Assembly (NCBI GenBank): GCA_041635475.1 | Contig: JBFKVA010000001.1 | Location: forward strand, 1 to 62,793 | Length of the DNA: 62,793 nucleotides | Source of the DNA: Acidimicrobiia bacterium | GTDB taxonomy: Bacteria > Actinomycetota > Acidimicrobiia > Spongiisociales > JAENVV01 | Direction of reading: 5' to 3' | Shown: one piece after another, positions 1 to 62,793 of the stretch | Layout: each line of letters opens with the position of its first letter | How positions within the stretch are numbered: position 1 is the stretch's first letter | Program-made: the position numbers and the translations under genes | The notes under the pieces: model-generated | The model's database searches: none | What the model saw: the letters and a program-made list of their open reading frames with translations, nothing else | What the model was told of the DNA's origin: nothing

Positions 1-709
<709 letters not shown>

Positions 710-776
710 TTTCCCAAAGGAATTCGAAGTGGTAGTGCTCACTGTGGAGTGCTCGGGGTGCCGAGCACACGTGATT

Positions 777-896
<120 letters not shown>

Positions 897-904
897 TCAT
901 TTGT

Positions 905-942
905 GAGAGGAGGCCGTCCCGGGTAGGGGCGGCCTCTTTCTC
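905..942 (+). terminator. rRNA operon terminator hairpin
   Basis: GAGAGGAGGCCGTCCC-gggta-GGGGCGGCCTCTTTCTC inverted repeat immediately after 5S. Confidence 0.8.
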
Positions 943-959
943 GTGATCGGAGGTACGCG

Positions 960-1745
960 TTGAGTGACAACCGAAGAGGAGGCGCCCGAGGGCCCGGTCC
1001 CCGGGATCGGCGGGGCGCCAGTGGTGGCCGGCAGGCCCGGCCCCGTGATGACGACCGTCCGGCTCGGCAGGACGACCGTCCGGCTCGGGGCGTTCTCAGG
1101 GTGGGTGACACCCCCGGCTCCGAGCTTCCCCGGTGGGTGAGGGACGAGATCCGGCTGGCGACGTCCAAGGACCGATTCCAGCCGACCATGGCCCTCCTGC
1201 AGGACGCAGCGTACGCGTTCGCCTCCGGCAAATACCGTCAGGTGGTTCCCAAGCTGGAGGAGGCCAAGTCGTTGTCGTCGCGCGTGGCCACGATCCGGGA
1301 GCTGCTCGGCCTGAGCTACTACAGGCTCGGACAGTGGGAGCCGGCACTCAAGGAGATGCGGGCGTTTCGTCGCCTGGCCGGTGAGACGACGCACATGGCG
1401 GTCGAGATGGACGCCTTGCGTGCCCTGGGACGACGGGAGGACGTCGACAAGACGTGGCGCCTCTTCAAGGAACTGGGTGGGGACACCTGGGCCAAGTCCG
1501 AGGCCAAGGTGGTGTACGCCTCGTTCCTCCTGGAGGATGGCAGGGCGCGCGAGGCGTGGAGGGTCGTCAAGCCCGAACGCCTCGTGGCCCAGGCCGGTGA
1601 ACACACACTGCGGGAGTGGTACGTGGCAGCCCGGGTGGCGGCGTCGCTCGGTGACTCGGCGACGGCGGCCAAGCTGGCCAAGGCGATCGAGAAGCAGGAT
1701 GTCTCGTTCCCCGGGCTCGAGGATCTCTTCGACGAGATCGGCTGA
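960..1745 (+). CDS. Tetratricopeptide-repeat protein (Rv1691-like, usually downstream of rrn in actinobacteria)
   Basis: R/D-rich N-terminus, then IRELLGLSYYRLGQWEPALKEMRAFRRL...MDALRALGR helical TPR pattern; GGAGG RBS; conserved position. Confidence 0.8.
   Translation: MSDNRRGGARGPGPRDRRGASGGRQARPRDDDRPARQDDRPARGVLRVGDTPGSELPRWVRDEIRLATSKDRFQPTMALLQDAAYAFASGKYRQVVPKLEEAKSLSSRVATIRELLGLSYYRLGQWEPALKEMRAFRRLAGETTHMAVEMDALRALGRREDVDKTWRLFKELGGDTWAKSEAKVVYASFLLEDGRAREAWRVVKPERLVAQAGEHTLREWYVAARVAASLGDSATAAKLAKAIEKQDVSFPGLEDLFDEIG
1050..1088 (+). repeat. Short in-frame tandem duplication (GACGACCGTCCGGCTCGG x2, 21-nt period) encoding DDRPAR
   Basis: Read directly from the sequence. Confidence 0.8.
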
Positions 1746-1826
1746 GGTCGGCTCGGCGGTTTCTGTCGTACGCCGTCCATACGGTCGGCTCCATCCCGCC
1801 TTCCCCGGTCGAGACAGGAGCCATCC

Positions 1827-2174
1827 ATGGATCTCAACATCGTGGTGCTGGCCGGGCACATCGCATCCGACCCCGAACGGAGGTCGTTCGCCTCCGGCAG
1901 CCGCCTCCTGCGCCTCCTCGTGGCGGTCCGTCAGAGTGAGCCGCGCCGAAGGGTCGACGTCCTCCCTGTGGCCTTCTGGGACCCACCCGAGGCCCTGTGG
2001 GACCGTGACCTTGCGGTCGGGGACCGGGTGTGGGTGGCGGGGTCGGTCCAGCGGAGGTTCTGGGCCTCCGACGAAGGGCGCCGCTCCCGGCTGGAACTCG
2101 TCGCCCAGCAAGCCCAGGTGAGAGCGGGCGACGAGGAGCCCGACACCGCCGATGCGTCGGGCGATCGAGCCTGA
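1827..2174 (+). CDS. ssb: Single-stranded DNA-binding protein, short SsbB-like paralog
   Basis: MDLNIVVLAGHIASDPERR...GDRVWVAGSVQRRFW...RRSRLELVA OB-fold pattern; no acidic DDxPF tip; AGGAG RBS. Confidence 0.8.
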   Translation: MDLNIVVLAGHIASDPERRSFASGSRLLRLLVAVRQSEPRRRVDVLPVAFWDPPEALWDRDLAVGDRVWVAGSVQRRFWASDEGRRSRLELVAQQAQVRAGDEEPDTADASGDRA

Positions 2175-2218
2175 TCCCGAGTTCCGGGAGCCACTGGGCC
2201 CCTCTACCCTTGGGCGCC

Positions 2219-3730
2219 ATGCGCATCGCAGTCGCCTCCGCCAACCAGATGAGTGCCGATGCCGGCCTGGGCCTCGGCCATGCCGGAGGAAACGCCGTTG
2301 ACGCATGTGTGGCGGCCGCCCTCGTCGCCATGCTCACCGAGGTGGGCATCTGTTCACTCGGAGCGGGTGGTTTCGTCACGGTGTGGCCGGCTGGCGGGAA
2401 CCCGGTCACGATTGACGGCTACATGGAGATGCCGGGCCGGGGCCTCGAGCCTGATCGGTTCGGGGGTGGCGGGCAGAAGGTGTGGCTCGGCTACGGAGGG
2501 GGAATGGAGACGATCGTCGGGGCCGGCTCGGTGGCAACACCGGGAGGCTTGGGCGCACTCGCCAAGGCCGTCGACCTCTTCGGACAGGCTCCCTGGCACG
2601 CTGTGTTGGATCCGGTGATCGGCCACGCCCGCAACGGCTTTCCCTTGTCGCCGGCCTCTGATCTTTACCTGGAGTTCTCCGCGGAGTCGATCTACGGCGT
2701 CGATCCCCGATCTCGCGCGGCCCTGTTCACCGGTTCGGAACGTCGCACGACCGGGGACCTGATCGAGGTCGCCGACCTGGCAGGCACGCTGGAGGGCCTC
2801 GCATCCGAGGGCGTCGGCCTGCTCTACCGGGGCGAGCTGGGGTCCATGATCAGTGCCCACGTCCTTGCCGAAGGGGGGATCCTCACCCGGGAGGACCTGA
2901 GGACCTACGAGGCGCGGCTGCGGGAGCCGATCCACACGCTCTTCGACGGATGGGAGGTGGCCACCAACCCCGGTCCTGCCATTGGGGGGGCGGCCATGAC
3001 CGCCATGCTGCGGCTGGCCGGACCGGGCTGCTTCGACCTGACCGACCAAAGTCATGTGGACCGGGTCATCGCCGCCCAGCGAGCGGTGATGCGGTTCCGC
3101 CGGTCACGCCTGGACGGCACCGAGCACCCCGATGTGGAGCACCTGCTGGCCCTCAGCGCGGCCGCATCCTGGAAGGAGCTCTTGGGCTCACCCTCGACCG
3201 TCCACGTCTCGGCCGTCGACGGGGACGGGAACGGATGCGCCATCACGATGTCGGCCGGGTACGGCAGTGGTGTCATCGCACCGGGAACGGGGATCTGGCT
3301 GAACAACTCGCTCGGGGAGTTGGAGCTCAATGCGGGCGGGTTCCATCAGTACTCCCCGGGGACTCGTCTCATCTCCAACATGGCCCCCACCATCGCCCGC
3401 AACGGGGAGGGCGCCGTCCTCGCCATCGGGAGCCCGGGGGCGGATCGAATCACCACCGCCCTCCAGCAGACGCTCCTCGGGTTCCTGCACGGCGGACACT
3501 CGATCCAAGAGATCGTCGCCAATCCCCGGCTCCACGTCGAACTCGCCGAGGAGGGCGGGTATCGGGTGGCCCACGAGCCGGGCATCGCCCTCGGTGCCGG
3601 CCATGAGGCCCGCCCCTTCGACGATCTGCACATGTTCTTCGGGGGCGTCGCCGGGGCCCTGTGTGACCCGGCGGGCCGAGTGGAAGCAGCCGCAGATCCC
3701 CGTAGGGCAGGCGGTGTGGCGACCGGGTGA
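2219..3730 (+). CDS. ggt: Gamma-glutamyltransferase family protein
   Basis: GGNAVDACVAA, GAGGF, SVATPG, STVHVSAVDGDGN (nucleophile Thr), GIWLNN, GSPGADRI, AAADPRR; start moved to ATG 2219, which has TACCCT 8 nt upstream. Confidence 0.9.
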   Translation: MRIAVASANQMSADAGLGLGHAGGNAVDACVAAALVAMLTEVGICSLGAGGFVTVWPAGGNPVTIDGYMEMPGRGLEPDRFGGGGQKVWLGYGGGMETIVGAGSVATPGGLGALAKAVDLFGQAPWHAVLDPVIGHARNGFPLSPASDLYLEFSAESIYGVDPRSRAALFTGSERRTTGDLIEVADLAGTLEGLASEGVGLLYRGELGSMISAHVLAEGGILTREDLRTYEARLREPIHTLFDGWEVATNPGPAIGGAAMTAMLRLAGPGCFDLTDQSHVDRVIAAQRAVMRFRRSRLDGTEHPDVEHLLALSAAASWKELLGSPSTVHVSAVDGDGNGCAITMSAGYGSGVIAPGTGIWLNNSLGELELNAGGFHQYSPGTRLISNMAPTIARNGEGAVLAIGSPGADRITTALQQTLLGFLHGGHSIQEIVANPRLHVELAEEGGYRVAHEPGIALGAGHEARPFDDLHMFFGGVAGALCDPAGRVEAAADPRRAGGVATG

Positions 3731-3802
3731 GGATCCCTGTCGATGGCCCGACGGCTCGTGTACGCTCGGCCGAGCAAGACGCGATCACACGGAGGTGGTG
3801 GA

Positions 3803-3979
3803 ATGCCGTGGGTCTGGTCCGACGAGCTTGCGAACCGCCTGGTGGAGTCGGGCATCATCGAGCCCGATCGGGTTCGAGACAGCCTCCCGGTGGCTTTCGC
3901 CGTTGACGACCCAACCGACCTCGTCCGCCTGGGACGAACCCTGCTCGGGATCGAGCCGAGCGAAGCGCCCGCTTCATGA
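3803..3979 (+). CDS. Small hypothetical protein (58 aa)
   Basis: GGAGG RBS before ATG 3803, GC3-rich codons, ATGA overlap with the SURF1 gene. Confidence 0.55.
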   Translation: MPWVWSDELANRLVESGIIEPDRVRDSLPVAFAVDDPTDLVRLGRTLLGIEPSEAPAS

Positions 3980-4728
3980 CGGTGCGCGCCCTGCTGGCAC
4001 GACCGAGGTGGTTCATTTTGGCCGTGCTCATGGCCGTGGTCGTACCCGGCTCGGTACGTCTCGGCCTGTGGCAGCTTGACCGCCTCGACGAACGAATGGC
4101 GCTCAACACGATCTGGGAGCACCGGTTGGCGGCGGATCCCGTGCCGGTGGACGTGATCACCTCCAACGCGGCCGCACTTGCTCGTGAGGACCTGCGCCAT
4201 GTCCGCGTGGAAGTGGAGGGGACGTTCGTCGTCGACGAGCAGATCCTCGTCCGCAACCGACCGCAAGGTGGCCGCAACGGCAACTGGGTCGTCACGCCGA
4301 TGGTTCGCCACGGCGGCTCCACCCTGGCGATCCTCCGTGGGTGGGTGCCGTTCGAGGTGGTCGACCCCTCGGACCGTCGCCTCACGCCGCCACGTGGGCT
4401 CGTCGTGGTCGAGGGAGTTCTCATCCCCGGAGAGGAGCCGGCCGGACTTGGTCCCCGCGACGAGAGTGAAGGGCGGTTGGCCCGCATGGTCCTGCTCGAC
4501 CTCGAACGCCTCGGGGAACAGGTGGGGGCCGACCTGGGCGGGTACTACGTCCAGCAGACGTCACCGGGCGACCTGCCGGCCCTGGTGGGGCTGGTGGACA
4601 TCGACGACGATGGTCCGCACTTGGCGTACGCCATCCAGTGGTTCTCGTTCGCCCTCATCGGGGCCGCGGGGTTCGCGGTGCTGGTTCGGAGGGAGTCGAA
4701 GCTCCTCAGAAAGGAACCAGATGTGTAG
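3976..4728 (+). CDS. SURF1 family protein
   Basis: N-terminal TM, LGLWQLDRL, VVTPM, ILRGWVP, HLAYAIQWFSFA and C-terminal TM. Confidence 0.92.
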   Translation: MTVRALLARPRWFILAVLMAVVVPGSVRLGLWQLDRLDERMALNTIWEHRLAADPVPVDVITSNAAALAREDLRHVRVEVEGTFVVDEQILVRNRPQGGRNGNWVVTPMVRHGGSTLAILRGWVPFEVVDPSDRRLTPPRGLVVVEGVLIPGEEPAGLGPRDESEGRLARMVLLDLERLGEQVGADLGGYYVQQTSPGDLPALVGLVDIDDDGPHLAYAIQWFSFALIGAAGFAVLVRRESKLLRKEPDV

Positions 4729-4930
4729 ATCGATCCAGGACCTGCGTCGGGCAGACCCGGCGGCCACCTACGACGATGCGCGGGCTGCGGCTCGCCAGTA
4801 CGTCCGCAAGGTGAGCGGCTACCGCTCACCGTCGCGGGCCAACGAAGCCGCGTTCGAATCCGCGGTCGAACAGGTGGCGGAGGCGACTCGCACACTCCTC
4901 GACCGGGTGGGGGCACCGCTGGCCCCCTGA
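4721..4930 (+). CDS. DUF2277 family protein
   Basis: MCRSIQDLR...AAARQYVRKVSGYRSPSRANEAAFESAV...LL motif; AAGGA RBS. Confidence 0.85.
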   Translation: MCRSIQDLRRADPAATYDDARAAARQYVRKVSGYRSPSRANEAAFESAVEQVAEATRTLLDRVGAPLAP

Positions 4931-4978
4931 GGTCGCCGGCCGAACCCGCCAGGGTCCCCGGAATCGGCACCGGCGGTC

Positions 4979-5980
4979 CTACTCGGTGCTCGTCTCGGCC
5001 AGCTCCACGGCCAGGTCGGCCATCATCTGCTGGGCCTTGGTGATGTGGCCCACGGTGGCCAGGCCGTGGGCGTGGCCGCGGGCGGTTTCCCCGGCCTGGA
5101 GTCGCAACGCCGACGTCCGGGCATGGGCTGCTGCCCGCTCCAGCTCGGCCGCCAGCAGCCCGTACCGATCCACGGCCGAGGCGATCGCCGGATGCAGCGC
5201 ATCACGGGCGACCTTGGTGGCGACGGTGTCGGGGGAGTCCGGCGGTGCCTCCGCCAGCACCGCTCGCGCGTCGGCGATCGTGAACCGTCCGTGGGTCACC
5301 TCACGGCCGACGATGATGCCGGCGGCTCGCCGATCACCCGAGCGAACGGCCATGACGTCACGGAGGTCGTCGAGGTCCCGGACACCGCCGGCGACGATGA
5401 CCGGTTGGGCGACCGTCTCCAGCGTGGTGACCAAGATGGAGAGATTCGGCGGCTCGAGCAACGCATCCCGACCTGCCTCCGACACCAGGTAGGCGGCGGC
5501 CCCGGCCGACCACATCTCGAGCAGGACTTCCTCGAGGAAGCGGCCCGAGTCCATCGTCCACCCGCGAACGGCGATCTCCTCGTTGGGGCGCACATCGAGT
5601 GAGATGGCGATCTTCCCCGGATGGTCGCGGCACAGGTCGTACACCAAGTTCTGGTTCTCGATGGCCGCAGTCCCCATCACCACCCTCCACGCGCCGGCAT
5701 CGACGAGCCGCTTCGCTTCCCCGTGCGATCGGACGCCGCCGGCAACCTGAACGGGAATCCCCACCTCGGCGATGAGGCGATCGATGAGGTCGCGGTTCCG
5801 GTAGTCGCGATAGGCAGCCGCATCGAGGTCGACGATGTGTAGACGATCGACGCCCTGGGCCTCCCAGGCCTTGGCGCGCCCGATTGGATCGTTGTCCAGT
5901 GTGATCGACGCCTCGAGGTCGCCCCGTTGAAGACGAACCGAACGCCCCCCGAGGATGTTCACCCGTGCATACAGCTCCAT
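4979..5980 (-). CDS. HisA/PriA-like TIM-barrel protein (divergent) with C-terminal helical extension
   Basis: GGRSVRL, LHIVDLDAA, VQVAGGVRS, RVVMGTAA, ISLDVR, VIVAGGV; first catalytic Asp is Asn (ARVNI); about 85 extra C-terminal residues. Confidence 0.8.
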   Translation of the reverse strand: MELYARVNILGGRSVRLQRGDLEASITLDNDPIGRAKAWEAQGVDRLHIVDLDAAAYRDYRNRDLIDRLIAEVGIPVQVAGGVRSHGEAKRLVDAGAWRVVMGTAAIENQNLVYDLCRDHPGKIAISLDVRPNEEIAVRGWTMDSGRFLEEVLLEMWSAGAAAYLVSEAGRDALLEPPNLSILVTTLETVAQPVIVAGGVRDLDDLRDVMAVRSGDRRAAGIIVGREVTHGRFTIADARAVLAEAPPDSPDTVATKVARDALHPAIASAVDRYGLLAAELERAAAHARTSALRLQAGETARGHAHGLATVGHITKAQQMMADLAVELAETSTE

Positions 5981-6056
5981 CGTGGTCCTTTGTGGTCTGG
6001 GTCGAGCTTACGTCGGCGGCCGCGATCGTGCGAAGGGCCCGGGTCGAGTGGGCGGC

Positions 6057-7370
6057 TCAGGGGCCCTGGAACTCGTAGATCGGGCCGAGTTCGAGGAGGG
6101 AGGTGAGTTCGTCGAGCGCCCGGCGGCCCTCGTCGAGGAGGGAGGGATCGGCCAGGTCGGTGAGGGCGAGCTCGTCGCGGTAATGGCGGTGAACCCACTG
6201 CTCGAGCCGATCCAACCGATCGCTGTCGGCGATCACGCCCTCTGGCACCGCGGCCAGCTCATCGGGTGTCAGCACCACTCGCAGGCGAAGGCAGGCGGGA
6301 CCGCCTCCGTTCGACATGGACTGGCGGAGGTCAAGGGTGACGACCTCGTCGACTCCCCGGTCCAGGAGCCACTCGGTCGCCTCCTTCGCCTGGGGTTGCT
6401 CGGTGACCTCTGACGGTGCGAGCAGCAGGCGCGCCCCGTCGGGAAGGGCGACGAGCTGGCTGTTGAACAGGTAGCTGTTGACGGCCTGGGACAGGGAGAG
6501 CAGGCGCCTGGGCACGGTCACCACGTGGAGGGAGGCGCCGAGGATCGAACGCATCGCCCCAATCGTCGCGGGTTGGTCGGCGTACGCCTCCTCGTGACAG
6601 ATGAGGAGGTCGCGGTCACCGACCGCGATGACATCGTTGTGGAACACGCCGGCGTCGATGGCGGCGGGGGACTGCTGGGCGAATACGGTCCTGACAGGGT
6701 CGAGCCCGTGCTGGCGGGCGATGGCGGCCGAGGCGAGCGCGGACTGCCGGGCACGATACGTGGATCCGCCGGCACCACCGTGCACGAACAGGTGGACTCC
6801 CGCTCCGTCGTGGGTCCCCGAGGAGAGCCGGGTGTGGTTGGCGGCACCTTCGTCCCCGGACTCACCCGAGCCGGGGATCGCCTCATGGACGACGAATCGC
6901 TCGGTGTCCGCGAAATACCGGGCCAGGACGGAGTGTGTGGTTCGTGACTCGATCGAGCGATGGAGGTGCGACGACAGGTTGGCCGGGGTCAGGTGGACCC
7001 GCCCGTCGAGCGTGTCCGACGACGGGGACACGGTGGCGGCGTTGGCGGTCCACATGGCCGAGGCCGATGACACGGCCGATACGAGGCCGGGGTCCCGGCG
7101 AAACGCACGTGCCAGCACGTCGGTGTCCGATCCGGTGAAGCCGAATCTGCGGAGTGTGGGGAGATGGGGCCGCTCGTGGGGAAGGAGCACGCCCTGGGGA
7201 ATACCCCGCTCGACGAGGAGCCGCATCTTGGCGATGCCCTGGAGGGCGGCGGTCCGTGGTGACGAGACGAGGCGCGCATGTCGTTGGGAGGCGAGGTTTC
7301 CCCGGCCCAGCCCTCCGTAGTGGTGGGTTGGACCGACGAGCCCGTCGAAGTTGACTTCGACCGCGCTCAC
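6057..7370 (-). CDS. astB: N-succinylarginine dihydrolase
   Basis: EVNFDGLVGPTHHYGGL, SASAMWTANAATVSPS, DEGAANHTR, GVFHNDVI, YLFNSQL, QSMSNGGGPACLRLRV. Confidence 0.96.
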   Translation of the reverse strand: MSAVEVNFDGLVGPTHHYGGLGRGNLASQRHARLVSSPRTAALQGIAKMRLLVERGIPQGVLLPHERPHLPTLRRFGFTGSDTDVLARAFRRDPGLVSAVSSASAMWTANAATVSPSSDTLDGRVHLTPANLSSHLHRSIESRTTHSVLARYFADTERFVVHEAIPGSGESGDEGAANHTRLSSGTHDGAGVHLFVHGGAGGSTYRARQSALASAAIARQHGLDPVRTVFAQQSPAAIDAGVFHNDVIAVGDRDLLICHEEAYADQPATIGAMRSILGASLHVVTVPRRLLSLSQAVNSYLFNSQLVALPDGARLLLAPSEVTEQPQAKEATEWLLDRGVDEVVTLDLRQSMSNGGGPACLRLRVVLTPDELAAVPEGVIADSDRLDRLEQWVHRHYRDELALTDLADPSLLDEGRRALDELTSLLELGPIYEFQGP

Positions 7371-8416
7371 AGGACAGTGCGGCCGGGGCGAAGGGGCGTG
7401 ATCCGGACCTCGGCGCCGCCGTCGAGGCCGAGGGTGTCGAGGACGGCCGGGTCCACCTTCAGGGTCCCCTGCGACAGCAGGTAGTGCGTCGTTGCCACGC
7501 AGCGGAAGGACTCGACGCCGGTGCTCGCGATGAGGAGCGGGTCCGGGCCAGGTGGTGGGTTCTCCATCGGAGCGATCACCTCGAGGGCGGACTGGCGGAC
7601 CGCCCTCAGGTCCTTGATGCGCGCGTCGAGGCTGGCCCCGCCGTCGAAGATGTCGACGTAGCCCTGGTAGCGGAAGCCCTCGGATTCGAGGAGGCGGCGG
7701 GCCGGGAGGGTGCTCGGGTGCACCTCGCCGATGACCTTGCGTGCGCTGTCGGGCAGCAGAGGGGCGTAGATCGGGTGCCGGGGCATGAGCTCGGCGATGA
7801 ACGCCCGGTTGCCGGTGGCCGACAGCCGATCAGCCTCCGGGAACGGCAGCTGGAAGAAGTGCCGACCTAGCCCTTCCCAGAACGGGGCCGATCCGTCGTC
7901 GTCCTGGAATCCCCGCATCTCGGCCATGACTCGGTCTGGAAAGCGGTCTGGGTGCTGGGCCATGAACAGCATCCGGGAAAGGCTCAGGAGGCGCCCGTTG
8001 CCGGCTCCGACGTGGTCCTCGTGGAGGTAGAGCGACGCCACCTCGGCGCTCCCCGTGTAGTCGTTCGAGAGGTAGAGCGTGTGGGTCCGCCGGTAGACGC
8101 CGAGCTCCCGGCTGGAGGCCACCGTGGTTCCCACCCGGTAGGAGTAGAACGGCTCGGAGAGGCCGACGGCGCTGAACACCGATGCCGAACCGAGCACCGT
8201 CTCGGTTGCGCCGTCGACGAGGACGAAGAGGTAGTCGTTCTCGGCCGGCATCGGCTCGGCGTTCTCCCACGCCTGTCGGGCGCGCTCCACGCGCGGGGCG
8301 ACGAACTCGTGCTCTGGCCGGATCGACGACATCCCGTTGAGCCGTTCTCCGGCATGGGAGTAGAGCGCGACGAGCCCCTCGATGTCTGACATGAGAACCG
8401 CACGGACGTACATCAT
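7367..8416 (-). CDS. astA: Arginine N-succinyltransferase
   Basis: VGLSEPFYSYR, LSNDYTGSAEVASLYL, GRLLSLSR, AEMRG, PFWEGLGRHFF, FIAELMP, YVDIFDGG. Confidence 0.95.
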   Translation of the reverse strand: MMYVRAVLMSDIEGLVALYSHAGERLNGMSSIRPEHEFVAPRVERARQAWENAEPMPAENDYLFVLVDGATETVLGSASVFSAVGLSEPFYSYRVGTTVASSRELGVYRRTHTLYLSNDYTGSAEVASLYLHEDHVGAGNGRLLSLSRMLFMAQHPDRFPDRVMAEMRGFQDDDGSAPFWEGLGRHFFQLPFPEADRLSATGNRAFIAELMPRHPIYAPLLPDSARKVIGEVHPSTLPARRLLESEGFRYQGYVDIFDGGASLDARIKDLRAVRQSALEVIAPMENPPPGPDPLLIASTGVESFRCVATTHYLLSQGTLKVDPAVLDTLGLDGGAEVRITPLRPGRTVL

Positions 8417-9606
8417 CTGGGTTGCTCCTTTTGCACAAGCGTTGCGGCCCGGGAGAGGAGGACCGCCGTGAGCAACGCGCGCTCGGCGATGCTGTCGGAG
8501 TGGAGGTACTCGCCCACACGGTGGAGGTTGCCGCCGACCGGGCCCAGGTTGTCCACGTTGACGAGGCCCTCGTCGGCCAGGAGGTTACCGTCGCACACGC
8601 CTCCCGTGTCAGCCGCCTCGAGGCGGATGTTCAACTCGCCGGCGATGGCGATCACCTGCTGCAGGAGGCGCTCGTAGGGGGGCGTGCGCGGCTTGGGCGG
8701 CCGTCCGAATCCGCCGTGGAGGGTGGCCGTCAAGCCGTCCCGGGCCGACACCTCGGCCACGAGCGCAGCCAGTTCCGCGCTGACCTGGTCCGCCTGTTGG
8801 GGAGTGCGGACCCGGATGTTGGCCCGCACCACCGCGGTGGCGGGAACGATGTTGACCGCGTCCCCGCCCGAGATGACCCCCGGGTTGGCCAGAAGATCGG
8901 GGTACCTGGTGAAGGCGGCTATCCGCGTGGTGATCTCGGCCGCAGCCACGACCGCATTCCGTCCGAGGTGGTGTTCCCGGCCTGCGTGGGCGGCCCTTCC
9001 TCGCACGGCGATGGCGAAGTTGCCGGAACCGGGACGGGCCGCGGCGATGCCCCCGTCAGGGAACGAGGGTTCGAACCCCAACCCGAGGTCGGCCGTCCGC
9101 GCGGCCTCCCGGATCATCGGGCCGGAACCGGGGGAGCCGACCTCCTCGTCGGGAACGATGAGGAGCCTCCAGCCCACGCGAGGGGCGACGGCGGCCAGGG
9201 ATCCGAGGGCCAGCCACAGTTGCACGATGCCGCCCTTGGCATCGGCCACCCCCGGCCCCGTCACGGGTTCGGTCGAGAAGTCTGCGGGGAAGTCGACGTC
9301 GGGGGAGAAGACGGTGTCGTGGTGCCCGATGAGCAGGACGGCCGGCCCGCTTCCCGGATGGTCGACCGCGACCATCGGTCCGAGCGGTATGTCGCGGGTC
9401 CCGCCCCGGTCGTCGACGTCGATCATGGTCCCCGCCGGGGTCACCGAGACGGACCCGAGATCGGCGAACATCTCGGTGAGGAGGGTCGCCGACGCTTCCA
9501 GGCCATCCAGGTTGTGGGAGTGGGTGTTGATTCCCACGAGCTGTGTGAGGAGGGAACGCCCGCTCGCCGCATTGTCCGCTATCCAGCTATGCAATCTGTC
9601 ATGCAT
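8413..9606 (-). CDS. M20/M25/M40 metallo-hydrolase (PRK07338-like), candidate AstE substitute
   Basis: INTHSHN, IGHHDTVF, GPGVADAKGG, PDEEVGS, FEPS, GRAAHAGR, TGGVCDGN, GGNLH; ATGA overlap with astA; start set at ATG 9606. Confidence 0.85.
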   Translation of the reverse strand: MHDRLHSWIADNAASGRSLLTQLVGINTHSHNLDGLEASATLLTEMFADLGSVSVTPAGTMIDVDDRGGTRDIPLGPMVAVDHPGSGPAVLLIGHHDTVFSPDVDFPADFSTEPVTGPGVADAKGGIVQLWLALGSLAAVAPRVGWRLLIVPDEEVGSPGSGPMIREAARTADLGLGFEPSFPDGGIAAARPGSGNFAIAVRGRAAHAGREHHLGRNAVVAAAEITTRIAAFTRYPDLLANPGVISGGDAVNIVPATAVVRANIRVRTPQQADQVSAELAALVAEVSARDGLTATLHGGFGRPPKPRTPPYERLLQQVIAIAGELNIRLEAADTGGVCDGNLLADEGLVNVDNLGPVGGNLHRVGEYLHSDSIAERALLTAVLLSRAATLVQKEQPR

Positions 9607-9643
9607 GAGTGCGACGCAGCGTACCCGGTAGACTCGCTCGGCG

Positions 9644-10861
9644 ATGCCAGACACCCACATCACCCGGGGGGACTACGAGGCTGTCTTCACCCCCAACTAC
9701 GCGCCCGCCCCCGCGCTCCTCGACCACGGGATCGGCTCCCGGGTGTGGGACACAGACGGCAAGGAGTACATCGATCTCGCTGCCGGGATCGCCGTCAACG
9801 CCTTCGGGCATGCGTCCCCTCAGCTGAGGGAGGTCCTCGAGGAGCAGGCCGCGAAGCTGTGGCATGTGTCCAACGCCTACGCCCACGCGCCGGGGATCGA
9901 ACTGGCCGGGGAGCTCACGACTCGGACCTTCGCCGACAAGGTATTCCTGTGCAACTCCGGGGGCGAGGCCAACGAGGCTGCGCTCAAGCTGGCCCGTCGC
10001 TACGCGTTTGACCGGGGTGAGGTTGATCGGTTCGAGGTCATCTCGTTCGACAAGTCCTTCCACGGCCGGACGTTCTTCACTGTGTCGGTCGGAGGCACCG
10101 AGGCCTATCGGACCGGGTTCGGTCCAGCTCCCCTCGGCATCGTCCACCTCCCGTTCAACGACATGGATGCCGTCGGGGATGCCGTCACCGACCGGACGGC
10201 CGCCGTCCTCGTCGAACCCATCCAGGGTGAAGGCGGTCTCATTCCTGCCGATCCGGCCTTCCTGGGACGTCTCCGGGACCTGTGTTCGGCCCGTGGGGCA
10301 CTCCTCATCTTCGACGAGGTCCAGTCGGGCGTTGGCAGGACCGGCCACCTCTATGCGTACCAGGACTACGGGGTCGTGCCGGACATCCTCACGACGGCCA
10401 AGGGCCTTGGTGGGGGCTTTCCCGTGGCAGCGATGCTCACGACCGACGCGATCGCCTCGTCGTTCGTGGTCGGGACGCACGGCTCGACGTTCGGTGGGAA
10501 CCCGCTGGCCGCCGCGGTCGCAACCCGCGTGCTCCAACTCGTCGACGATCCCGCCTTCTTGGCCGACGTTCGGCGCAAGGCATCCGCGCTCCAGGCGCGG
10601 CTGGAGCGCATTGGGCGCACCAGCGGGGCGTGGGGCGTGGTACGGGGCCGCGGGCTGTGGCTCGGGTGCGTCATGGCGGGCGCATGGGAGGGGCGTTCGG
10701 GCGAGGTGGCCGCGGCCGCGTTCGAGCACGGGGTCATGACGCTCAAGGCCGGCCCGAGCGTCCTGCGCCTGGCACCGGCCCTCAACATCCACGACGAGGA
10801 ACTCGACGAGGGCCTGGTCCGGCTGGAGGCGGCGGTCGGATCCCTCGGCTCCGCCACGTAG
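9644..10861 (+). CDS. astC: Succinylornithine/acetylornithine aminotransferase (class III PLP)
   Basis: YIDLAAGIAVNAFGH, NSGGEANEAALKLAR, FHGRT, VEPIQGEGG, FDEVQSG, TAKGLGGG, HGSTFGGNPL; divergent from astAB (astC versus argD judged by context). Confidence 0.85.
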   Translation: MPDTHITRGDYEAVFTPNYAPAPALLDHGIGSRVWDTDGKEYIDLAAGIAVNAFGHASPQLREVLEEQAAKLWHVSNAYAHAPGIELAGELTTRTFADKVFLCNSGGEANEAALKLARRYAFDRGEVDRFEVISFDKSFHGRTFFTVSVGGTEAYRTGFGPAPLGIVHLPFNDMDAVGDAVTDRTAAVLVEPIQGEGGLIPADPAFLGRLRDLCSARGALLIFDEVQSGVGRTGHLYAYQDYGVVPDILTTAKGLGGGFPVAAMLTTDAIASSFVVGTHGSTFGGNPLAAAVATRVLQLVDDPAFLADVRRKASALQARLERIGRTSGAWGVVRGRGLWLGCVMAGAWEGRSGEVAAAAFEHGVMTLKAGPSVLRLAPALNIHDEELDEGLVRLEAAVGSLGSAT

Positions 10862-10900
10862 GGCGGATCACCCGGCGTCCACCAGGCGTACCATCACCCC

Positions 10901-11680
10901 ATGCAGTTCACCACACTCCAGGTCGACGCCGACGGTCCGGTGGGGCGGATCACCCTCAACCGGCCGGCGTCACTCAACTCGATGACCCCGGCCCTCCTGG
11001 AGGAACTCATCGGGGCTGCTCGCTGGTTCGAGCCCCGCCTTGACGTCAGGGTGGTTGTGATCGAAGGAAACGGGCGTGCGTTCTGTTCCGGGTTCGACCT
11101 TCACTCGTTCGAGGAGATGGCCGGCGGAGACGGTGTGCAACGGAGAGAGGTGTCCGGCCTCGGGGGAAGGATGGCAGACGCCGTCGAGGGGATGCGGGCC
11201 GTCACGGTTGCCGCGCTCCACGGATGGGTGGTGGGTGGGGGAGTCGTGCTCGCCTCGGCCTGCGACCTGCGGGTGGCCGCCAGCGACACCCGATTCCGGA
11301 TCCCCGAGGTCGAGATGGGGCTCCCGCTCAACTGGGGTGGCATTCCCCGTCTGGTCCGCGAGATCGGACCCGCTCGAACCCGGGAGCTCGTCATGACCTG
11401 CCGTGAGTTCTCGGCCGTCGAGGCGTCGACGATGGGGTTCGTCAACACGGTCGTCCCCCCTGAGGACCTCGAGTCGGCGGTCGCCGATCTCACCCACCGG
11501 CTCGTCGGCATGCCTGCGCTGCCGCTCCTGTCCACCAAGTCATCGGTCAACGCGGTGGCCCAGGCGCTCGGGGCGCGAATCGGGACGTCGATGGATGCCG
11601 AGATGTTCCTCGGGGCGAGTCAGTCGCCCGAGTTCAGCGAGGCGGTGCGGGCCTACGTGGAGCGGGTCCAGGGGACGTAG
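10901..11680 (+). CDS. Enoyl-CoA hydratase/isomerase family protein
   Basis: ITLNRP, AFCSGFDL, HGWVVGGG, ACDLRVA, IPEVEMG. Confidence 0.92.
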   Translation: MQFTTLQVDADGPVGRITLNRPASLNSMTPALLEELIGAARWFEPRLDVRVVVIEGNGRAFCSGFDLHSFEEMAGGDGVQRREVSGLGGRMADAVEGMRAVTVAALHGWVVGGGVVLASACDLRVAASDTRFRIPEVEMGLPLNWGGIPRLVREIGPARTRELVMTCREFSAVEASTMGFVNTVVPPEDLESAVADLTHRLVGMPALPLLSTKSSVNAVAQALGARIGTSMDAEMFLGASQSPEFSEAVRAYVERVQGT

Positions 11681-11751
11681 TCCGGCGAGTGGCCGGGGTG
11701 TCGCACGTGCTGGCAGCCGAGGAGATCACCTTCCACGACATCCTGGGCTGA

Positions 11752-12687
11752 TCACGCACTGAACTTGCCGTGGCGCATGAAGTCGGCCTCCATGAGCTCG
11801 AGCTCTCGGGCTCCGGAGATGACGATGTCGGGGTCGGGTGTGAAGTCGAGGTCCGGGTTGCGGTTCCCGTAGGGCACCGAGTTGAGGATCGTCTTGAGTG
11901 CGTTCATTCGGGCCTTCTGCTTGCTCTCCGAACGGATGATCGTCCACGGCGCATCGATGGTGGAGGTCCGCTTGAGCATCTGGTGCTTCATGTCGGTGAA
12001 CTCGTCCCATCGGTCCTGGGCCTGCACGTCCACCTCGCTCAGCTTCCACTGCCGAAGCGGATCGTGGCGTCGACGTTCGAACCGGCGAGCTTGCTCCTCC
12101 TTCGTCACCGAGAAGTAGAGCTTGAGGAGGGTGATGCCCTGGCGGACGAGGTCCTTCTCGAAGCCGGTCACCCCCTTGAGGAAGATCATGTACTCCTCGT
12201 CGGTGCAGAACCCGAAGACAGGCTCGACCATCGCCCGGTTGTACCACGACCGGTCGAAGAGGACGATCTCACCGCCCCGAGGGAAGTGGTTCACGTACCG
12301 CTGGTAGTACCAGAGGGACTTCTCCTCCTCTGTCGGCTTCGGCAGGGCAACGACCCGGTAATGCTTCTCGTTCATGTAACGGGTGACACGACGGATCGTC
12401 CCTCCCTTGCCGGCGGCGTCCCGGCCCTCGAAGAGAACGATCATTCGCCCGTTCGTGGCTTCGAGGTGCTTCTGGAGCTTGAGCAGCTCCACCTGGTAGG
12501 GCCGGAGCCGTCGGTCCTTCTCGCGCTTCTTGCGGGCAGCAGCCCCTTCGGTGGCCAGCAGTTCGGCCTCCGAGAGAAGCTCACGCAGCCGCCTGATCTC
12601 GGCGTTGAGGAAGGACACGTCGAGGACGGGGTCGGACCCCGGCTCCGGAGGCGGGCCGTCGAGCTGTGACGCGTGGGGATCAGTCAT
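11752..12687 (-). CDS. ppk2: Polyphosphate kinase 2
   Basis: FEGRDAAGKGG Walker A, FDRSWYNR, DPLRQWKLS; start at ATG 12687 overlapping the recombinase 3' end. Confidence 0.95.
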   Translation of the reverse strand: MTDPHASQLDGPPPEPGSDPVLDVSFLNAEIRRLRELLSEAELLATEGAAARKKREKDRRLRPYQVELLKLQKHLEATNGRMIVLFEGRDAAGKGGTIRRVTRYMNEKHYRVVALPKPTEEEKSLWYYQRYVNHFPRGGEIVLFDRSWYNRAMVEPVFGFCTDEEYMIFLKGVTGFEKDLVRQGITLLKLYFSVTKEEQARRFERRRHDPLRQWKLSEVDVQAQDRWDEFTDMKHQMLKRTSTIDAPWTIIRSESKQKARMNALKTILNSVPYGNRNPDLDFTPDPDIVISGARELELMEADFMRHGKFSA

Positions 12688-13684
12688 CGCCGTCAAGCCT
12701 ACCGGGGTCCCCATCGCGGTCAACGCCGGCGAAGCGTTCGATCGCCGAGCTGGCCGCGGAGGTCTCGACCGCCGAACGAAGGTGGTCGGGTTGTGCGGAG
12801 AGGTATCGCCTGGTCGTGTTGAGAGAGGAATGGCCCAGGAGTGTCTGCAGCTCGACGATGTCGGCGCCATGGCCCAGGAGGTCCATGGCGAACGTGTGGC
12901 GCAAGGCGTGGACGAGGGCGCCGTCCGGCACGGCACTGCGCACTCCCGCCTCCCGGTACAGGCGTTCGACGAGGTACTGCACCTGGCGGGGGGTCACAGG
13001 CTTCCCGGAGCGGCCGACGAACATCGGCGTTCGGTGGTCGTCGAGACGGTGGTCGGGGAACCCTTCGGAGCGCTCCTCCTGGTATCCCCCGATGAGGGCG
13101 GCGACACCGTCGGTGACAGGGATGGTTCGTGCTTTCCTGCCCTTGCCGACCACCGTCACCTGCCAGGCACCGGGTTCCCCGGTGAGCGCTCCCGTCGTGA
13201 GCGACGTGAGTTCTGCCAGCCGCAACCCGGCCTGGGCCAGGAGGGCAACGATGGCCGCGTCCCGGCGGGGCCAGGCCGACCTCGAGGTGGAGCCGGCGGC
13301 CGCGGCCAGGAGTCTCCCGACGAGACCATCCACCTGGATGGAACGCACCGCCTGTGATCCCGCCTTGGCCCGGGGGATCACGTCAAGGGGGTTCTCGACC
13401 ACCGCGCCCTCGGACCTGAGAAAGCCGAAGAAGGCCGTCCACGTCGAATGCGTTCGGCTCATCGTGGCCGGTGACGATCGGTCCGCGCGGGCAGCCAAGC
13501 CGCGCCGGATGCTCCCAACGGTGAGGTCGCCGAGCCTGAGCTCACCACGGTGCGAGCCCATGTCGGCGGCGATGAGGTCGGCGACCAGCCGGAGATCACG
13601 CCGGTAGGCGGCCACCGTGTGGTCGGACTTCTTGGCTGCCCTCAGGGAGTCGAGGAACTGCTCGATGGCCGTGTCGAGGAGCAT
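12680..13684 (-). CDS. Tyrosine recombinase (XerC/XerD-like) with intact catalytic residues
   Basis: SAM-like N-domain (SDHTVAAYRRDL...ENPL); R (AGLRLAEL), K (GKGRK), HxxR (HALRH), H (LLGH), Y (TTRRY); no phage or IS genes nearby. Confidence 0.93.
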   Translation of the reverse strand: MLLDTAIEQFLDSLRAAKKSDHTVAAYRRDLRLVADLIAADMGSHRGELRLGDLTVGSIRRGLAARADRSSPATMSRTHSTWTAFFGFLRSEGAVVENPLDVIPRAKAGSQAVRSIQVDGLVGRLLAAAAGSTSRSAWPRRDAAIVALLAQAGLRLAELTSLTTGALTGEPGAWQVTVVGKGRKARTIPVTDGVAALIGGYQEERSEGFPDHRLDDHRTPMFVGRSGKPVTPRQVQYLVERLYREAGVRSAVPDGALVHALRHTFAMDLLGHGADIVELQTLLGHSSLNTTRRYLSAQPDHLRSAVETSAASSAIERFAGVDRDGDPGRLDGDD

Positions 13685-13696
13685 CCGGGCAGGGTA

Positions 13697-13733
13697 CCCG
13701 TGGCCGGGCACGAATCCCCGGTGCGGCCACGGG
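13697..13733. promoter_or_regulatory. Inverted repeat over the recombinase/baeRF divergent promoter region
   Basis: CCCGTGGCCG-N17-CGGCCACGGG, adjacent to the minus-strand TACCCT -10 (13691-13696) of the recombinase. Confidence 0.4.
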
Positions 13734-13817
13734 GGGCCGCATGGCCGGGGCCGGCCGAGCGACAGGCAACTAGCCTTCGGTGGGTGGCGGAGAGCCCGCC
13801 ACGGAAATGAGGTACCG

Positions 13818-14966
13818 ATGCGTACACGCATGGACATCGTGACCGTCCCTTGGCTCAAGGCGCTCTCCTCCCACCAGCCGGGTCCGTGTGTATCGATCTA
13901 CATGCCAACGCATCGAACCGGGGGGCAGGGGAGGGAGCAGGATCCCCTCCGGCTCAAGAACCTCCTGGGTGAGGCCGATCGGGAACTGGCAGACCTCGGG
14001 CACCGGTCACCCGACATCCGCGCGCTGCTTCAGCCGGGGTTCGATCTCGTGTCCGATGGGGGAGCGTGGGCTGCTCCCGAGGATGGACTGGCAGTGTTTG
14101 CCTCGCCCAGCCACTTCCAGATCCTCCGCCTCCCGGCCGACTTCCAGGAACTCGTGGTCGTGTCGGACAAGTTCCACGTGCGACCGCTCCTCCCGACGCT
14201 GGCGGTTGGCCATTCGTTCTACGTGATCGCGCTCTCCAAGGGGGCGACCCACCTCTACCGCGGCACCCGCTACCGGATCTCGGAGACCGAAGTGCCCGAG
14301 TTGCCGGCCGGCATGGAGGAGGCCCTGTGGTTCCTCGATCGGGAGGGTCAGCTTCAGCATCGATCGGGGGGTGGCCGGGCGATATTCCACGGCCACGGCG
14401 GCGTCAAGGACACCACCGAGGACGAGCTCATCCAGTACCTGCGCATGGTCGACAAGGCGGTCTCGGGGCTCCTGGCCGGCCAGCGTGTGCCGCTCGTGGC
14501 CGCCGGGCTCGACGGCGTCGTGGCCCGGTACCGCCAGATCGCCCGCCATCCCCACTTGCTCGACGAGGCGATCCTGGGCAACCCGGACGACCTCAGTCTG
14601 GCCGACCTCCATGCGGCGGCGTGGTCCGTCGCCGAACCCCGCTACATCGAACTGCGTGAACGTCAGGAGCGGGCGATGGAGGCGAACCTGGGCGGGCCGG
14701 CCACCTCGCTGGACCTGGACGACATCGCTCGAGCGGCGTTCCAGGGGCGGGTCGACGCGCTGTGGATAGCCAAGGGTGTCCGCCGATGGGGTCGCTGGAA
14801 CCCCATCGAGGACGTCCTCGAGATCCACGAAGAGCGGCTACCCGGCGACTACGACGTCGTTGATCGTATCGCCATCACCGCCTGGGAGCGGGGTGCCGCG
14901 CTCTACGTCGATGAGGCCTGGAAGACGCCGGGTTCCGGACCGCTCAGCGCGCTGTACCGCTACTGA
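13818..14966 (+). CDS. Bacterial archaeo-eukaryotic release factor family protein (baeRF3/baeRF7-like)
   Basis: GPCVSIYMPTHR, DPLRLKNLL, DGLAVF, KFHVRPLL, FYVIALS, FHGHGG, GNPD, AFQGRVDAL, terminal ALYRY; GAGGT RBS. Confidence 0.8.
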   Translation: MRTRMDIVTVPWLKALSSHQPGPCVSIYMPTHRTGGQGREQDPLRLKNLLGEADRELADLGHRSPDIRALLQPGFDLVSDGGAWAAPEDGLAVFASPSHFQILRLPADFQELVVVSDKFHVRPLLPTLAVGHSFYVIALSKGATHLYRGTRYRISETEVPELPAGMEEALWFLDREGQLQHRSGGGRAIFHGHGGVKDTTEDELIQYLRMVDKAVSGLLAGQRVPLVAAGLDGVVARYRQIARHPHLLDEAILGNPDDLSLADLHAAAWSVAEPRYIELRERQERAMEANLGGPATSLDLDDIARAAFQGRVDALWIAKGVRRWGRWNPIEDVLEIHEERLPGDYDVVDRIAITAWERGAALYVDEAWKTPGSGPLSALYRY

Positions 14967-15014
14967 ACCCGCCCCCCGGTACGGCATCGAGGAAACGCGC
15001 TCTAGCCTTGCCCG

Positions 15015-16529
15015 ATGACCATTGATGAAGTGTTCGCAGCACTCGGACTGCGTACGGACCATCCCGGGGCTTTCGACGGCGAGTGGCTGGAAACCACCGG
15101 CGGCCGACTGTCGATCCTGAATCCGACGAGCGGGGAGGAGCTGGCGGGGATCCGAGCGGCCACGCTCCCCGAGTATGACCGGGTGGTGGACGCGGCCCAG
15201 ATGGCGTTCATTGAGTGGAGGCAGCTCCCTGCTCCCAAGCGCGGCGAGTACGTCCGGCGAATCGGTGATGCGCTGCGGGACAAGCGCGACGCACTGGGGG
15301 AGTTGGTGACCCTCGAGATGGGGAAGATCAGGGCTGAGGGTGTCGGCGAGGTCCAGGAGATGATCGACATCTGCGACTTCGCCACGGGGCTCTCCCGCCA
15401 GCTGTACGGCCTGACAATGCCGTCTGAACGACCGCAGCACCGCATGTATGAGCACTGGCACCCCCTGGGGCCCGTGGGAGTCATCACCTCCTTCAACTTC
15501 CCGGTCGCGGTGTGGGCGTGGAACGCTGCCATCGCCGCGGTGTGCGGCGACACGATCGTGTGGAAGCCCTCGCAGCGCACCCCGCTCACCGCGATCGCAG
15601 TCACGCGGATCGCCGCCGAGGTCATGGCGGGGTCTGGATATGAGGCGGTCTTCTCGCTGGTGGTGGGCACCGGGTCCGAGGTCGGCTCGGCCATGACCAG
15701 CGATGCCCGGCTTCCACTCATCTCGGCCACCGGCTCCTGCCGGATGGGCCGGATCGTAGGCGTCGAGGTTGCCCAAAGGTTCGGACGAAGCCTCCTCGAA
15801 CTCGGAGGCAACAACGCTGCGATCGTGCTCCCTGATGCCGACCTCGACCTGACGGTGCGAGCGATCGTCTTCGGGGCGGTGGGGACCGCCGGCCAACGCT
15901 GCACGACCCTCCGCCGGGTGCTTGCGCACGCAGACATCGTCGAGGAGCTCATCGAACGCCTGGTCAACGCCTACACGTCGATCCCCATCGGAGATCCGAT
16001 GGACGATGCGACCCTCATGGGTCCCCTGGTGGGGGAGGGGGCGCTCGACGACATGCAGGAGGCACTGGAAGCCGCCATCGATCAGGGTGGCGAAGTGGTC
16101 ACCGGCGGCAGCATCCTCGACCGACCAGGATGGTTCGTCACGCCGGCCATCGTGCGGATCGACCATGACGCCCCGATCACCAAGGTCGAGACCTTCGCAC
16201 CCATCCTCTACGTGAGCGCGGTCGCCAGCCTGGAGGAGGGCATCGACGCCAACAACGCAGTGACGCAGGGCCTCTCGTCCGCGATCTTCTCGGACTCGGT
16301 CCGAGCAACCGAGCAGTTCCTCTCCCACGCTGGCAGCGACACGGGCATTGCCAACGTCAACATCGGGACCTCGGGTGCCGAGATCGGAGGAGCGTTCGGT
16401 GGCGAGAAGGAGACGGGCGGAGGGAGGGAGGCGGGGTCGGACGCGTGGAAGGCCTACATGCGCAGGCAGACCACCACCATCAACTGGGGCGACGACCTTC
16501 CCCTCGCCCAAGGCGTCGAGTTCGGATAG
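15015..16529 (+). CDS. Aldehyde dehydrogenase family 7 (alpha-aminoadipic semialdehyde/piperideine-6-carboxylate dehydrogenase-like)
   Basis: GEVQEMIDICDFATGLSRQLYG, FNFPVAVW, LELGGNNA, GTAGQRCTT, ETFAP, GAEIGGAFGGEKETGGGRE. Confidence 0.93.
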   Translation: MTIDEVFAALGLRTDHPGAFDGEWLETTGGRLSILNPTSGEELAGIRAATLPEYDRVVDAAQMAFIEWRQLPAPKRGEYVRRIGDALRDKRDALGELVTLEMGKIRAEGVGEVQEMIDICDFATGLSRQLYGLTMPSERPQHRMYEHWHPLGPVGVITSFNFPVAVWAWNAAIAAVCGDTIVWKPSQRTPLTAIAVTRIAAEVMAGSGYEAVFSLVVGTGSEVGSAMTSDARLPLISATGSCRMGRIVGVEVAQRFGRSLLELGGNNAAIVLPDADLDLTVRAIVFGAVGTAGQRCTTLRRVLAHADIVEELIERLVNAYTSIPIGDPMDDATLMGPLVGEGALDDMQEALEAAIDQGGEVVTGGSILDRPGWFVTPAIVRIDHDAPITKVETFAPILYVSAVASLEEGIDANNAVTQGLSSAIFSDSVRATEQFLSHAGSDTGIANVNIGTSGAEIGGAFGGEKETGGGREAGSDAWKAYMRRQTTTINWGDDLPLAQGVEFG

Positions 16530-16567
16530 GTCTTCAGGCGCCGGCGCAGTCTGTCGATACCGGGTGC

Positions 16568-17026
16568 ATGTCCCAACCCTCGACCCCGGATCCGTTGTGG
16601 GGTCGTTTGAGCGCCATATACGCCACCACACGACCGCACAACGACCAGCGCCACCGCTGGTGGGCTGCCGTGATGCTGGTTGGCGTGCTGGCGACGGCGT
16701 GCGGTGGGGGAGGGGCCGACGATCCTGCCTCCCTCGTGCCATCCCTCGAGGCCGCCGAGACGCTCGTCCCGCGGGCGCTCGTGTGCCCCGCCCTGGACGC
16801 CACGGAGCAGGAGTACCGACCGCTCCTCCAGGGGTCCTTGGAGGAGCTGGAGGATGAGATCCCGGTGTCCGTCCGGGAGGCCTCGACCCAGGCATGGGTC
16901 TCGGGTGGGGCCAGGATCAAGATCGGGATCTGGAACGACGCCAATGCCCGACCGACGGCCATGATGTTCGTGGCCGACCTGGGGGACGGTCTCTTCGGCC
17001 TCTCCAAGGTGCGGTACTGCTCCTAG
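16568..17026 (+). CDS. Hypothetical lipoprotein
   Basis: Hydrophobic stretch with lipobox LATA-C followed by GGGG; start uncertain. Confidence 0.6.
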   Translation: MSQPSTPDPLWGRLSAIYATTRPHNDQRHRWWAAVMLVGVLATACGGGGADDPASLVPSLEAAETLVPRALVCPALDATEQEYRPLLQGSLEELEDEIPVSVREASTQAWVSGGARIKIGIWNDANARPTAMMFVADLGDGLFGLSKVRYCS

Positions 17027-17209
17027 TCGTTGACGGGCCTTGGCCAGAGCACCCTCGGGGTGTGCCTTCCCGGTGAGGTCGTCGTCATCGTCCACCTGTT
17101 CGATCCCGATGGCACCCTCGACCGGGTCGCAACGGCCGAGGCCATCGTGGAACGCGCAGCCGAGGCCATCGCGAGGTAGGCACACGGGGAGGTGGCGTAG
17201 CATCTGCCC

Positions 17210-17491
17210 ATGGCCACCACCGGCAACAACCAAGCAGCGCTGGGCTGGATCTCCGGCCTCGGGTTGGCGGTCGCTCCCTGGCTCGTGGCCGGCGTCATCA
17301 GCACGTTCCTGCCGGACCCGGAGTCGATGTTTCCGCCGACGTTCGTCGCCGCCTTCGTCGGCATGGTGGCCTGGATCATCTTCGGCTCGATCCGCCTTCC
17401 CGGCTTCCGCCGGGGCGCACTCTCCGGCTCGGCCATCTCTGCCGGGCTCGCCGGCGCCCTCTACATCGCGGTGCTCATCGCCCAGCCCTGA
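17210..17491 (+). CDS. Small three-TM membrane protein
   Basis: Three hydrophobic segments; TAGCAT 6 nt upstream of ATG. Confidence 0.7.
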   Translation: MATTGNNQAALGWISGLGLAVAPWLVAGVISTFLPDPESMFPPTFVAAFVGMVAWIIFGSIRLPGFRRGALSGSAISAGLAGALYIAVLIAQP

Positions 17492-17515
17492 CGATCTCCC
17501 TGCCACGGATCTCGC

Positions 17516-18895
17516 TCAGTCGTCGACGAGCTTGTCGAAGACCCACCGACCGAGCCGAGAGGGGTGCCCGGTGTCCTCACCTGCGTCGAGGATCCGGGCG
17601 AGGCGGTCAGCGCCGTGGACGGCCAGCCAACGGATCGGTTCCGGCTCCCACCTGCGAGGCGCGGGACGTGCCAGGACCGGGGGAGTGGGGTGCCGGCCCG
17701 ACCGGCCGACGACGGCGTCCGCCAGGCAGCGGGCAGCGACGTTGGACAGGAGGACCCCGTCCCCGCTGTAGCCGCCCGCCGCCCCCAGCCCGGTGGCGGT
17801 GTCGAAGTCGACGAATGGCTCCCAGTCACGAGGTATGGCGAGAACGCCGCCCCACTCGTGGGTCACGTCGATGTCGGGGAGGCGGGGAAACATCGCCGAG
17901 AGCGTCGCCCGGAGTCGTCGGCTGATGGACGCGGAGACATCGTGGGTGGGGGAGATACCGGACCGCCAGTGGTAGGAGAGGCCCCGGCCGCCGATGGCGA
18001 TGCGGCCTCCTTCGGTGCGCTGCGCGTAGAAGAAGTGACGGGCGCCATCCGACAGGGTTGCGTCATCATCCCATCCGATCTCGGACCACAGGTCCGCCGC
18101 CAGGGGTGGAGTGGCGATCATGTGCGAGTACACCGGGAGCAGGCTTCGGGTGTGGCCTGCCAACAACGGCGTGTACCCCTCCGTCGTCCGCACCACGACC
18201 GGCGCGCTGAGGCGGCCGCCGGGCGTCGAGACCTCGCCTTGACGTAGACCCGTGGCAACCGTGTCCTCCAGGATGACCACGCCCCGCCGCTCGGCCGCCT
18301 CTGCCAACCCCCAGACGAGCCGGGCAGGGTCGACGGCGGCGCTGTGGGGGCTGAACGCCGAGGCCATCGCCCCGTGAACGCGGGCGTCCGGGGCCTGTTC
18401 GATCCCGATGTGGTCGGGTCCGAACCCGAAGGCCCGGTACTCGTCGACCATGCGCCGCAGCCGGCCGACCTGGGAGGGGTTGGTCGCCACCCAGCGCATA
18501 CCGCCACGACGCCACCCACACTCGATACGCTCCCGTCCCAGCACGGACTCGATCTCATCGAGGGCCGCGACGGCAGCGGTCTGGAGGTCGATCGCCGCCT
18601 GGCGGCCGCGACGCCGCGCAAGTGCTGTCAATCCGATCGGCAGCACCGGGGAGCAGAAACCGCCGTTCCGGCCGGAGGCGCCGCTCCCGACCCGAGCCGC
18701 CTCGACCACCACGACCGCCAGGTCCGGGTCCGCGCCTGCCAGGTAGTACGCCGTCCACAGGCCGGTGAACCCGGCGCCCACGATCACGACATCGGCCGCC
18801 CGGTCGCCATCCAGCGGTGCTCGCGGGGGTGGTCGGAGATCCGCGTCCCACCACAGACATTGGGATGGAACCCCGAAGTTGGCGGCGTTGGTCAC
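17516..18895 (-). CDS. FAD-dependent oxidoreductase (DAO/PuuB-like family)
   Basis: ADVVIVGAGFTGLWTAY, GASGRNGG, WGG, GGYSGDGV; GTG start at 18895 with TAGCGT 7 nt upstream. Confidence 0.9.
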   Translation of the reverse strand: MTNAANFGVPSQCLWWDADLRPPPRAPLDGDRAADVVIVGAGFTGLWTAYYLAGADPDLAVVVVEAARVGSGASGRNGGFCSPVLPIGLTALARRRGRQAAIDLQTAAVAALDEIESVLGRERIECGWRRGGMRWVATNPSQVGRLRRMVDEYRAFGFGPDHIGIEQAPDARVHGAMASAFSPHSAAVDPARLVWGLAEAAERRGVVILEDTVATGLRQGEVSTPGGRLSAPVVVRTTEGYTPLLAGHTRSLLPVYSHMIATPPLAADLWSEIGWDDDATLSDGARHFFYAQRTEGGRIAIGGRGLSYHWRSGISPTHDVSASISRRLRATLSAMFPRLPDIDVTHEWGGVLAIPRDWEPFVDFDTATGLGAAGGYSGDGVLLSNVAARCLADAVVGRSGRHPTPPVLARPAPRRWEPEPIRWLAVHGADRLARILDAGEDTGHPSRLGRWVFDKLVDD

Positions 18896-18971
18896 GGTCC
18901 CAACGCTAGGCACCGACACGGCAGGGGTGAGGCCGCGCCGTGCGCTCGTCTCCCGCGGGCATCTCCCCAAT

Positions 18972-18999
18972 GTGGTGCATAACGTCGGTTATGCACCAC
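18972..18999. other. dif-like recombination site: perfectly symmetric 11-6-11 palindrome
   Basis: GTGGTGCATAA-CGTCGG-TTATGCACCAC; ATAA-N6-TTAT core as in dif; intergenic, AT-rich for this genome, no U-tract, at the gene-strand switch. Confidence 0.7.
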
Positions 19000-19246
19000 A
19001 GAGAGGAACGATGCCTTCCTGACGCCACTGGCAGCGTGGACCGGTGTCTTCGACCTCGTCCCCACCCGGGGCGCCCCGCGGTACGCCATCTCGGTTCAGC
19101 GGCGGGCCCCGACGACCGCTTCACGCGCGCACACGTCGGGGGTCCGTTCCTGCCGGGTAGCCGCCGAGGCGGTGATCGGGCGACACGCCCCCGCCGGCGC
19201 CGGTGTCGGGATCCACGGCTGATACGTCACTGTGATCCAATCGGCC

Positions 19247-19591
19247 TCAGCCGCGGGCGGCCGGCTCGGGGAACGCATCGAGCGCGGCCCGAAGGGACCC
19301 GGCGAGGCCGGCGAGGATGGCGCGAAGGTCCTCCACCGTGGCACCCGCCTCCAGGTCGGCCACGATGTCCTCCACCAGGGTCTCGAGGACGTAGCGATGG
19401 TCGCTCCAGGCTTCGTACTGGTCCCTTGTGAGCAGGACGTCGCCCGGCTGGAGCCCACGCAGGGCAGCCTCCCGTCGGGCCTCGTAGTGGCGCTGTCGGT
19501 GCGAGGGCCGGCAGTACTTGGGCGGGCGGCCGGGTCGTCGGTCCACGGCGAATCGCTGCCCACACCACTCGCAACGGCGGAGTTGTTCCAT
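19247..19591 (-). CDS. Hypothetical protein with N-terminal Zn-finger-like motif
   Basis: MEQLRRCEWCG...GRPPKYCRPSHRQRHYE followed by a helical C-terminus; TATCAT 7 nt upstream of ATG. Confidence 0.75.
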   Translation of the reverse strand: MEQLRRCEWCGQRFAVDRRPGRPPKYCRPSHRQRHYEARREAALRGLQPGDVLLTRDQYEAWSDHRYVLETLVEDIVADLEAGATVEDLRAILAGLAGSLRAALDAFPEPAARG

Positions 19592-19640
19592 CACAGTGAT
19601 GATAGCGACGAAAGGCCCAAACCCAGAGCGTTTCGCCGGC

Positions 19641-21233
19641 TCACGCCGGAGACGGCGGGTCCACTCCCAAGAGGATCGCGGCATCGTCGGCCAGGCCCTG
19701 GCCGGCCTCCTCGTAGAGGTTCCGGGCCACGTCGACCCCGGCCGCCTGGAGCTCGGAAACCTGGTCGGGGTATCGAGCGGTGGCGGCGACCTTGATCCCC
19801 GGAAGGAAATCCCTCACGCGCCGGGCGGCCTCGAGGTTGGCGTCGTGGTCGTTCATGGCGAGGACGGCCAGCTCCAGTCCGGGGTGAAGCCGGAGCCGTT
19901 CCCAGAAGTCGCGGTCGAGGGCGTCACCTCTGAGCACCGTTCGCCCAGCCGCCGAGTTGGCGGCGACCGTGGCGTCCCGCCGATCGACGCCCAGCACCAC
20001 CGGCCCGTAGATCCGGACGAGTTCGTCGTACGCACCCAACCCGACGCGCCCCATCCCGAAGACGACGACCCGGGCCGTCGTCGGTTCCACGAGGGCGTCC
20101 TCTGCCAGGATTGGATCGCGTTCCAGGCGCGTGAGCCAGTGGGCCGACCGCCCGTACATGTCGTAGCGGGCCCTGTTGACGGGGGCCGCCAGCGCGAACG
20201 AGACGGCCAGGGCGACGGCCATCGCTGACAACCACTGGGGGTCAAGGACCCCTTGCGCCACGCCGGCACCAGCAACGATGAGGCCGAACTCGCTGTACGT
20301 GCCCAGCGTGAGCGCCGTGTGGAGCGAGGTGCGGGCCCTGAGTCGGAACCGGCTGAGGAGGACGAGAAACCCGCCGGACTTGCCGGCCAGCATGACGATG
20401 GCAATGGCCGCCACGATGAGCGCCGGGGCCCCCGGGGTCCCGCCCAGGCCGATGGAGAGGAAGAAGCCGATGAGGAGGACGTCCTTGAACCCGAGGAGCC
20501 GGTCGGCGAGCTCGTGGGCCCGCGGGTGCGACGCGAGGGACATTCCCACGATGAGCACCCCGAGGTCCGGCTTGATCCCCACGAGCTCGAAGGCCTCGCC
20601 GCCGATCCCGACCGCAACCACGAGGCCGAACAGGACCATGAGCTCGCCGTGGCCGCTATGGCGCAGCAGCCATCCGAAGAGCGGACGGGCAACGACGATC
20701 CCGGCGATGAGGAGCACCGACCAAGGCGACGGCGCCTTCCCCAACGACAGCGCCAGGAAGGCGACGGCGAACAGGTCCTGCATGATGAGGATCCCGATCG
20801 CCAGGCCGCCCGAGAGCGAAGCCGTCTCGTTGCGCTCCTCGAGGGCCTTGATCGCGAACACGGTGCTCGAGAACGAGAACCCGAACCCGATGAGGAGCGC
20901 CGTCGGGAGCGAGAGTCCCGACGCCAACGAGAGGCCGAGCGCACCCAGGGCGAGGACGGACCCTGCGATCGTGGCAGTTGCCACCGCCATGTGGGTGGCG
21001 GCCACCACCCACACCTCCTTGCGGACGAGGTCGCCGATCCGCAGCTTCAGGCCGATCCCGAACAAGAGCAGGAGAACGCCCAGGTCGGCCACGAACTCGA
21101 TCCCCGCCCCGGACTCGACACCGGCCGCGTGGAGGGCGAACCCCGCCGCCAGGTAGCCGACGAGCGGTGGAAGCCCGATGCGAACCGCGGCGAACCCGAA
21201 CACGAACGCGGCCAGAATGACGGCAAGGTCCAC
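19641..21233 (-). CDS. Cation:proton antiporter (CPA2/Kef-like) with C-terminal TrkA-N (RCK) domain
   Basis: GLPPLVGYL, LLLFGIGL, FSSTV, GILIMQD, SEFG, about 12 TMs; VFGMGRVG Rossmann motif. Confidence 0.92.
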   Translation of the reverse strand: MDLAVILAAFVFGFAAVRIGLPPLVGYLAAGFALHAAGVESGAGIEFVADLGVLLLLFGIGLKLRIGDLVRKEVWVVAATHMAVATATIAGSVLALGALGLSLASGLSLPTALLIGFGFSFSSTVFAIKALEERNETASLSGGLAIGILIMQDLFAVAFLALSLGKAPSPWSVLLIAGIVVARPLFGWLLRHSGHGELMVLFGLVVAVGIGGEAFELVGIKPDLGVLIVGMSLASHPRAHELADRLLGFKDVLLIGFFLSIGLGGTPGAPALIVAAIAIVMLAGKSGGFLVLLSRFRLRARTSLHTALTLGTYSEFGLIVAGAGVAQGVLDPQWLSAMAVALAVSFALAAPVNRARYDMYGRSAHWLTRLERDPILAEDALVEPTTARVVVFGMGRVGLGAYDELVRIYGPVVLGVDRRDATVAANSAAGRTVLRGDALDRDFWERLRLHPGLELAVLAMNDHDANLEAARRVRDFLPGIKVAATARYPDQVSELQAAGVDVARNLYEEAGQGLADDAAILLGVDPPSPA

Positions 21234-21312
21234 GGCCTACCCCTGGCGGAGGGGGGTGGGCGGTTCGGTGCTCCCAGGAGTCATGCCCCCAAGCTACGCG
21301 GTGGGCACCGGG

Positions 21313-21969
21313 TCAGAGGCCCGGCAGACGAGCCTGGCCGTTCCGACCCCTCCCCCACGGCAAGCCCTCCACCCACGACCATGATGTCCGGTGCACCACC
21401 GAGGGCCCCCACTGATGGAGGCCGGCCTGGTGGGCCGGTGAGGGGTAGCCCTTGTTGGAGGCGAAGTCGTACCACGGGAACCGCTCCCCCATCTCTGCCA
21501 TGTGGGCATCCCGATGGTCCTTGGCGATCACACTGGCCGCGGCGATCGCCAAGGATCGCCGGTCGCCCTTCACGAGCGTCCGCCCGCCGCCGACGAAGTC
21601 CCAGTGGCCATCGACGAGCACGACGTCCGGTCGGTCACCGAGTTCGGCGAGGGCCCGCCGCGCCGCCAGGCGGTGGGCGGCGGACATACCGAGGGCATCG
21701 CATTCGGCGGCCGACGCCTCCCCGATCGCCCAGCGCAGTGCCCAGGACTTGATACGAGGGGCCAGGTCCCTCCGGCGGATGGCGGACAGTTGTTTCGAAT
21801 CGCGCACTCCCCTGAGGCGGATCCCCGGTGGCGGAACAACCACCGCCACTGTGAGTGGCCCTGCCCACGCCCCGCGGCCGACCTCATCGACGCCGGCCAC
21901 CGTGCGCCCGGCCGACCATGCCCGGGACTCCTCGGTGAGCGGAGGAGCTGGTGTGCGGAGGCGGGCCAT
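21313..21969 (-). CDS. rnhB: Ribonuclease HII
   Basis: VAGVDEVGRGAWAGP, VRDSKQL, VLVDG, VKGD, IAAASVIAK, NKGYPS, HRTSW. Confidence 0.95.
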   Translation of the reverse strand: MARLRTPAPPLTEESRAWSAGRTVAGVDEVGRGAWAGPLTVAVVVPPPGIRLRGVRDSKQLSAIRRRDLAPRIKSWALRWAIGEASAAECDALGMSAAHRLAARRALAELGDRPDVVLVDGHWDFVGGGRTLVKGDRRSLAIAAASVIAKDHRDAHMAEMGERFPWYDFASNKGYPSPAHQAGLHQWGPSVVHRTSWSWVEGLPWGRGRNGQARLPGL

Positions 21970-22494
21970 CTAGTTGAGTCCGGGGTCGTGGGGCATTGTA
22001 CGAAGCACCCGCATGCTGTCGGGGAGTCGGTTCACGACCCGCTCCCACAGGCCGCGTGGATCGGGATCGAGCACGTCATCAACCTCGGGTCGAACGATGA
22101 GCCAGGCGCTCTCGCCCATTTCGTCCTCGAGTTGACCGGCACCCCACCCCGAGTACCCGGCGAAGACGCGCAGGGCGGCGACGCCCTCCGGCTCGGTGGC
22201 AAGATCCACGAGCCCCACCTCGCCGTGTCCCGAGGTCATCCGGGCCAGGCCGATCGCCGACTCGACCGCCACCGGTCCGCCGAGGAAGACGACCGGCGGT
22301 TCCACGATGAACCGGTCCCACTCGGGCAGGATGCCCCGGGCATCCATGTCGGTCGGGTTGTTGATGACGAGGCCCATCGCACCGTCCGCGTTGTGCTCGA
22401 TGATGAAGACGACCGTGCGTCGGAAGTTCGGGTCCCACAGGTGGGGCGCCGAGATGAGGAGGGAACCCTCGAGCGAGCGCGGAACACCAGCCAT
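21970..22494 (-). CDS. YqgE/AlgH (UPF0301) family protein
   Basis: LWDPNFRRTVV, GAMGLVIN, FLGGPV, FAGYSGWGAGQLEDE, C-terminal DPGLN. Confidence 0.93.
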   Translation of the reverse strand: MAGVPRSLEGSLLISAPHLWDPNFRRTVVFIIEHNADGAMGLVINNPTDMDARGILPEWDRFIVEPPVVFLGGPVAVESAIGLARMTSGHGEVGLVDLATEPEGVAALRVFAGYSGWGAGQLEDEMGESAWLIVRPEVDDVLDPDPRGLWERVVNRLPDSMRVLRTMPHDPGLN

Positions 22495-22565
22495 GGTCGG
22501 ATGCTACGTCGGGTTCCTTCTGTTGACGGGTATCGTGGGCCGCTCCGCCAGCCTTGGAGTGAGCA

Positions 22566-23578
22566 TTGCTCCGAATCGGTCTCATGGGCCTCGGTCGCAT
22601 CGGCCGCAACCTGTTCCGCCAACTCCTCGACCATCCGTCCCTGGAGATCGTCGCGATCTGCGACATCGCCGACCCCGGGGCCCTGACCTACCTCCTCAAG
22701 TACGACTCCATCTACGGGCGCCTCGATCGTCCGGCGGCGTTCGAGTCGGGGGCGCTCCTGGTGGACGGCCGTTCGATACCCTGGCTGGCAGGACGCGAAC
22801 CCGGCGACGTGGATTGGGCCTCGGTGGGCGTCGACGTCGTCGTCCAGGCTGTCGGCCGGTACCGAACACGAGCGGACGTCGAGCGCCACCTCGGCCGCGG
22901 TGCCACCCGGGTGCTCCTGGCCTCCACCCCCGAGGTACCCGGGGATCTCCCCATTCTCATCCCGGGTATCAACGACGAGGTCCTCACGCCGGCGGCCAAG
23001 GTCATGGCGATGGGTTCGAACACCGCCCATGCGGTGGGTCCCGTCCTGCGCATCCTCAACTCGACCTTCGGCATCCGACGGGCCTACTTCACCACCGTGC
23101 ATGCGTTCAGCGCCTCCCAGCGCCTGGCGGACGTCCCCACCGAGGGGTTCCGGACGAGTCGGGCGGCCGGTGAGAACATCATTCCCTCCCCCACCAACTC
23201 ACCCGAGATCCTCGCCCAGGTACTGCCCGAACTTGCCGGGAAGCTGCAAGCGATGGCCCTCAACGTCCCGGTCCCCGACGGCTCCACCGTGGATCTCGTC
23301 GCCCACCTGGAGAGCCAGACGTCGGTGGTCGAACTCAACGCCTCCATCAAGAGCGCCTCGGTGGCCCGGTTCGAGGGCATCCTCGAGTACACGGAGGATC
23401 CCATCGTCTCGTCCGACGTCATCGGCTCACCGGCGTCGGGCGTCTTCGACTCCAAGGCCACGATGGTCATGGGCGGTGACCTGGCCAAGGTCATCATCTG
23501 GTTCGACAACGGCTGGGGGTACACGGCCCGCATGGTCGAGGCCCTCGAGCGGTTCAACGCCATGAAGGAGGCCGGAGC

Positions 23579-23582
<4 letters not shown>
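22566..23582 (+). CDS. GAPDH-like protein lacking the catalytic cysteine (putative pseudoenzyme)
   Basis: GLGRIG, LLKYDS, TTVHA, ENIIP, VPVPDGS, WFDNGWGY; MGSNTAHA in place of NASCTTNC; GGAG RBS with TTG start. Confidence 0.88.
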
Positions 23583-24591
<1,009 letters not shown>

Positions 24592-24595
<4 letters not shown>

Positions 24596-25356
24596 CGCGT
24601 GGCGACGAAGAACAGCCGCCGGAAGGCCAGCACGCACGTCCCGTCCCCCCGCTGGGGGTAGGCGTCGCCCACGCGGGCCCGGTAGGCCTCGTAGAACGCT
24701 GCGGCCTCCTCCTCGTCGAGCGCCGAGAGAAACGGCCTGAGTGCCGTGCCCCTGGTCCACTCGGCCACGGCATCGGGTCCGTGGAGCGGCAGGTGGTAGT
24801 CGACCTCCCACAGGTCTAAGGTGCGGACGAGCCCCGACAACACGTCCCAGTACGCGGTGGGATCGTCGACCGGCCACTCCCGGGGAGCCAGGACCGGCTC
24901 GAGGCGAGCCCGCCATGGGCCGGAGCGGACCGTGTCGGCGATGAGCCGATGACTGGGGCGGTCGTGGTTCCGCGGCATCTGCACCGCCAGGACCCCTCCG
25001 GGCGCCAGCGCATCGATCAGCCGGGGGAAGAGCCGGGCGTGGTCGTCGACCCAGTGAAGAGCGGCGTTCGAGTACAGCAGGTCGGTCCCGGGTGGCGGGG
25101 CCCACGTTGCTGCGTCGGCGACCACGAGGTCGTCGGCACCGACTGCCCGGGCCAGCATCTCGGGGGAGGAGTCCACCCCGATGAGTCGAGCAGCCGGGAA
25201 GCGAGCCCGAAGGGCCTCGAACATGGCACCCGTCCCACACCCAAGGTCGACGACGGTCGATGCGGACCGCAAGGGGACGCGCGCGAGGAGTTCAAGGGCC
25301 GGTCGCAGGCGCGGCGCAGCGAACCTCTCGTACTGTGCGACGTCCCACGGGTGCAC
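24592..25356 (-). CDS. tam: Trans-aconitate 2-methyltransferase-like SAM methyltransferase
   Basis: WDVAQYERF...RLRPALELL, VDLGCGTG, SNAALHW, LAVQMP, GTALRP, FRRLF. Confidence 0.88.
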
Positions 25357-25998
25357 CTAGGTCTCTCCTCCACCGAGGGCGCGCACGAGTGAGTCGAGTT
25401 CCGCTCGAACCTCGCGCAGTGCAGCCTCCAGGGCGGCGACCCTCGCCACCAACGACGAGTCGGCCAGCGGCGGGCTGGAGTGTGCCTTCGCCCCGTCACC
25501 AAGGACGACCTGGTCGGAGAGGAGCGTGTGCCAGCGTGACTCCTTCTGGCCCGGCTGACGTTCGAGCTGACGAACGAGCGCAGGCTCCCTCGTTGCCAGG
25601 CGCACCAGGGTCGCCTCCACCTCGTCGAGTGAGGGGAACTCGACGTAGCGGTCGGTCCTGCTCCGGAGCTCCCCCGGGGTCTGCGGGCCGCGGAGCAGGA
25701 GGATCGCCAGGACCGCGCATGACCCCGGGTCGAGGCCCCACGCCCGATCCAGGTCGTGCTGGTGTTTCATGACCCTGTCCCCGGGTCGCTTGACCGAACG
25801 CACCACACCGCGTTCGCGGAGCGCGTGAACGGCGTCGAGGACGGCCGCCTCCTCGAAGGCCGTGACCGGGTCACGGTTCTGGCTCTGGTTGCAGGCGGTG
25901 ACGAGCGCCTGGGAACTCAACGGGTAGTACTCCGGTGTCGTGGCTGCCTTCTCGAGGAGCGCTCCCAGGACCCGGGCCTCGACGACGGTGAGCTGCAT
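25357..25998 (-). CDS. YceH/DUF480 family protein
   Basis: EARVLGALLEK, TTPEYYPLS, ACNQSQNRDP, LLLRGPQTPGELRSR, PGQKESRW; TATGGT 7 nt upstream of ATG 25998. Confidence 0.93.
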   Translation of the reverse strand: MQLTVVEARVLGALLEKAATTPEYYPLSSQALVTACNQSQNRDPVTAFEEAAVLDAVHALRERGVVRSVKRPGDRVMKHQHDLDRAWGLDPGSCAVLAILLLRGPQTPGELRSRTDRYVEFPSLDEVEATLVRLATREPALVRQLERQPGQKESRWHTLLSDQVVLGDGAKAHSSPPLADSSLVARVAALEAALREVRAELDSLVRALGGGET

Positions 25999-26019
25999 GG
26001 GTGAGACCATACTGCGCCC

Positions 26020-27177
26020 ATGGATCACCGCCCCCACCCGGCCCTCTTCGTCCCACTCCTCGTGTGGGCGATGGTGGCCGGGACGGTGTTCTACCCGGCG
26101 TTCGCCGTCCAGGCCTCGGCCGTCATTGCGGACCTGGCGCTGACGCCGACGACGTTCGGCCTGTTCCTCTTCGTGTTCTCGGCGACGTCCGCCGCCTTCT
26201 CCCCCCGCGGAGGACGGCTCACCGATCGCCTCGGCGGGAGGCGGGCCATCGCCCTGACCTTCGCCCTCACCGCCGCCGACTTCCTCGGCCTGGCACTCAG
26301 TCCAAGCCTGGTCGCGCTGTCCATGGCCTCTGTACTCGTCGCCCTCGGGCAGACCATGATGAACCCCTCCACCAACAAGCTCATCGCCGACCTGACCGAA
26401 CCGGGATCCCGAGGCGTGATCACCGGCGTCAAGCAGTCCGGGGTGTACGTCGGGTATGTCATCGTCGGGGTGCTGTCGCCACCGATGGCGGCCCTGTGGG
26501 GGTGGCGGTCGTTCCTGGTCCTGCTGGCCCTCCTCGTCGGGTTGGGCGCCGTCGCCGCACTGTGGATCCTGCCCTTCGAGCGTCCTGGCCCGCCGATCCG
26601 GCGGCGAGAGCGGCCGAGGCTCGAGCCATGGGTGAACGCGCTGGCCGTGTACGGGTTCGTGATGGGCATGGGCAGCTCATCCTCGGCGTTCCTGCCCCTC
26701 TACGCCGAGTCTTCGCTTGGGTTCTCCAACAGCAGGGCGGGCCTGCTGGCGTCGGTACTGGGGCTCCTGGCGATCGTCACCCGGATCGCGGGGGCGCGAC
26801 TTGCCGAACGGACCGGTCGCTACAAGGTCGTCCTGGCGATCATGGGGGCGACCGGCGTGGTGTTCGGCCTCACGGCCCTGGCCTCGGCCACCCGGCCCGG
26901 CCTCATCTGGCCGGCTGCGGTGGCGTTCTCGCTGGGGTTCTCGGCTTGGAACGCGGTCGGCATGCTGGCCGTGATCGACATTGCCGGGGCCCGCACGGCC
27001 GGGGCAGCAACCGGCCGCGTGCTCATGGGGTTCCTCGGCGGCCTGGCGTTGGGGCCGGTGTTGTACGGGCGGCTCATCGATGCCACGACATTCCCGATGA
27101 TCTGGCCGGCGACCGCCGCGTTCGCGGCCGTCGCCATCGTCGCCATCGGGCGGTGGCACCCACCCTCGCGGTCATGA
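26020..27177 (+). CDS. MFS transporter
   Basis: About 12 TMs, motif A GRLTDRLGGRR, GVKQSG, WGWRS. Confidence 0.88.
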   Translation: MDHRPHPALFVPLLVWAMVAGTVFYPAFAVQASAVIADLALTPTTFGLFLFVFSATSAAFSPRGGRLTDRLGGRRAIALTFALTAADFLGLALSPSLVALSMASVLVALGQTMMNPSTNKLIADLTEPGSRGVITGVKQSGVYVGYVIVGVLSPPMAALWGWRSFLVLLALLVGLGAVAALWILPFERPGPPIRRRERPRLEPWVNALAVYGFVMGMGSSSSAFLPLYAESSLGFSNSRAGLLASVLGLLAIVTRIAGARLAERTGRYKVVLAIMGATGVVFGLTALASATRPGLIWPAAVAFSLGFSAWNAVGMLAVIDIAGARTAGAATGRVLMGFLGGLALGPVLYGRLIDATTFPMIWPATAAFAAVAIVAIGRWHPPSRS

Positions 27178-27181
27178 TCCG

Positions 27182-27979
27182 TCAGCTGTCGAGCCACTCG
27201 AGGACGTCCGACAGGACATCCTCCCAGGACGGCTCGTTGTGGGTCTCGTGGCGGAGACCCGCCCACAGCTTTCGCCGCACGCCGGGGACGGCGGCCAGCG
27301 GTGCCGAGAGTGCGGCGGGCACGAGCGTGTCGTCCGATCCGTGCAACACGTAGGCGGGAACCGACAGCTCGGCGAGATGGGACTGCACCCACGTCATCTG
27401 GGCGAACACGGCGGCGCCGAGGGCCGTGGTGGCCTTCGTGTGGACGAGCGGGTCCGCGAAGTAGGCCGCACCGACCGCCGGATCGGACGAGAGCTGCTCA
27501 CCGGCGATGGGGTTGGGGATCGATAGCTTGGGGAACACCTTGGCCAGGAAGGGGGCGGAAGCCCGCTGCCACGCCGGGACGGAGGCGTCGATGGCGGGGG
27601 CCGACAGCACGAGCCGGTCGGGCTTGTCGGCTGCGGAGAGCGCCAGCGAGAGGGCGATGAGCCCTCCCAGCGAGTGGCCGTACAGGATGCGAGGAGCGTC
27701 GTGAGGGAGTTGGGCGAACTCGTCGGCGACCGCCTCCAGGAGGGTGTCGAACGATTCGACGAACGCCCGAGGCCCGCCGGAGGCGCCGAACCCGGGGAGG
27801 TCGAACGCGACCACCGGGTACCCGCGGGAGGCAAACCAGTCGCCCACGTGTTCGTAGCGCCCGCTGTGCTCGCCCAGTCCGTGGACGAGCAGGATCCTGC
27901 CCCCGATCCGACCGACCGCCGGCCACTGCCGTCGGACCCTCAGGTCGGAACCGCTGCCGGTCTGGGTTGTCTCACTCAT
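27182..27979 (-). CDS. Lysophospholipase/monoacylglycerol lipase-like alpha/beta hydrolase
   Basis: VHGLGEHSGRY, DLPGFG, GHSLGG, HGSDD, RHETHNEP; GGAG RBS. Confidence 0.92.
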   Translation of the reverse strand: MSETTQTGSGSDLRVRRQWPAVGRIGGRILLVHGLGEHSGRYEHVGDWFASRGYPVVAFDLPGFGASGGPRAFVESFDTLLEAVADEFAQLPHDAPRILYGHSLGGLIALSLALSAADKPDRLVLSAPAIDASVPAWQRASAPFLAKVFPKLSIPNPIAGEQLSSDPAVGAAYFADPLVHTKATTALGAAVFAQMTWVQSHLAELSVPAYVLHGSDDTLVPAALSAPLAAVPGVRRKLWAGLRHETHNEPSWEDVLSDVLEWLDS

Positions 27980-28404
27980 GCGATCTCCTCGAGGTCGTCC
28001 GGGTGCTCGGCCTCCGGGGGTCCCGGGACCCTCGTCGGGAGCAGCTCGATCGGGTCGAGCTGGTCGGGTGCCTCGAGCCCGTACTTCACGACGAGGTGCA
28101 GGTAGTCCCGCTGGTAGAGCACCTTGCATGCTACGTGAGGGTGGAGATGCCTGAGCAGGCGGACCTTGCGGTTCTTGCGGGTCACGAGCTTCTGGCTCAT
28201 GGTTGTGACCTCGACGTAGAGGTCGTCGTCGGGAAGGTAGAAGTCGGGCGTGAACATGGACACGGGTTGACCGTCCTCGTCCCACTCGAGCACGAACGAG
28301 CGTGGCTCATACTCCCAAGGGACGTCATAGAAATCGAGCAGCAGGGCGAACTGGCGCTCGCTGTTGTGGGCGAAATCGGCTTCCCGGGCAGGTCGAGCGA
28401 TCAG
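27976..28404 (-). CDS. Hypothetical protein with PD-(D/E)xK-like motif; probable CTG start
   Basis: The frame is open from CTG 28404 through FAHNSERQFALLLDFYDVPWEYEPRSF to FTPDFYLPDDDLYVEVTT; the ORF track shows only the part from GTG 28293. Confidence 0.75.
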   Translation of the reverse strand: MIARPAREADFAHNSERQFALLLDFYDVPWEYEPRSFVLEWDEDGQPVSMFTPDFYLPDDDLYVEVTTMSQKLVTRKNRKVRLLRHLHPHVACKVLYQRDYLHLVVKYGLEAPDQLDPIELLPTRVPGPPEAEHPDDLEEIA

Positions 28405-28874
28405 TGTGCCTCAGCCCTTCGCTCCGGGAGCGTCACGACCTCGCCGGCCACTGACGGGAACAACTCGGCCACCTCGGCCTCGAGCTCCTGGCGAAGGGGG
28501 CCGACGGCGATCCCGAAGACACCCTGGCCACGTTGAAGGACGTCGTACACCTCGGTCGCGCTCTTGGCGGCGAAGATCCCGGCGCCGTCCACCAACACCG
28601 TGATGTCCGACAGGGGTGTGTCGCTGCCGAGCTGCGTGGAGAGGGCCTCCATCGCCGCTCGCACCTTGGGAAGGCTCATGCCCGCATCCCGCAGTCGTTT
28701 GATGACCTTGAGCTGCACCACGTCCGTGAATGAGTACAACCTCTGGGATCCCGATCCCGCCGCCTCCTGGATCGACGGCGTGATGAGCCCGGTCCGTGCC
28801 CAATAGTCGAGCTGCCGGTAGGTGATCCCCACGAGATTGCACACGCTGGGGGCCCGGAATCCTTGTGTAGCCAT
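28401..28874 (-). CDS. MerR-family regulator (Rv1830/McdR-like)
   Basis: GITYRQLDYWARTGLITPS, GSGSQRLYSFTD, GQGVFGIA; AGGAG RBS. Confidence 0.93.
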   Translation of the reverse strand: MATQGFRAPSVCNLVGITYRQLDYWARTGLITPSIQEAAGSGSQRLYSFTDVVQLKVIKRLRDAGMSLPKVRAAMEALSTQLGSDTPLSDITVLVDGAGIFAAKSATEVYDVLQRGQGVFGIAVGPLRQELEAEVAELFPSVAGEVVTLPERRAEAH

Positions 28875-28899
28875 CCGATGCGTCCTTCTCCTGGGCGTA

Positions 28900-28917
28900 G
28901 GTTACACGTCCGTAATT
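28900..28917. promoter_or_regulatory. Candidate autoregulatory operator of the Rv1830-like regulator
   Basis: Minus strand AATTACG-GACG-TGTAACC, an imperfect palindrome resembling the AATnACA-n4-TGTnATT box as I recall it for mycobacterial McdR. Confidence 0.5.
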
Positions 28918-28930
28918 ACCCAGAGGTGAC

Positions 28931-28959
28931 AACGTACGGAAGCCGGCGAGCCGAGTCAA
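28931..28959 (-). promoter_or_regulatory. Housekeeping sigma-type promoter of the MerR gene
   Basis: TTGACT (28959-28954), 17-nt spacer, TACGTT (28936-28931). Confidence 0.65.
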
Positions 28960-29091
28960 GAGCGACCTGCCGCCGCGTGGATGATCCGGGCCGACACACT
29001 CGCCACGGCCCGCTGTCGAATGGCCGCGCCGACGCCAGCCTCGGGCGAGGACTTGGGCGAACGCCCGCGGCGGCCACCCGAACCCTTCGGC

Positions 29092-29577
29092 TCAGCTCTC
29101 GAAGTCCTCCGGGGTGAGGTCCTCGAGGAACTCACGGAAGCGCTCGATCTCCTCCTCCGCGTCCTCCTCCTGGAGTTCGATGCCGGCAGCCTCGATGACA
29201 TCGGAGCTGGCGAAGATCGGCGCCCCGGTCCGCACGGCGAGGGCGATCGCGTCGGACGGCCGGGCCGAGACGTGGACCTCTCCCCCACCGTGGAGCAGGA
29301 CGAGGTCCGCGAAGAAGATCTGGTCGCGCATCTCGGTGACGACGACCCGATCGACGCTGGTTCCCACGGCCTGAAGGACGTCGCGAAGCAGGTCGTGGGT
29401 GAGAGGACGCTCGGGGACGATCCCTTCAAGGGCGTAGGCGATGGCGCTCGCCTCGACGGCGCCGATCCAGATCGGCACATGGCGGGAGCCGGCCTGCTCC
29501 CGAAGCAGGATGATCGGGGTCTGGGACGGGAGTTGGATCCTCACCCCCACCAGCTCGACGGGAACATGCTGTGCCAT
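29092..29577 (-). CDS. Bifunctional nuclease family protein (DUF151, Rv1829-like)
   Basis: PIWIGAVEASAIA, RPLTHDL, SARPSDAIALA, ERFREFLEDLTPEDF. Confidence 0.95.
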   Translation of the reverse strand: MAQHVPVELVGVRIQLPSQTPIILLREQAGSRHVPIWIGAVEASAIAYALEGIVPERPLTHDLLRDVLQAVGTSVDRVVVTEMRDQIFFADLVLLHGGGEVHVSARPSDAIALAVRTGAPIFASSDVIEAAGIELQEEDAEEEIERFREFLEDLTPEDFES

Positions 29578-29589
29578 CCAACGAGCCTA

Positions 29590-30150
29590 TCAGTCCTGCG
29601 TCCGTGCCAGCGAGCGCAGGGCCTCCGGGTTGGCCATGAACCCGGCGAGGTCGACCACGGCCCACAGGTCCGGGAGGTTGCGGAACTGGCCCTCCCAGTC
29701 CATGCCGTAGCCCAGCACGAACTCGTCACCGATGACGAACCCGGCGTGGTCGACCGGGACCGTGACCAGGCGGCGGGTGGCCTTGTCCAGCAGGGCGACA
29801 GTGGTGATCGAGGCCGGGGACCGGGTGTCGAGTTGGGCCAGGAGGGATCGGAGCGTGAGGCCCGTGTCGATGATGTCCTCCACGAGGATCACGTGCCGGC
29901 CGGTGATGTCCACCGACGAGTCGTGGGCGAGCCGCACCCTTCCTCCCTCACCGAAGCGGGTCAGGGCCAGGAAGTCGACTTCGAGGTCACACCGCGTCGC
30001 GCGCACAAGATCCGCCAAGAACGGAAACGAACCGTGGAGGACGCCGAGGAACACCGGATCGAGCCCCGCGAACCGTTCGGTCAGATCATCCCCCAGTTCG
30101 GCCACCCTGGCGGACAGCCGTTCGGCCGGTACGAGCACTTCGGCCGTCAT
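29590..30150 (-). CDS. hpt: Hypoxanthine phosphoribosyltransferase
   Basis: GVLHGSFPFLADL, ILVEDIIDTGLTL PRPP-binding motif, LLDK, FVLGYGMD, RNLP. Confidence 0.9.
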   Translation of the reverse strand: MTAEVLVPAERLSARVAELGDDLTERFAGLDPVFLGVLHGSFPFLADLVRATRCDLEVDFLALTRFGEGGRVRLAHDSSVDITGRHVILVEDIIDTGLTLRSLLAQLDTRSPASITTVALLDKATRRLVTVPVDHAGFVIGDEFVLGYGMDWEGQFRNLPDLWAVVDLAGFMANPEALRSLARTQD

Positions 30151-31265
30151 CGACTGGCACGACCGTCGAGCAACCACCGCACCGCTTCGAGCAGGGTGGG
30201 TAGCTCGGGGAGCGGGCTCGTCGCCACCTCTGTGGTGCCCACCTCTTCACGGCCGAGGCGGGCCACGAGTACCGGGACGCCGTCCCGCAGCTCGGGGAGA
30301 ACGGTGAGTTCGAGGTCGGGCTCAGCGAGCACGTCGACGTCCGCGACCGCCACCGCCGGTGAGTCGTCCCCCTCCGTCACCCGCCGTACGCCGTACTGCA
30401 CGCCCGCCGAGATGGCCGAGTAGAGGCGGTAGTCACGGAACCCGTGGTCGAGAAGGGCAGCGGCGTCCCCGAAGTGATCCTCTGAACCGAGGACGACGGC
30501 GAAGATGGTCCTGTCCCCGCGATGCGCGGCCGCCACCAGGGTGAGGCCGGCTCCGTCCGTGTACCCGGTCTTGACACCAATGGCTCCCTCGTAGGTGCCC
30601 AAGAGCCGGTTGGTGGCGATGACGGGCCGGATTCGACCCTCCCCGTTCTCGGGCAGGACGGCCCGTCGGGTCCGCGCCAGCTCAGCAAACAGTGGGTCCT
30701 GCATGGCGTGGAGGGCGAGAAGGAGAAGGTCGCGGGCGCTGGAGTGGTGGTTCGGTGCATCGAGGCCGTGTGGGTTGGCGAACGAGCTGTTCGACATCCC
30801 CAGTTCGGCGGCTCGCTCGTTCATCATGGCGACGAACCCGCCGACCGACCCGCCGATGTGCTCCGCCACCGCCACCGACGCATCGTTGGCCGAGCGGATG
30901 ATGAGGGCGGTGATGAGTTGGCGCAGGGTGAGGACCTCACCGGGTTCGAGCCCGACCTCTGACTCCCCCACGCCCGCCGCCGCCGACGAGACCCGGACCT
31001 CCTCGTCGAGGTCCCCGCGCTCGATGGCGAGGATCGCCGTCATCATCTTCGTGGTGGAGGCGATCGACCTCACTTCGTCGGCCCCACGCTCGGCCAGGAC
31101 GAGGCCGTAGGTGGCGTCGTAGAGAATCCACGCCTCGGCGCTCACCTCCGGCGGGTCGGGGACGGCCGCGGCACCCACCGGCACACCGGTCGGCACCACG
31201 GCGAGAGCCGGTGAAGCGACGAAGAGCAGCGTGAGGGCGGTGGCGAGGATCCTGCGCATCTTCAA
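30147..31265 (-). CDS. D-alanyl-D-alanine carboxypeptidase (peptidase S11)
   Basis: Signal peptide; SxxK (ASTTK), SAN, NPHGL, KTG motifs. Confidence 0.93.
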   Translation of the reverse strand: MKMRRILATALTLLFVASPALAVVPTGVPVGAAAVPDPPEVSAEAWILYDATYGLVLAERGADEVRSIASTTKMMTAILAIERGDLDEEVRVSSAAAGVGESEVGLEPGEVLTLRQLITALIIRSANDASVAVAEHIGGSVGGFVAMMNERAAELGMSNSSFANPHGLDAPNHHSSARDLLLLALHAMQDPLFAELARTRRAVLPENGEGRIRPVIATNRLLGTYEGAIGVKTGYTDGAGLTLVAAAHRGDRTIFAVVLGSEDHFGDAAALLDHGFRDYRLYSAISAGVQYGVRRVTEGDDSPAVAVADVDVLAEPDLELTVLPELRDGVPVLVARLGREEVGTTEVATSPLPELPTLLEAVRWLLDGRASR

Positions 31266-31891
31266 TCGGTCCGAAGCCGTCCGAACTCCTCTTGGGCGAC
31301 CCCGTCGAGCACGAGACGGACTGCCTGCTCCAGCCGATCCGTCATCTCCCGCCTGGTTGCCTCCCCCGAACGGCCCTTGGCCACGGCGCGGGTGGTGGCC
31401 GCCACTCGCTCGCTCACCTGCTCGACGCCGGACCGCAGGAGGCGAAGGTGGCGAGGCTCCAGTCCGGCCGCGAGCAGTTCCGCCGCCCCGCGGGCAATGA
31501 CGAGGCTGGCCGGCGAGAAGGTGCCGTTGTCCGGGCGGAGAAGCCCGTGGGCGGTGAGGGCGTCCACGGTGGTCACGTCGATCCCGGCCGCGGAGGCCAA
31601 CTCGGCGGTGCCCAGGGGTCCGGGCGGCGCGGGGGCGGTGGTCGATGGAAGCCAGGATTCCATCCGGCGGGCGATGACATCCAGCGGAAGGAACTCGTCG
31701 CGTTGGAGCCGAAGGACTTCCTTGGTCCGCTCAACGCTTTCTCGATCAAAGCGACGGGTCCCTCGCGGCGTCCGCGCGGGGGCGATGAGCCGTCTTGACT
31801 CGAGGTATCTCAGCTTGGACACCGACACGTCGGGGAACTCGGTCCGCAGCTCCTCGACGACCGCCCCGATGCCTTTTGGAGGTTCAGTCAT
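31262..31891 (-). CDS. MerR-family regulator (Rv1828/FtsR-like)
   Basis: IGAVVEELRTEFPDVSVSKLRYLE, RTPRGTRRF, QRDEFLPLDVI, GLEPRHLR. Confidence 0.88.
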   Translation of the reverse strand: MTEPPKGIGAVVEELRTEFPDVSVSKLRYLESRRLIAPARTPRGTRRFDRESVERTKEVLRLQRDEFLPLDVIARRMESWLPSTTAPAPPGPLGTAELASAAGIDVTTVDALTAHGLLRPDNGTFSPASLVIARGAAELLAAGLEPRHLRLLRSGVEQVSERVAATTRAVAKGRSGEATRREMTDRLEQAVRLVLDGVAQEEFGRLRTD

Positions 31892-32327
31892 CGCCCAGGG
31901 CGACGACCAGGTGGAACTTGCCAACGAGGATCCGGGCGCCGGGGGCCAGGGGCGCCCGGTCGACGCGGGTGCCGTCGACGTACGTGCCGTTGGTCGAACC
32001 GGAGTCCTCGAGGGTGATGGCCGACCCGGCGATCGTGATCCGGCAGTGGTGCCGCGAGACGGTCACATCGTCGAGGAAGATGTCGCTCTCGGGATGCCTG
32101 CCGATCGTCGTGATTCCTTCGGCGAGCACGAACGTCATCCCGGTGCGGGGACCCCGTTCGACGACGAGGGCGATACCACCGAGGCCGTCGACGTGGGCGG
32201 CTCGCTCGGCGTCGAGGTGGTCGGCTTCCTTCGTGTACACGACGGTTGGCTCGGTGTCGACGTCGACACAATCGGGACACACCGAAGCACCGGCCGGGAG
32301 CAAGCGGTGGCAGGTCGGGCAGCGCAT
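31884..32327 (-). CDS. garA: Zinc-ribbon plus FHA domain protein (GarA/OdhI-like)
   Basis: CPTC...CPDC; IGRHPESDIFLDDVTVSRHH, GSTNGTYV, GKF; synteny with gcvH and MerR genes. Confidence 0.85.
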   Translation of the reverse strand: MRCPTCHRLLPAGASVCPDCVDVDTEPTVVYTKEADHLDAERAAHVDGLGGIALVVERGPRTGMTFVLAEGITTIGRHPESDIFLDDVTVSRHHCRITIAGSAITLEDSGSTNGTYVDGTRVDRAPLAPGARILVGKFHLVVALGDD

Positions 32328-32383
32328 CGGGCAATCGTAGCTGTGGTCGGGGACTCGGAGGCGGTGCCGGCGCCGGTGGTGGG

Positions 32384-32782
32384 TCAGTCGTCGGAAATGA
32401 CGGCGCCGTACTCGGCCGCGGTGAGCAGGTCGTCGAACTGGCCGGGCTCGGTCATGTCCAGTTCGGCCACCCAGCCCCGGCCGTACGGGTCCTCGTTGAC
32501 GGCCTCGGGTGTGTCCTCGAGCAGTTGGTTGACGGCGACAACGGTGCCTGCCACGGCGGCATAGACCTCGCCGACGGACTTCGTGGACTCGATCTCGGCC
32601 AGGGTGTCCCCGCGGGCGAACGTCGTTCCCACCTTCGGGAGTTCCACGAAGACGATGTCGCCGAGGGCGTCCTGGGCGAAGTCGGTGACGCCGATGCGCA
32701 CCCTCTGTCCACCGGCCGCCTCCGAGACGATCTGGATCCACTCGTGGGCGTCGGTGTAGCGGCGATCGGCTGGCACGGTCAC
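32384..32782 (-). CDS. gcvH: Glycine cleavage system protein H
   Basis: YTDAHEW, GVTDFAQDALGDIVFVELP, ESTKSV (lipoyl Lys), VNEDPYGRGW. Confidence 0.96.
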   Translation of the reverse strand: MTVPADRRYTDAHEWIQIVSEAAGGQRVRIGVTDFAQDALGDIVFVELPKVGTTFARGDTLAEIESTKSVGEVYAAVAGTVVAVNQLLEDTPEAVNEDPYGRGWVAELDMTEPGQFDDLLTAAEYGAVISDD

Positions 32783-33360
32783 TCGGGGGCCTCCTTCGAT
32801 GTCACAACTCTAGAACGGATCTCGGCGAGGTACCCGCCGGCCACCCAGACATACACCACGAGGCTGATCGTGGCGACAACCCACGCGAACACCTCGAAGA
32901 AGGAGGCCATGACACCGGCTGCCGCCAGGTAGAAGGAGGGGACGGCCGAGTAGAGGCCGAACGTGGCGGCCTTCCCCCACCAGCGGACCTGGAGTGTCTC
33001 ACCGGTCTTCGACAGGAGCAGGGAGGCCGCCGCCAGCATCACCACCTCCCTGGTCACGAGGATCACGGTCACCGCGAGTGGAACGATGCCGGCGATCGTT
33101 CCGCCAATCGTCGCGGCCGCCAGCGCAACCCGGTCCGCGATCGGATCGAGGAGCCTCCCCAGCTCGGACTCCTGGTGGAGGAGCCTGGCCAGGGTCCCGT
33201 CGACCCAGTCGGTTGCCCCGATGATCCCAAAGACGAGCGCAGCGGCAACGATCCGCTCCTCACCCAGGAGCAGCCACAGGAAGACCGCGACGCCCCCGAT
33301 CCGAGCGAACGAGATCACATTGGGAATCGTCAGTATCCGCCGGCGCGGATCTGTTGCCAT
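32779..33360 (-). CDS. CDP-alcohol phosphatidyltransferase (PgsA2-like)
   Basis: TIPNVISFAR, TDWVDGTLAR...LGRLLDPIADR, GKAAT. Confidence 0.92.
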   Translation of the reverse strand: MATDPRRRILTIPNVISFARIGGVAVFLWLLLGEERIVAAALVFGIIGATDWVDGTLARLLHQESELGRLLDPIADRVALAAATIGGTIAGIVPLAVTVILVTREVVMLAAASLLLSKTGETLQVRWWGKAATFGLYSAVPSFYLAAAGVMASFFEVFAWVVATISLVVYVWVAGGYLAEIRSRVVTSKEAPE

Positions 33361-33364
33361 GCGC

Positions 33365-34354
33365 TCAGGGAACGAGGTGGCAGGCCACCAGGTGGGCGCC
33401 GCCGCGATCGAGCAACGGTGGGTGATCGGCGGTGGCGCAGGTCTCGTTTGCCATGGGGCAGCGCTCGAGGAACCGGCACTGCGGTGGCGGGTTGATCGCC
33501 TTCGAGATGCCCCCCTTGATGTCCGGGGCCTGCTTCTTGAAGGCCGGATCGGGCACCGGCACTGCCGCCAGCAGGGCCCGCGTGTAGGGGTGGCGGGGGT
33601 TGGACAGCAGTTCCTCGGTGGGAGCCATTTCGACGATCTTGCCGAGGTACATGACCGCGATCCTGTCGCACATGTAGCGGGCGACGGCCAGGTCGTGGGT
33701 GATGTAGAGGTAGGACACCCCGGCGTCGCGGGCCAGGTTGAGCATGAGGTCCATGATCGAGATGCGGATGCTGACGTCGAGCATGGAGGTGGGCTCGTCG
33801 GCCACCACGAAACGCGGGTCGAGGACGAGGGCACGGGCGATGGCGACGCGTTGCCGCTGCCCACCAGAGAGCTCGTGCGGGTACCGGAACAGGAACGTCG
33901 CCGGCGGTGTGAGCCCCACCTTGTGGAGGAGTTCGGCTACCCGCTCTTCTCGCTCGGTCACCGTGCCGATCTTCTGGACGGCCAGGGGTTCGGAGACCGT
34001 GTCGAACACGGTACGTCGGGGATTGAGGGACTCGAAGGGATCCTGGAAGATCATCTGGACATTCCGGCGGAAGTCGCGCATCTCCTCCTTCGGGACATGA
34101 GCGATGTCGAGCTTCCCCTCGCCGATGTCGAGCTCCGCCGTGCCTCCCGTGGCCTCGTCGAGCTTCACGAGGAGCCTCCCCGTGGTCGACTTGCCGCACC
34201 CGGACTCGCCCACGAGGCCGAGTGACTCACCCAGGGCGATCTCGAAGGAGATGTGATCGACGGCGTGGATGAAGTCGGTGGGCGAACGGAACAGGCTCTT
34301 GGAGACCGGGAAGTGCTTTGTGAGGCCCTCGACCTTGAGGAGTGGTTCCGTCAC
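33365..34354 (-). CDS. Oligopeptide/dipeptide ABC transporter ATP-binding protein (OppF-like)
   Basis: GESGCGKST, IFQDP, ELSGGQRQR, VADEPT, HPYT, CRF...ACH. Confidence 0.95.
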   Translation of the reverse strand: MTEPLLKVEGLTKHFPVSKSLFRSPTDFIHAVDHISFEIALGESLGLVGESGCGKSTTGRLLVKLDEATGGTAELDIGEGKLDIAHVPKEEMRDFRRNVQMIFQDPFESLNPRRTVFDTVSEPLAVQKIGTVTEREERVAELLHKVGLTPPATFLFRYPHELSGGQRQRVAIARALVLDPRFVVADEPTSMLDVSIRISIMDLMLNLARDAGVSYLYITHDLAVARYMCDRIAVMYLGKIVEMAPTEELLSNPRHPYTRALLAAVPVPDPAFKKQAPDIKGGISKAINPPPQCRFLERCPMANETCATADHPPLLDRGGAHLVACHLVP

Positions 34355-35385
34355 TTCTGCAGCCCTCCGATCTCGGGGACGTCCTGCCAGTTGAAGCAGG
34401 CGACCGCATGCCCGCCACCGATCTGGGTGAGCACCGGGTCCTCGAGCGAACACCGCTCGGTCGCGAACGGACACCGGGGATGGAAGCGACATCCGGTCGG
34501 CGGATCGATCAGGTTCGGTGGCTCGCCCTCCAGCGGGGCCAGCTTGCGGCGTGGCCCGGTGATCGACGGCGTGGAGCTCAACAGGAGGTAGCTGTACGGG
34601 TGACGGGGCCGGTGGAACACCTCGATCGTGTCCCCGAGCTCCACGAGCTTGCCGGCGTACATCACCCCCATGCGGTCCGTGACCTCGGCGATCACCGCGA
34701 TGTCGTGCGAGATGTAGATGATCGACATCCCGAGCTCGGCTTGGATGTTCTTGAGTTCCTTGAGGATCTGGTCCTGGACGATGACGTCGAGGGCCGTCGT
34801 CGGCTCGTCGGCAATGATGAGCTTCGGGTTGCACGACAGCGCCATGGCGATGACGGCCCGCTGACGCATCCCCCCGGAGAACTCGTGGGGGTAACGATCC
34901 GCCATGAGCGGGTTGAGGCCGACAAGTTCGAAGAGCTGGCCGATCCGCTCGGTCTCCTGGGTGTAGGTGAGGGTCTCGGGCCAGTGGAGGCGGAGCGCTT
35001 CGCGGATCTGGTCACCCACCTTGTACACCGGGTTCCACGAGTTCATGGCCCCCTGGAAGACCATCGCGATGTCCCGCCAGCGGCGCCGGCGCATCTGCTC
35101 CTCCGGGAGTCCCACGATCGACTCCCCGTCGAGCTGGATGTCCCCCGAGATGATTGCGGCGTTGTCGGGAAGGAGTCCCAGGAGGGTGAGGGCGACTGAG
35201 GTCTTGCCGCACCCCGACTCGCCGACGAGGCCGAGGGCCTCGCCGTTGGCCAGGTCGAACGTGATGTTCTCGACGGCCGAGACCCACCCCTCCTTGGTGT
35301 GGTAACGCATGATGACGTCGTCGAGCTTGAGCAGCGTCGTCCCGGCTCGGCCCCCCCGTGATTCGATGTCAAGTGTGTTGGTCAT
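34351..35385 (-). CDS. Oligopeptide/dipeptide ABC transporter ATP-binding protein (OppD-like)
   Basis: GESGCGKT, EFSGGMRQR, IADEPTTALD, GCRFHPRC. Confidence 0.95.
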   Translation of the reverse strand: MTNTLDIESRGGRAGTTLLKLDDVIMRYHTKEGWVSAVENITFDLANGEALGLVGESGCGKTSVALTLLGLLPDNAAIISGDIQLDGESIVGLPEEQMRRRRWRDIAMVFQGAMNSWNPVYKVGDQIREALRLHWPETLTYTQETERIGQLFELVGLNPLMADRYPHEFSGGMRQRAVIAMALSCNPKLIIADEPTTALDVIVQDQILKELKNIQAELGMSIIYISHDIAVIAEVTDRMGVMYAGKLVELGDTIEVFHRPRHPYSYLLLSSTPSITGPRRKLAPLEGEPPNLIDPPTGCRFHPRCPFATERCSLEDPVLTQIGGGHAVACFNWQDVPEIGGLQK

Positions 35386-35400
35386 TCGACTCCTCGTTGG

Positions 35401-36537
35401 TCAGCGGCGTCGGAGCCGGGGATTGACGACTTCGTCCATCGCCCGGGCAACCATGAAGAAGCCGGCTGAGAAGACGGTGATGGCGAGACCTGCGGGCACC
35501 ATGAGCCACCAGACCTTGAGGCCCTGGAGGGTGTATCCCTGGGTGTGGGCGATGTTGATCATGATCCCCCACGAGGCGTCGATGTTGAGCAGCCCCAGGA
35601 ACGAGAGCGTCGCCTCGATGAAGATGGCCCCGGTCACCCCGAACATCATGTAGAGGAAGCTCAGGGGCAGCACGTTGGGAATGATGTGACGGGTGATGAT
35701 GCGCCAGTCGGTTCCCCCCGAGATCCGGGCGGCGTCGATGAACGGTTTCACCTTCACGCTCAGGGCTTGCGATTTAAGGATGATCGCGGTGCCACCCAAG
35801 CCACCGAGCACCCCGATGAGGATCCCCAGCCCCATGAGGCCGATCTGCCAGAACCCCGACATGACGATGAGAAGCGGCAGGAGTGGAATGAGGATCACGA
35901 GGTCCGCCAGGCGCATGAGCAGGGTGTCGATCGTTCCGCCGTAGAACGCGGCCACCGTTCCGACGATGGTTGCCAGGAACACCGAGCTCAGGGCCGCGAT
36001 CGCCCCCAACAAGAACGCCGCCCGCGCCCCGAACAGCAGCTGGCTGAAGATGTCGGCGCCGAACGGGTCCGTTCCCAGCACGTGAGCGTGTTCCACGTCC
36101 CGGAACACCGGCGGGGCCGGATTGGCGAGCGGCACCTCGAGCACGGTACCCACCTCGGGGATGACCGCTCCCGAGCCCATGAGGGCGGCCTCGATCCGGC
36201 CGATCTCCGTGACAGGGTCGGTGACCACGTCGACAACGGTCTTCTCGACGATGATCGAGTCGGCCCCGGCTCGCACGTCGTAGACGTTCTTGCCGCCCTC
36301 CTCGTGACCCTCCCACGCGGTCGCAAGCAGGATCGGGTGGGCCAGGGCCATGATCCCGAAGACCACGATGATGAGGAGGCCGACGACGCCCATCTTGTTG
36401 TCGGAGAACAGCGCCCAGTTCTTACGGAAGCTTCGCCACGCCACCCGCAGGCGGATCCGCCACAACGGGGTTGCGACGATCTCGCCCAGGTCGATGGTCG
36501 GCGTGGAGTCGGGATCGGAGAGAAGGGTGTCCGTCAT
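35401..36537 (-). CDS. Oligopeptide ABC transporter permease (OppC-like)
   Basis: LGTDPFGADI, FIDAARISG, HIIPN, EATLSFLG, SWG, NPRLR. Confidence 0.93.
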   Translation of the reverse strand: MTDTLLSDPDSTPTIDLGEIVATPLWRIRLRVAWRSFRKNWALFSDNKMGVVGLLIIVVFGIMALAHPILLATAWEGHEEGGKNVYDVRAGADSIIVEKTVVDVVTDPVTEIGRIEAALMGSGAVIPEVGTVLEVPLANPAPPVFRDVEHAHVLGTDPFGADIFSQLLFGARAAFLLGAIAALSSVFLATIVGTVAAFYGGTIDTLLMRLADLVILIPLLPLLIVMSGFWQIGLMGLGILIGVLGGLGGTAIILKSQALSVKVKPFIDAARISGGTDWRIITRHIIPNVLPLSFLYMMFGVTGAIFIEATLSFLGLLNIDASWGIMINIAHTQGYTLQGLKVWWLMVPAGLAITVFSAGFFMVARAMDEVVNPRLRRR

Positions 36538-36547
36538 GGTGCTGCTC

Positions 36548-37783
36548 CTAGCCTTGGACCCGGATCCGCGGGTCGAGGAACGCGTAGAGGATGTCGGCGA
36601 TGAGGTGGGCGAGGAGCGAGAGCACCCCGATGATGGCCAGGGCGCCCATCGCCACCGGGATGTCCTCGACGGTGATCGCGGTGAGCAGGGCCCGACCGAT
36701 GCCCGGCCACGAGAAGATCTGCTCGGTGATGACGCCACCGGCGATGACGGTTGCCAGGGCGAGGACAAGCGACGTGGTGACGGGCAGAAGGGCGTTTCGG
36801 GCCGCGTGCTTGTCCCGAATCACCCGGTCCGGAACCCCCTTGGCCCGGGCGGTCAGGATGTAGTCCTCCCGGAGCGTCTCGAGCATCGACGATCGCGTCA
36901 ACAGCGTGGTCCCCGCGTAGTTGACCAGCGTGAGCGTCAGCACGGGGACGATGGTGTGCCACACGATGTCGAAGGCGAACACCGACTCGCTGTGGAAGAT
37001 CCAGTACGCCGACAACCCCACGAACGACACGATGAGGGCCAGCCTGTGAAGCGTCTTGCGTGTTCGTTCGTTCTCGACTCGGCGGTCGGCCAGGTATCGG
37101 AGGGTGCCGTAGACCACGGTGGTCACGATGATCGACAAGAGCATTCCGTTGAAGATGGAGTTGGCGTCCACCCCTGATCCCACCCACCCGGTTGCCGCTT
37201 CGCCTCCCGAGACGCGGCCGAGGGTGTTGGAGACCGAGTTGACCCAGTCCGGCCGGGTCGAGAACGTCAGGGTGATGAACTTCCCGATCGGGAACCACCC
37301 TATCTGGAAGGCAAACAGCCACAGCATGAGGAGGGCGAACCAAGGGTAGAAGACGGTCCAGAAGAAGATGGACGAGGCCATGACGCCCTTTTCCAGGAAC
37401 GTCCCGCGGCGCCACGCCACGACCTTGCCGGTGTAGAAGCCGAGCCAGAACGAAAGCAGGGTGGCGGTGAGGAAGAGGAAGATGGTTCGCGGCAGTGCCT
37501 CGAACAGCATGTCCGACACCTCGCGGGGGAAGGAGTCCCAACTGAAGCCCATGTTGAACGTCGTGTAGTTCTTGAGGTGGTTCCAGAGCTGGATGTGCTT
37601 GGGCTGGTCGAGGCCCAGGTTCTGGATGAGGATTTGCTTGGCCTCGGGTGGAATGTCCGGGTTGCCCACGAACTGGGCGGAGATGTCACCGGGTTGCAGG
37701 TCGAGGATGAGGAACAGCAGGGCGATGAACACGTAGAAGAGCACGATCATCTGGCCCATCCGCTTGGCGATGTACTTCCACAT
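36548..37783 (-). CDS. Oligopeptide ABC transporter permease (OppB-like)
   Basis: MWKYIAKR, LGLDQP, EDYILTARAKG, HAARNA, FSWPGIG, ADILYAFLDPRIR. Confidence 0.94.
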   Translation of the reverse strand: MWKYIAKRMGQMIVLFYVFIALLFLILDLQPGDISAQFVGNPDIPPEAKQILIQNLGLDQPKHIQLWNHLKNYTTFNMGFSWDSFPREVSDMLFEALPRTIFLFLTATLLSFWLGFYTGKVVAWRRGTFLEKGVMASSIFFWTVFYPWFALLMLWLFAFQIGWFPIGKFITLTFSTRPDWVNSVSNTLGRVSGGEAATGWVGSGVDANSIFNGMLLSIIVTTVVYGTLRYLADRRVENERTRKTLHRLALIVSFVGLSAYWIFHSESVFAFDIVWHTIVPVLTLTLVNYAGTTLLTRSSMLETLREDYILTARAKGVPDRVIRDKHAARNALLPVTTSLVLALATVIAGGVITEQIFSWPGIGRALLTAITVEDIPVAMGALAIIGVLSLLAHLIADILYAFLDPRIRVQG

Positions 37784-37866
37784 GTGTGTCTGATCGCTCC
37801 TCGAAAGGGGGGGAGTTGGGGCACCCTAGCAGTGCGCTCGGCTCCGCCGGGGAAGGGTGGGGATGT

Positions 37867-37896
37867 GTGGAGGGGGCGCCGGAGCGCCCCCTCCAC
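37867..37896 (-). terminator. Intercistronic stem-loop after the solute-binding protein gene
   Basis: GTGGAGGGGGCGC-CGGA-GCGCCCCCTCCAC, perfect 13-bp stem. Confidence 0.75.
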
Positions 37897-37919
37897 GGTT
37901 ACTGCGTGAGCAGGTTCCG

Positions 37920-39911
37920 CTACTTCTGGACGATGGCGGTGAAACCGCTACCGAACTGGAGACCGGAGATGGTCGAAGTGAACGGGAACTTGAGCGCGCT
38001 GTTGTAGAACTCCGTCATCGGGGTGTCGAACAGCACGACGTATGGGAGTTCCTCGGCGAGGATCGCCTCGGCCACCCACATCGCCTCGTATGCCGCATCC
38101 TCCGTGAGGGCGTTCACGACCGCGTCAGCGGCCACGTCGAACTCAGCGTTCTGGAACCCGGTCGAGTTGTTTCCGTCGTTCACCTCGGCGAGGTACCGGC
38201 TGTGCCAGAAGGCCTCATGGAACGTCGGGTACGCAGCGTTGCCCAGGCTCCATCCGAGGAGGTACATGTCGAACGTGATCTCCTCACCAACGCCCGGCCA
38301 GATGGCAGCGACGATGGTGTTGAAGTCCGTCGGGTTCGCCTTCGCCGGAATGCCGAGGTTCTCGAGCCAGCCCTCGATCCACAGCGACGCCGTGGCGCGC
38401 AGCGGGTCGTAGGAAGCCGGCGGAGCGAGAATCTCCTGCTCCGTGACCTTGTTGCCGTCAGGATCGATGAGACCCTCCGGGTAGGACACGATTGCGCCCT
38501 CTTCGATCACGGCCTCGGTCTCCCAGGTGAAGCCATCGGCCTTGAGGGCCTCGATGGCGGCTGCGAGACGGTCGGCCTCGGACAGGTCGGCGTACCGAGC
38601 CTTGACCTCGGCGGCGAAGTCGGCGTTGTGCCACTTGGCGTTGCCCTCGGGAACCATCACGTACATGGGGAAGGCAACTCCCTGAAGAACGTTCTTCGTG
38701 AGGAATTCCCTGTCGATCATGTAGGCGACGGCCTGACGGTATCCCTTGTACTTGCCAGGGGACTTGCGCAGGTTGAAGGCCGCGTACCGCATGCCGTTGG
38801 TCGGGTTCACCGCAACCGAGAGGTTCTCGGCGGCGAGGCCCTGGTCGCGCAGACCCGGCGACACGCCGAGCGGGTTGATCCAGTAGTCGATCTCGCCGCT
38901 GACGAGGGCCAGCATGGCCGCCGACTGATCCGAGTAGATCGAGTAGGTGACCGATCCGGCGAACGGACCATCGGTGTACTCGGTGACGACGTTGCCGCCG
39001 CCTTCGCCGTACAGCCACTCACCGTTCAGGCTGTAGGAGCCGTCGTCGGTGATGATGACCTCGTCGCCTGCGCCCATGTAGTTCTCGCTGGCGGAGCGAA
39101 GGACGAAAGCGCCTTCTTCCCACGAGTCGAGAATGTGGCCACCAGCACCGGGGGTACCGGCGCCATCAACGGCCTGCAACGTGGCGACAGGATCCTCGGA
39201 CGCGAGTGCAGCGTCGACGTCGGCTTGCCACACGTGGGCCGGCAGCACCGGGGCGGTACCTGCCGCATGGGGCCAGTTGCCGAGACCGGGCTGCTTGTTC
39301 CACGTGTAGACGACCGTGTAGTCGTCGGCCGCGGAGACATCGATCAGCGCCGTGTCGAAGGCTTCCGTGTCCCACGGGAAGGCCGACAGCCAGTCACCAC
39401 CGAGGCCGACGTCACGGACGGTCGCGTAGGTGAACGCGACGTCGTGGGCCGTCATCGGGGTGCCGTCCGACCATGTGGCGTCCTGCACGAGCGGCTGGGT
39501 GATGACCCAGTTGTCGCCGTCCTGCACCGGTGCGGCGGGAAGACCGCTGGCCAGCGATGGGACCACGGCCAAGGACGGCAAGTCGATGCCGAACAGGCTG
39601 GCCGCCTGCCCACCAATGGTGTAGCTGTTGTAGACCGTGCCGTCGGCGTTGTAGTACGCCCAGTAGTTGGTCGTCGTGATGTCGGACGTCATGCCGATGG
39701 CGTACGTGAAGCCCGATGCCGCGGGCGGCGGGGCCTCCGTAGCGGGCGGGGCGTCCGTCGCGTCGGGAGTTGGAGCTTCCGTTGCGGCAGGGGCCTCCGT
39801 CGCCTCTGTTTCGTCCGAGGTTTCGCTACCAGAGCAAGCCGCGGCGATCAACGCAAATACAGCGAGGATCGCTACGAGTCGCCAGAGGTAGCCCTTCGAT
39901 GAGTTACTCAC
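37920..39911 (-). CDS. ABC transporter substrate-binding lipoprotein (family 5, OppA-like)
   Basis: GGAGGAG RBS with GTG 39911; lipobox IAAA-C; TEAP linker; TWSDGTPMTAHDVAFT. Confidence 0.93.
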   Translation of the reverse strand: MSNSSKGYLWRLVAILAVFALIAAACSGSETSDETEATEAPAATEAPTPDATDAPPATEAPPPAASGFTYAIGMTSDITTTNYWAYYNADGTVYNSYTIGGQAASLFGIDLPSLAVVPSLASGLPAAPVQDGDNWVITQPLVQDATWSDGTPMTAHDVAFTYATVRDVGLGGDWLSAFPWDTEAFDTALIDVSAADDYTVVYTWNKQPGLGNWPHAAGTAPVLPAHVWQADVDAALASEDPVATLQAVDGAGTPGAGGHILDSWEEGAFVLRSASENYMGAGDEVIITDDGSYSLNGEWLYGEGGGNVVTEYTDGPFAGSVTYSIYSDQSAAMLALVSGEIDYWINPLGVSPGLRDQGLAAENLSVAVNPTNGMRYAAFNLRKSPGKYKGYRQAVAYMIDREFLTKNVLQGVAFPMYVMVPEGNAKWHNADFAAEVKARYADLSEADRLAAAIEALKADGFTWETEAVIEEGAIVSYPEGLIDPDGNKVTEQEILAPPASYDPLRATASLWIEGWLENLGIPAKANPTDFNTIVAAIWPGVGEEITFDMYLLGWSLGNAAYPTFHEAFWHSRYLAEVNDGNNSTGFQNAEFDVAADAVVNALTEDAAYEAMWVAEAILAEELPYVVLFDTPMTEFYNSALKFPFTSTISGLQFGSGFTAIVQK
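39720..39815 (-). repeat. Low-complexity T-E/D-A-P repeat linker in the OppA N-terminus
   Basis: ATEAPAATEAPTPDATDAPPATEAPPP; boundaries approximate. Confidence 0.7.
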
Positions 39912-40071
39912 CGTGTTTCTCCTCCAGTGTTGACTGAATGTGCTTTCGCCGGTCGGTTTCCGCTGCCCGGTGACCCAAGAGGCGGACTTCTCCAGCACGC
40001 ACGCGGCGAAGCCTAGACACCCGCCAACCGCTACAGCAACCACGATGGGAGTTTGTCTGGGCCACATGAGA

Positions 40072-40097
40072 GCGGGCCCCGCCTCGGCGGAGCCCGC
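40072..40097 (-). terminator. Hairpin immediately downstream of tRNA-Pro
   Basis: GCGGGCCCCGCC-TC-GGCGGAGCCCGC. Confidence 0.55.
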
Positions 40098-40098
40098 G

Positions 40099-40175
40099 TG
40101 GTCGGGCTGGTCGGATTTGAACCGACGACCCCCAGTCCCCCAGACTGGTGCGCTGCCATGCTGCGCCACAGCCCG
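40099..40175 (-). tRNA. tRNA-Pro (GGG)
   Basis: CGGGCTGTGGCGCAGCATGGCAGCGCACCAGTCTGGGGGACTGGGGGTCGTCGGTTCAAATCCGACCAGCCCGACCA: 77-nt cloverleaf, anticodon GGG, encoded CCA. Confidence 0.96.
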
Positions 40176-40275
40176 ATCGTCGGCGAGGTTAGCCGAGCCC
40201 CGGGCTTGGACGCCGTCGGCCAGGTCAATATGCAGCGTGCGGTCGTTTCATTGAATAATCGCGAACAGACGACCC

Positions 40276-40437
40276 CTACAGGAACGGGCAGTCGTCCCCG
40301 CGGAAGAACGACGGCACGCACATGGCGAGTTGGACGAGGCGGTATCCCACGTAGAGCGCCATGAGGACCACCGTCAGCTTGAACGAGAACGGAACCGGCG
40401 GTGGCTCCCACTCCTCCGGTTCGGGCTCATCGGTCAC
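40276..40437 (-). CDS. Small single-TM membrane protein (53 aa, below the ORF track cutoff)
   Basis: MTDEPEPEEWEPPPVPFSFKLTVVLMALYVGYRLVQLAMCVPSFFRGDDCPFL; overlaps the der 3' end; GC3-rich. Confidence 0.65.
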   Translation of the reverse strand: MTDEPEPEEWEPPPVPFSFKLTVVLMALYVGYRLVQLAMCVPSFFRGDDCPFL

Positions 40438-41752
40438 GGGGAGGCCGCTTTCGGACGACGAGCTTGATCGGCGTGCCGGTGAAGTCGGCTGACTCGCGCA
40501 GGCGGTTCTCCAGGTACCGCAGGTAGTCCTCGCCGATGTCCCCGCCCGCGGTGAACAGGACGAACGTCGGCGGTTCGGTGCCGGGTTGCACCACGTACAT
40601 GAGCTTCGGCCGACGGCCCTTGCGCACCGGGGGTGGGTGCGACGCCTGCCAGGACCGCACGAGGCGGTTGAGCTCGCCGGTCCCGAGCCGGACGGTACGG
40701 GCGGCCAGCACCGCCTCCACGGCCGGACCCAACCGCCGGAGGCGGGCCCCCGTGAGCGCGGACATGCGCAGGACCGGCGCCCAGCCGACGAAGCCGAGAC
40801 GTTCCGGCACGGATCGCTCGGTCCACTCCCGCACCTCCTCGTCGAGGGCGTCCCACTTGTTGAGAAGCACGATGAGGCCGGCCCCGGCCTCGACCACGAG
40901 GTCGGCGATGCGCTGATCCTGCTGGGTCACGCCCTCGGTGGCGTCGATGAGGAGGAGGGCCACATCCGCACGGTCCACAACCTTGCGGGCCCGCTGGATG
41001 GAGAAGTACTCGGAGGTCTCGCCGACCTTGGGGGCCCTCCTGATACCGGCCGTGTCGACGAGCACGTAGCGATGCCCATCGAGGTCCACCACGACGTCGA
41101 TGGGGTCTCGCGTGGTGCCCGGTGTGGGCGAGACCAGGACGCGCTCCTCACCCAAGAGCTGGTTGAGTAGCGTCGACTTGCCCACGTTCGGCCGGCCCAC
41201 GATCGCCAGTCGTGGGTGGCCTTCGGCCACGTCGCCGGCGCCCACCTCGTCGGCGGGTAGGAGATCGACGAGGGCATCCAGGAGCTCCCCCACTCCTCGC
41301 CCGTGCAGGGCCGAGACGGGATGGGGCTCGCCGAGGCCCAGGGCCCAGAAGTCGGCAAGGTCCGCCTCCTGGGAGGGCCCGTCGGCCTTGTTGGCGGCGA
41401 GCACCACCGGGATCGACCCGCGACGGACGAGGCGCGCCACCCCGTCGTCGTCCGCCGAGAGCGAGGTTGTCGCGTCCACCACGAACAACACCGCGTCCGC
41501 CGCTCGAATGGCGGCTTCGGCCTGGGCGGCGACGTCCACGCTGAGGTCGTCGCCCTCGACCTGCCATCCACCGGTGTCCACGAGGAGGAAGTGGCGACCC
41601 GCCCAGTCGGCCTGGAACTCCCGCCGGTCACGGGTCACACCTGGCATCTCCTCCACCACTGCCTCGCGCCGCCCGAGCACGCGATTGACGAGCGTCGACT
41701 TGCCGATGTTGGGGCGACCCACCACTGCGACGATCGGCAGGCGGGCCATCAC
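40427..41752 (-). CDS. der: Ribosome biogenesis GTPase Der
   Basis: Two G domains (GRPNIGKS/DTGG/NKAD and GRPNVGKS/DTAG/NKWD) plus KH-like domain. Confidence 0.97.
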   Translation of the reverse strand: MMARLPIVAVVGRPNIGKSTLVNRVLGRREAVVEEMPGVTRDRREFQADWAGRHFLLVDTGGWQVEGDDLSVDVAAQAEAAIRAADAVLFVVDATTSLSADDDGVARLVRRGSIPVVLAANKADGPSQEADLADFWALGLGEPHPVSALHGRGVGELLDALVDLLPADEVGAGDVAEGHPRLAIVGRPNVGKSTLLNQLLGEERVLVSPTPGTTRDPIDVVVDLDGHRYVLVDTAGIRRAPKVGETSEYFSIQRARKVVDRADVALLLIDATEGVTQQDQRIADLVVEAGAGLIVLLNKWDALDEEVREWTERSVPERLGFVGWAPVLRMSALTGARLRRLGPAVEAVLAARTVRLGTGELNRLVRSWQASHPPPVRKGRRPKLMYVVQPGTEPPTFVLFTAGGDIGEDYLRYLENRLRESADFTGTPIKLVVRKRPPRDR

Positions 41753-42810
41753 TCCTGCCCGCGGGGTGTGCGCGCCAGCGCCCCAAGGGCGTCGGTCGCG
41801 GTCCAGTCGACATCGTGTTCGAGCGGCGCGGCCCCTGCTGCGCGCCCCACGCCCGCTTCGACGAGACCGACGAGGTGTCGCAGCATGGTCCGCAGTTGGG
41901 GTGGCAGCGGGAAGTACTCGTCCTCGTCGGTGACGCGCAGCAGATCAACGCCGGATGCCGGCGCCAGGCGTTCGATGACCTCCCGGATGAGGTGGTCGGG
42001 GGCAGAGGCCCCAGCCGTCACCCCCACGGTCGACCCTTCCGCAAGCCACGCCCGGTCGATGTCGTCCGCCGAGTCGATCCGATGCGCCCGGCACCCGTGC
42101 TCTTCGGCCACGCGCACGAGGGCCTTCGTGTTCGACGATGCCTCCGAACCGACCACGAGGATGAGGTCCGCCACCTTGGCCAGGGCCTCCACGGCTTCCT
42201 GTCGGTTCGTGGTCGCGTAGCAGAGGTCGGAGCGACGTGCGGTCACGACGTCGGGGAACCGCTCCTTGGCCTTGGCGAGCACCGACTCCCACTCGTGGCG
42301 GCCGAGCGTCGTCTGGGCCAGGAGGGCAACCCGCTCGGGGTCACGGGGTGTGAAGTGGTCCAGGCCCGACTCCGGCTCGACCAACGTCATCGACTCCGGC
42401 GCCTCGGCCAGGGTCCCTACGGCCTCGTCGTGCCCATCGTGTCCCACATAGATGATGTCGTACCCGCGCCCGGCCGCCTTCTTCACCTCGTGGTGGACCT
42501 TCGTCACGAGGGGGCACACGGCGTCGATGACGATGCCGGCGACGGCGTCGGCGGCCGCCACGACCTCTGGAGCCGAGCCGTGGGCGGAGAGCATGATCGG
42601 CTTGCCGAACGGCACCTCGGCGACATCGTCCACGAAGATGACGCCGGACGCCTCGAACATCCTCACCACCCATTCGTTGTGGACGATCTCGTGGAAGCAG
42701 TAGACCGGCGGCTCGAACACGCGGACCATCCAGGTCAGGGCCTTGATGGCCATCTCCACGCCGGCGCAGAAGCCCCGCGGCTCGGCAACGATGACGGTGT
42801 CGATGGGCAT
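41749..42810 (-). CDS. ispH: 4-hydroxy-3-methylbut-2-enyl diphosphate reductase
   Basis: PRGFCAGV, HEIVHN, SAHG, DAVCPLVTKVH, AQTT, CYATTNRQ, SSN, TAGASAP. Confidence 0.96.
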   Translation of the reverse strand: MPIDTVIVAEPRGFCAGVEMAIKALTWMVRVFEPPVYCFHEIVHNEWVVRMFEASGVIFVDDVAEVPFGKPIMLSAHGSAPEVVAAADAVAGIVIDAVCPLVTKVHHEVKKAAGRGYDIIYVGHDGHDEAVGTLAEAPESMTLVEPESGLDHFTPRDPERVALLAQTTLGRHEWESVLAKAKERFPDVVTARRSDLCYATTNRQEAVEALAKVADLILVVGSEASSNTKALVRVAEEHGCRAHRIDSADDIDRAWLAEGSTVGVTAGASAPDHLIREVIERLAPASGVDLLRVTDEDEYFPLPPQLRTMLRHLVGLVEAGVGRAAGAAPLEHDVDWTATDALGALARTPRGQE

Positions 42811-42848
42811 GGCTGAAAGGGTAGGCCGCCTTCCGCGCTGTCTTTCGG

Positions 42849-44753
42849 TCAGCCCGATCCTGACCGGTAGTGGGTCACCACCTGCTGCACGACTTCGTCG
42901 ATGGTGAGCGTCGACGTGTCCAGGATCCAGGCATCGACGGCCGGGCGCAGAGGGGACGCATCCCGGGTCGAGTCGACCTCGTCCCGGCCGGCCAGGCGGG
43001 CGAGTTCCTCCCGAGGGTCGGTTCCGTCCTCCAGGGCCCGTCGTTGTGCTCGGACCTCGGGGCTGGCGTCGAGGTAGATCTTGCAGGCTGCGTCGGGGAA
43101 GACGACCGTCCCGATGTCCCGGCCCTCGACGACGACGACACCGCGGGCCGACGTCACCCACTCGCGTTGTCGGTTGACGAGGTGGCTGCGGACCGCGGGG
43201 TGAGCGGACACGGCTGACACCGCGGCGTTCACCGCCGGGGACCGGATCTCCGACGACACGTCGACGCCGTCGATGTCGATGCTGCCTTGGTCGTAGCTGA
43301 TGGTCACCTCGCCCAGTCGGGCTGCGATCGCGTCGCCGTCCTCCGGGTCGATGCCGGACCGGAGCGCCAGCAAGGTCGCCGCCCGATAGAACGCACCGGT
43401 GTCGAGCCGGGTTCCGTCCAGTGCCTCGGCCACGGCCGTGGCCACCGTCGTCTTGCCCGTCCCGGCGGGGCCGTCGATGGCGATGACCGGGAGCTTCGCG
43501 GTGGCCTCGTCCAGCGCCGTCCAGAACCCTGGCCACGTCTTGGAGACGCACCCCGGTTCGGCGATTCGGATCCCGGGGACCACCAGACCGAGAAGGGCGA
43601 AGCTCATGGCCATCCGGTGATCGTCGTACGTGGCGACCGTGGCGCCGTGCAAGGGGCCGGGAACGACCTCGATCGAGTCGGGCCCGCAGGTCACCGTGGC
43701 CCCCACCTTGGTCAACTCCGTCTCGAGGGCCGCGAGGCGATCCGTTTCCTTGAGGCGGAGGGTTCCCAGGCCCGTGAACCGACTGGTGCCTCGAGCAGCG
43801 GCCGCGGCCACGGCCAGGGCAACGGCGCCGTCGGGGCAGGACGCCAGGTCGGCGTCGGCTCCTCGCAGCCCTCCTTTGGGGCCGTGCACGGTCACTTCGT
43901 CGCCCCAGTCGACCATTGCCCCCATCTTCTCGAGCACCCTCAGGACCCCCATGTCGGCCTGGGAGGAGGTGCCGGGCAGGTCGGCAACGGTGACCACCCC
44001 AGCGGTCATGGCGGCACCCACCCACGGATAGACCGCGGCGGAGGCGTCCGGCTCAACGGTGAAGGCGGTTGCCCGGTACCCACCGGGACCCACCACGATC
44101 GTCGTCTCCCCGACCTGGACCGTTGCTCCGAACGCTTCCATGACCTCGGCGGTCGTGACGAGGTACGGCCGGGACGCCGGGGATCCGACGAGGTCGAGCG
44201 TCAGGCCCTTGGGGAGGCAGGGGCCGATGAGCATGAGCGCGGTGACGAACTGGCTCGAGAGCGTCGCGTCGACGGGCGTCCGACGGCCCCGTACCGGGCC
44301 CCGGACGACGACGGGGGGAACGCCCTCCTCGCCCATGTACTCGACGTCCGCTTCCAACGTGCGCAGTGCCGACACGAGCGGCCCGACGGGGCGTTGCCGC
44401 ATCCTGGCCGTGCCGTCGAGGACCGTCGGTCCAGTGGACAGCGCCGACACTGCGATGAGGAACCGCATCGTCGTCCCGGACGCCCGCGCTTCGATCACCC
44501 GCTCGCCGGCTGCGGGACGGGCAGGAGTGATGGTGAGGGTGCCGTCGCGCCTCTCCAGCCGATGGCCCAGGGTGGTCAGGCCCGCGATCATGGCCTCGGC
44601 GTCGTCGCCGGCGAGTGCGCCATCGACGCGGCTGGTGCCATCCGCCAACGCCGCGCACACGAGGGCCCGGTTGGTGATGGACTTCGAACCGGGAACCACG
44701 ATCCGTCCTTCGACCCGTCGGCCGGACTCCATCACTCGCGCGGGATCGTTCAT
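42849..44753 (-). CDS. aroA: Fused EPSP synthase / cytidylate kinase (AroA-Cmk)
   Basis: PGSKSITNRA, SGTTMRF, SSQF, RLKETDRL, DHRMAM, KTWP, then IAIDGPAGTGKT, DTGAFYRA, EGRDIGTVVFP in one frame; start 44753 supported by TACGAT 7 nt upstream (alternative GTG 44804). Confidence 0.93.
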   Translation of the reverse strand: MNDPARVMESGRRVEGRIVVPGSKSITNRALVCAALADGTSRVDGALAGDDAEAMIAGLTTLGHRLERRDGTLTITPARPAAGERVIEARASGTTMRFLIAVSALSTGPTVLDGTARMRQRPVGPLVSALRTLEADVEYMGEEGVPPVVVRGPVRGRRTPVDATLSSQFVTALMLIGPCLPKGLTLDLVGSPASRPYLVTTAEVMEAFGATVQVGETTIVVGPGGYRATAFTVEPDASAAVYPWVGAAMTAGVVTVADLPGTSSQADMGVLRVLEKMGAMVDWGDEVTVHGPKGGLRGADADLASCPDGAVALAVAAAAARGTSRFTGLGTLRLKETDRLAALETELTKVGATVTCGPDSIEVVPGPLHGATVATYDDHRMAMSFALLGLVVPGIRIAEPGCVSKTWPGFWTALDEATAKLPVIAIDGPAGTGKTTVATAVAEALDGTRLDTGAFYRAATLLALRSGIDPEDGDAIAARLGEVTISYDQGSIDIDGVDVSSEIRSPAVNAAVSAVSAHPAVRSHLVNRQREWVTSARGVVVVEGRDIGTVVFPDAACKIYLDASPEVRAQRRALEDGTDPREELARLAGRDEVDSTRDASPLRPAVDAWILDTSTLTIDEVVQQVVTHYRSGSG

Positions 44754-44796
44754 GATCCGAATCGTAGGGCCGGACACCCGGGGCTCGTCCCCGGCA

Positions 44797-45546
44797 TCAT
44801 TCACCTCTCGGGGTGTCGGCGGGCCTGCCCCCCGAGGCGGCCTTGTAGAGCGAGCGCACCTCCTGGAGCGTCAGGGGGCGAAACCTGCCGGAGCGAAGTG
44901 ATCGATCGGACACGGGACCGATGGCAGTCCGAAAGAGGTCGGAGACGGGATGCCCGATGGCTTCGCACATCCGACGGACCTCCCGGTTGCGCCCCTCCCC
45001 CATCGTCATCTCCAGCAGGGTGTGGTCGCCACGGCGGTCGATGATCCTGGCGGAGAGCGCCGATGCGGGCCCGTCGTCGAGGTGGACACCGTGGACGAGA
45101 CGTCGGGCATCGGCGTCCGCGACATGGCCGGACACCCGAACCGAGTAGGTCTTTGCGACCCCGAAGCGGGGGTGGGTCAGGCGAAGTGTGAGCTCGCCGT
45201 CGTTGGTGAGCAGGAGCAGTCCGCCGGAGTCCATGTCGAGGCGTCCCACCGGGTGAAGGCCGGGGTCGTCGGGTACGAGTTCCATCACGGTCTGCCGCCC
45301 ATGCGTGTCCTCGACGGTGGACACGACCCCGACCGGCTTGTTGAGGAGGTAGTAGACGAGACCGGGCCGGACCGGGAGTTCGACTCCCCTGACCGTGACG
45401 GTGTCGACGTCCGGGTCGACCTTGTCGCCGAGGGTGGCGCGCCGCCCGTTCACCTTCACATGTCCCTCTGCGATGAGCACCTCGGCCGCCCGGCGAGAGG
45501 CGAGGCCGACACGAGCGATGACCTTTTGCAGGCGTTCAGTCGCCAT
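44797..45546 (-). CDS. rluB: rRNA pseudouridine synthase (RluB/RsuA family)
   Basis: ERLQKVIA...SRRAAE S4 domain, LNKPVG, VGRLDMD, EGRNREVRRM. Confidence 0.93.
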   Translation of the reverse strand: MATERLQKVIARVGLASRRAAEVLIAEGHVKVNGRRATLGDKVDPDVDTVTVRGVELPVRPGLVYYLLNKPVGVVSTVEDTHGRQTVMELVPDDPGLHPVGRLDMDSGGLLLLTNDGELTLRLTHPRFGVAKTYSVRVSGHVADADARRLVHGVHLDDGPASALSARIIDRRGDHTLLEMTMGEGRNREVRRMCEAIGHPVSDLFRTAIGPVSDRSLRSGRFRPLTLQEVRSLYKAASGGRPADTPRGE

Positions 45547-46093
45547 CGGCGCCGAACCCCGCCTCCAGGCTGTCCAGGAAGCTGGCCGGTGGCACATGAT
45601 CGGCGAGGTCCGGCAGGTCCGCCATGGAGTCGACGCCGACCTTCTCGAGGAAGAGATCGGTCGTCGCGAACACGGCCGGGTTCCCGGGGATCGGCAGACG
45701 TTTGGCCTCCTGGATGAGCCCCCGGCGCTCGAGGGTGCGGAGTGCCGCCTCGGAGTCGACGCCCCTGATCTCGGACACCTGCGCGCGGGAGACGGGTTGC
45801 TTGTAGGCGACCACGGCCAGGCATTCCAGGGCCGCCTGCGACAGCCGAGCTGCCGACGGCGACGCCGCGAACCGCTCGACCCATGGGAACGCCTCTGCCC
45901 GGGTGACGAGACGCCACCCACCGGCTGCCTGGCGCAGTTCGATGCCTCGGCTCACGAGGGACGCCCCGAGCTTGGCCAGCTCTGCCTCGACCTCCTGGCG
46001 GGGCACCTCCAGCACCTCGGCCATCTCGGCGACCGGCACCGGACGTTCCGCCACGAAGAGGAGCGCTTCCAGGATGGCGTCGGTCTCCATCAT
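45536..46093 (-). CDS. scpB: SMC-Scp complex subunit ScpB
   Basis: LEALLF, LSQAALECLAVVAYKQPVSRAQVSEIRGV, TTDLFL. Confidence 0.95.
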   Translation of the reverse strand: MMETDAILEALLFVAERPVPVAEMAEVLEVPRQEVEAELAKLGASLVSRGIELRQAAGGWRLVTRAEAFPWVERFAASPSAARLSQAALECLAVVAYKQPVSRAQVSEIRGVDSEAALRTLERRGLIQEAKRLPIPGNPAVFATTDLFLEKVGVDSMADLPDLADHVPPASFLDSLEAGFGADGD

Positions 46094-46815
46094 CGCTCCG
46101 CTCGTTTGATGACGATGTCAGACAACCAGTCCTCCTGGCTGACCTCGAGCAGACCCCAGCGGGCGAGCTCGAGCAGCGCGAGGAAGTACGCGACAACCTC
46201 CACTCGCCGCTCGAGGTCGGACACGACGGCGTCGAACGTCGTCTCGATGTCGTCGGCGAGGCGGCGCCGGAGGTCCTCGATCGCCACCTCCACCGAGGGG
46301 AGATCGAGATCGAGGTGGTCAAGCTCGGGCTCGCGAGGCCGTCGCAGGATCCTGATGGCGAGCGCGGCCAGCCCCACTGCATCGATCGGGACCCGCACCT
46401 CAACCGTTTGCTCGCCGACCTCTTCGGTGATGCCAAGGGTCCGTGGGAGGTGACGGGCTCCGTCCTGGAGTCTGAGACCGATGACCGCGGCCACGTCCTT
46501 GAAGGTGACGCAGGCGAGAAGGCGGCTGAGCAGGCGGTCACGCTCTTCCATGAGGGCCAGCTCCTCGTCGAGGTCGAGCTCGGCCGTCGTGGGCAGGAGC
46601 TGGCGGGCCTTGAGCTGGATGAGGGTGGTCGCGATGAGGAGGAACTCGCTCGTCACGTCGAGGTTCAGGACCCGCATTTCGTCGAGGTAGGAGAGGTACT
46701 CGGTGACGAGGTCACCGAGGCTGATCGCGGTGACATCGACCTGGTGGCGGGTGATGAGCTGGAGGAGGAGATCCAGTGGACCCTCGAACGCCGCCGTCTT
46801 CACCTCGTACGTCAT
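46090..46815 (-). CDS. scpA: Segregation/condensation protein ScpA
   Basis: FEGPLDLLLQLI, SEFLLIATTLIQLKARQLLP, FLALLEL. Confidence 0.95.
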   Translation of the reverse strand: MTYEVKTAAFEGPLDLLLQLITRHQVDVTAISLGDLVTEYLSYLDEMRVLNLDVTSEFLLIATTLIQLKARQLLPTTAELDLDEELALMEERDRLLSRLLACVTFKDVAAVIGLRLQDGARHLPRTLGITEEVGEQTVEVRVPIDAVGLAALAIRILRRPREPELDHLDLDLPSVEVAIEDLRRRLADDIETTFDAVVSDLERRVEVVAYFLALLELARWGLLEVSQEDWLSDIVIKRAER

Positions 46816-46822
46816 GCCTGCC

Positions 46823-47317
46823 TCATCGCTCGTGGTCCCCCTCCACCAGGAGCGCCCAATCCCCAGGGTCGATCCCGGGGAGTCGCGCTCCGTGGTGCGC
46901 GGCCGCGAACCCGACCACGACACCGTCGAATCCCGCGTGCTCGAGCTCCCGGGCGCCTACCGGACCGTGGTCATTGTAGAGGCCGAAGCGGGATCCCTCG
47001 TGGGTTGGCCGACGGTGCAGCACGGTGGCGATCGTACGCCCCACGGCACCGAGGCGAGCGTGGCGCTTGCCGATGTCGTGGAGCAGGGCTGCCACGGGCA
47101 GGTCGACGCGGTCTGGCGCGCGGGCATTCACGAACCGGGCAACGTCGTGGGCGTGGCGTTGATCGGGGATCGGCTGGGCCCAGAAGAGCCCAGGGCCCGG
47201 CCCGGATCCGAGCCGGCCGGCAACCCAGGCCTGCTCGGATGGGCGAAGCGGCTTGGCGAAGAGGACGGCGAAGAACCTTCGGATGAGGTGGCGTGCCGTC
47301 CTGGACCTCCCGGTCAG
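46823..47317 (-). CDS. HD domain-containing protein; start probably non-canonical
   Basis: RHLIRRFF, DQRHA, AALLHDIGK, YNDHG, HH, D; no ATG/GTG/TTG between the upstream stop and the conserved-looking N-terminus. Confidence 0.75.
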   Translation of the reverse strand: MTGRSRTARHLIRRFFAVLFAKPLRPSEQAWVAGRLGSGPGPGLFWAQPIPDQRHAHDVARFVNARAPDRVDLPVAALLHDIGKRHARLGAVGRTIATVLHRRPTHEGSRFGLYNDHGPVGARELEHAGFDGVVVGFAAAHHGARLPGIDPGDWALLVEGDHER

Positions 47318-47661
47318 GATCGTGTCCGCTTGCACTCGACGCACAGCACGGCGTTGGGGCGGAACTCCAGTCGTTCCGGGGAGATCTCCTTGCCACAGGC
47401 CTGGCACGTGCCGTAGGTGCCCGCATTCAGCCGTGCGAGGGCCACCTCGACCGACCGCAGCTCTTCGACCATGCGTTCGATGAGCCCGAGGATCTCCGAC
47501 CGTTCCGCGGTGATGGCGGCCGCATCGGCGAAGCCCTCACCCAGGTCGAGGTCCGTGCGCAGGTCACCATCCGGGTTTGCCCCCAACTCCTCGAGCTGGT
47601 GGATGAGCTTGGCCTTCTCGTCATCGAGGGCTGCGCGGACCGCGCTCTCGTTGATGGTCAT
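47314..47661 (-). CDS. TraR/DksA C4-type zinc finger protein
   Basis: Coiled coil with FADAA tip, ALARLNAGTYGTCQACGKEISPERLE...LCVEC; AGGAGG RBS. Confidence 0.92.
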   Translation of the reverse strand: MTINESAVRAALDDEKAKLIHQLEELGANPDGDLRTDLDLGEGFADAAAITAERSEILGLIERMVEELRSVEVALARLNAGTYGTCQACGKEISPERLEFRPNAVLCVECKRTRS

Positions 47662-48266
47662 TGCTCCTCCTTGGGGCTTTCGCGGACGCCTGATGTGACG
47701 TCGGCTGGAAGTCTACCGGTCGGGGGGGCGGGGCCCGGCATGCACCCGGCCAGGGCGAGGGCGGCGATCGTGATGGCATTGATGATGGCGCCGTCCTCGA
47801 TCATCGCCCTGAGGGTGGCAGGTGGCACCTCGACCACGTCGGCGAGCGCCTCCTCGGCGTCGGCCGGGCGCCGGGGCACCGCCACGAGGTCCGTCGCCAG
47901 GAAGAGGTCGATGCTCTCGTCGAGGACACCGGGGCTCGAAACCAGTCGACCGAGTTCGTCCAGCCGTCCCGGTGCTCGGCCGACCTCTTCGACGCACTCC
48001 CGGAAGGCCGTTGCCTCCGGCGCTTCTCCCGGTTCCCGGAGTCCGGCGGGGATTTCCCATATCCAGTCCCTCACGGCGGAGCGGTATTGACGGATCATCC
48101 ACACCCCGGCGGACCCGATGGCAACGACGGCCACCGCCCCTGGGTGCGTGAGACGATCGCGGCGGAGGCCCCTGCCGTCGTCCGCGATGAGGTGGTCGCG
48201 CTCAAGGGTGTTGAAGACGCCGGACCCGAGGGTGACCGTGCCGATGAGCCGGAACGGTGACGTCAC
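47658..48266 (-). CDS. NUDIX hydrolase (ADP-ribose pyrophosphatase, NudF-like)
   Basis: [17 protein letters not shown]...[15 protein letters not shown]. Confidence 0.9.
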
Positions 48267-49909
48267 CCCACGCGCTCGTCGGCCAGGAGACGGACGTCGC
48301 CCGCTGCCTGGTCGGCATGGGTGGCTGCTGCCGCCACGAGGCCGGCGAACAGTGGATGGGGCGTGTCTGGGCGCGACTTGAACTCCGGATGGAACTGGGA
48401 TGCCACGAAGAAGGGGTGATCGGGAAGCTCCACCATTTCCACCAGGTGACGATCCGGTGACATTCCCGACAGGACGAGCCCGGCCTCCTCGAGCTGACCG
48501 CGGTACTTGTTGTTGACCTCCCAGCGATGCCGATGGCGCTCGTAGATGACCTCCTCCCCGTAAAGGCGCCTGGCCAGTGAGCCCTCGGCGAGTCGGCAGG
48601 CGTAGAGCCCGAGCCGCATCGTTCCTCCCATGTCCTCGACGTCCTCCTGTTCCTCCATGAGGGCGATGACCGGGTGGGGTGTGGTGGGGTCGAACTCGGT
48701 GGAGTGGGCGCCGGCGAGCCCGACCGCGTTGCGGGCGAACTCGATGACCGCCGACTGGAGGCCGAGGCAGAGGCCGAGGAACGGGATGCCTTGTTCCCGG
48801 GCATGCCTGATCGCCAGGATCTTCCCCTCGACGCCCCGCAGGCCGAACCCGCCGGGGACGACGATGCCGTCGAGGTCCTCGAGGTACGCCGATCCCATGA
48901 GTCCCGGGAGTTCGTCGGAGGGGATCCACCGGATGGTCACGGCGGTGCCGTTGGCGAGTCCGCCATGCTTGAGGGACTCGACGACGCTCAGGTAGGCATC
49001 GGGGAGGTCGACGTACTTGCCGACGAGACCGATCGTGACGGTTCGGCTCGGGGTGCGCAGGCGTTCGACCATGGCCTCCCACTCGGTGAGCAGGGCCGGT
49101 GGGGCGTCGATCCCCAGCTTGGCCGCCACCACGGTGTCGAGCCCGGCGTCACGCATGTGGATCGGCACCTCGTAGATGTCGTCGGCATCGACGGCGTTGA
49201 TCACGGCCGCCGCCGGAACGTCACAGAAGAGGCTGATCTTGCGTCGGATGGAGTCGTCGATCGCCCGGTCGGACCGCACGACGATCACGTCCGGATGGAT
49301 GCCTCGACTCCGCAACTCGGCAACGGAGTGCTGGGTGGGCTTGGACTTCAGCTCCTCCGCCGAGGCGATGTAGGGAACGAGGGTGACGTGGATGTAGCAC
49401 ACGTTTTCACGGCCGACGTCGTTGCCGAACTGGCGGATCGCCTCGAGGAACGGGAGCCCTTCGATGTCACCGACGGTCCCACCGAGTTCGCTGATCACGA
49501 CGTCCACGTCGTCTCGCTCCCCCATTCGCCTGATGCGGGCCTTGATCTCGTTCGTCACGTGGGGAATCACCTGCACGGTGGCGCCGAGGTAGTCACCTCT
49601 GCGCTCCTTGGCGATGACCGTCTGGTAGATGGACCCCGCGGAGACCGATGCCTCGCGGCGCAGATTGACACCGGTGAACCGTTCGTAGTGGCCGAGGTCG
49701 AGGTCGGTCTCTCCCCCATCGTCGGTGACGAAGACCTCACCGTGCTGGAACGGGTTCATGGTCCCGGGGTCGACGTTGATGTAGGGGTCGAGTTTCTGCG
49801 TGACGACGCGCAGGCCGCGGTCCTTGAGGAGGCGTCCGAGCGACGCTGCGGTGATGCCTTTGCCAAGGCTCGAGACCACGCCACCCGTCACGAAGATGTA
49901 TCTCGTCAC
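48263..49909 (-). CDS. pyrG: CTP synthase
   Basis: [49 protein letters not shown]. Confidence 0.98.
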
Positions 49910-49946
49910 GGAAGGACAATGTAGCACGGAGTCGTGCCGACCCCCG

Positions 49947-51545
49947 TCAGTTGATCCGCCGGGCGCCGCGACCCGACCACTCCTTCTCGCGCAGGACGTA
50001 CTTCTGGATCTTCCCCGTGGACGTCTTGGGCAGCGCCGCAACGAAGTCGATCGTGTCGGGGGCCTTGAAGCCGGCGAGTCGGCTGCGCACGTGGGCGACG
50101 AGGTCTGACGCGCTGCCTTCCGCACCGGGTTTGAGAACGACGAAGGCCTTCGGCCGTTCCCCCCAGGTGTCGTGGGGAACGGCCACGACCGCGGCTTCGA
50201 GGACCGTGGGATGGGACATGATGGCCTGCTCCACCTCGATCGTGGAGATGTTCTCTCCGCCGGAGATGATGACGTCCTTGAACCGATCTCGAAGCTCGAT
50301 GTAGCCGTCCGGGTGCCACACGGCGGCGTCCCCGGAGTGGAACCATCCGCCGGCGAACGCCGTGTCGGTGGCGTCCGGCTCCGCGTAGTAGCCGGCCATG
50401 ACGTTGTTGCCGCGCATGACGACCTCACCCATCGTCTCGCCATCGCGGGGAACGTCGTTCATGTCCTCGTCGACCACCCTGATCGGGTCGGCGATGACGT
50501 ACGCCACCCCCTGCCGGGCCCGACGCTGAACCTGGTCGGCCGGGTCCAGTTCCGACCACCGTGGCTGGATCTCGCACACTGTGTGGGGCCCGTAGGTCTC
50601 GGTGAGCCCGTACACGTGGACGAGGTCGGCTCCCAACTCCGTCATCTGGGCGATGAGGGTGGGACTGGGGGGAGCACCGGCGGTGGTCACGACGAGTCCG
50701 GCTTCTATGAGCCCCGCGTCGGGGTGGTTGGCCATGCCGATGAGGACGGTGGGGGCCGCGTTGAGGTGGGTGATGCCGACGCTGCGAATGAGCCGCCAGA
50801 TCTCGCCCGCCTCGACGGCCCGCAGGGCCACATGGGTGCCTCCGACCGCGGTGACCCCCCACGTCGTGCACCACCCGTTGCAGTGGAACATCGGCAGGGT
50901 CCACAGGTAGACTGACGATGCGGTGTGCCGGCTGTGAATCACCTCACCCAGCGCGTTGAGATAGGCCCCGCGGTGGGTGTACATGACGCCTTTCGGACGC
51001 CCGGTCGTCCCCGACGTGTAGTTGATGGAGATCATTCGTTGCTCGTCGTCGACCCGCCACGGGCGCTCGACGTCCTCGCCGTCGACCTTCCCCCGATCGA
51101 GGAAGTCGGCGTAGGCGGCTGCCTCGATGCCGTCGGCGTCTCCGATGACGATGACATCGTCCAGGGAGGCCCCGTCGAGGATGGGGGCGACCGACGGGAC
51201 AAGGCTCGTATCGACGACGAGGATCCGGGCACCGGAATGCTCGAGGATGTAGGCGATCTCGTCGGGGGCGAGGCGGGTGTTGATGGCGACGAGGACCGCA
51301 TGTCGGAGGGGGACTCCGAAGTGGGCGATCAGCATCTCGGGTGTGTTCGGACAGAGGTAGGCAACCCGATCACCGGGTTCGATGCCGCTCGCCGCCAGGG
51401 CGTTGGCAAGGCGGGTGGCGTGGCCTGCCATCTCCGCGTAGGTGATGGCTTCGTCTCCGTCGAGGATGGCTGTCTTGTCGGGGAAGGCGTCGCGGGACCG
51501 TTCCAGGAACAGCAGCGGCGTCAGCTGTGTGTCGTTGACCTGCAT
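49947..51545 (-). CDS. Acyl-CoA synthetase / AMP-binding ligase
   Basis: [60 protein letters not shown]. Confidence 0.94.
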
Positions 51546-51582
51546 GGGGGGATGGTAGAACCTCTCCCCGGGGGCCCGTCGG

Positions 51583-53187
51583 TCAGGGTCGGCGCTTGTC
51601 GGCGTAGGCGATGAGCTCTTCGGCATGGGTGAGTCCGCTCTCGGTCGTTTCGATCCCCGAGAGCATCCGGGTGAGTTCGGTGAGGCGGGCCGCTCCTTCC
51701 AGGCGTCGCACCCGGGCGGCTCCGTCCAGGCGTTCGACGGTGTAATGGGTGTCGGCGAAGGCGGCGATCTGCGGCAGATGGGTGACGCACAGGACCTGAT
51801 GCCGGGAGGCGAGTTCGGCCAGCTTCTCGCCCAGCCGGAGCGCGGTCGTGCCCCCGATGCCGGCGTCGATCTCGTCGAAGGCGACGACGTCGACCCCTTC
51901 CATCCCGGTGGCCAGCCGCAAGGCGAGCACGAGGCGCGAGAGTTCGCCCCCCGAAGCGATCCGTGAGACGGGCCCGGGTGTGAGTGCTTCGTCTGAGGCG
52001 AATGCCAGGGCTGCGCCTGCCGTCCCGGCGGGCCCCGGATCGCCGTCCTGGCTGAACGTGAAGGCCACATGGGGTGTCGAGAACCCGAGGTCGAGGAGGT
52101 GACCTTTCGTTCTCTCGGCCACGGTCTCGGCGCATGCCTTCCGTTGCACGGTGAGCCGCGCTCCACACGCCGCCAAGGCCCCCAAGAGGCGGTCGCGTTC
52201 GGAGTCGATCCGATCGGCGACCGAGAGGGTCTCGGTGAGTTCCTGGCTCCGGGCCGCGGCACGGCGACCGTACTCTGTGATCTCGGCCACGGTGTCGCCG
52301 TACCGCCTCCGCAGTTCCCCCAACAGTGCCAGGCGTTCCTCGGTCCGTTCGAGGAACGCCGGGTCGACGCTTGTCCGCTCCAACTCGTCGCCGGCCTCGC
52401 TGAGGGCGTCGCGTACCTCGATGGAGAGTCCGTTCACCCGCTCTGCGAGCGGACGTAGCGCATCGGTGAGGTCGGCGGCTCGGCGGGTGGCGGCCACGGC
52501 CCGCCCGAGCGCCTCGGCGGCCAGGTCCAGGTCGATCCTGGCCTTGCCGATCAGCCCCAGGAGATCCTGGGCGTGGCGAAGCCTCGACAGGTTCTCCCGG
52601 AGGTCCGTCACCTCGTCCTCGGTGAACCCGGCGGCTTCGATCTCGGCCGATTCGTGGGCCAGCAGGTCGGCTTCGCGCTGCAGGGCACGCCGGTCGCCGC
52701 CCAACGTCGTGGCTCGCCGTTCGATCTCCGTCAGTTCGTGCCACAGCCCGCGGTACTCGGCCAGGGTCGTGCGGCCTGCCTCGTCGAGGAGGCCGTCCAG
52801 GAGGTGAAGCACTTCTCCGCCGCGGGCAAGGCGAAGATGATCGTTCTGGGCGACGATCTCCACGCTCGCCCCGATTCGGTCCCGCAGTTCGGTGGCTGAC
52901 GCCATGTGCCCGTCGAGGGACGAACGGGTCCGCCCACCGCGCTCCAGGCGCCGGGCGACGATGAACTCCTCGTCACCCGAGACGAACCGGGCTTCGACCG
53001 ACGCCTCCGTACCGAAGGGACCGATGCGGTCGGCTCGGAAGTCATCACCTCCCAGGATGCCGAGCGCTCCCACGAGCAGGGTCTTGCCCGTTCCGGTTTC
53101 GCCGGTGATCACCGTGAGGTGGGGTCCGGGCTGGATGCGGGCCTCTTCGAGGACAGCGACGTTGCGAACCGCGAGCTCGTCAAGCAT
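51583..53187 (-). CDS. recN: DNA repair protein RecN
   Basis: TGETGTGKT, coiled coil, ASGGELSR, FDEIDAG, VTHLPQIAA. Confidence 0.95.
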   Translation of the reverse strand: MLDELAVRNVAVLEEARIQPGPHLTVITGETGTGKTLLVGALGILGGDDFRADRIGPFGTEASVEARFVSGDEEFIVARRLERGGRTRSSLDGHMASATELRDRIGASVEIVAQNDHLRLARGGEVLHLLDGLLDEAGRTTLAEYRGLWHELTEIERRATTLGGDRRALQREADLLAHESAEIEAAGFTEDEVTDLRENLSRLRHAQDLLGLIGKARIDLDLAAEALGRAVAATRRAADLTDALRPLAERVNGLSIEVRDALSEAGDELERTSVDPAFLERTEERLALLGELRRRYGDTVAEITEYGRRAAARSQELTETLSVADRIDSERDRLLGALAACGARLTVQRKACAETVAERTKGHLLDLGFSTPHVAFTFSQDGDPGPAGTAGAALAFASDEALTPGPVSRIASGGELSRLVLALRLATGMEGVDVVAFDEIDAGIGGTTALRLGEKLAELASRHQVLCVTHLPQIAAFADTHYTVERLDGAARVRRLEGAARLTELTRMLSGIETTESGLTHAEELIAYADKRRP

Positions 53188-54019
53188 CGGTGCCTTTGAT
53201 CCCGGTGAGCCCGTCCTGGAGCCGGAGCTTGGATCGAAGGGTCTCCGGGTAGCTCCTCCCTGTCACGTCGATGAGTCGCAGGATCGGGCCACGCTCGATC
53301 TGCACCCAGTCACCGGGGGCGAGGGTCACCATTGCCCGCCCGTCCACGGAGCACCCGGCCGGTCGGTCGTGCTCGATGCTGGCCCGCAGCGTGGCGGCCG
53401 GGTGGAGGACGACCGAAGCCGAGAACAGGGAGTACGCCGCCACCGGCGTGATCACGAGGGCTGCGATCCGAGGGTCGATGAGCGGCCCCCCCGCCGAGAG
53501 GTTGTACGCACTCGAGCCGGTCGGGGTGGCGATGATGACCCCGTCAGCCCGGTACGTCAGGAACCGTTCCCCGTCGACCTCGATGTCGACCGAGATCATC
53601 TGCTGGCTGGCAACCTTCTCGATGACGACGTCGTTGAGGCCGATCTGCTCCTCACCGTTGGCCCGGGCGAGGATCGTCATGCGCTCCTTCACGCGGTGTT
53701 CGTCCGTTGACAGGAGGTCGACGAGCCGGTCGATGTCGCCGATCTCCACCTCGGCCAGGAACCCGACACGGCCGACGTTGATCCCCACGATGTCGGCACC
53801 GGTCGCGGTGGCAAAGGCTGCCCCCTCGAGGACGGTCCCGTCGCCACCCACGGCCACGACCACTCGCTGTGTGCCGTCGGCGATGCCCAGTCCCAGCGCC
53901 GTTGCGCCGCTCTGGGTGCAGGCGGCGAGCTCCCGGCCCCGGGACGTCATTTGTTCGGCGAAGGCCCGGGCGGCGGCCACGGCCTCCGGCCTGTCCTCGG
54001 CCACGTGGATCCCGATCAC
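53180..54019 (-). CDS. nadK: NAD(+)/NADH kinase
   Basis: GGDGT, GRVGFL, LND, DGVIIATPTGSSAYNLSAGGP. Confidence 0.95.
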   Translation of the reverse strand: MIGIHVAEDRPEAVAAARAFAEQMTSRGRELAACTQSGATALGLGIADGTQRVVVAVGGDGTVLEGAAFATATGADIVGINVGRVGFLAEVEIGDIDRLVDLLSTDEHRVKERMTILARANGEEQIGLNDVVIEKVASQQMISVDIEVDGERFLTYRADGVIIATPTGSSAYNLSAGGPLIDPRIAALVITPVAAYSLFSASVVLHPAATLRASIEHDRPAGCSVDGRAMVTLAPGDWVQIERGPILRLIDVTGRSYPETLRSKLRLQDGLTGIKGTDA

Positions 54020-54795
54020 GCGACGACCTCCGCCACACGGCTCGATGCCAGCGAGGTGGCCCCTCGATCGAGAAGCAGGAGGTACTCGGTGTTCCCGGCC
54101 TTGGCTCCCTGCACCGGCGACTCGAGGAGGCCACGGGCGCCGAGCCCGGCCTCGGCCAGGCAGACGATCACGGATTCGACGGCTGAGCGACGAAGCATTG
54201 GATCGCGAACGATACCTCCCCGGGCCAGGCGGCCCCGCCCCACCTCGAACTGCGGTTTGACGAGGAGGACCCAGACCGCCGTGTCGCTCCCGAGTGCGGC
54301 GAGTTGGGTGGCGACCGCACAGAGGGAGATGAACGAGAGGTCGACGACGACCGCGTCAAAAGGGGCACCCAACTCCTCGGGGTCCGCGAGCCGTATGTTC
54401 GTGCGGTCCCGCACGGTCACCCGCGGGTCGGCCCGGAGTCGCCAATCGAGCTGGCCGTAGCCCACGTCCACCGCCACGACACCCGAAGCGCCCCGCTGGA
54501 GAAGGCAGTCCGTGAAACCACCGGTGGACGCCCCCACATCGATGGCCCGCCAACCCCTGGCGTCGAGCCCGAAACCATCGAGGGCCGCCTCGAGTTTCAG
54601 TCCGCCGCGCCCGACGTAGGGATGGAGCGGGCGTTCGATCCGGATGGAGGTGCCGGGCTCGACCTGCGACGCCGCCTTGGGCGCCGGGTTTCCGCCAACC
54701 ACGACGAGCCCCTCTTCGATGAGTCGGGCGGCCTCCGTTCGCGACCCGGCGAGCTTGCGGTGGACGAGCTCCGCATCCAGGCGCCGACGCGTCAC
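54016..54795 (-). CDS. tlyA: TlyA family rRNA 2'-O-methyltransferase
   Basis: RRRLDAELV, YVGRGGLKL, DVGASTGGFTD, VDVGYGQL, DLSFISL, VKPQFE, GNTEY. Confidence 0.96.
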   Translation of the reverse strand: MTRRRLDAELVHRKLAGSRTEAARLIEEGLVVVGGNPAPKAASQVEPGTSIRIERPLHPYVGRGGLKLEAALDGFGLDARGWRAIDVGASTGGFTDCLLQRGASGVVAVDVGYGQLDWRLRADPRVTVRDRTNIRLADPEELGAPFDAVVVDLSFISLCAVATQLAALGSDTAVWVLLVKPQFEVGRGRLARGGIVRDPMLRRSAVESVIVCLAEAGLGARGLLESPVQGAKAGNTEYLLLLDRGATSLASSRVAEVVA

Positions 54796-54935
54796 TCGCC
54801 GTCGAGTTCGTGCTCGAGTGCCCGGGCGATCGCCACCGCCGGCTCGACCGCATCGGCTGGATCCGCCTCATCGAGCGCGGCCACGAGGTCGGGGAGGCTG
54901 GCGGGAATGGGTTCAGGGTGGGACGTTGGTTCCAT
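54792..54935 (-). CDS. Small acidic hypothetical protein (47 aa)
   Basis: MEPTSHPEP...LEHELDGE; GTGA overlap with tlyA; TACGAT 7 nt upstream of ATG. Confidence 0.6.
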   Translation of the reverse strand: MEPTSHPEPIPASLPDLVAALDEADPADAVEPAVAIARALEHELDGE

Positions 54936-54991
54936 CGCCCTGATCGTACCGACCAAGCATGACATCGGTCGGCCCGGCCTACGATCGTGGG

Positions 54992-55702
54992 GTGATCCCG
55001 ATCCGAGACGAGCTCCCTTCCCTGCGGTCGTCGCTCGTGACGTGGTCGGTCCTCCTGGCCACCATCGGGGTGTTCCTCGTCTGGCAACTCCCGGGGCCAC
55101 CCGACCTGGTCCCGCAGACCGCCGTGATCCCGTGCGAAGTGATCACCGGCGAACCTGTCTCGGCCGCCGAGCTCCTCGGTGATCGGCCGTGTACCCGCGG
55201 CGACAATCCCCTCTTCCCGGACAAGGAACCACTGCTCGGCCTTGTGTACTCGCTCGTCCTCCACGGCGGGCTCGTCCACCTCGGCTTCAACATGTGGTCC
55301 CTGTGGGTGTTTGGCAACAACGTCGAGGACGCCTTCGGACACGCGCGGTACCTCGGCCTCTACCTCACGGCCGGCGTGGTTGGAAGCCTCACCCACGTCG
55401 TGCTCAACCCGGGGTCGGCCGTCCCGCTGATTGGAGCGTCAGGAGCCATCGCCGGGGTCATGGGCGCATACCTCGTGCTCTTCCCCCGGGCCCGCATCGT
55501 CTCGATCGTCCCGCCGTTCTGGTTCCTCCAGTTCCGGGTGCCGGCGGCGGCGTTCCTTGGACTGTGGTTCGTGGCGCAGTTCTTCATTGCGGACGCCACC
55601 GTTGCCTGGGCCGCCCATGTCGGTGGGTTCGTCGTCGGGGTGCTCGTCACCTTGGCCCGGCGTGATCGCCACCACGCCCGTTTGCGGCGGCTCCGGCGTT
55701 AG
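54992..55702 (+). CDS. Rhomboid family intramembrane serine protease
   Basis: MIPIRD, LHGGLVHLGFNMWSLWVFGNNVED, GASGAIAG, AWAAHVGG. Confidence 0.94.
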   Translation: MIPIRDELPSLRSSLVTWSVLLATIGVFLVWQLPGPPDLVPQTAVIPCEVITGEPVSAAELLGDRPCTRGDNPLFPDKEPLLGLVYSLVLHGGLVHLGFNMWSLWVFGNNVEDAFGHARYLGLYLTAGVVGSLTHVVLNPGSAVPLIGASGAIAGVMGAYLVLFPRARIVSIVPPFWFLQFRVPAAAFLGLWFVAQFFIADATVAWAAHVGGFVVGVLVTLARRDRHHARLRRLRR

Positions 55703-55717
55703 GTGTCCACCCGGCGA

Positions 55718-56122
55718 TCAGCGGAGGACTTCAAGCAAGTCGCGCATGGACGGCACCAGGTCGAGTGAGCCGGCTGCCTCCAGCGTGACCCACCGTGCTT
55801 CCGCGGCGTCGGTTCCGGCTCGGAGTGCGCCCCCGTCAACCGTGGCGAAGAAGTCGACGACCACGTAGTGGAACCCACCGGTGGCTGTCTGGGCCCGGAC
55901 CTCGCCTTGCCACACAACCGCGCCGACCGACAGTCGAAGGCCGGTCTCCTCGAACGCCTCCCGGGCGGCAGCCTCACGAAGACGTTCGCCTCCCTGGACG
56001 CGGCCGCCGGGTACCGCCCACTTGCCCTTCCCGGGCTCCTGGCCCCGCCGTACGAGGAGGATCTCGCCGTCGCGGACCGTCACCGCCCCCACTCCCAGGA
56101 TCGGGATCGGTCCCACGGTCAC
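55718..56122 (-). CDS. NUDIX hydrolase (MutT-like)
   Basis: GVGAV, LLVRR, WAVPGG...[12 protein letters not shown] Nudix box, HYVVVDF. Confidence 0.9.
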
Positions 56123-56580
56123 TTTCGATGCATGATGATGTGCCGGGCCTTGAAGCCGGCCGACTCGAAGAAGTTCTTGGCGAGGCGGTGACCGGGAAGG
56201 ACATGGGCATCGAACAGCGTGTGACCCTTCGACTCCATGGCCTGAAGGAGGAACTCCAGCATCGCGGCCGCCACTCCCACCTCGCGCGCCGGTGGCTCGG
56301 TGTAGATGTAGCGGATCGAGACCATTCGGTCCCGGGAGGCCGGGAGCGCTTCGTCGAACGCCGCGGCCAGTCCAACAACCGCATCGTCGATCGCTCCCAC
56401 GCACAGTTCCACCGACTGATCATCCAGCAGCGCGGAGAAAGAGACGCTCGGCGGACCGTTGAGTCCCGAGGCCGGGATCCACAAGGGTGAGAGCGCGTCC
56501 ATCTCGGCCTCCAGGCCCTCGTAGAGGCGGACGAGGTCAGGGATGTCTGCTGCGGTGGCGGTTCGGGCTGAGACGAGCAT
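56119..56580 (-). CDS. GNAT family N-acetyltransferase
   Basis: [21 protein letters not shown]; start ATG 56580 or GTG 56592. Confidence 0.85.
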
Positions 56581-56622
56581 GCGCGATGTCACCCTACGGC
56601 GGCCCGGGACATGTCGGGGTTG

Positions 56623-57066
56623 CTAGACGCAGTCGCGGCAGACTCGGCGCTTCTTGTTGGCGAGCTGGCTCGTCTTCTTGACGAGGAAACACTCGGAGCA
56701 CACGAACTCGTCGGCACTCTGTTCTCGGGCCGAGCCGCCAATGCCAAGCTCTTCGCGCCGCATCTCACGGATCTCCGCCGCCTCGTCGACGAGGAGGGTC
56801 TCCGGGTCGTCCTCGATCTCGAGTTCTGCTGCCTCGAGTTCCTCGAGTGCCTCGTCTCGGTCCTCGCCGTCGTCCGGATCGTCGTCCTCGTCCTCGTCGT
56901 CGTCGTCGAAGTCGTCATCCACCTCGTCGGTGACGTCGTCGTCGTCGACGACGACCTCTTCCTCGTCGTCGTCGTCGAAGTCGTCCGCGATGTCGTCTTC
57001 GGCGATGTCCTCTATGTCGAGTTCGTCGTCGTCGTCGAAGTCGTCGGTGATGTCATCGGCTGCCAC
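56623..57066 (-). CDS. DUF4193-like highly acidic protein with C-terminal C4 zinc site
   Basis: Long D/E tract then DEFVCSECFLVK...CRDC; GAGGAG RBS. Confidence 0.85.
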   Translation of the reverse strand: MAADDITDDFDDDDELDIEDIAEDDIADDFDDDDEEEVVVDDDDVTDEVDDDFDDDDEDEDDDPDDGEDRDEALEELEAAELEIEDDPETLLVDEAAEIREMRREELGIGGSAREQSADEFVCSECFLVKKTSQLANKKRRVCRDCV

Positions 57067-57141
57067 GGCGGGCTGCTCCTCGGTTGAACGCGGCGGGAGT
57101 ATATAGGGAATGCCGATTCGGACGAAGGCCGGTCGTCCCGA

Positions 57142-58011
57142 CTACACGCGGATGTCGACCGCACCCGGCAGGATGCGACCCTCCACCGTGGCCTCTCCCA
57201 AGAACTCCCCGTCGACCTCTGCGGGCCAGACCGGTTCGGTGGACAGTCGAAACCAGCGGGTCGTGACGCGCCTGACCCCGGGATGGGTGAGGTGGAGGCC
57301 TTGCTTCATGCGTGGGAACAGCGTGAAGGCCTGCCGTTTCGGTGCGTCCACCACGATCATGTCGAACAGCCCGTCCACGAGGGACGCCTTGGGGGCGATT
57401 CGCATTCCGCCACCGAAGAACTCCCCGTTGGCGGCCACGATGACCAGTCCCCGGCCTTCCAGCGTGCGGCCGTCGACTTCGAGCCTGAAGGAACCCTGTC
57501 GGAAGGTGGGCAGCGCGGCCCAGAACGCCGCCTCGTACTTCAGCGGTCCAGTCCAGCGCGGCATGCGGTCGGCGTACTTGACGGTGGCGGCTCCGAGTCC
57601 CGCCTCGAAGACGTTCATGCCTCTCCTCACCCCGAAGGGGCCTTCGAGCTCCATCGCGTCCGATCGGTAATCGGAGCCGTCGAGCGCCTTGGTGACCGCG
57701 TCCTCGACCGTGGTGGGGATGGCGAACATCCGGGCGAAGTCGGACCCGGTTCCGGCCGGGACGATGGCCATCCGTGGTGTCGTCGGAGCTGGCTCCGCCA
57801 GGAGGCCGTTCACGACGAGGTTGATCGTGCCGTCGCCGCCCACGACCATGATGGAGTCCCCGTCGGCGTGGGCCTGGGTGACCGCCGCGGACAAGGTGTC
57901 CGCCCCGAGGTTGTCCAGCGGGTAGGCCTCGGCGCCGTGGTCCCGCAACGCGGCCAGGGTGCGCTCACCGGCCCTCGATGCCTCCCGCCCCACGGCGACG
58001 GCCCATCTCAT
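57142..58011 (-). CDS. Diacylglycerol kinase family lipid kinase (YegS/BmrU-like)
   Basis: GGDGTIN, PAGTGSDFAR, NGEFFGGGM, EVDGE. Confidence 0.9.
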   Translation of the reverse strand: MRWAVAVGREASRAGERTLAALRDHGAEAYPLDNLGADTLSAAVTQAHADGDSIMVVGGDGTINLVVNGLLAEPAPTTPRMAIVPAGTGSDFARMFAIPTTVEDAVTKALDGSDYRSDAMELEGPFGVRRGMNVFEAGLGAATVKYADRMPRWTGPLKYEAAFWAALPTFRQGSFRLEVDGRTLEGRGLVIVAANGEFFGGGMRIAPKASLVDGLFDMIVVDAPKRQAFTLFPRMKQGLHLTHPGVRRVTTRWFRLSTEPVWPAEVDGEFLGEATVEGRILPGAVDIRV

Positions 58012-60524
58012 TGGTTCCCTCCGGTGGTGACGATTCCTCTGTCGACGGAGCGTAGGGCGGTGACGGCCGCGTCTGCCACTGCTGGCTCGGCGTCGCGAAC
58101 CTGCCGGAGGAGGTCGAGCAGTTGGCGTGCCACCCTGACGAAATCGCCGGCGGTCACCGGCGAGCGGTCCATGAGATCGTCAAGGTCCGCGCCCTGGCTC
58201 CAGGCGTAGGCCAGGTCGGCGAACCCGAACTCGGGAGGACGGGTCTCGGGAAGTCGGGACGCACGTTCGTCGGACACGATCGTTCGCCACAGCGCCACCA
58301 CCTGCCCCCCGATCCGGGCGGTCCGCTCGTTGGGGAAGGCGTCGCGCACCTCCTCGGCCCGGGGTTCGAAGACGAAGGCCGAGACGAGGGCGGCCAGCTC
58401 CGCCGCAGTGCAGTCGGCGAACAAGCCCTGCCGCAGGCACTCGCTGACGAGAAGGTCCTGCTCGGAGTAGATCCGCCGGAGGCGGACCCCGGGTGGCTCG
58501 AGGCTCCAGCCCGAGACGTAGCCCCGCGTCTCGAGGAGCTTGAGGACCGCCCGGAACTCGTCGACGAGGGTGCCATGGGCTGAGGCCCCCGCCCGCTCCA
58601 GTTTCGACTCGATGTCGCGCACGCGTCGGGCTGCCTTCGAGTGCGCGTCGCGGTCGGGACACGCCTCGACCGGGTGCGGCTCCCGGGTTGTGTCCACGGA
58701 CATCAGCGACCTGCTCTGGCGCGACCGGAACCGGCGCAGCTCCTGGACGGTCTGCTGTCGAAACCGCTTGTCACGGGGTCGGAACGGGCCCTTCCAGGTG
58801 ATCGAGCCGAGCACGGCGCTGCCTTCCCCGAGGTCGTCGAGGGTCAGCTTCGCTTCCTTCCCCCCCGCCGAGAGGGCATGCAGTCGCGGATCGGTACCAA
58901 GCTCCCGCTTGAGCAGGACGTACCGGCCCGGACGCCTCCCCTTGGGGATCTCGATGACGTCGCCCGGTCGGAGGAGGTCGACCGCCCCCATCGACGGACG
59001 CCCTGGAGTCTGGCCGTCGATGTACTCCCAGATCGAACCCAGGGCGCACTCCGCCGTCGGGGCGATCGCCGCCAACTCGGTCCGCAGCGCGGTGATCCGC
59101 TCGGTTTCCTTCTCTTCTTGGCCGGCTCGCTGGAACTGGGCCAGGGACGCATTGAGGAGCTCCTCTGCCCGAGCCTGGTCGTAGTTGGCCACCAGGTTGA
59201 CGGCCATGTTGTAGGTGGGGCGAAAGGAGCTGAGCAGCATGCTGGACCCGGCCCCGGCGAGTTCGACGACCTTGCCGAACGGGACGTACGGTGAGTGGAG
59301 GACGACGCCAAAGCCGACCTCGTCGATTCCCCGCCTTCCCGCCCTTCCTGTGAGCTGGGTGTACTCCGACGGCGTCATGAGTTCGTGGGTCTCACCGGTG
59401 AACTTCGTCAGCGAGTCCAGGACGACCGCCCGGGCCGGCATGTTGATCCCGACGGCCAGCGTCTCGGTGGCGAATACGACGTCGAGGAGGGCGCGGGCGA
59501 AGAGTTCCTCGACCGCCTCCTTGAAGGCTGGCACCATCCCCGCGTGGTGGGCGGCGACGCCGCGTTCGAGTTGGGAGAGCCATTGCCCGTGGTCGAGGAC
59601 GGCCAGGTCCCGGTCCGAGAGGAACCGGAGGTGGGCATCGACGATCTCGTGGATGGCGTCGATCTGTCCCGGGGACTTGCGCTGGGCAGTCGTGGCCACC
59701 GCGGAGGCCGCCTGTTCACATCCCCTGCGGGAGAAGATGAAGTAGATGGCCGGCAGCATTCCCCCGGCCCGAAGGGCTTCGAGGGTCTCTCCTCGCCGAG
59801 GCGTGACGAAGCGCCGGGGTGCCCTACCGCCCCGGTGGGCGGCTCCCGTCCTCGCCGCCAGGCGGCGTTGGATGGAGGGATTCGGACCTCCTCGGGAGAA
59901 CAGCGGGAGGAGCTCGACCCGGTCGTCGCGCCACCGGTCCTTGATGCCGTAGACGGCTTCCAGGGGCACCGGCCTGTGCTCCTCCAGGACGAGTTCGGCG
60001 TGTCCCCGACGGCGGGCGATCCATTTCGTGAGCTGGTCAGGGTTGGCGATGGTTGCCGAAAGACACACGAGCTGCGCGGTGGGAGGCGCGTGGATGATGA
60101 CCTCCTCCCACACCGCTCCCCTGCTCTTGTCACCCAGGTAGTGGACCTCGTCGAGGATGATGATGCGCAAGCCGTCCAGCGCCGCTGAGCGGGCGTGGAT
60201 CATGTTGCGCAGGACCTCGGTCGTCATGACGATGATCGGCGCGTCCGGGTTCACCGAGTTGTCGCCGGTGAGCAGGCCCACATCCTCGGGTCCGTATCGG
60301 TGAACGAGGTCGCCCCACTTCTGGTTGGAGAGGGCTTTGATCGGCGTGGTGTAGAAGGCCCTCCCCCCGCCCAGCACGGCCATCTCCACGGCCGCCTCGG
60401 CGATCACCGTCTTACCCGCCCCGGTCGGGGCGGTGACAACGACGCTCGTGCCCGCCTCTATCGCCGATACCGCCTCCACCTGGAACGGGTCTGGGGAGAA
60501 CGGCAGGTCGTCCAGGAAACCCAT
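58008..60524 (-). CDS. helY: Ski2-like DEAD/DEAH box helicase HelY
   Basis: APTGAGKT, PIKALSNQK, DEVH, LSAT, FIFSR, HHAG, QLTGRAGRRG, DSHCT GDFVR. Confidence 0.94.
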   Translation of the reverse strand: MGFLDDLPFSPDPFQVEAVSAIEAGTSVVVTAPTGAGKTVIAEAAVEMAVLGGGRAFYTTPIKALSNQKWGDLVHRYGPEDVGLLTGDNSVNPDAPIIVMTTEVLRNMIHARSAALDGLRIIILDEVHYLGDKSRGAVWEEVIIHAPPTAQLVCLSATIANPDQLTKWIARRRGHAELVLEEHRPVPLEAVYGIKDRWRDDRVELLPLFSRGGPNPSIQRRLAARTGAAHRGGRAPRRFVTPRRGETLEALRAGGMLPAIYFIFSRRGCEQAASAVATTAQRKSPGQIDAIHEIVDAHLRFLSDRDLAVLDHGQWLSQLERGVAAHHAGMVPAFKEAVEELFARALLDVVFATETLAVGINMPARAVVLDSLTKFTGETHELMTPSEYTQLTGRAGRRGIDEVGFGVVLHSPYVPFGKVVELAGAGSSMLLSSFRPTYNMAVNLVANYDQARAEELLNASLAQFQRAGQEEKETERITALRTELAAIAPTAECALGSIWEYIDGQTPGRPSMGAVDLLRPGDVIEIPKGRRPGRYVLLKRELGTDPRLHALSAGGKEAKLTLDDLGEGSAVLGSITWKGPFRPRDKRFRQQTVQELRRFRSRQSRSLMSVDTTREPHPVEACPDRDAHSKAARRVRDIESKLERAGASAHGTLVDEFRAVLKLLETRGYVSGWSLEPPGVRLRRIYSEQDLLVSECLRQGLFADCTAAELAALVSAFVFEPRAEEVRDAFPNERTARIGGQVVALWRTIVSDERASRLPETRPPEFGFADLAYAWSQGADLDDLMDRSPVTAGDFVRVARQLLDLLRQVRDAEPAVADAAVTALRSVDRGIVTTGGNQ

Positions 60525-60528
60525 CCGG

Positions 60529-61245
60529 CTACTTTCGCAGGATGAGCCGGATGAGCAGGATCGTCACCTCATAGAGGGCATACAGGGGCCCGGCGAGGAT
60601 GAAGAGCGTGAACGCATCCCCCGTCGGGGTGGCGGCCGCGGAAACGATCACGATGATCAGCACGGCCCAGCGGCGGCCACTCCGCAGCCGCTGCGACGAG
60701 ATGAACCCGGCCGCAGCCCCGGCGAACAGGAACACCGGGAACTCGAACGTGAGGCCGAACACGAGAAGGAAGCGAAGCGCGAACGAGACGTACTCCCCGA
60801 TGGCCGGTTGATACTCGACCTCGAGGAACCCGCCGAGGACCTCCAGGGCCCGCGGCAGGATGGAGTAGGCGAACACAACGCCGGTGGAGAAGAGGATGAC
60901 GAGGCTCGCCACGATCGGGACGGTCCACTTCTTCTCCCGCTTGGTGAGCCCGGGAGACACGAACGCCCACACCTGGTAGAAGACGATCGGGCTGGCCAGC
61001 ACGAACCCGGCGAACCCGGACACCCGCATCGCCACCGAGAACGGTTCTGCCGCCCGGATCGCCTGCAGGCGTCCGTCGGGGAACACCTCGAGGTAGGGGG
61101 CGGCCACGACGTCGAACAGCTGCTGGTAGAAGGCGAGGGCGACCGCGAAGCCGAGGACGATCGCCACCGCAGCCCTGAAGAGCCGGTTGCGAAGCTCGAC
61201 GAGGTGCTCGAGAAGGGAAGAGGTCTTCTCGCCCGACTCGGTCAC
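60529..61245 (-). CDS. tatC: Twin-arginine translocase subunit TatC
   Basis: LLEHLVELRNRL, YQVWAFVSPGL, FEFP, TPTGD, LYE. Confidence 0.96.
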   Translation of the reverse strand: MTESGEKTSSLLEHLVELRNRLFRAAVAIVLGFAVALAFYQQLFDVVAAPYLEVFPDGRLQAIRAAEPFSVAMRVSGFAGFVLASPIVFYQVWAFVSPGLTKREKKWTVPIVASLVILFSTGVVFAYSILPRALEVLGGFLEVEYQPAIGEYVSFALRFLLVFGLTFEFPVFLFAGAAAGFISSQRLRSGRRWAVLIIVIVSAAATPTGDAFTLFILAGPLYALYEVTILLIRLILRK

Positions 61246-61607
61246 GACTCGGGGTCCTCGTCCTCGTCCGACGGGGACTCGAGCGCCGAGAAGTCCTCGC
61301 CGGCATCAGCGGGCGTCGGGCCCTGGTCGTGGACCGGGCCCTTCCATTCGAGCATGGAAGCCGACTCCGTGGCCACGTCCTTGACGTCGGCGGAAAGGTC
61401 CTTGAGCGGCGCCACGGCTTCCTCGAAAGGCTTCTTGACGTCGCCGATTTCGGCCTCCAACGCGACGCGGAAGTCGTTGGCGACGGTTCGGATCTCCCGC
61501 ATCCAGCCCCCCACCTTGGATGCCAGTTCCGGGAGGCGCTGAGGTCCGAAGACGAGGAGGGCCACCACGAGGATGACGAGGTACTCGGTCCCGTTGATCG
61601 ATGGCAC
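61242..61607 (-). CDS. tatB: Twin-arginine translocase TatA/TatB family subunit (TatB-like)
   Basis: EYLVILVVALLVFGPQRLPE, amphipathic helix, acidic tail. Confidence 0.88.
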   Translation of the reverse strand: MPSINGTEYLVILVVALLVFGPQRLPELASKVGGWMREIRTVANDFRVALEAEIGDVKKPFEEAVAPLKDLSADVKDVATESASMLEWKGPVHDQGPTPADAGEDFSALESPSDEDEDPES

Positions 61608-61671
61608 GCAGTTGAGTGTATCCCGCCCATGCCGGGGACGGCCCAGCGGCGACGAAGTCCGCGCAGGTCGG

Positions 61672-61959
61672 TCAGAGCATCCGGGTGGGAGCGGGTTCGG
61701 CGTGGAGCGCCCGGGAGAAGGCGATGATCTCGGCTTCGGTGATCTGCTCGTGACTGCCGGCGGATCGCGTGGGTACGCCTGCGGCCTGGAGGAGAAGGAC
61801 GATCCGCGGAGCTGCGTCGCGAGCCTGGAGGTCGAAGCACGATGGGCACACGAACGAGTACTGACCCTCTGTCGCGTTGGTGGGTACCTCGAGCAGCATC
61901 TGATGGACGAACAACTCGATGGTTCCGCACGTTGCGCAAGTGGTCTTGATCGTTGTCAT
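61672..61959 (-). CDS. Small zinc-ribbon hypothetical protein
   Basis: TIKTTCATCG...YSFVCPSC...LLQAAGV...ITEAEIIAF; GAGG RBS. Confidence 0.75.
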   Translation of the reverse strand: MTTIKTTCATCGTIELFVHQMLLEVPTNATEGQYSFVCPSCFDLQARDAAPRIVLLLQAAGVPTRSAGSHEQITEAEIIAFSRALHAEPAPTRML

Positions 61960-62034
61960 GGTGAACGCCCTCGGTGAGGTTGCACGACGAGTATCGGCCC
62001 CACATCCCGTGGCTTGAGCAGAAAGCTGGAGCGA

Positions 62035-62793
62035 TCAGTGGTGGTATCGGGCCAGCACCGCGGAGCGAAGCGCACCCAACTCGGTGGCCACCGCCCCAGC
62101 CGATACCAGTTCGGCCTCCGGCCCGAGTCGAAGCAGGAGGCGGGCAATGACACCGGCGCTGGGCGCTGCCATCTCGACGGTCATCCCGGCGCCATCGTCC
62201 TCGACGACGGCCACCGGGTAGTACTCCGCCACCCAGCGCCCGCCGGGTCGCAGCCGCAGCGTCGCCTTCACGTCGTCGTCGGACGGGACGTACCGTTGCT
62301 CGGGGTCGGGGAGCGTCGGGGGCGGGACGAACACCTCGTCGGTTCGGATTGCCCGCCGGATCCGATCGACCCGAAACCGCCGCTCGGCCCCGGAGCGGCG
62401 ACACCAGGCGTCCAGGTACCACTGTCCCCGGCTGGTCACGAGTTGCCACGGCTCGACGATCCGCTCGGTCGTCTCCTCCTTGCCCAGTGAGGTGTAGGTG
62501 ATTTGCAGGACGCCGTTGGACTCGATCGCCTCCCGCAGGCCGCCCAACATCTCCTCGTCGGCGGTGATGGTCACGGCGACCACCTCCGCACCGTCGGCCA
62601 CGAGGACGCCAAGCAGCTTCTCGACCGCCGAGGAAAGTGGCTCGGAACCTTCACCGGCGGCCTGCAGCGTGAGGGCGGCTGCGATGAGTGCCAGTCCCTC
62701 CTCGGGACTCAGGCGAAGCGGTTGGGCGAAGTAGTCGGCCATGTCCACGACCACTTCGTCCTCGTCCACGTAGGCCACCATCAGCTCTCCGGG
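62035..62793 (-). CDS. pafC: WYL domain transcriptional regulator PafC-like (5' end outside window)
   Basis: PLRLSPEEG, ITYTS...ERIVEP, WYLDAWC, RRFRVDRI, LLLRLG; upstream of tat and helY. Confidence 0.88.
   Translation of the reverse strand, partial: PGELMVAYVDEDEVVVDMADYFAQPLRLSPEEGLALIAAALTLQAAGEGSEPLSSAVEKLLGVLVADGAEVVAVTITADEEMLGGLREAIESNGVLQITYTSLGKEETTERIVEPWQLVTSRGQWYLDAWCRRSGAERRFRVDRIRRAIRTDEVFVPPPTLPDPEQRYVPSDDDVKATLRLRPGGRWVAEYYPVAVVEDDGAGMTVEMAAPSAGVIARLLLRLGPEAELVSAGAVATELGALRSAVLARYHH

What the first reader, a model, noticed from the sequence alone, without database searches (positions are those of the whole stretch)
12680..18999. Candidate single-recombinase chromosome dimer resolution system: symmetric dif-like site plus orphan Xer
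Seen: an intergenic 28-bp site with exact dif geometry (11-6-11, ATAA-N6-TTAT core) whose arms are perfect inverted copies, GTGGTGCATAA / CGTCGG / TTATGCACCAC. Also seen: an intact tyrosine recombinase (R-K-HxxR-H-Y) 5.3 kb away with no phage, IS or ICE cargo. Established: XerCD dif sites are asymmetric. E. coli dif is GGTGCGCATAA-TGTATA-TTATGTTAAAT, and the XerD arm TTATGT(T/C)AA is the conserved one. Single-recombinase systems (XerS/difSL, XerH/difH, archaeal XerA) use more symmetric sites, and xerS/xerH tend to lie near their site. Here both arms look XerC-like and no XerD arm is present. Inference: this lineage resolves dimers with one homotetrameric recombinase, which I do not know to be described in Actinomycetota.
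Basis: partly seen in the sequence, partly recalled or inferred. Interest (0 to 1): 0.8.

Follow-up and report, generated by a model that had tools for sequence, protein, structure and literature searches.

The report
Single-recombinase Xer/dif system in Acidimicrobiia
This uncultured actinobacterium seems to untangle its duplicated chromosomes with one unusual recombinase acting on a near-palindromic site at the replication terminus, instead of the usual two-enzyme XerC/XerD system, and this arrangement has not been described in its phylum.

Summary
GTGGTGCATAA-CGTCGG-TTATGCACCAC (18972-18999) is exact and single-copy. It is the only ATAA-N6-TTAT in the 2.72-Mb genome, which is 95.55% complete. 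The genome has one Xer-type recombinase (12680-13684, minus strand), no canonical XerC or XerD, and no canonical dif.

Most sister genera and the rest of the order carry XerC, XerD and an asymmetric dif, A(G/A)CGCCCATAA-TCCACG-TTATGT(A/C)AAGT. Three genera (g1, g6, g7), which form one side of an RpoB tree branch, carry only the divergent Xer and the palindromic site.

The key result concerns a polar motif, GGGGGAG, found de novo in a relative. It flips strand exactly at canonical dif in an XerCD genome. In this genome it flips exactly at the palindromic site (last forward copy 17,948; first reverse copy 21,350). The same happens in five related genomes and in 24 metagenome loci. FtsK with a gamma domain is present.

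The recombinase belongs to a third Xer clade, separate from the local XerC and XerD. In 27 of 80 metagenome loci a symmetric ATAA-N6-TTAT site lies upstream of its gene, and the arm sequence changes with the recombinase subclade.

Verdict: a new single-recombinase Xer/dif family, analogous to XerS, XerH, XerA and XerL. No experiment has tested it.

The parts
18972..18999 (.). Candidate dif site: 11-base perfect inverted arms (GTGGTGCATAA / TTATGCACCAC) around an asymmetric 6-base centre, CGTCGG. The core conserved among relatives is GT(G/A)CATAA-N6-TTATGC(A/G)C.
   Evidence: exact, single-copy, the only ATAA-N6-TTAT in the genome; conserved as a single copy in 6 relatives; lies inside the polarity-flip interval.
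12680..13684 (-). Sole Xer-type tyrosine recombinase of the genome (334 aa from the ATG at 13684; the open frame extends to a TTG at 13858). It belongs to a third Xer clade and is transcribed away from the site.
   Evidence: translation. XerC model 177.3 bits (cut-off 335.15), XerD 143.9, XerA 124.4, XerS 65.2; PF02899 and PF00589 present; the only other PF00589 hits in the genome are two integrase-type genes on contig C62; separate clade with 100% SH-aLRT.
5231..17954 (+). Run of 10 forward-oriented copies of the polar motif GGGGGAG left of the site (5231, 9130, 9301, 11237, 14058, 15296, 16031, 16706, 17679, 17948). The only reverse copy on this side is at 269.
   Evidence: The motif was found de novo in relative G003, using only regions far from the site.
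21350..60367 (-). Reverse-oriented copies of the same motif right of the site. Within the window: 21350, 21484, 23186, 25669, 26199, 29280, 30963, 31361, 41285, 44995, 49517, 49711, 60361. Forward exceptions are at 25162, 37809 and 50668. Over the whole contig C1 right of the site there are 14 forward and 47 reverse copies.

Best explanation
The 28-bp site is the chromosome's dif. The recombinase 5.3 kb away is the only Xer of this organism and resolves chromosome dimers at that site.

Shown by computation:
- The genome has one Xer-type gene, no XerC or XerD, and no asymmetric dif.
- The site is single-copy.
- It lies exactly where the replichore-polar motif GGGGGAG converges.
- The site and this recombinase clade are genetically linked across many lineages, and the arm sequence co-varies with the recombinase subclade.

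Inferred:
- Two protomers of the one recombinase bind the two near-identical arms, and two sites synapse as a homotetramer.
- The asymmetric 6-base centre gives the site its direction.
- FtsK, which is present with a gamma domain, is steered by GGGGGAG to the site at septation and triggers or licenses strand exchange, as in the XerS and XerH systems.
- The xer-plus-site module (probably adjacent in the ancestor) displaced XerC, XerD and the asymmetric dif once in the ancestor of genera g1, g6 and g7, and also occurs in other Acidimicrobiia families.
For: (1) Gene content. PF00589, XerC and XerD model searches of G000 each find only this gene plus two integrase-type genes on C62, a 420-aa phage-type integrase and a 264-aa partial one.

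(2) Phyletic pattern in 61 genomes of the order.
- All 52 genomes outside g1/g6/g7 have at least 2 XerC-model matches. Canonical hits score 260.9-326.4 bits, and nothing falls between 183.3 and 260.9.
- By my reading of the list, 41 of those 52 have CATAAT-N5-TTATGT(N)AAG.
- The 9 genomes of g1/g6/g7 have 0 canonical Xer hits and 0 canonical dif. Seven of the 9 have the divergent Xer (163.8-183.3 bits) and 6 of the 9 have the palindromic site, each as a single copy.

(3) Polar motif. CGGGGGAG/GGGGGAG was discovered in G003 from 306-586 kb and 826-1106 kb only.
- In G003 the cumulative orientation peaks at 706,077 and the first reverse copy is at 709,144. The site is at 706,793. Counts are 127 forward/32 reverse on the left and 28/141 on the right.
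- In G000 contig C1 the counts are 10/1 on the left and 14/47 on the right. The flip interval 17,948-21,350 contains the site.
- On four short contigs (G013, G014, G052, G009) the sums are 7/1 on the left and 0/7 on the right.
- Positive control: in XerCD genome G035 the same motif flips at canonical dif, position 1,586,586, with 29/1 on the left and 4/37 on the right. The GC skew flips there too.

(4) Linkage. The distance from xer to the site is 5.3 kb in G000, 4.3 kb in G003, 4.6 kb in G013 and 56 bp on G052 contig C41.
- Among 80 metagenome loci encoding relatives (37-63% identity), 27 hold 29 ATAA-N6-TTAT sites with 6-11 of 11 symmetric arm positions.
- 28 of the 29 sites lie upstream of xer. 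In 20 loci the site is 16-151 bp upstream.
- The control core AATA-N6-TATT gave 0 hits in the same 582,156 bases.
- Arm sequences differ by subclade: GTGCATAA, CTGGCATAA, ACGGATAA, GATGCATAA, CATGCATAA.
- Around the sites in 24 of these 27 loci, GGGGGAG is 25 forward/3 reverse on the left and 4/60 on the right. The three shortest loci were not run.

(5) Class-wide sample of 201 genomes at 85% or more completeness. A profile of the clade (A1) hits 8 genomes at E <= 1e-55. Seven of these 8 are exactly the 7 genomes that show only one weak XerC-model match.

(6) FtsK with FtsK_SpoIIIE and FtsK_gamma domains is on contig C36.

(7) In an RpoB tree of 17 of the family's 22 genomes, the single-Xer genera separate from the XerCD genera by one branch with 99% SH-aLRT.
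Against: - There is no experiment: binding, cleavage, resolution and FtsK dependence are all untested.
- All genomes are metagenome-assembled and fragmented.
- The GC-skew maximum is broad and lies about 70-90 kb from the site in G003 and G000.
- Three of the 9 g1/g6/g7 genomes lack the site in their assemblies. In G001 the contig ends 1.1 kb beyond ALDH. In G002 a run of N follows the truncated ALDH just where the site is expected. G016 is 84% complete.
- Two of the 9 (G008, 72% complete; G009, 89%) show no Xer at all.
- Bin G052 holds both systems: XerC, XerD and canonical dif on contig C133, plus the divergent xer and site on C41. Polar motifs point at both sites. This may be a mixed bin or two replicons.
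- G151 has a clade member plus canonical-strength matches.
- 53 of the 80 metagenome loci show no ATAA-N6-TTAT in the stretch held, and 51 of the 52 that I scanned show no palindrome within 450 bp upstream.
- In six other single-Xer genomes (G121, G132, G202, G063, G068, G195) I could not find the dif site. Two candidate sites tested in G202 and G063 showed no motif flip.
- Genus g6 has extra repeated CACATAA-CGGCAC-(A/T)TATG motifs on short contigs.
- Related genomes are not independent samples.
Confidence: 0.85

Rival explanations
1. The palindrome is an operator for a transcription factor controlling a neighbouring gene (the DAO oxidoreductase, the small Zn-ribbon gene, or xer itself, since in many lineages the site sits 16-151 bp upstream of xer). 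It has nothing to do with dimer resolution.
For: The site lies roughly 75-150 bp upstream of the likely DAO start and downstream of the Zn-ribbon gene. A Zn-ribbon homologue is next to the site in G003, G014 and G009, and about 4 kb away in G013. The site is immediately upstream of xer in 20 metagenome loci, so an additional autoregulatory role is possible.
Against: DAO is absent from the same position in the congener G003, yet the site is kept. An operator would not sit at the exact convergence of a replichore-polar motif in 6 genomes and 24 metagenome loci. Nor would it replace canonical dif phyletically. It is the single ATAA-N6-TTAT in 2.7 Mb.
Confidence: 0.04
2. The organism has ordinary XerC/XerD and dif. 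They were simply not assembled or binned, and the recombinase here is an accessory paralogue.
For: G000 is 95.55% complete in 194 contigs. Bins G052 and G151 contain clade members together with canonical-strength Xer hits.
Against: Seven genomes of three genera (65-96% complete) each have the divergent Xer and none has a canonical Xer or canonical dif, whereas all 52 other genomes of the order have at least 2. In the class sample, 7 of the 8 genomes with a clade member lack canonical Xer. The polar motif converges on the palindromic site, and there can be only one such convergence per replicon.
Confidence: 0.03
3. The xer gene and the site are the integrase and attachment site of an integrated or formerly mobile element, or a plasmid dimer-resolution module, and not the chromosomal dif.
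For: The tight xer-site adjacency in many loci looks like a portable module. The module appears in bin G052 next to a complete XerCD/dif set. Genus g6 has extra dif-like repeats on short contigs.
Against: There is no second copy of the site (no attR) at up to 3 mismatches. No mobile-element family was found among the 10 neighbouring ORFs scanned. Synteny is conserved within the genus. The position is the chromosomal polarity switch on a 1.34-Mb contig. The Xer grouping matches the RpoB grouping within the family.
Confidence: 0.03
4. The site is dif, but the recombinase does not act alone. It needs a second, non-Xer or highly divergent partner or accessory protein, for example the conserved Zn-ribbon neighbour.
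For: In relatives the outer 3 bases of the two arms differ, and one arm often carries GTACATAA while the other carries GTGCATAA. An unassigned small Zn-ribbon gene stays near the site in three genera.
Against: No second tyrosine recombinase is found except the two integrase-type genes on C62. The arms are symmetric in every subclade. XerS, XerH, XerA and XerL are precedents that act as single recombinases (passages of PMC5357621 and PMC9765430). I did not count the Zn-ribbon gene at the metagenome loci.
Confidence: 0.05

Closest known systems
XerS/difSL of streptococci and lactococci
   Same: One recombinase, a dif site genetically linked to the gene as a module, a terminus location, and polar motifs that orient FtsK (passages of PMC5357621).
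   Different: difSL is 31 bp with an 11-bp centre and unequal arms, and XerS is 356 aa. Here the site is 28 bp with a 6-bp centre and near-identical arms. The protein is about 334 aa and scores only 65.2 bits on the XerS model (cut-off 267). The phylum is different.
XerH/difH of Helicobacter and Campylobacter
   Same: A single recombinase, with dif near the gene.
   Different: The difH arms are imperfect and AT-rich. XerH is 354-362 aa and its solved structure is a weak sequence match (5jjv, 40.7 bits, against 76.9 for XerD 1a0p).
XerL/dif of Legionellales (PMC9765430)
   Same: A single recombinase, long uninterrupted inverted-repeat arms, and a site missed by homology searches. It was identified by conservation, terminus position and variable flanks.
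   Different: In L. pneumophila xerL is more than 400 kb from dif, whereas here the distance is 56 bp to 5 kb. No XerL sequence was available, so relatedness was not tested.
Archaeal XerA/dif
   Same: A single recombinase acting on a 28-bp dif with a 6-bp centre, and skewed short motifs that invert at dif.
   Different: XerA is reported to be FtsK-independent, and archaea lack FtsK. Here FtsK with a gamma domain is present. The XerA model scores 124.4 bits against a cut-off of 220.
Canonical XerC/XerD/dif of the same order
   Same: The same 11-6-11 geometry and ATAA/TTAT inner arm ends. The same polar motif, GGGGGAG, converges on it.
   Different: It uses two recombinases and an asymmetric site, A(G/A)CGCCCATAA-TCCACG-TTATGT(A/C)AAGT. 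The local XerC and XerD score 294-302 and 299-309 bits on their own models, against 177 and 144 bits for this protein.

Membership tests
Single-recombinase Xer/dif systems (functional kind) | Only one Xer-type recombinase in the genome | tested here: met
   for G000. for relatives, with the caveat that all genomes are metagenome-assembled.
Single-recombinase Xer/dif systems (functional kind) | Single-copy site of about 28-31 bp with two inverted arms around a short centre | tested here: met
Single-recombinase Xer/dif systems (functional kind) | Site at the replication terminus, at the convergence of FtsK-orienting polar motifs | tested here: met
   with a positive control at canonical dif. The GC-skew peak is only approximate.
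Single-recombinase Xer/dif systems (functional kind) | Genetic linkage of the xer gene and the site | tested here: met
Single-recombinase Xer/dif systems (functional kind) | The recombinase alone recombines two sites and resolves dimers | not testable with these tools
   Needs biochemistry or genetics.
XerC (TIGR02224 equivalog) | Score at or above the curated cut-off of 335.15 bits | tested here: not met
   177.3 bits. The local XerC core segments (281 aa each) score 293.9-302.2 bits, also below the cut-off.
XerD (TIGR02225 equivalog) | Score at or above the curated cut-off of 329.6 bits | tested here: not met
   143.9 bits. The local XerD core segments score 299.3-308.7 bits.
XerA (NF040815) | Score at or above the cut-off of 220 bits | tested here: not met
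   124.4 bits.
XerS (NF003462) | Score at or above the cut-off of 267 bits | tested here: not met
   65.2 bits.
XerH | Close sequence relationship to H. pylori XerH | tested here: inconclusive
   Only the PDB chain comparison was possible: 5jjv at 40.7 bits, weaker than XerD 1a0p at 76.9 bits. No XerH model or tree was available.
XerL | Orthology to L. pneumophila XerL | not tested
   No XerL sequence was available from any tool.
Tyrosine recombinase (PF00589) | Catalytic domain with R-K-H-R-H-Y | tested here: met
   PF00589 at 92.8 bits. Motifs are aligned to XerD and are invariant across 19 clade members (R155, K181, H259, R262, H285, Y294). Assigning these columns to the catalytic residues is my reading.

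The most novel reading that the evidence does not exclude
A third, previously unnamed Xer lineage, with its own symmetric dif just upstream of the gene, forms a self-contained module. This module has displaced the ancient XerC/XerD/dif system several times within Acidimicrobiia (families f1, f4, f15 and f43 in the sample), while the same FtsK-orienting motif, GGGGGAG, was kept. If so, one recombinase with near-identical arms can take over FtsK-coupled dimer resolution in a lineage that previously used two. The order of strand exchange would then have to be set by the 6-bp centre or by FtsK, not by different arms.
Probability: 0.5. Interest if true: 0.75.

Novelty: new variant of a known kind. 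Interest (0 to 1): 0.68.

Why it matters
Chromosome dimer resolution is nearly universal. Exceptions to the two-recombinase rule are few: XerS, XerH, archaeal XerA and XerL. Each has taught something about how strand exchange is ordered and how it is coupled to FtsK.

This would be the first such system in Actinomycetota. My three literature searches found none.

It offers a natural comparison inside one bacterial family. Sister genera with the same polar motif and the same type of FtsK use either XerCD with an asymmetric dif or one Xer with a symmetric dif. The co-variation between arm sequence and recombinase subclade also gives ready-made specificity pairs for experiments.

It has practical value as well. 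It gives a dif and a KOPS-like marker for locating the terminus in Acidimicrobiia metagenome-assembled genomes, and it corrects the 'XerC/XerD' names that some source annotations give to these genes.

Tried and rejected
- GC skew on the window's contig gave no sharp switch at the site. In G003 the cumulative maximum is a plateau at about 726-806 kb, with the site at 706.8 kb. I therefore relied on polar-motif analysis.
- A looser site search in G001, G002 and G016 found nothing. Local inspection showed a contig end in G001 and N-gaps in G002 where the site is expected.
- The idea that the site is a DAO operator was rejected, because DAO is missing at that position in G003.
- I tried to locate dif in the other single-Xer genomes (G121, G132, G202, G063, G068). 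The only CATAA-N6-TTATG hits (G202 C5; G063 C14 and C82) have poorly symmetric arms and no motif flip. No palindrome lies near their xer genes.
- Pfam gave no family for the Zn-ribbon neighbour or for two small ORFs at 16.4-17.5 kb.
- The earlier-findings index had nothing for this place.
- A genome-collection scan with the single protein returned only 10 relatives at 52% identity or more. One of them, L169, has no site in the 14 kb held, and its motif orientation suggests that dif lies beyond the contig start.
- I did not run structure prediction, complex prediction, read laying or the search of protein representatives.
- I could not place XerS, XerH, XerA or XerL in the tree, because no tool supplied their sequences.

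Full report
**What is in the sequence.** The 28-mer GTGGTGCATAA-CGTCGG-TTATGCACCAC is at 18972-18999. It is exact and is the only match in the window at up to 3 mismatches; none of 100 shuffles matched. It occurs once in the whole assembly G000 (2.72 Mb, 194 contigs, 95.55% complete). It is also the only ATAA-N6-TTAT in that genome. The arms are perfect inverted copies and the centre is not palindromic, so the site has a direction.

The site is intergenic. It lies upstream of a DAO-type oxidoreductase gene (minus strand) and downstream of a small Zn-ribbon gene.

The recombinase is encoded at 12680-13684 on the minus strand (the open frame runs to 13858). It has the SAM-like N-terminal domain and the catalytic domain. 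The catalytic motifs align to XerD. Its neighbours are PPK2, a baeRF-family protein, an aldehyde dehydrogenase and the oxidoreductase. None of the 10 ORFs scanned matched a mobile-element family.

**Only one Xer, and not a canonical one.** Searches of G000 with PF00589 and with the XerC and XerD models find this gene plus two integrase-type genes on contig C62. The protein scores 177.3 bits on XerC (cut-off 335.15), 143.9 on XerD, 124.4 on XerA and 65.2 on XerS.

**Phyletic pattern.** I searched 61 genomes of the same order, including G000.
- All 52 genomes outside genera g1, g6 and g7 have at least two XerC-model matches.
- Scores fall in two bands, 260.9-326.4 bits and 183.3 bits or less, with nothing between.
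- Two such pairs were checked and are one XerC-type and one XerD-type protein.
- Of the nine genomes of g1, g6 and g7, none has a canonical hit. Seven have one protein of the window's type (163.8-183.3 bits). G008 (72% complete) and G009 (89%) show none.

I built a canonical-dif pattern from the Frankia dif quoted in Kono et al. 2011 (PMC3025954; passages seen). It recovers CATAAT-N5-TTATGT(N)AAG in 41 of the 52 XerCD genomes, by my reading of the list, and in none of the nine. The full canonical site is A(G/A)CGCCCATAA-TCCACG-TTATGT(A/C)AAGT.

The palindromic site, GT(G/A)CATAA-N6-TTATGC(A/G)C, is found as a single copy in G000, G003, G008, G009, G013 and G014, and in bin G052. The three misses are partly explained:
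- In G001 the contig ends 1.1 kb beyond ALDH.
- G002 has a run of N right after a truncated ALDH.
- G016 is 84% complete.

Genomes G025 and G036, which are unpublished, are among the 52. Removing them changes the counts by two.

**The decisive test: polar motifs.** On a 1.34-Mb contig of the congener G003 I fetched 800 kb around the site. GC skew is positive on the left and negative on the right (means +0.021 and -0.011). The cumulative maximum is a broad plateau 20-100 kb to the right of the site.

I then looked for strand-polar octamers using only the outer 280 kb on each side. The top motif was CGGGGGAG (z = 8.0), with overlapping variants.
- The 7-mer GGGGGAG has its cumulative orientation peak at 706,077 and its first reverse copy at 709,144. 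The site is at 706,793. Counts are 127 forward/32 reverse on the left and 28/141 on the right.
- In the window's own contig the counts are 10/1 on the left and 14/47 on the right. The last forward copy before the flip is at 17,948 and the first reverse copy is at 21,350, which brackets the site.
- On short contigs of G013, G014, G052 and G009 the sums are 7/1 on the left and 0/7 on the right.
- As a positive control, in the XerCD genome G035 the same motif flips at canonical dif (29/1 on the left, 4/37 on the right), and the GC skew flips there too.

So the element on which the order's KOPS-like motif converges is canonical dif in XerCD genomes and the palindromic site in these genomes. G000 encodes FtsK with a gamma domain. 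The resemblance of GGGGGAG to E. coli KOPS is recalled, not tested.

**Linkage and co-variation.** The xer gene lies 5.3, 4.3 and 4.6 kb from the site in G000, G003 and G013, and 56 bp from it on G052 contig C41. It is always transcribed away from the site.

A scan of metagenome contigs with a clade alignment returned 80 loci at 37-63% identity.
- 27 loci carry 29 ATAA-N6-TTAT sites.
- 28 of these sites are upstream of xer. In 20 loci the site is 16-151 bp upstream.
- Arm symmetry is 6-11 of 11 positions.
- A control core, AATA-N6-TATT, had no hit in the same 582 kb.
- There are 21 distinct site sequences, and several loci are near-duplicates.
- The arm sequence changes with the recombinase subclade while staying symmetric, as expected for a homomeric binding site.
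- Around 24 of the 27 loci, GGGGGAG is 25 forward/3 reverse on the left and 4/60 on the right. I left out the three shortest loci: L229, L286 and L288.

The other 53 loci show no such site in the stretch held. I scanned 52 of them, and 51 have no AT-cored palindrome within 450 bp upstream. In the long ones the motif mostly keeps one orientation across the locus, so dif is not adjacent there.

**Evolution.** I built a tree of 45 Xer sequences: 8 from genomes, 17 from metagenome proteins, 18 canonical and E. coli XerC and XerD. Two partial second hits were left out. The tree gives an XerC-type clade, an XerD-type clade and a third clade with 100% SH-aLRT on a branch of 1.66. The third clade holds the window's protein and all its database homologues. 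Its attachment to XerC or to XerD is unresolved.

An RpoB tree of 17 of the family's 22 genomes separates g1, g6 and g7 from the XerCD genera by one branch with 99% SH-aLRT. This fits a single replacement event.

In a class-wide sample of 201 genomes at 85% or more completeness, 7 show only one weak XerC-model match. A profile of the clade hits exactly those 7 plus G151. They fall in families f1, f4, f15 and f43. The unpublished genome G225 is one of the XerCD genomes in these tallies.

**Exceptions and limits.**
- Bin G052 contains XerC, XerD and canonical dif (contig C133, with motifs pointing at it) as well as the divergent xer and site (contig C41). I cannot tell a mixed bin from two replicons.
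- G151 also combines a clade member with canonical-strength hits.
- I could not find dif in the six other single-Xer genomes.
- Genus g6 has additional repeated dif-like motifs on short contigs.
- Nothing here shows binding, catalysis or FtsK dependence.

**Literature.** I searched three times. I read passages of Castillo et al. 2017 (PMC5357621), the Legionellales mBio 2022 paper (PMC9765430), Smyshlyaev et al. 2021 (PMC8138268) and Kono et al. 2011.

The described single-recombinase systems are XerS, XerH, XerA and XerL. Kono et al. predicted XerCD-type dif in all 66 Actinobacteria analysed. I found no report of a single-Xer system in Actinomycetota.

**Verdict.** It is a new family within a known kind of system. 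I put the confidence at 0.85 that the site is dif served by this single Xer.

Noticed in passing
window 19247-19591 (-): A small Cys-rich (Zn-ribbon-like) protein with no Pfam family. A homologue lies next to the dif-like site in G003, G014 and G009, and about 4 kb from it in G013. It could be plain synteny or an accessory factor.
   Followed up: partly
G008 contigs C117, C193, C226; G013 contigs C157, C168 (loci L157-L160, L011): Genus g6 carries several extra copies of a related motif, CACATAA-CGGCAC-(A/T)TATG. There are two per short contig, 280-1300 bp apart, and one lies 230 bp from the main site. They may be Xer-dependent modules or an unrelated repeat.
   Followed up: partly
G052 contigs C41 and C133 (L062, L296): One bin holds both a canonical dif with XerC and XerD and the palindromic site with the divergent xer. 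Polar motifs point at both sites. This suggests a mixed bin or two replicons.
   Followed up: partly
G121, G132, G202 (f4); G063, G068 (f15); G195 (f43); G151 (f36): Other Acidimicrobiia genomes carry a member of the same Xer clade. For the five that were compared (G121, G132, G202, G063, G068), identity to the window protein is 34-40%. All but G151 lack canonical XerC and XerD. Their dif sites were not found.
   Followed up: partly
window 13617-14966 (+): A bacterial archaeo-eukaryotic release-factor-like (baeRF family 7/3) gene sits divergently next to xer. It is syntenic in all four g1 genomes.
   Followed up: no
G000 contig C62:9651-12348: A 420-aa phage-type integrase and a 264-aa partial integrase-like ORF sit near a contig end. 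They are the only other tyrosine recombinases in the genome and are probably remnants of a mobile element.
   Followed up: no
whole order (G003 C6, G035 C1, G000 C1): GGGGGAG/CGGGGGAG is a strong replichore-polar motif across the order. On some G000 contigs the ratio reaches 20:0. It could be used to orient and order contigs of these metagenome-assembled genomes.
   Followed up: partly
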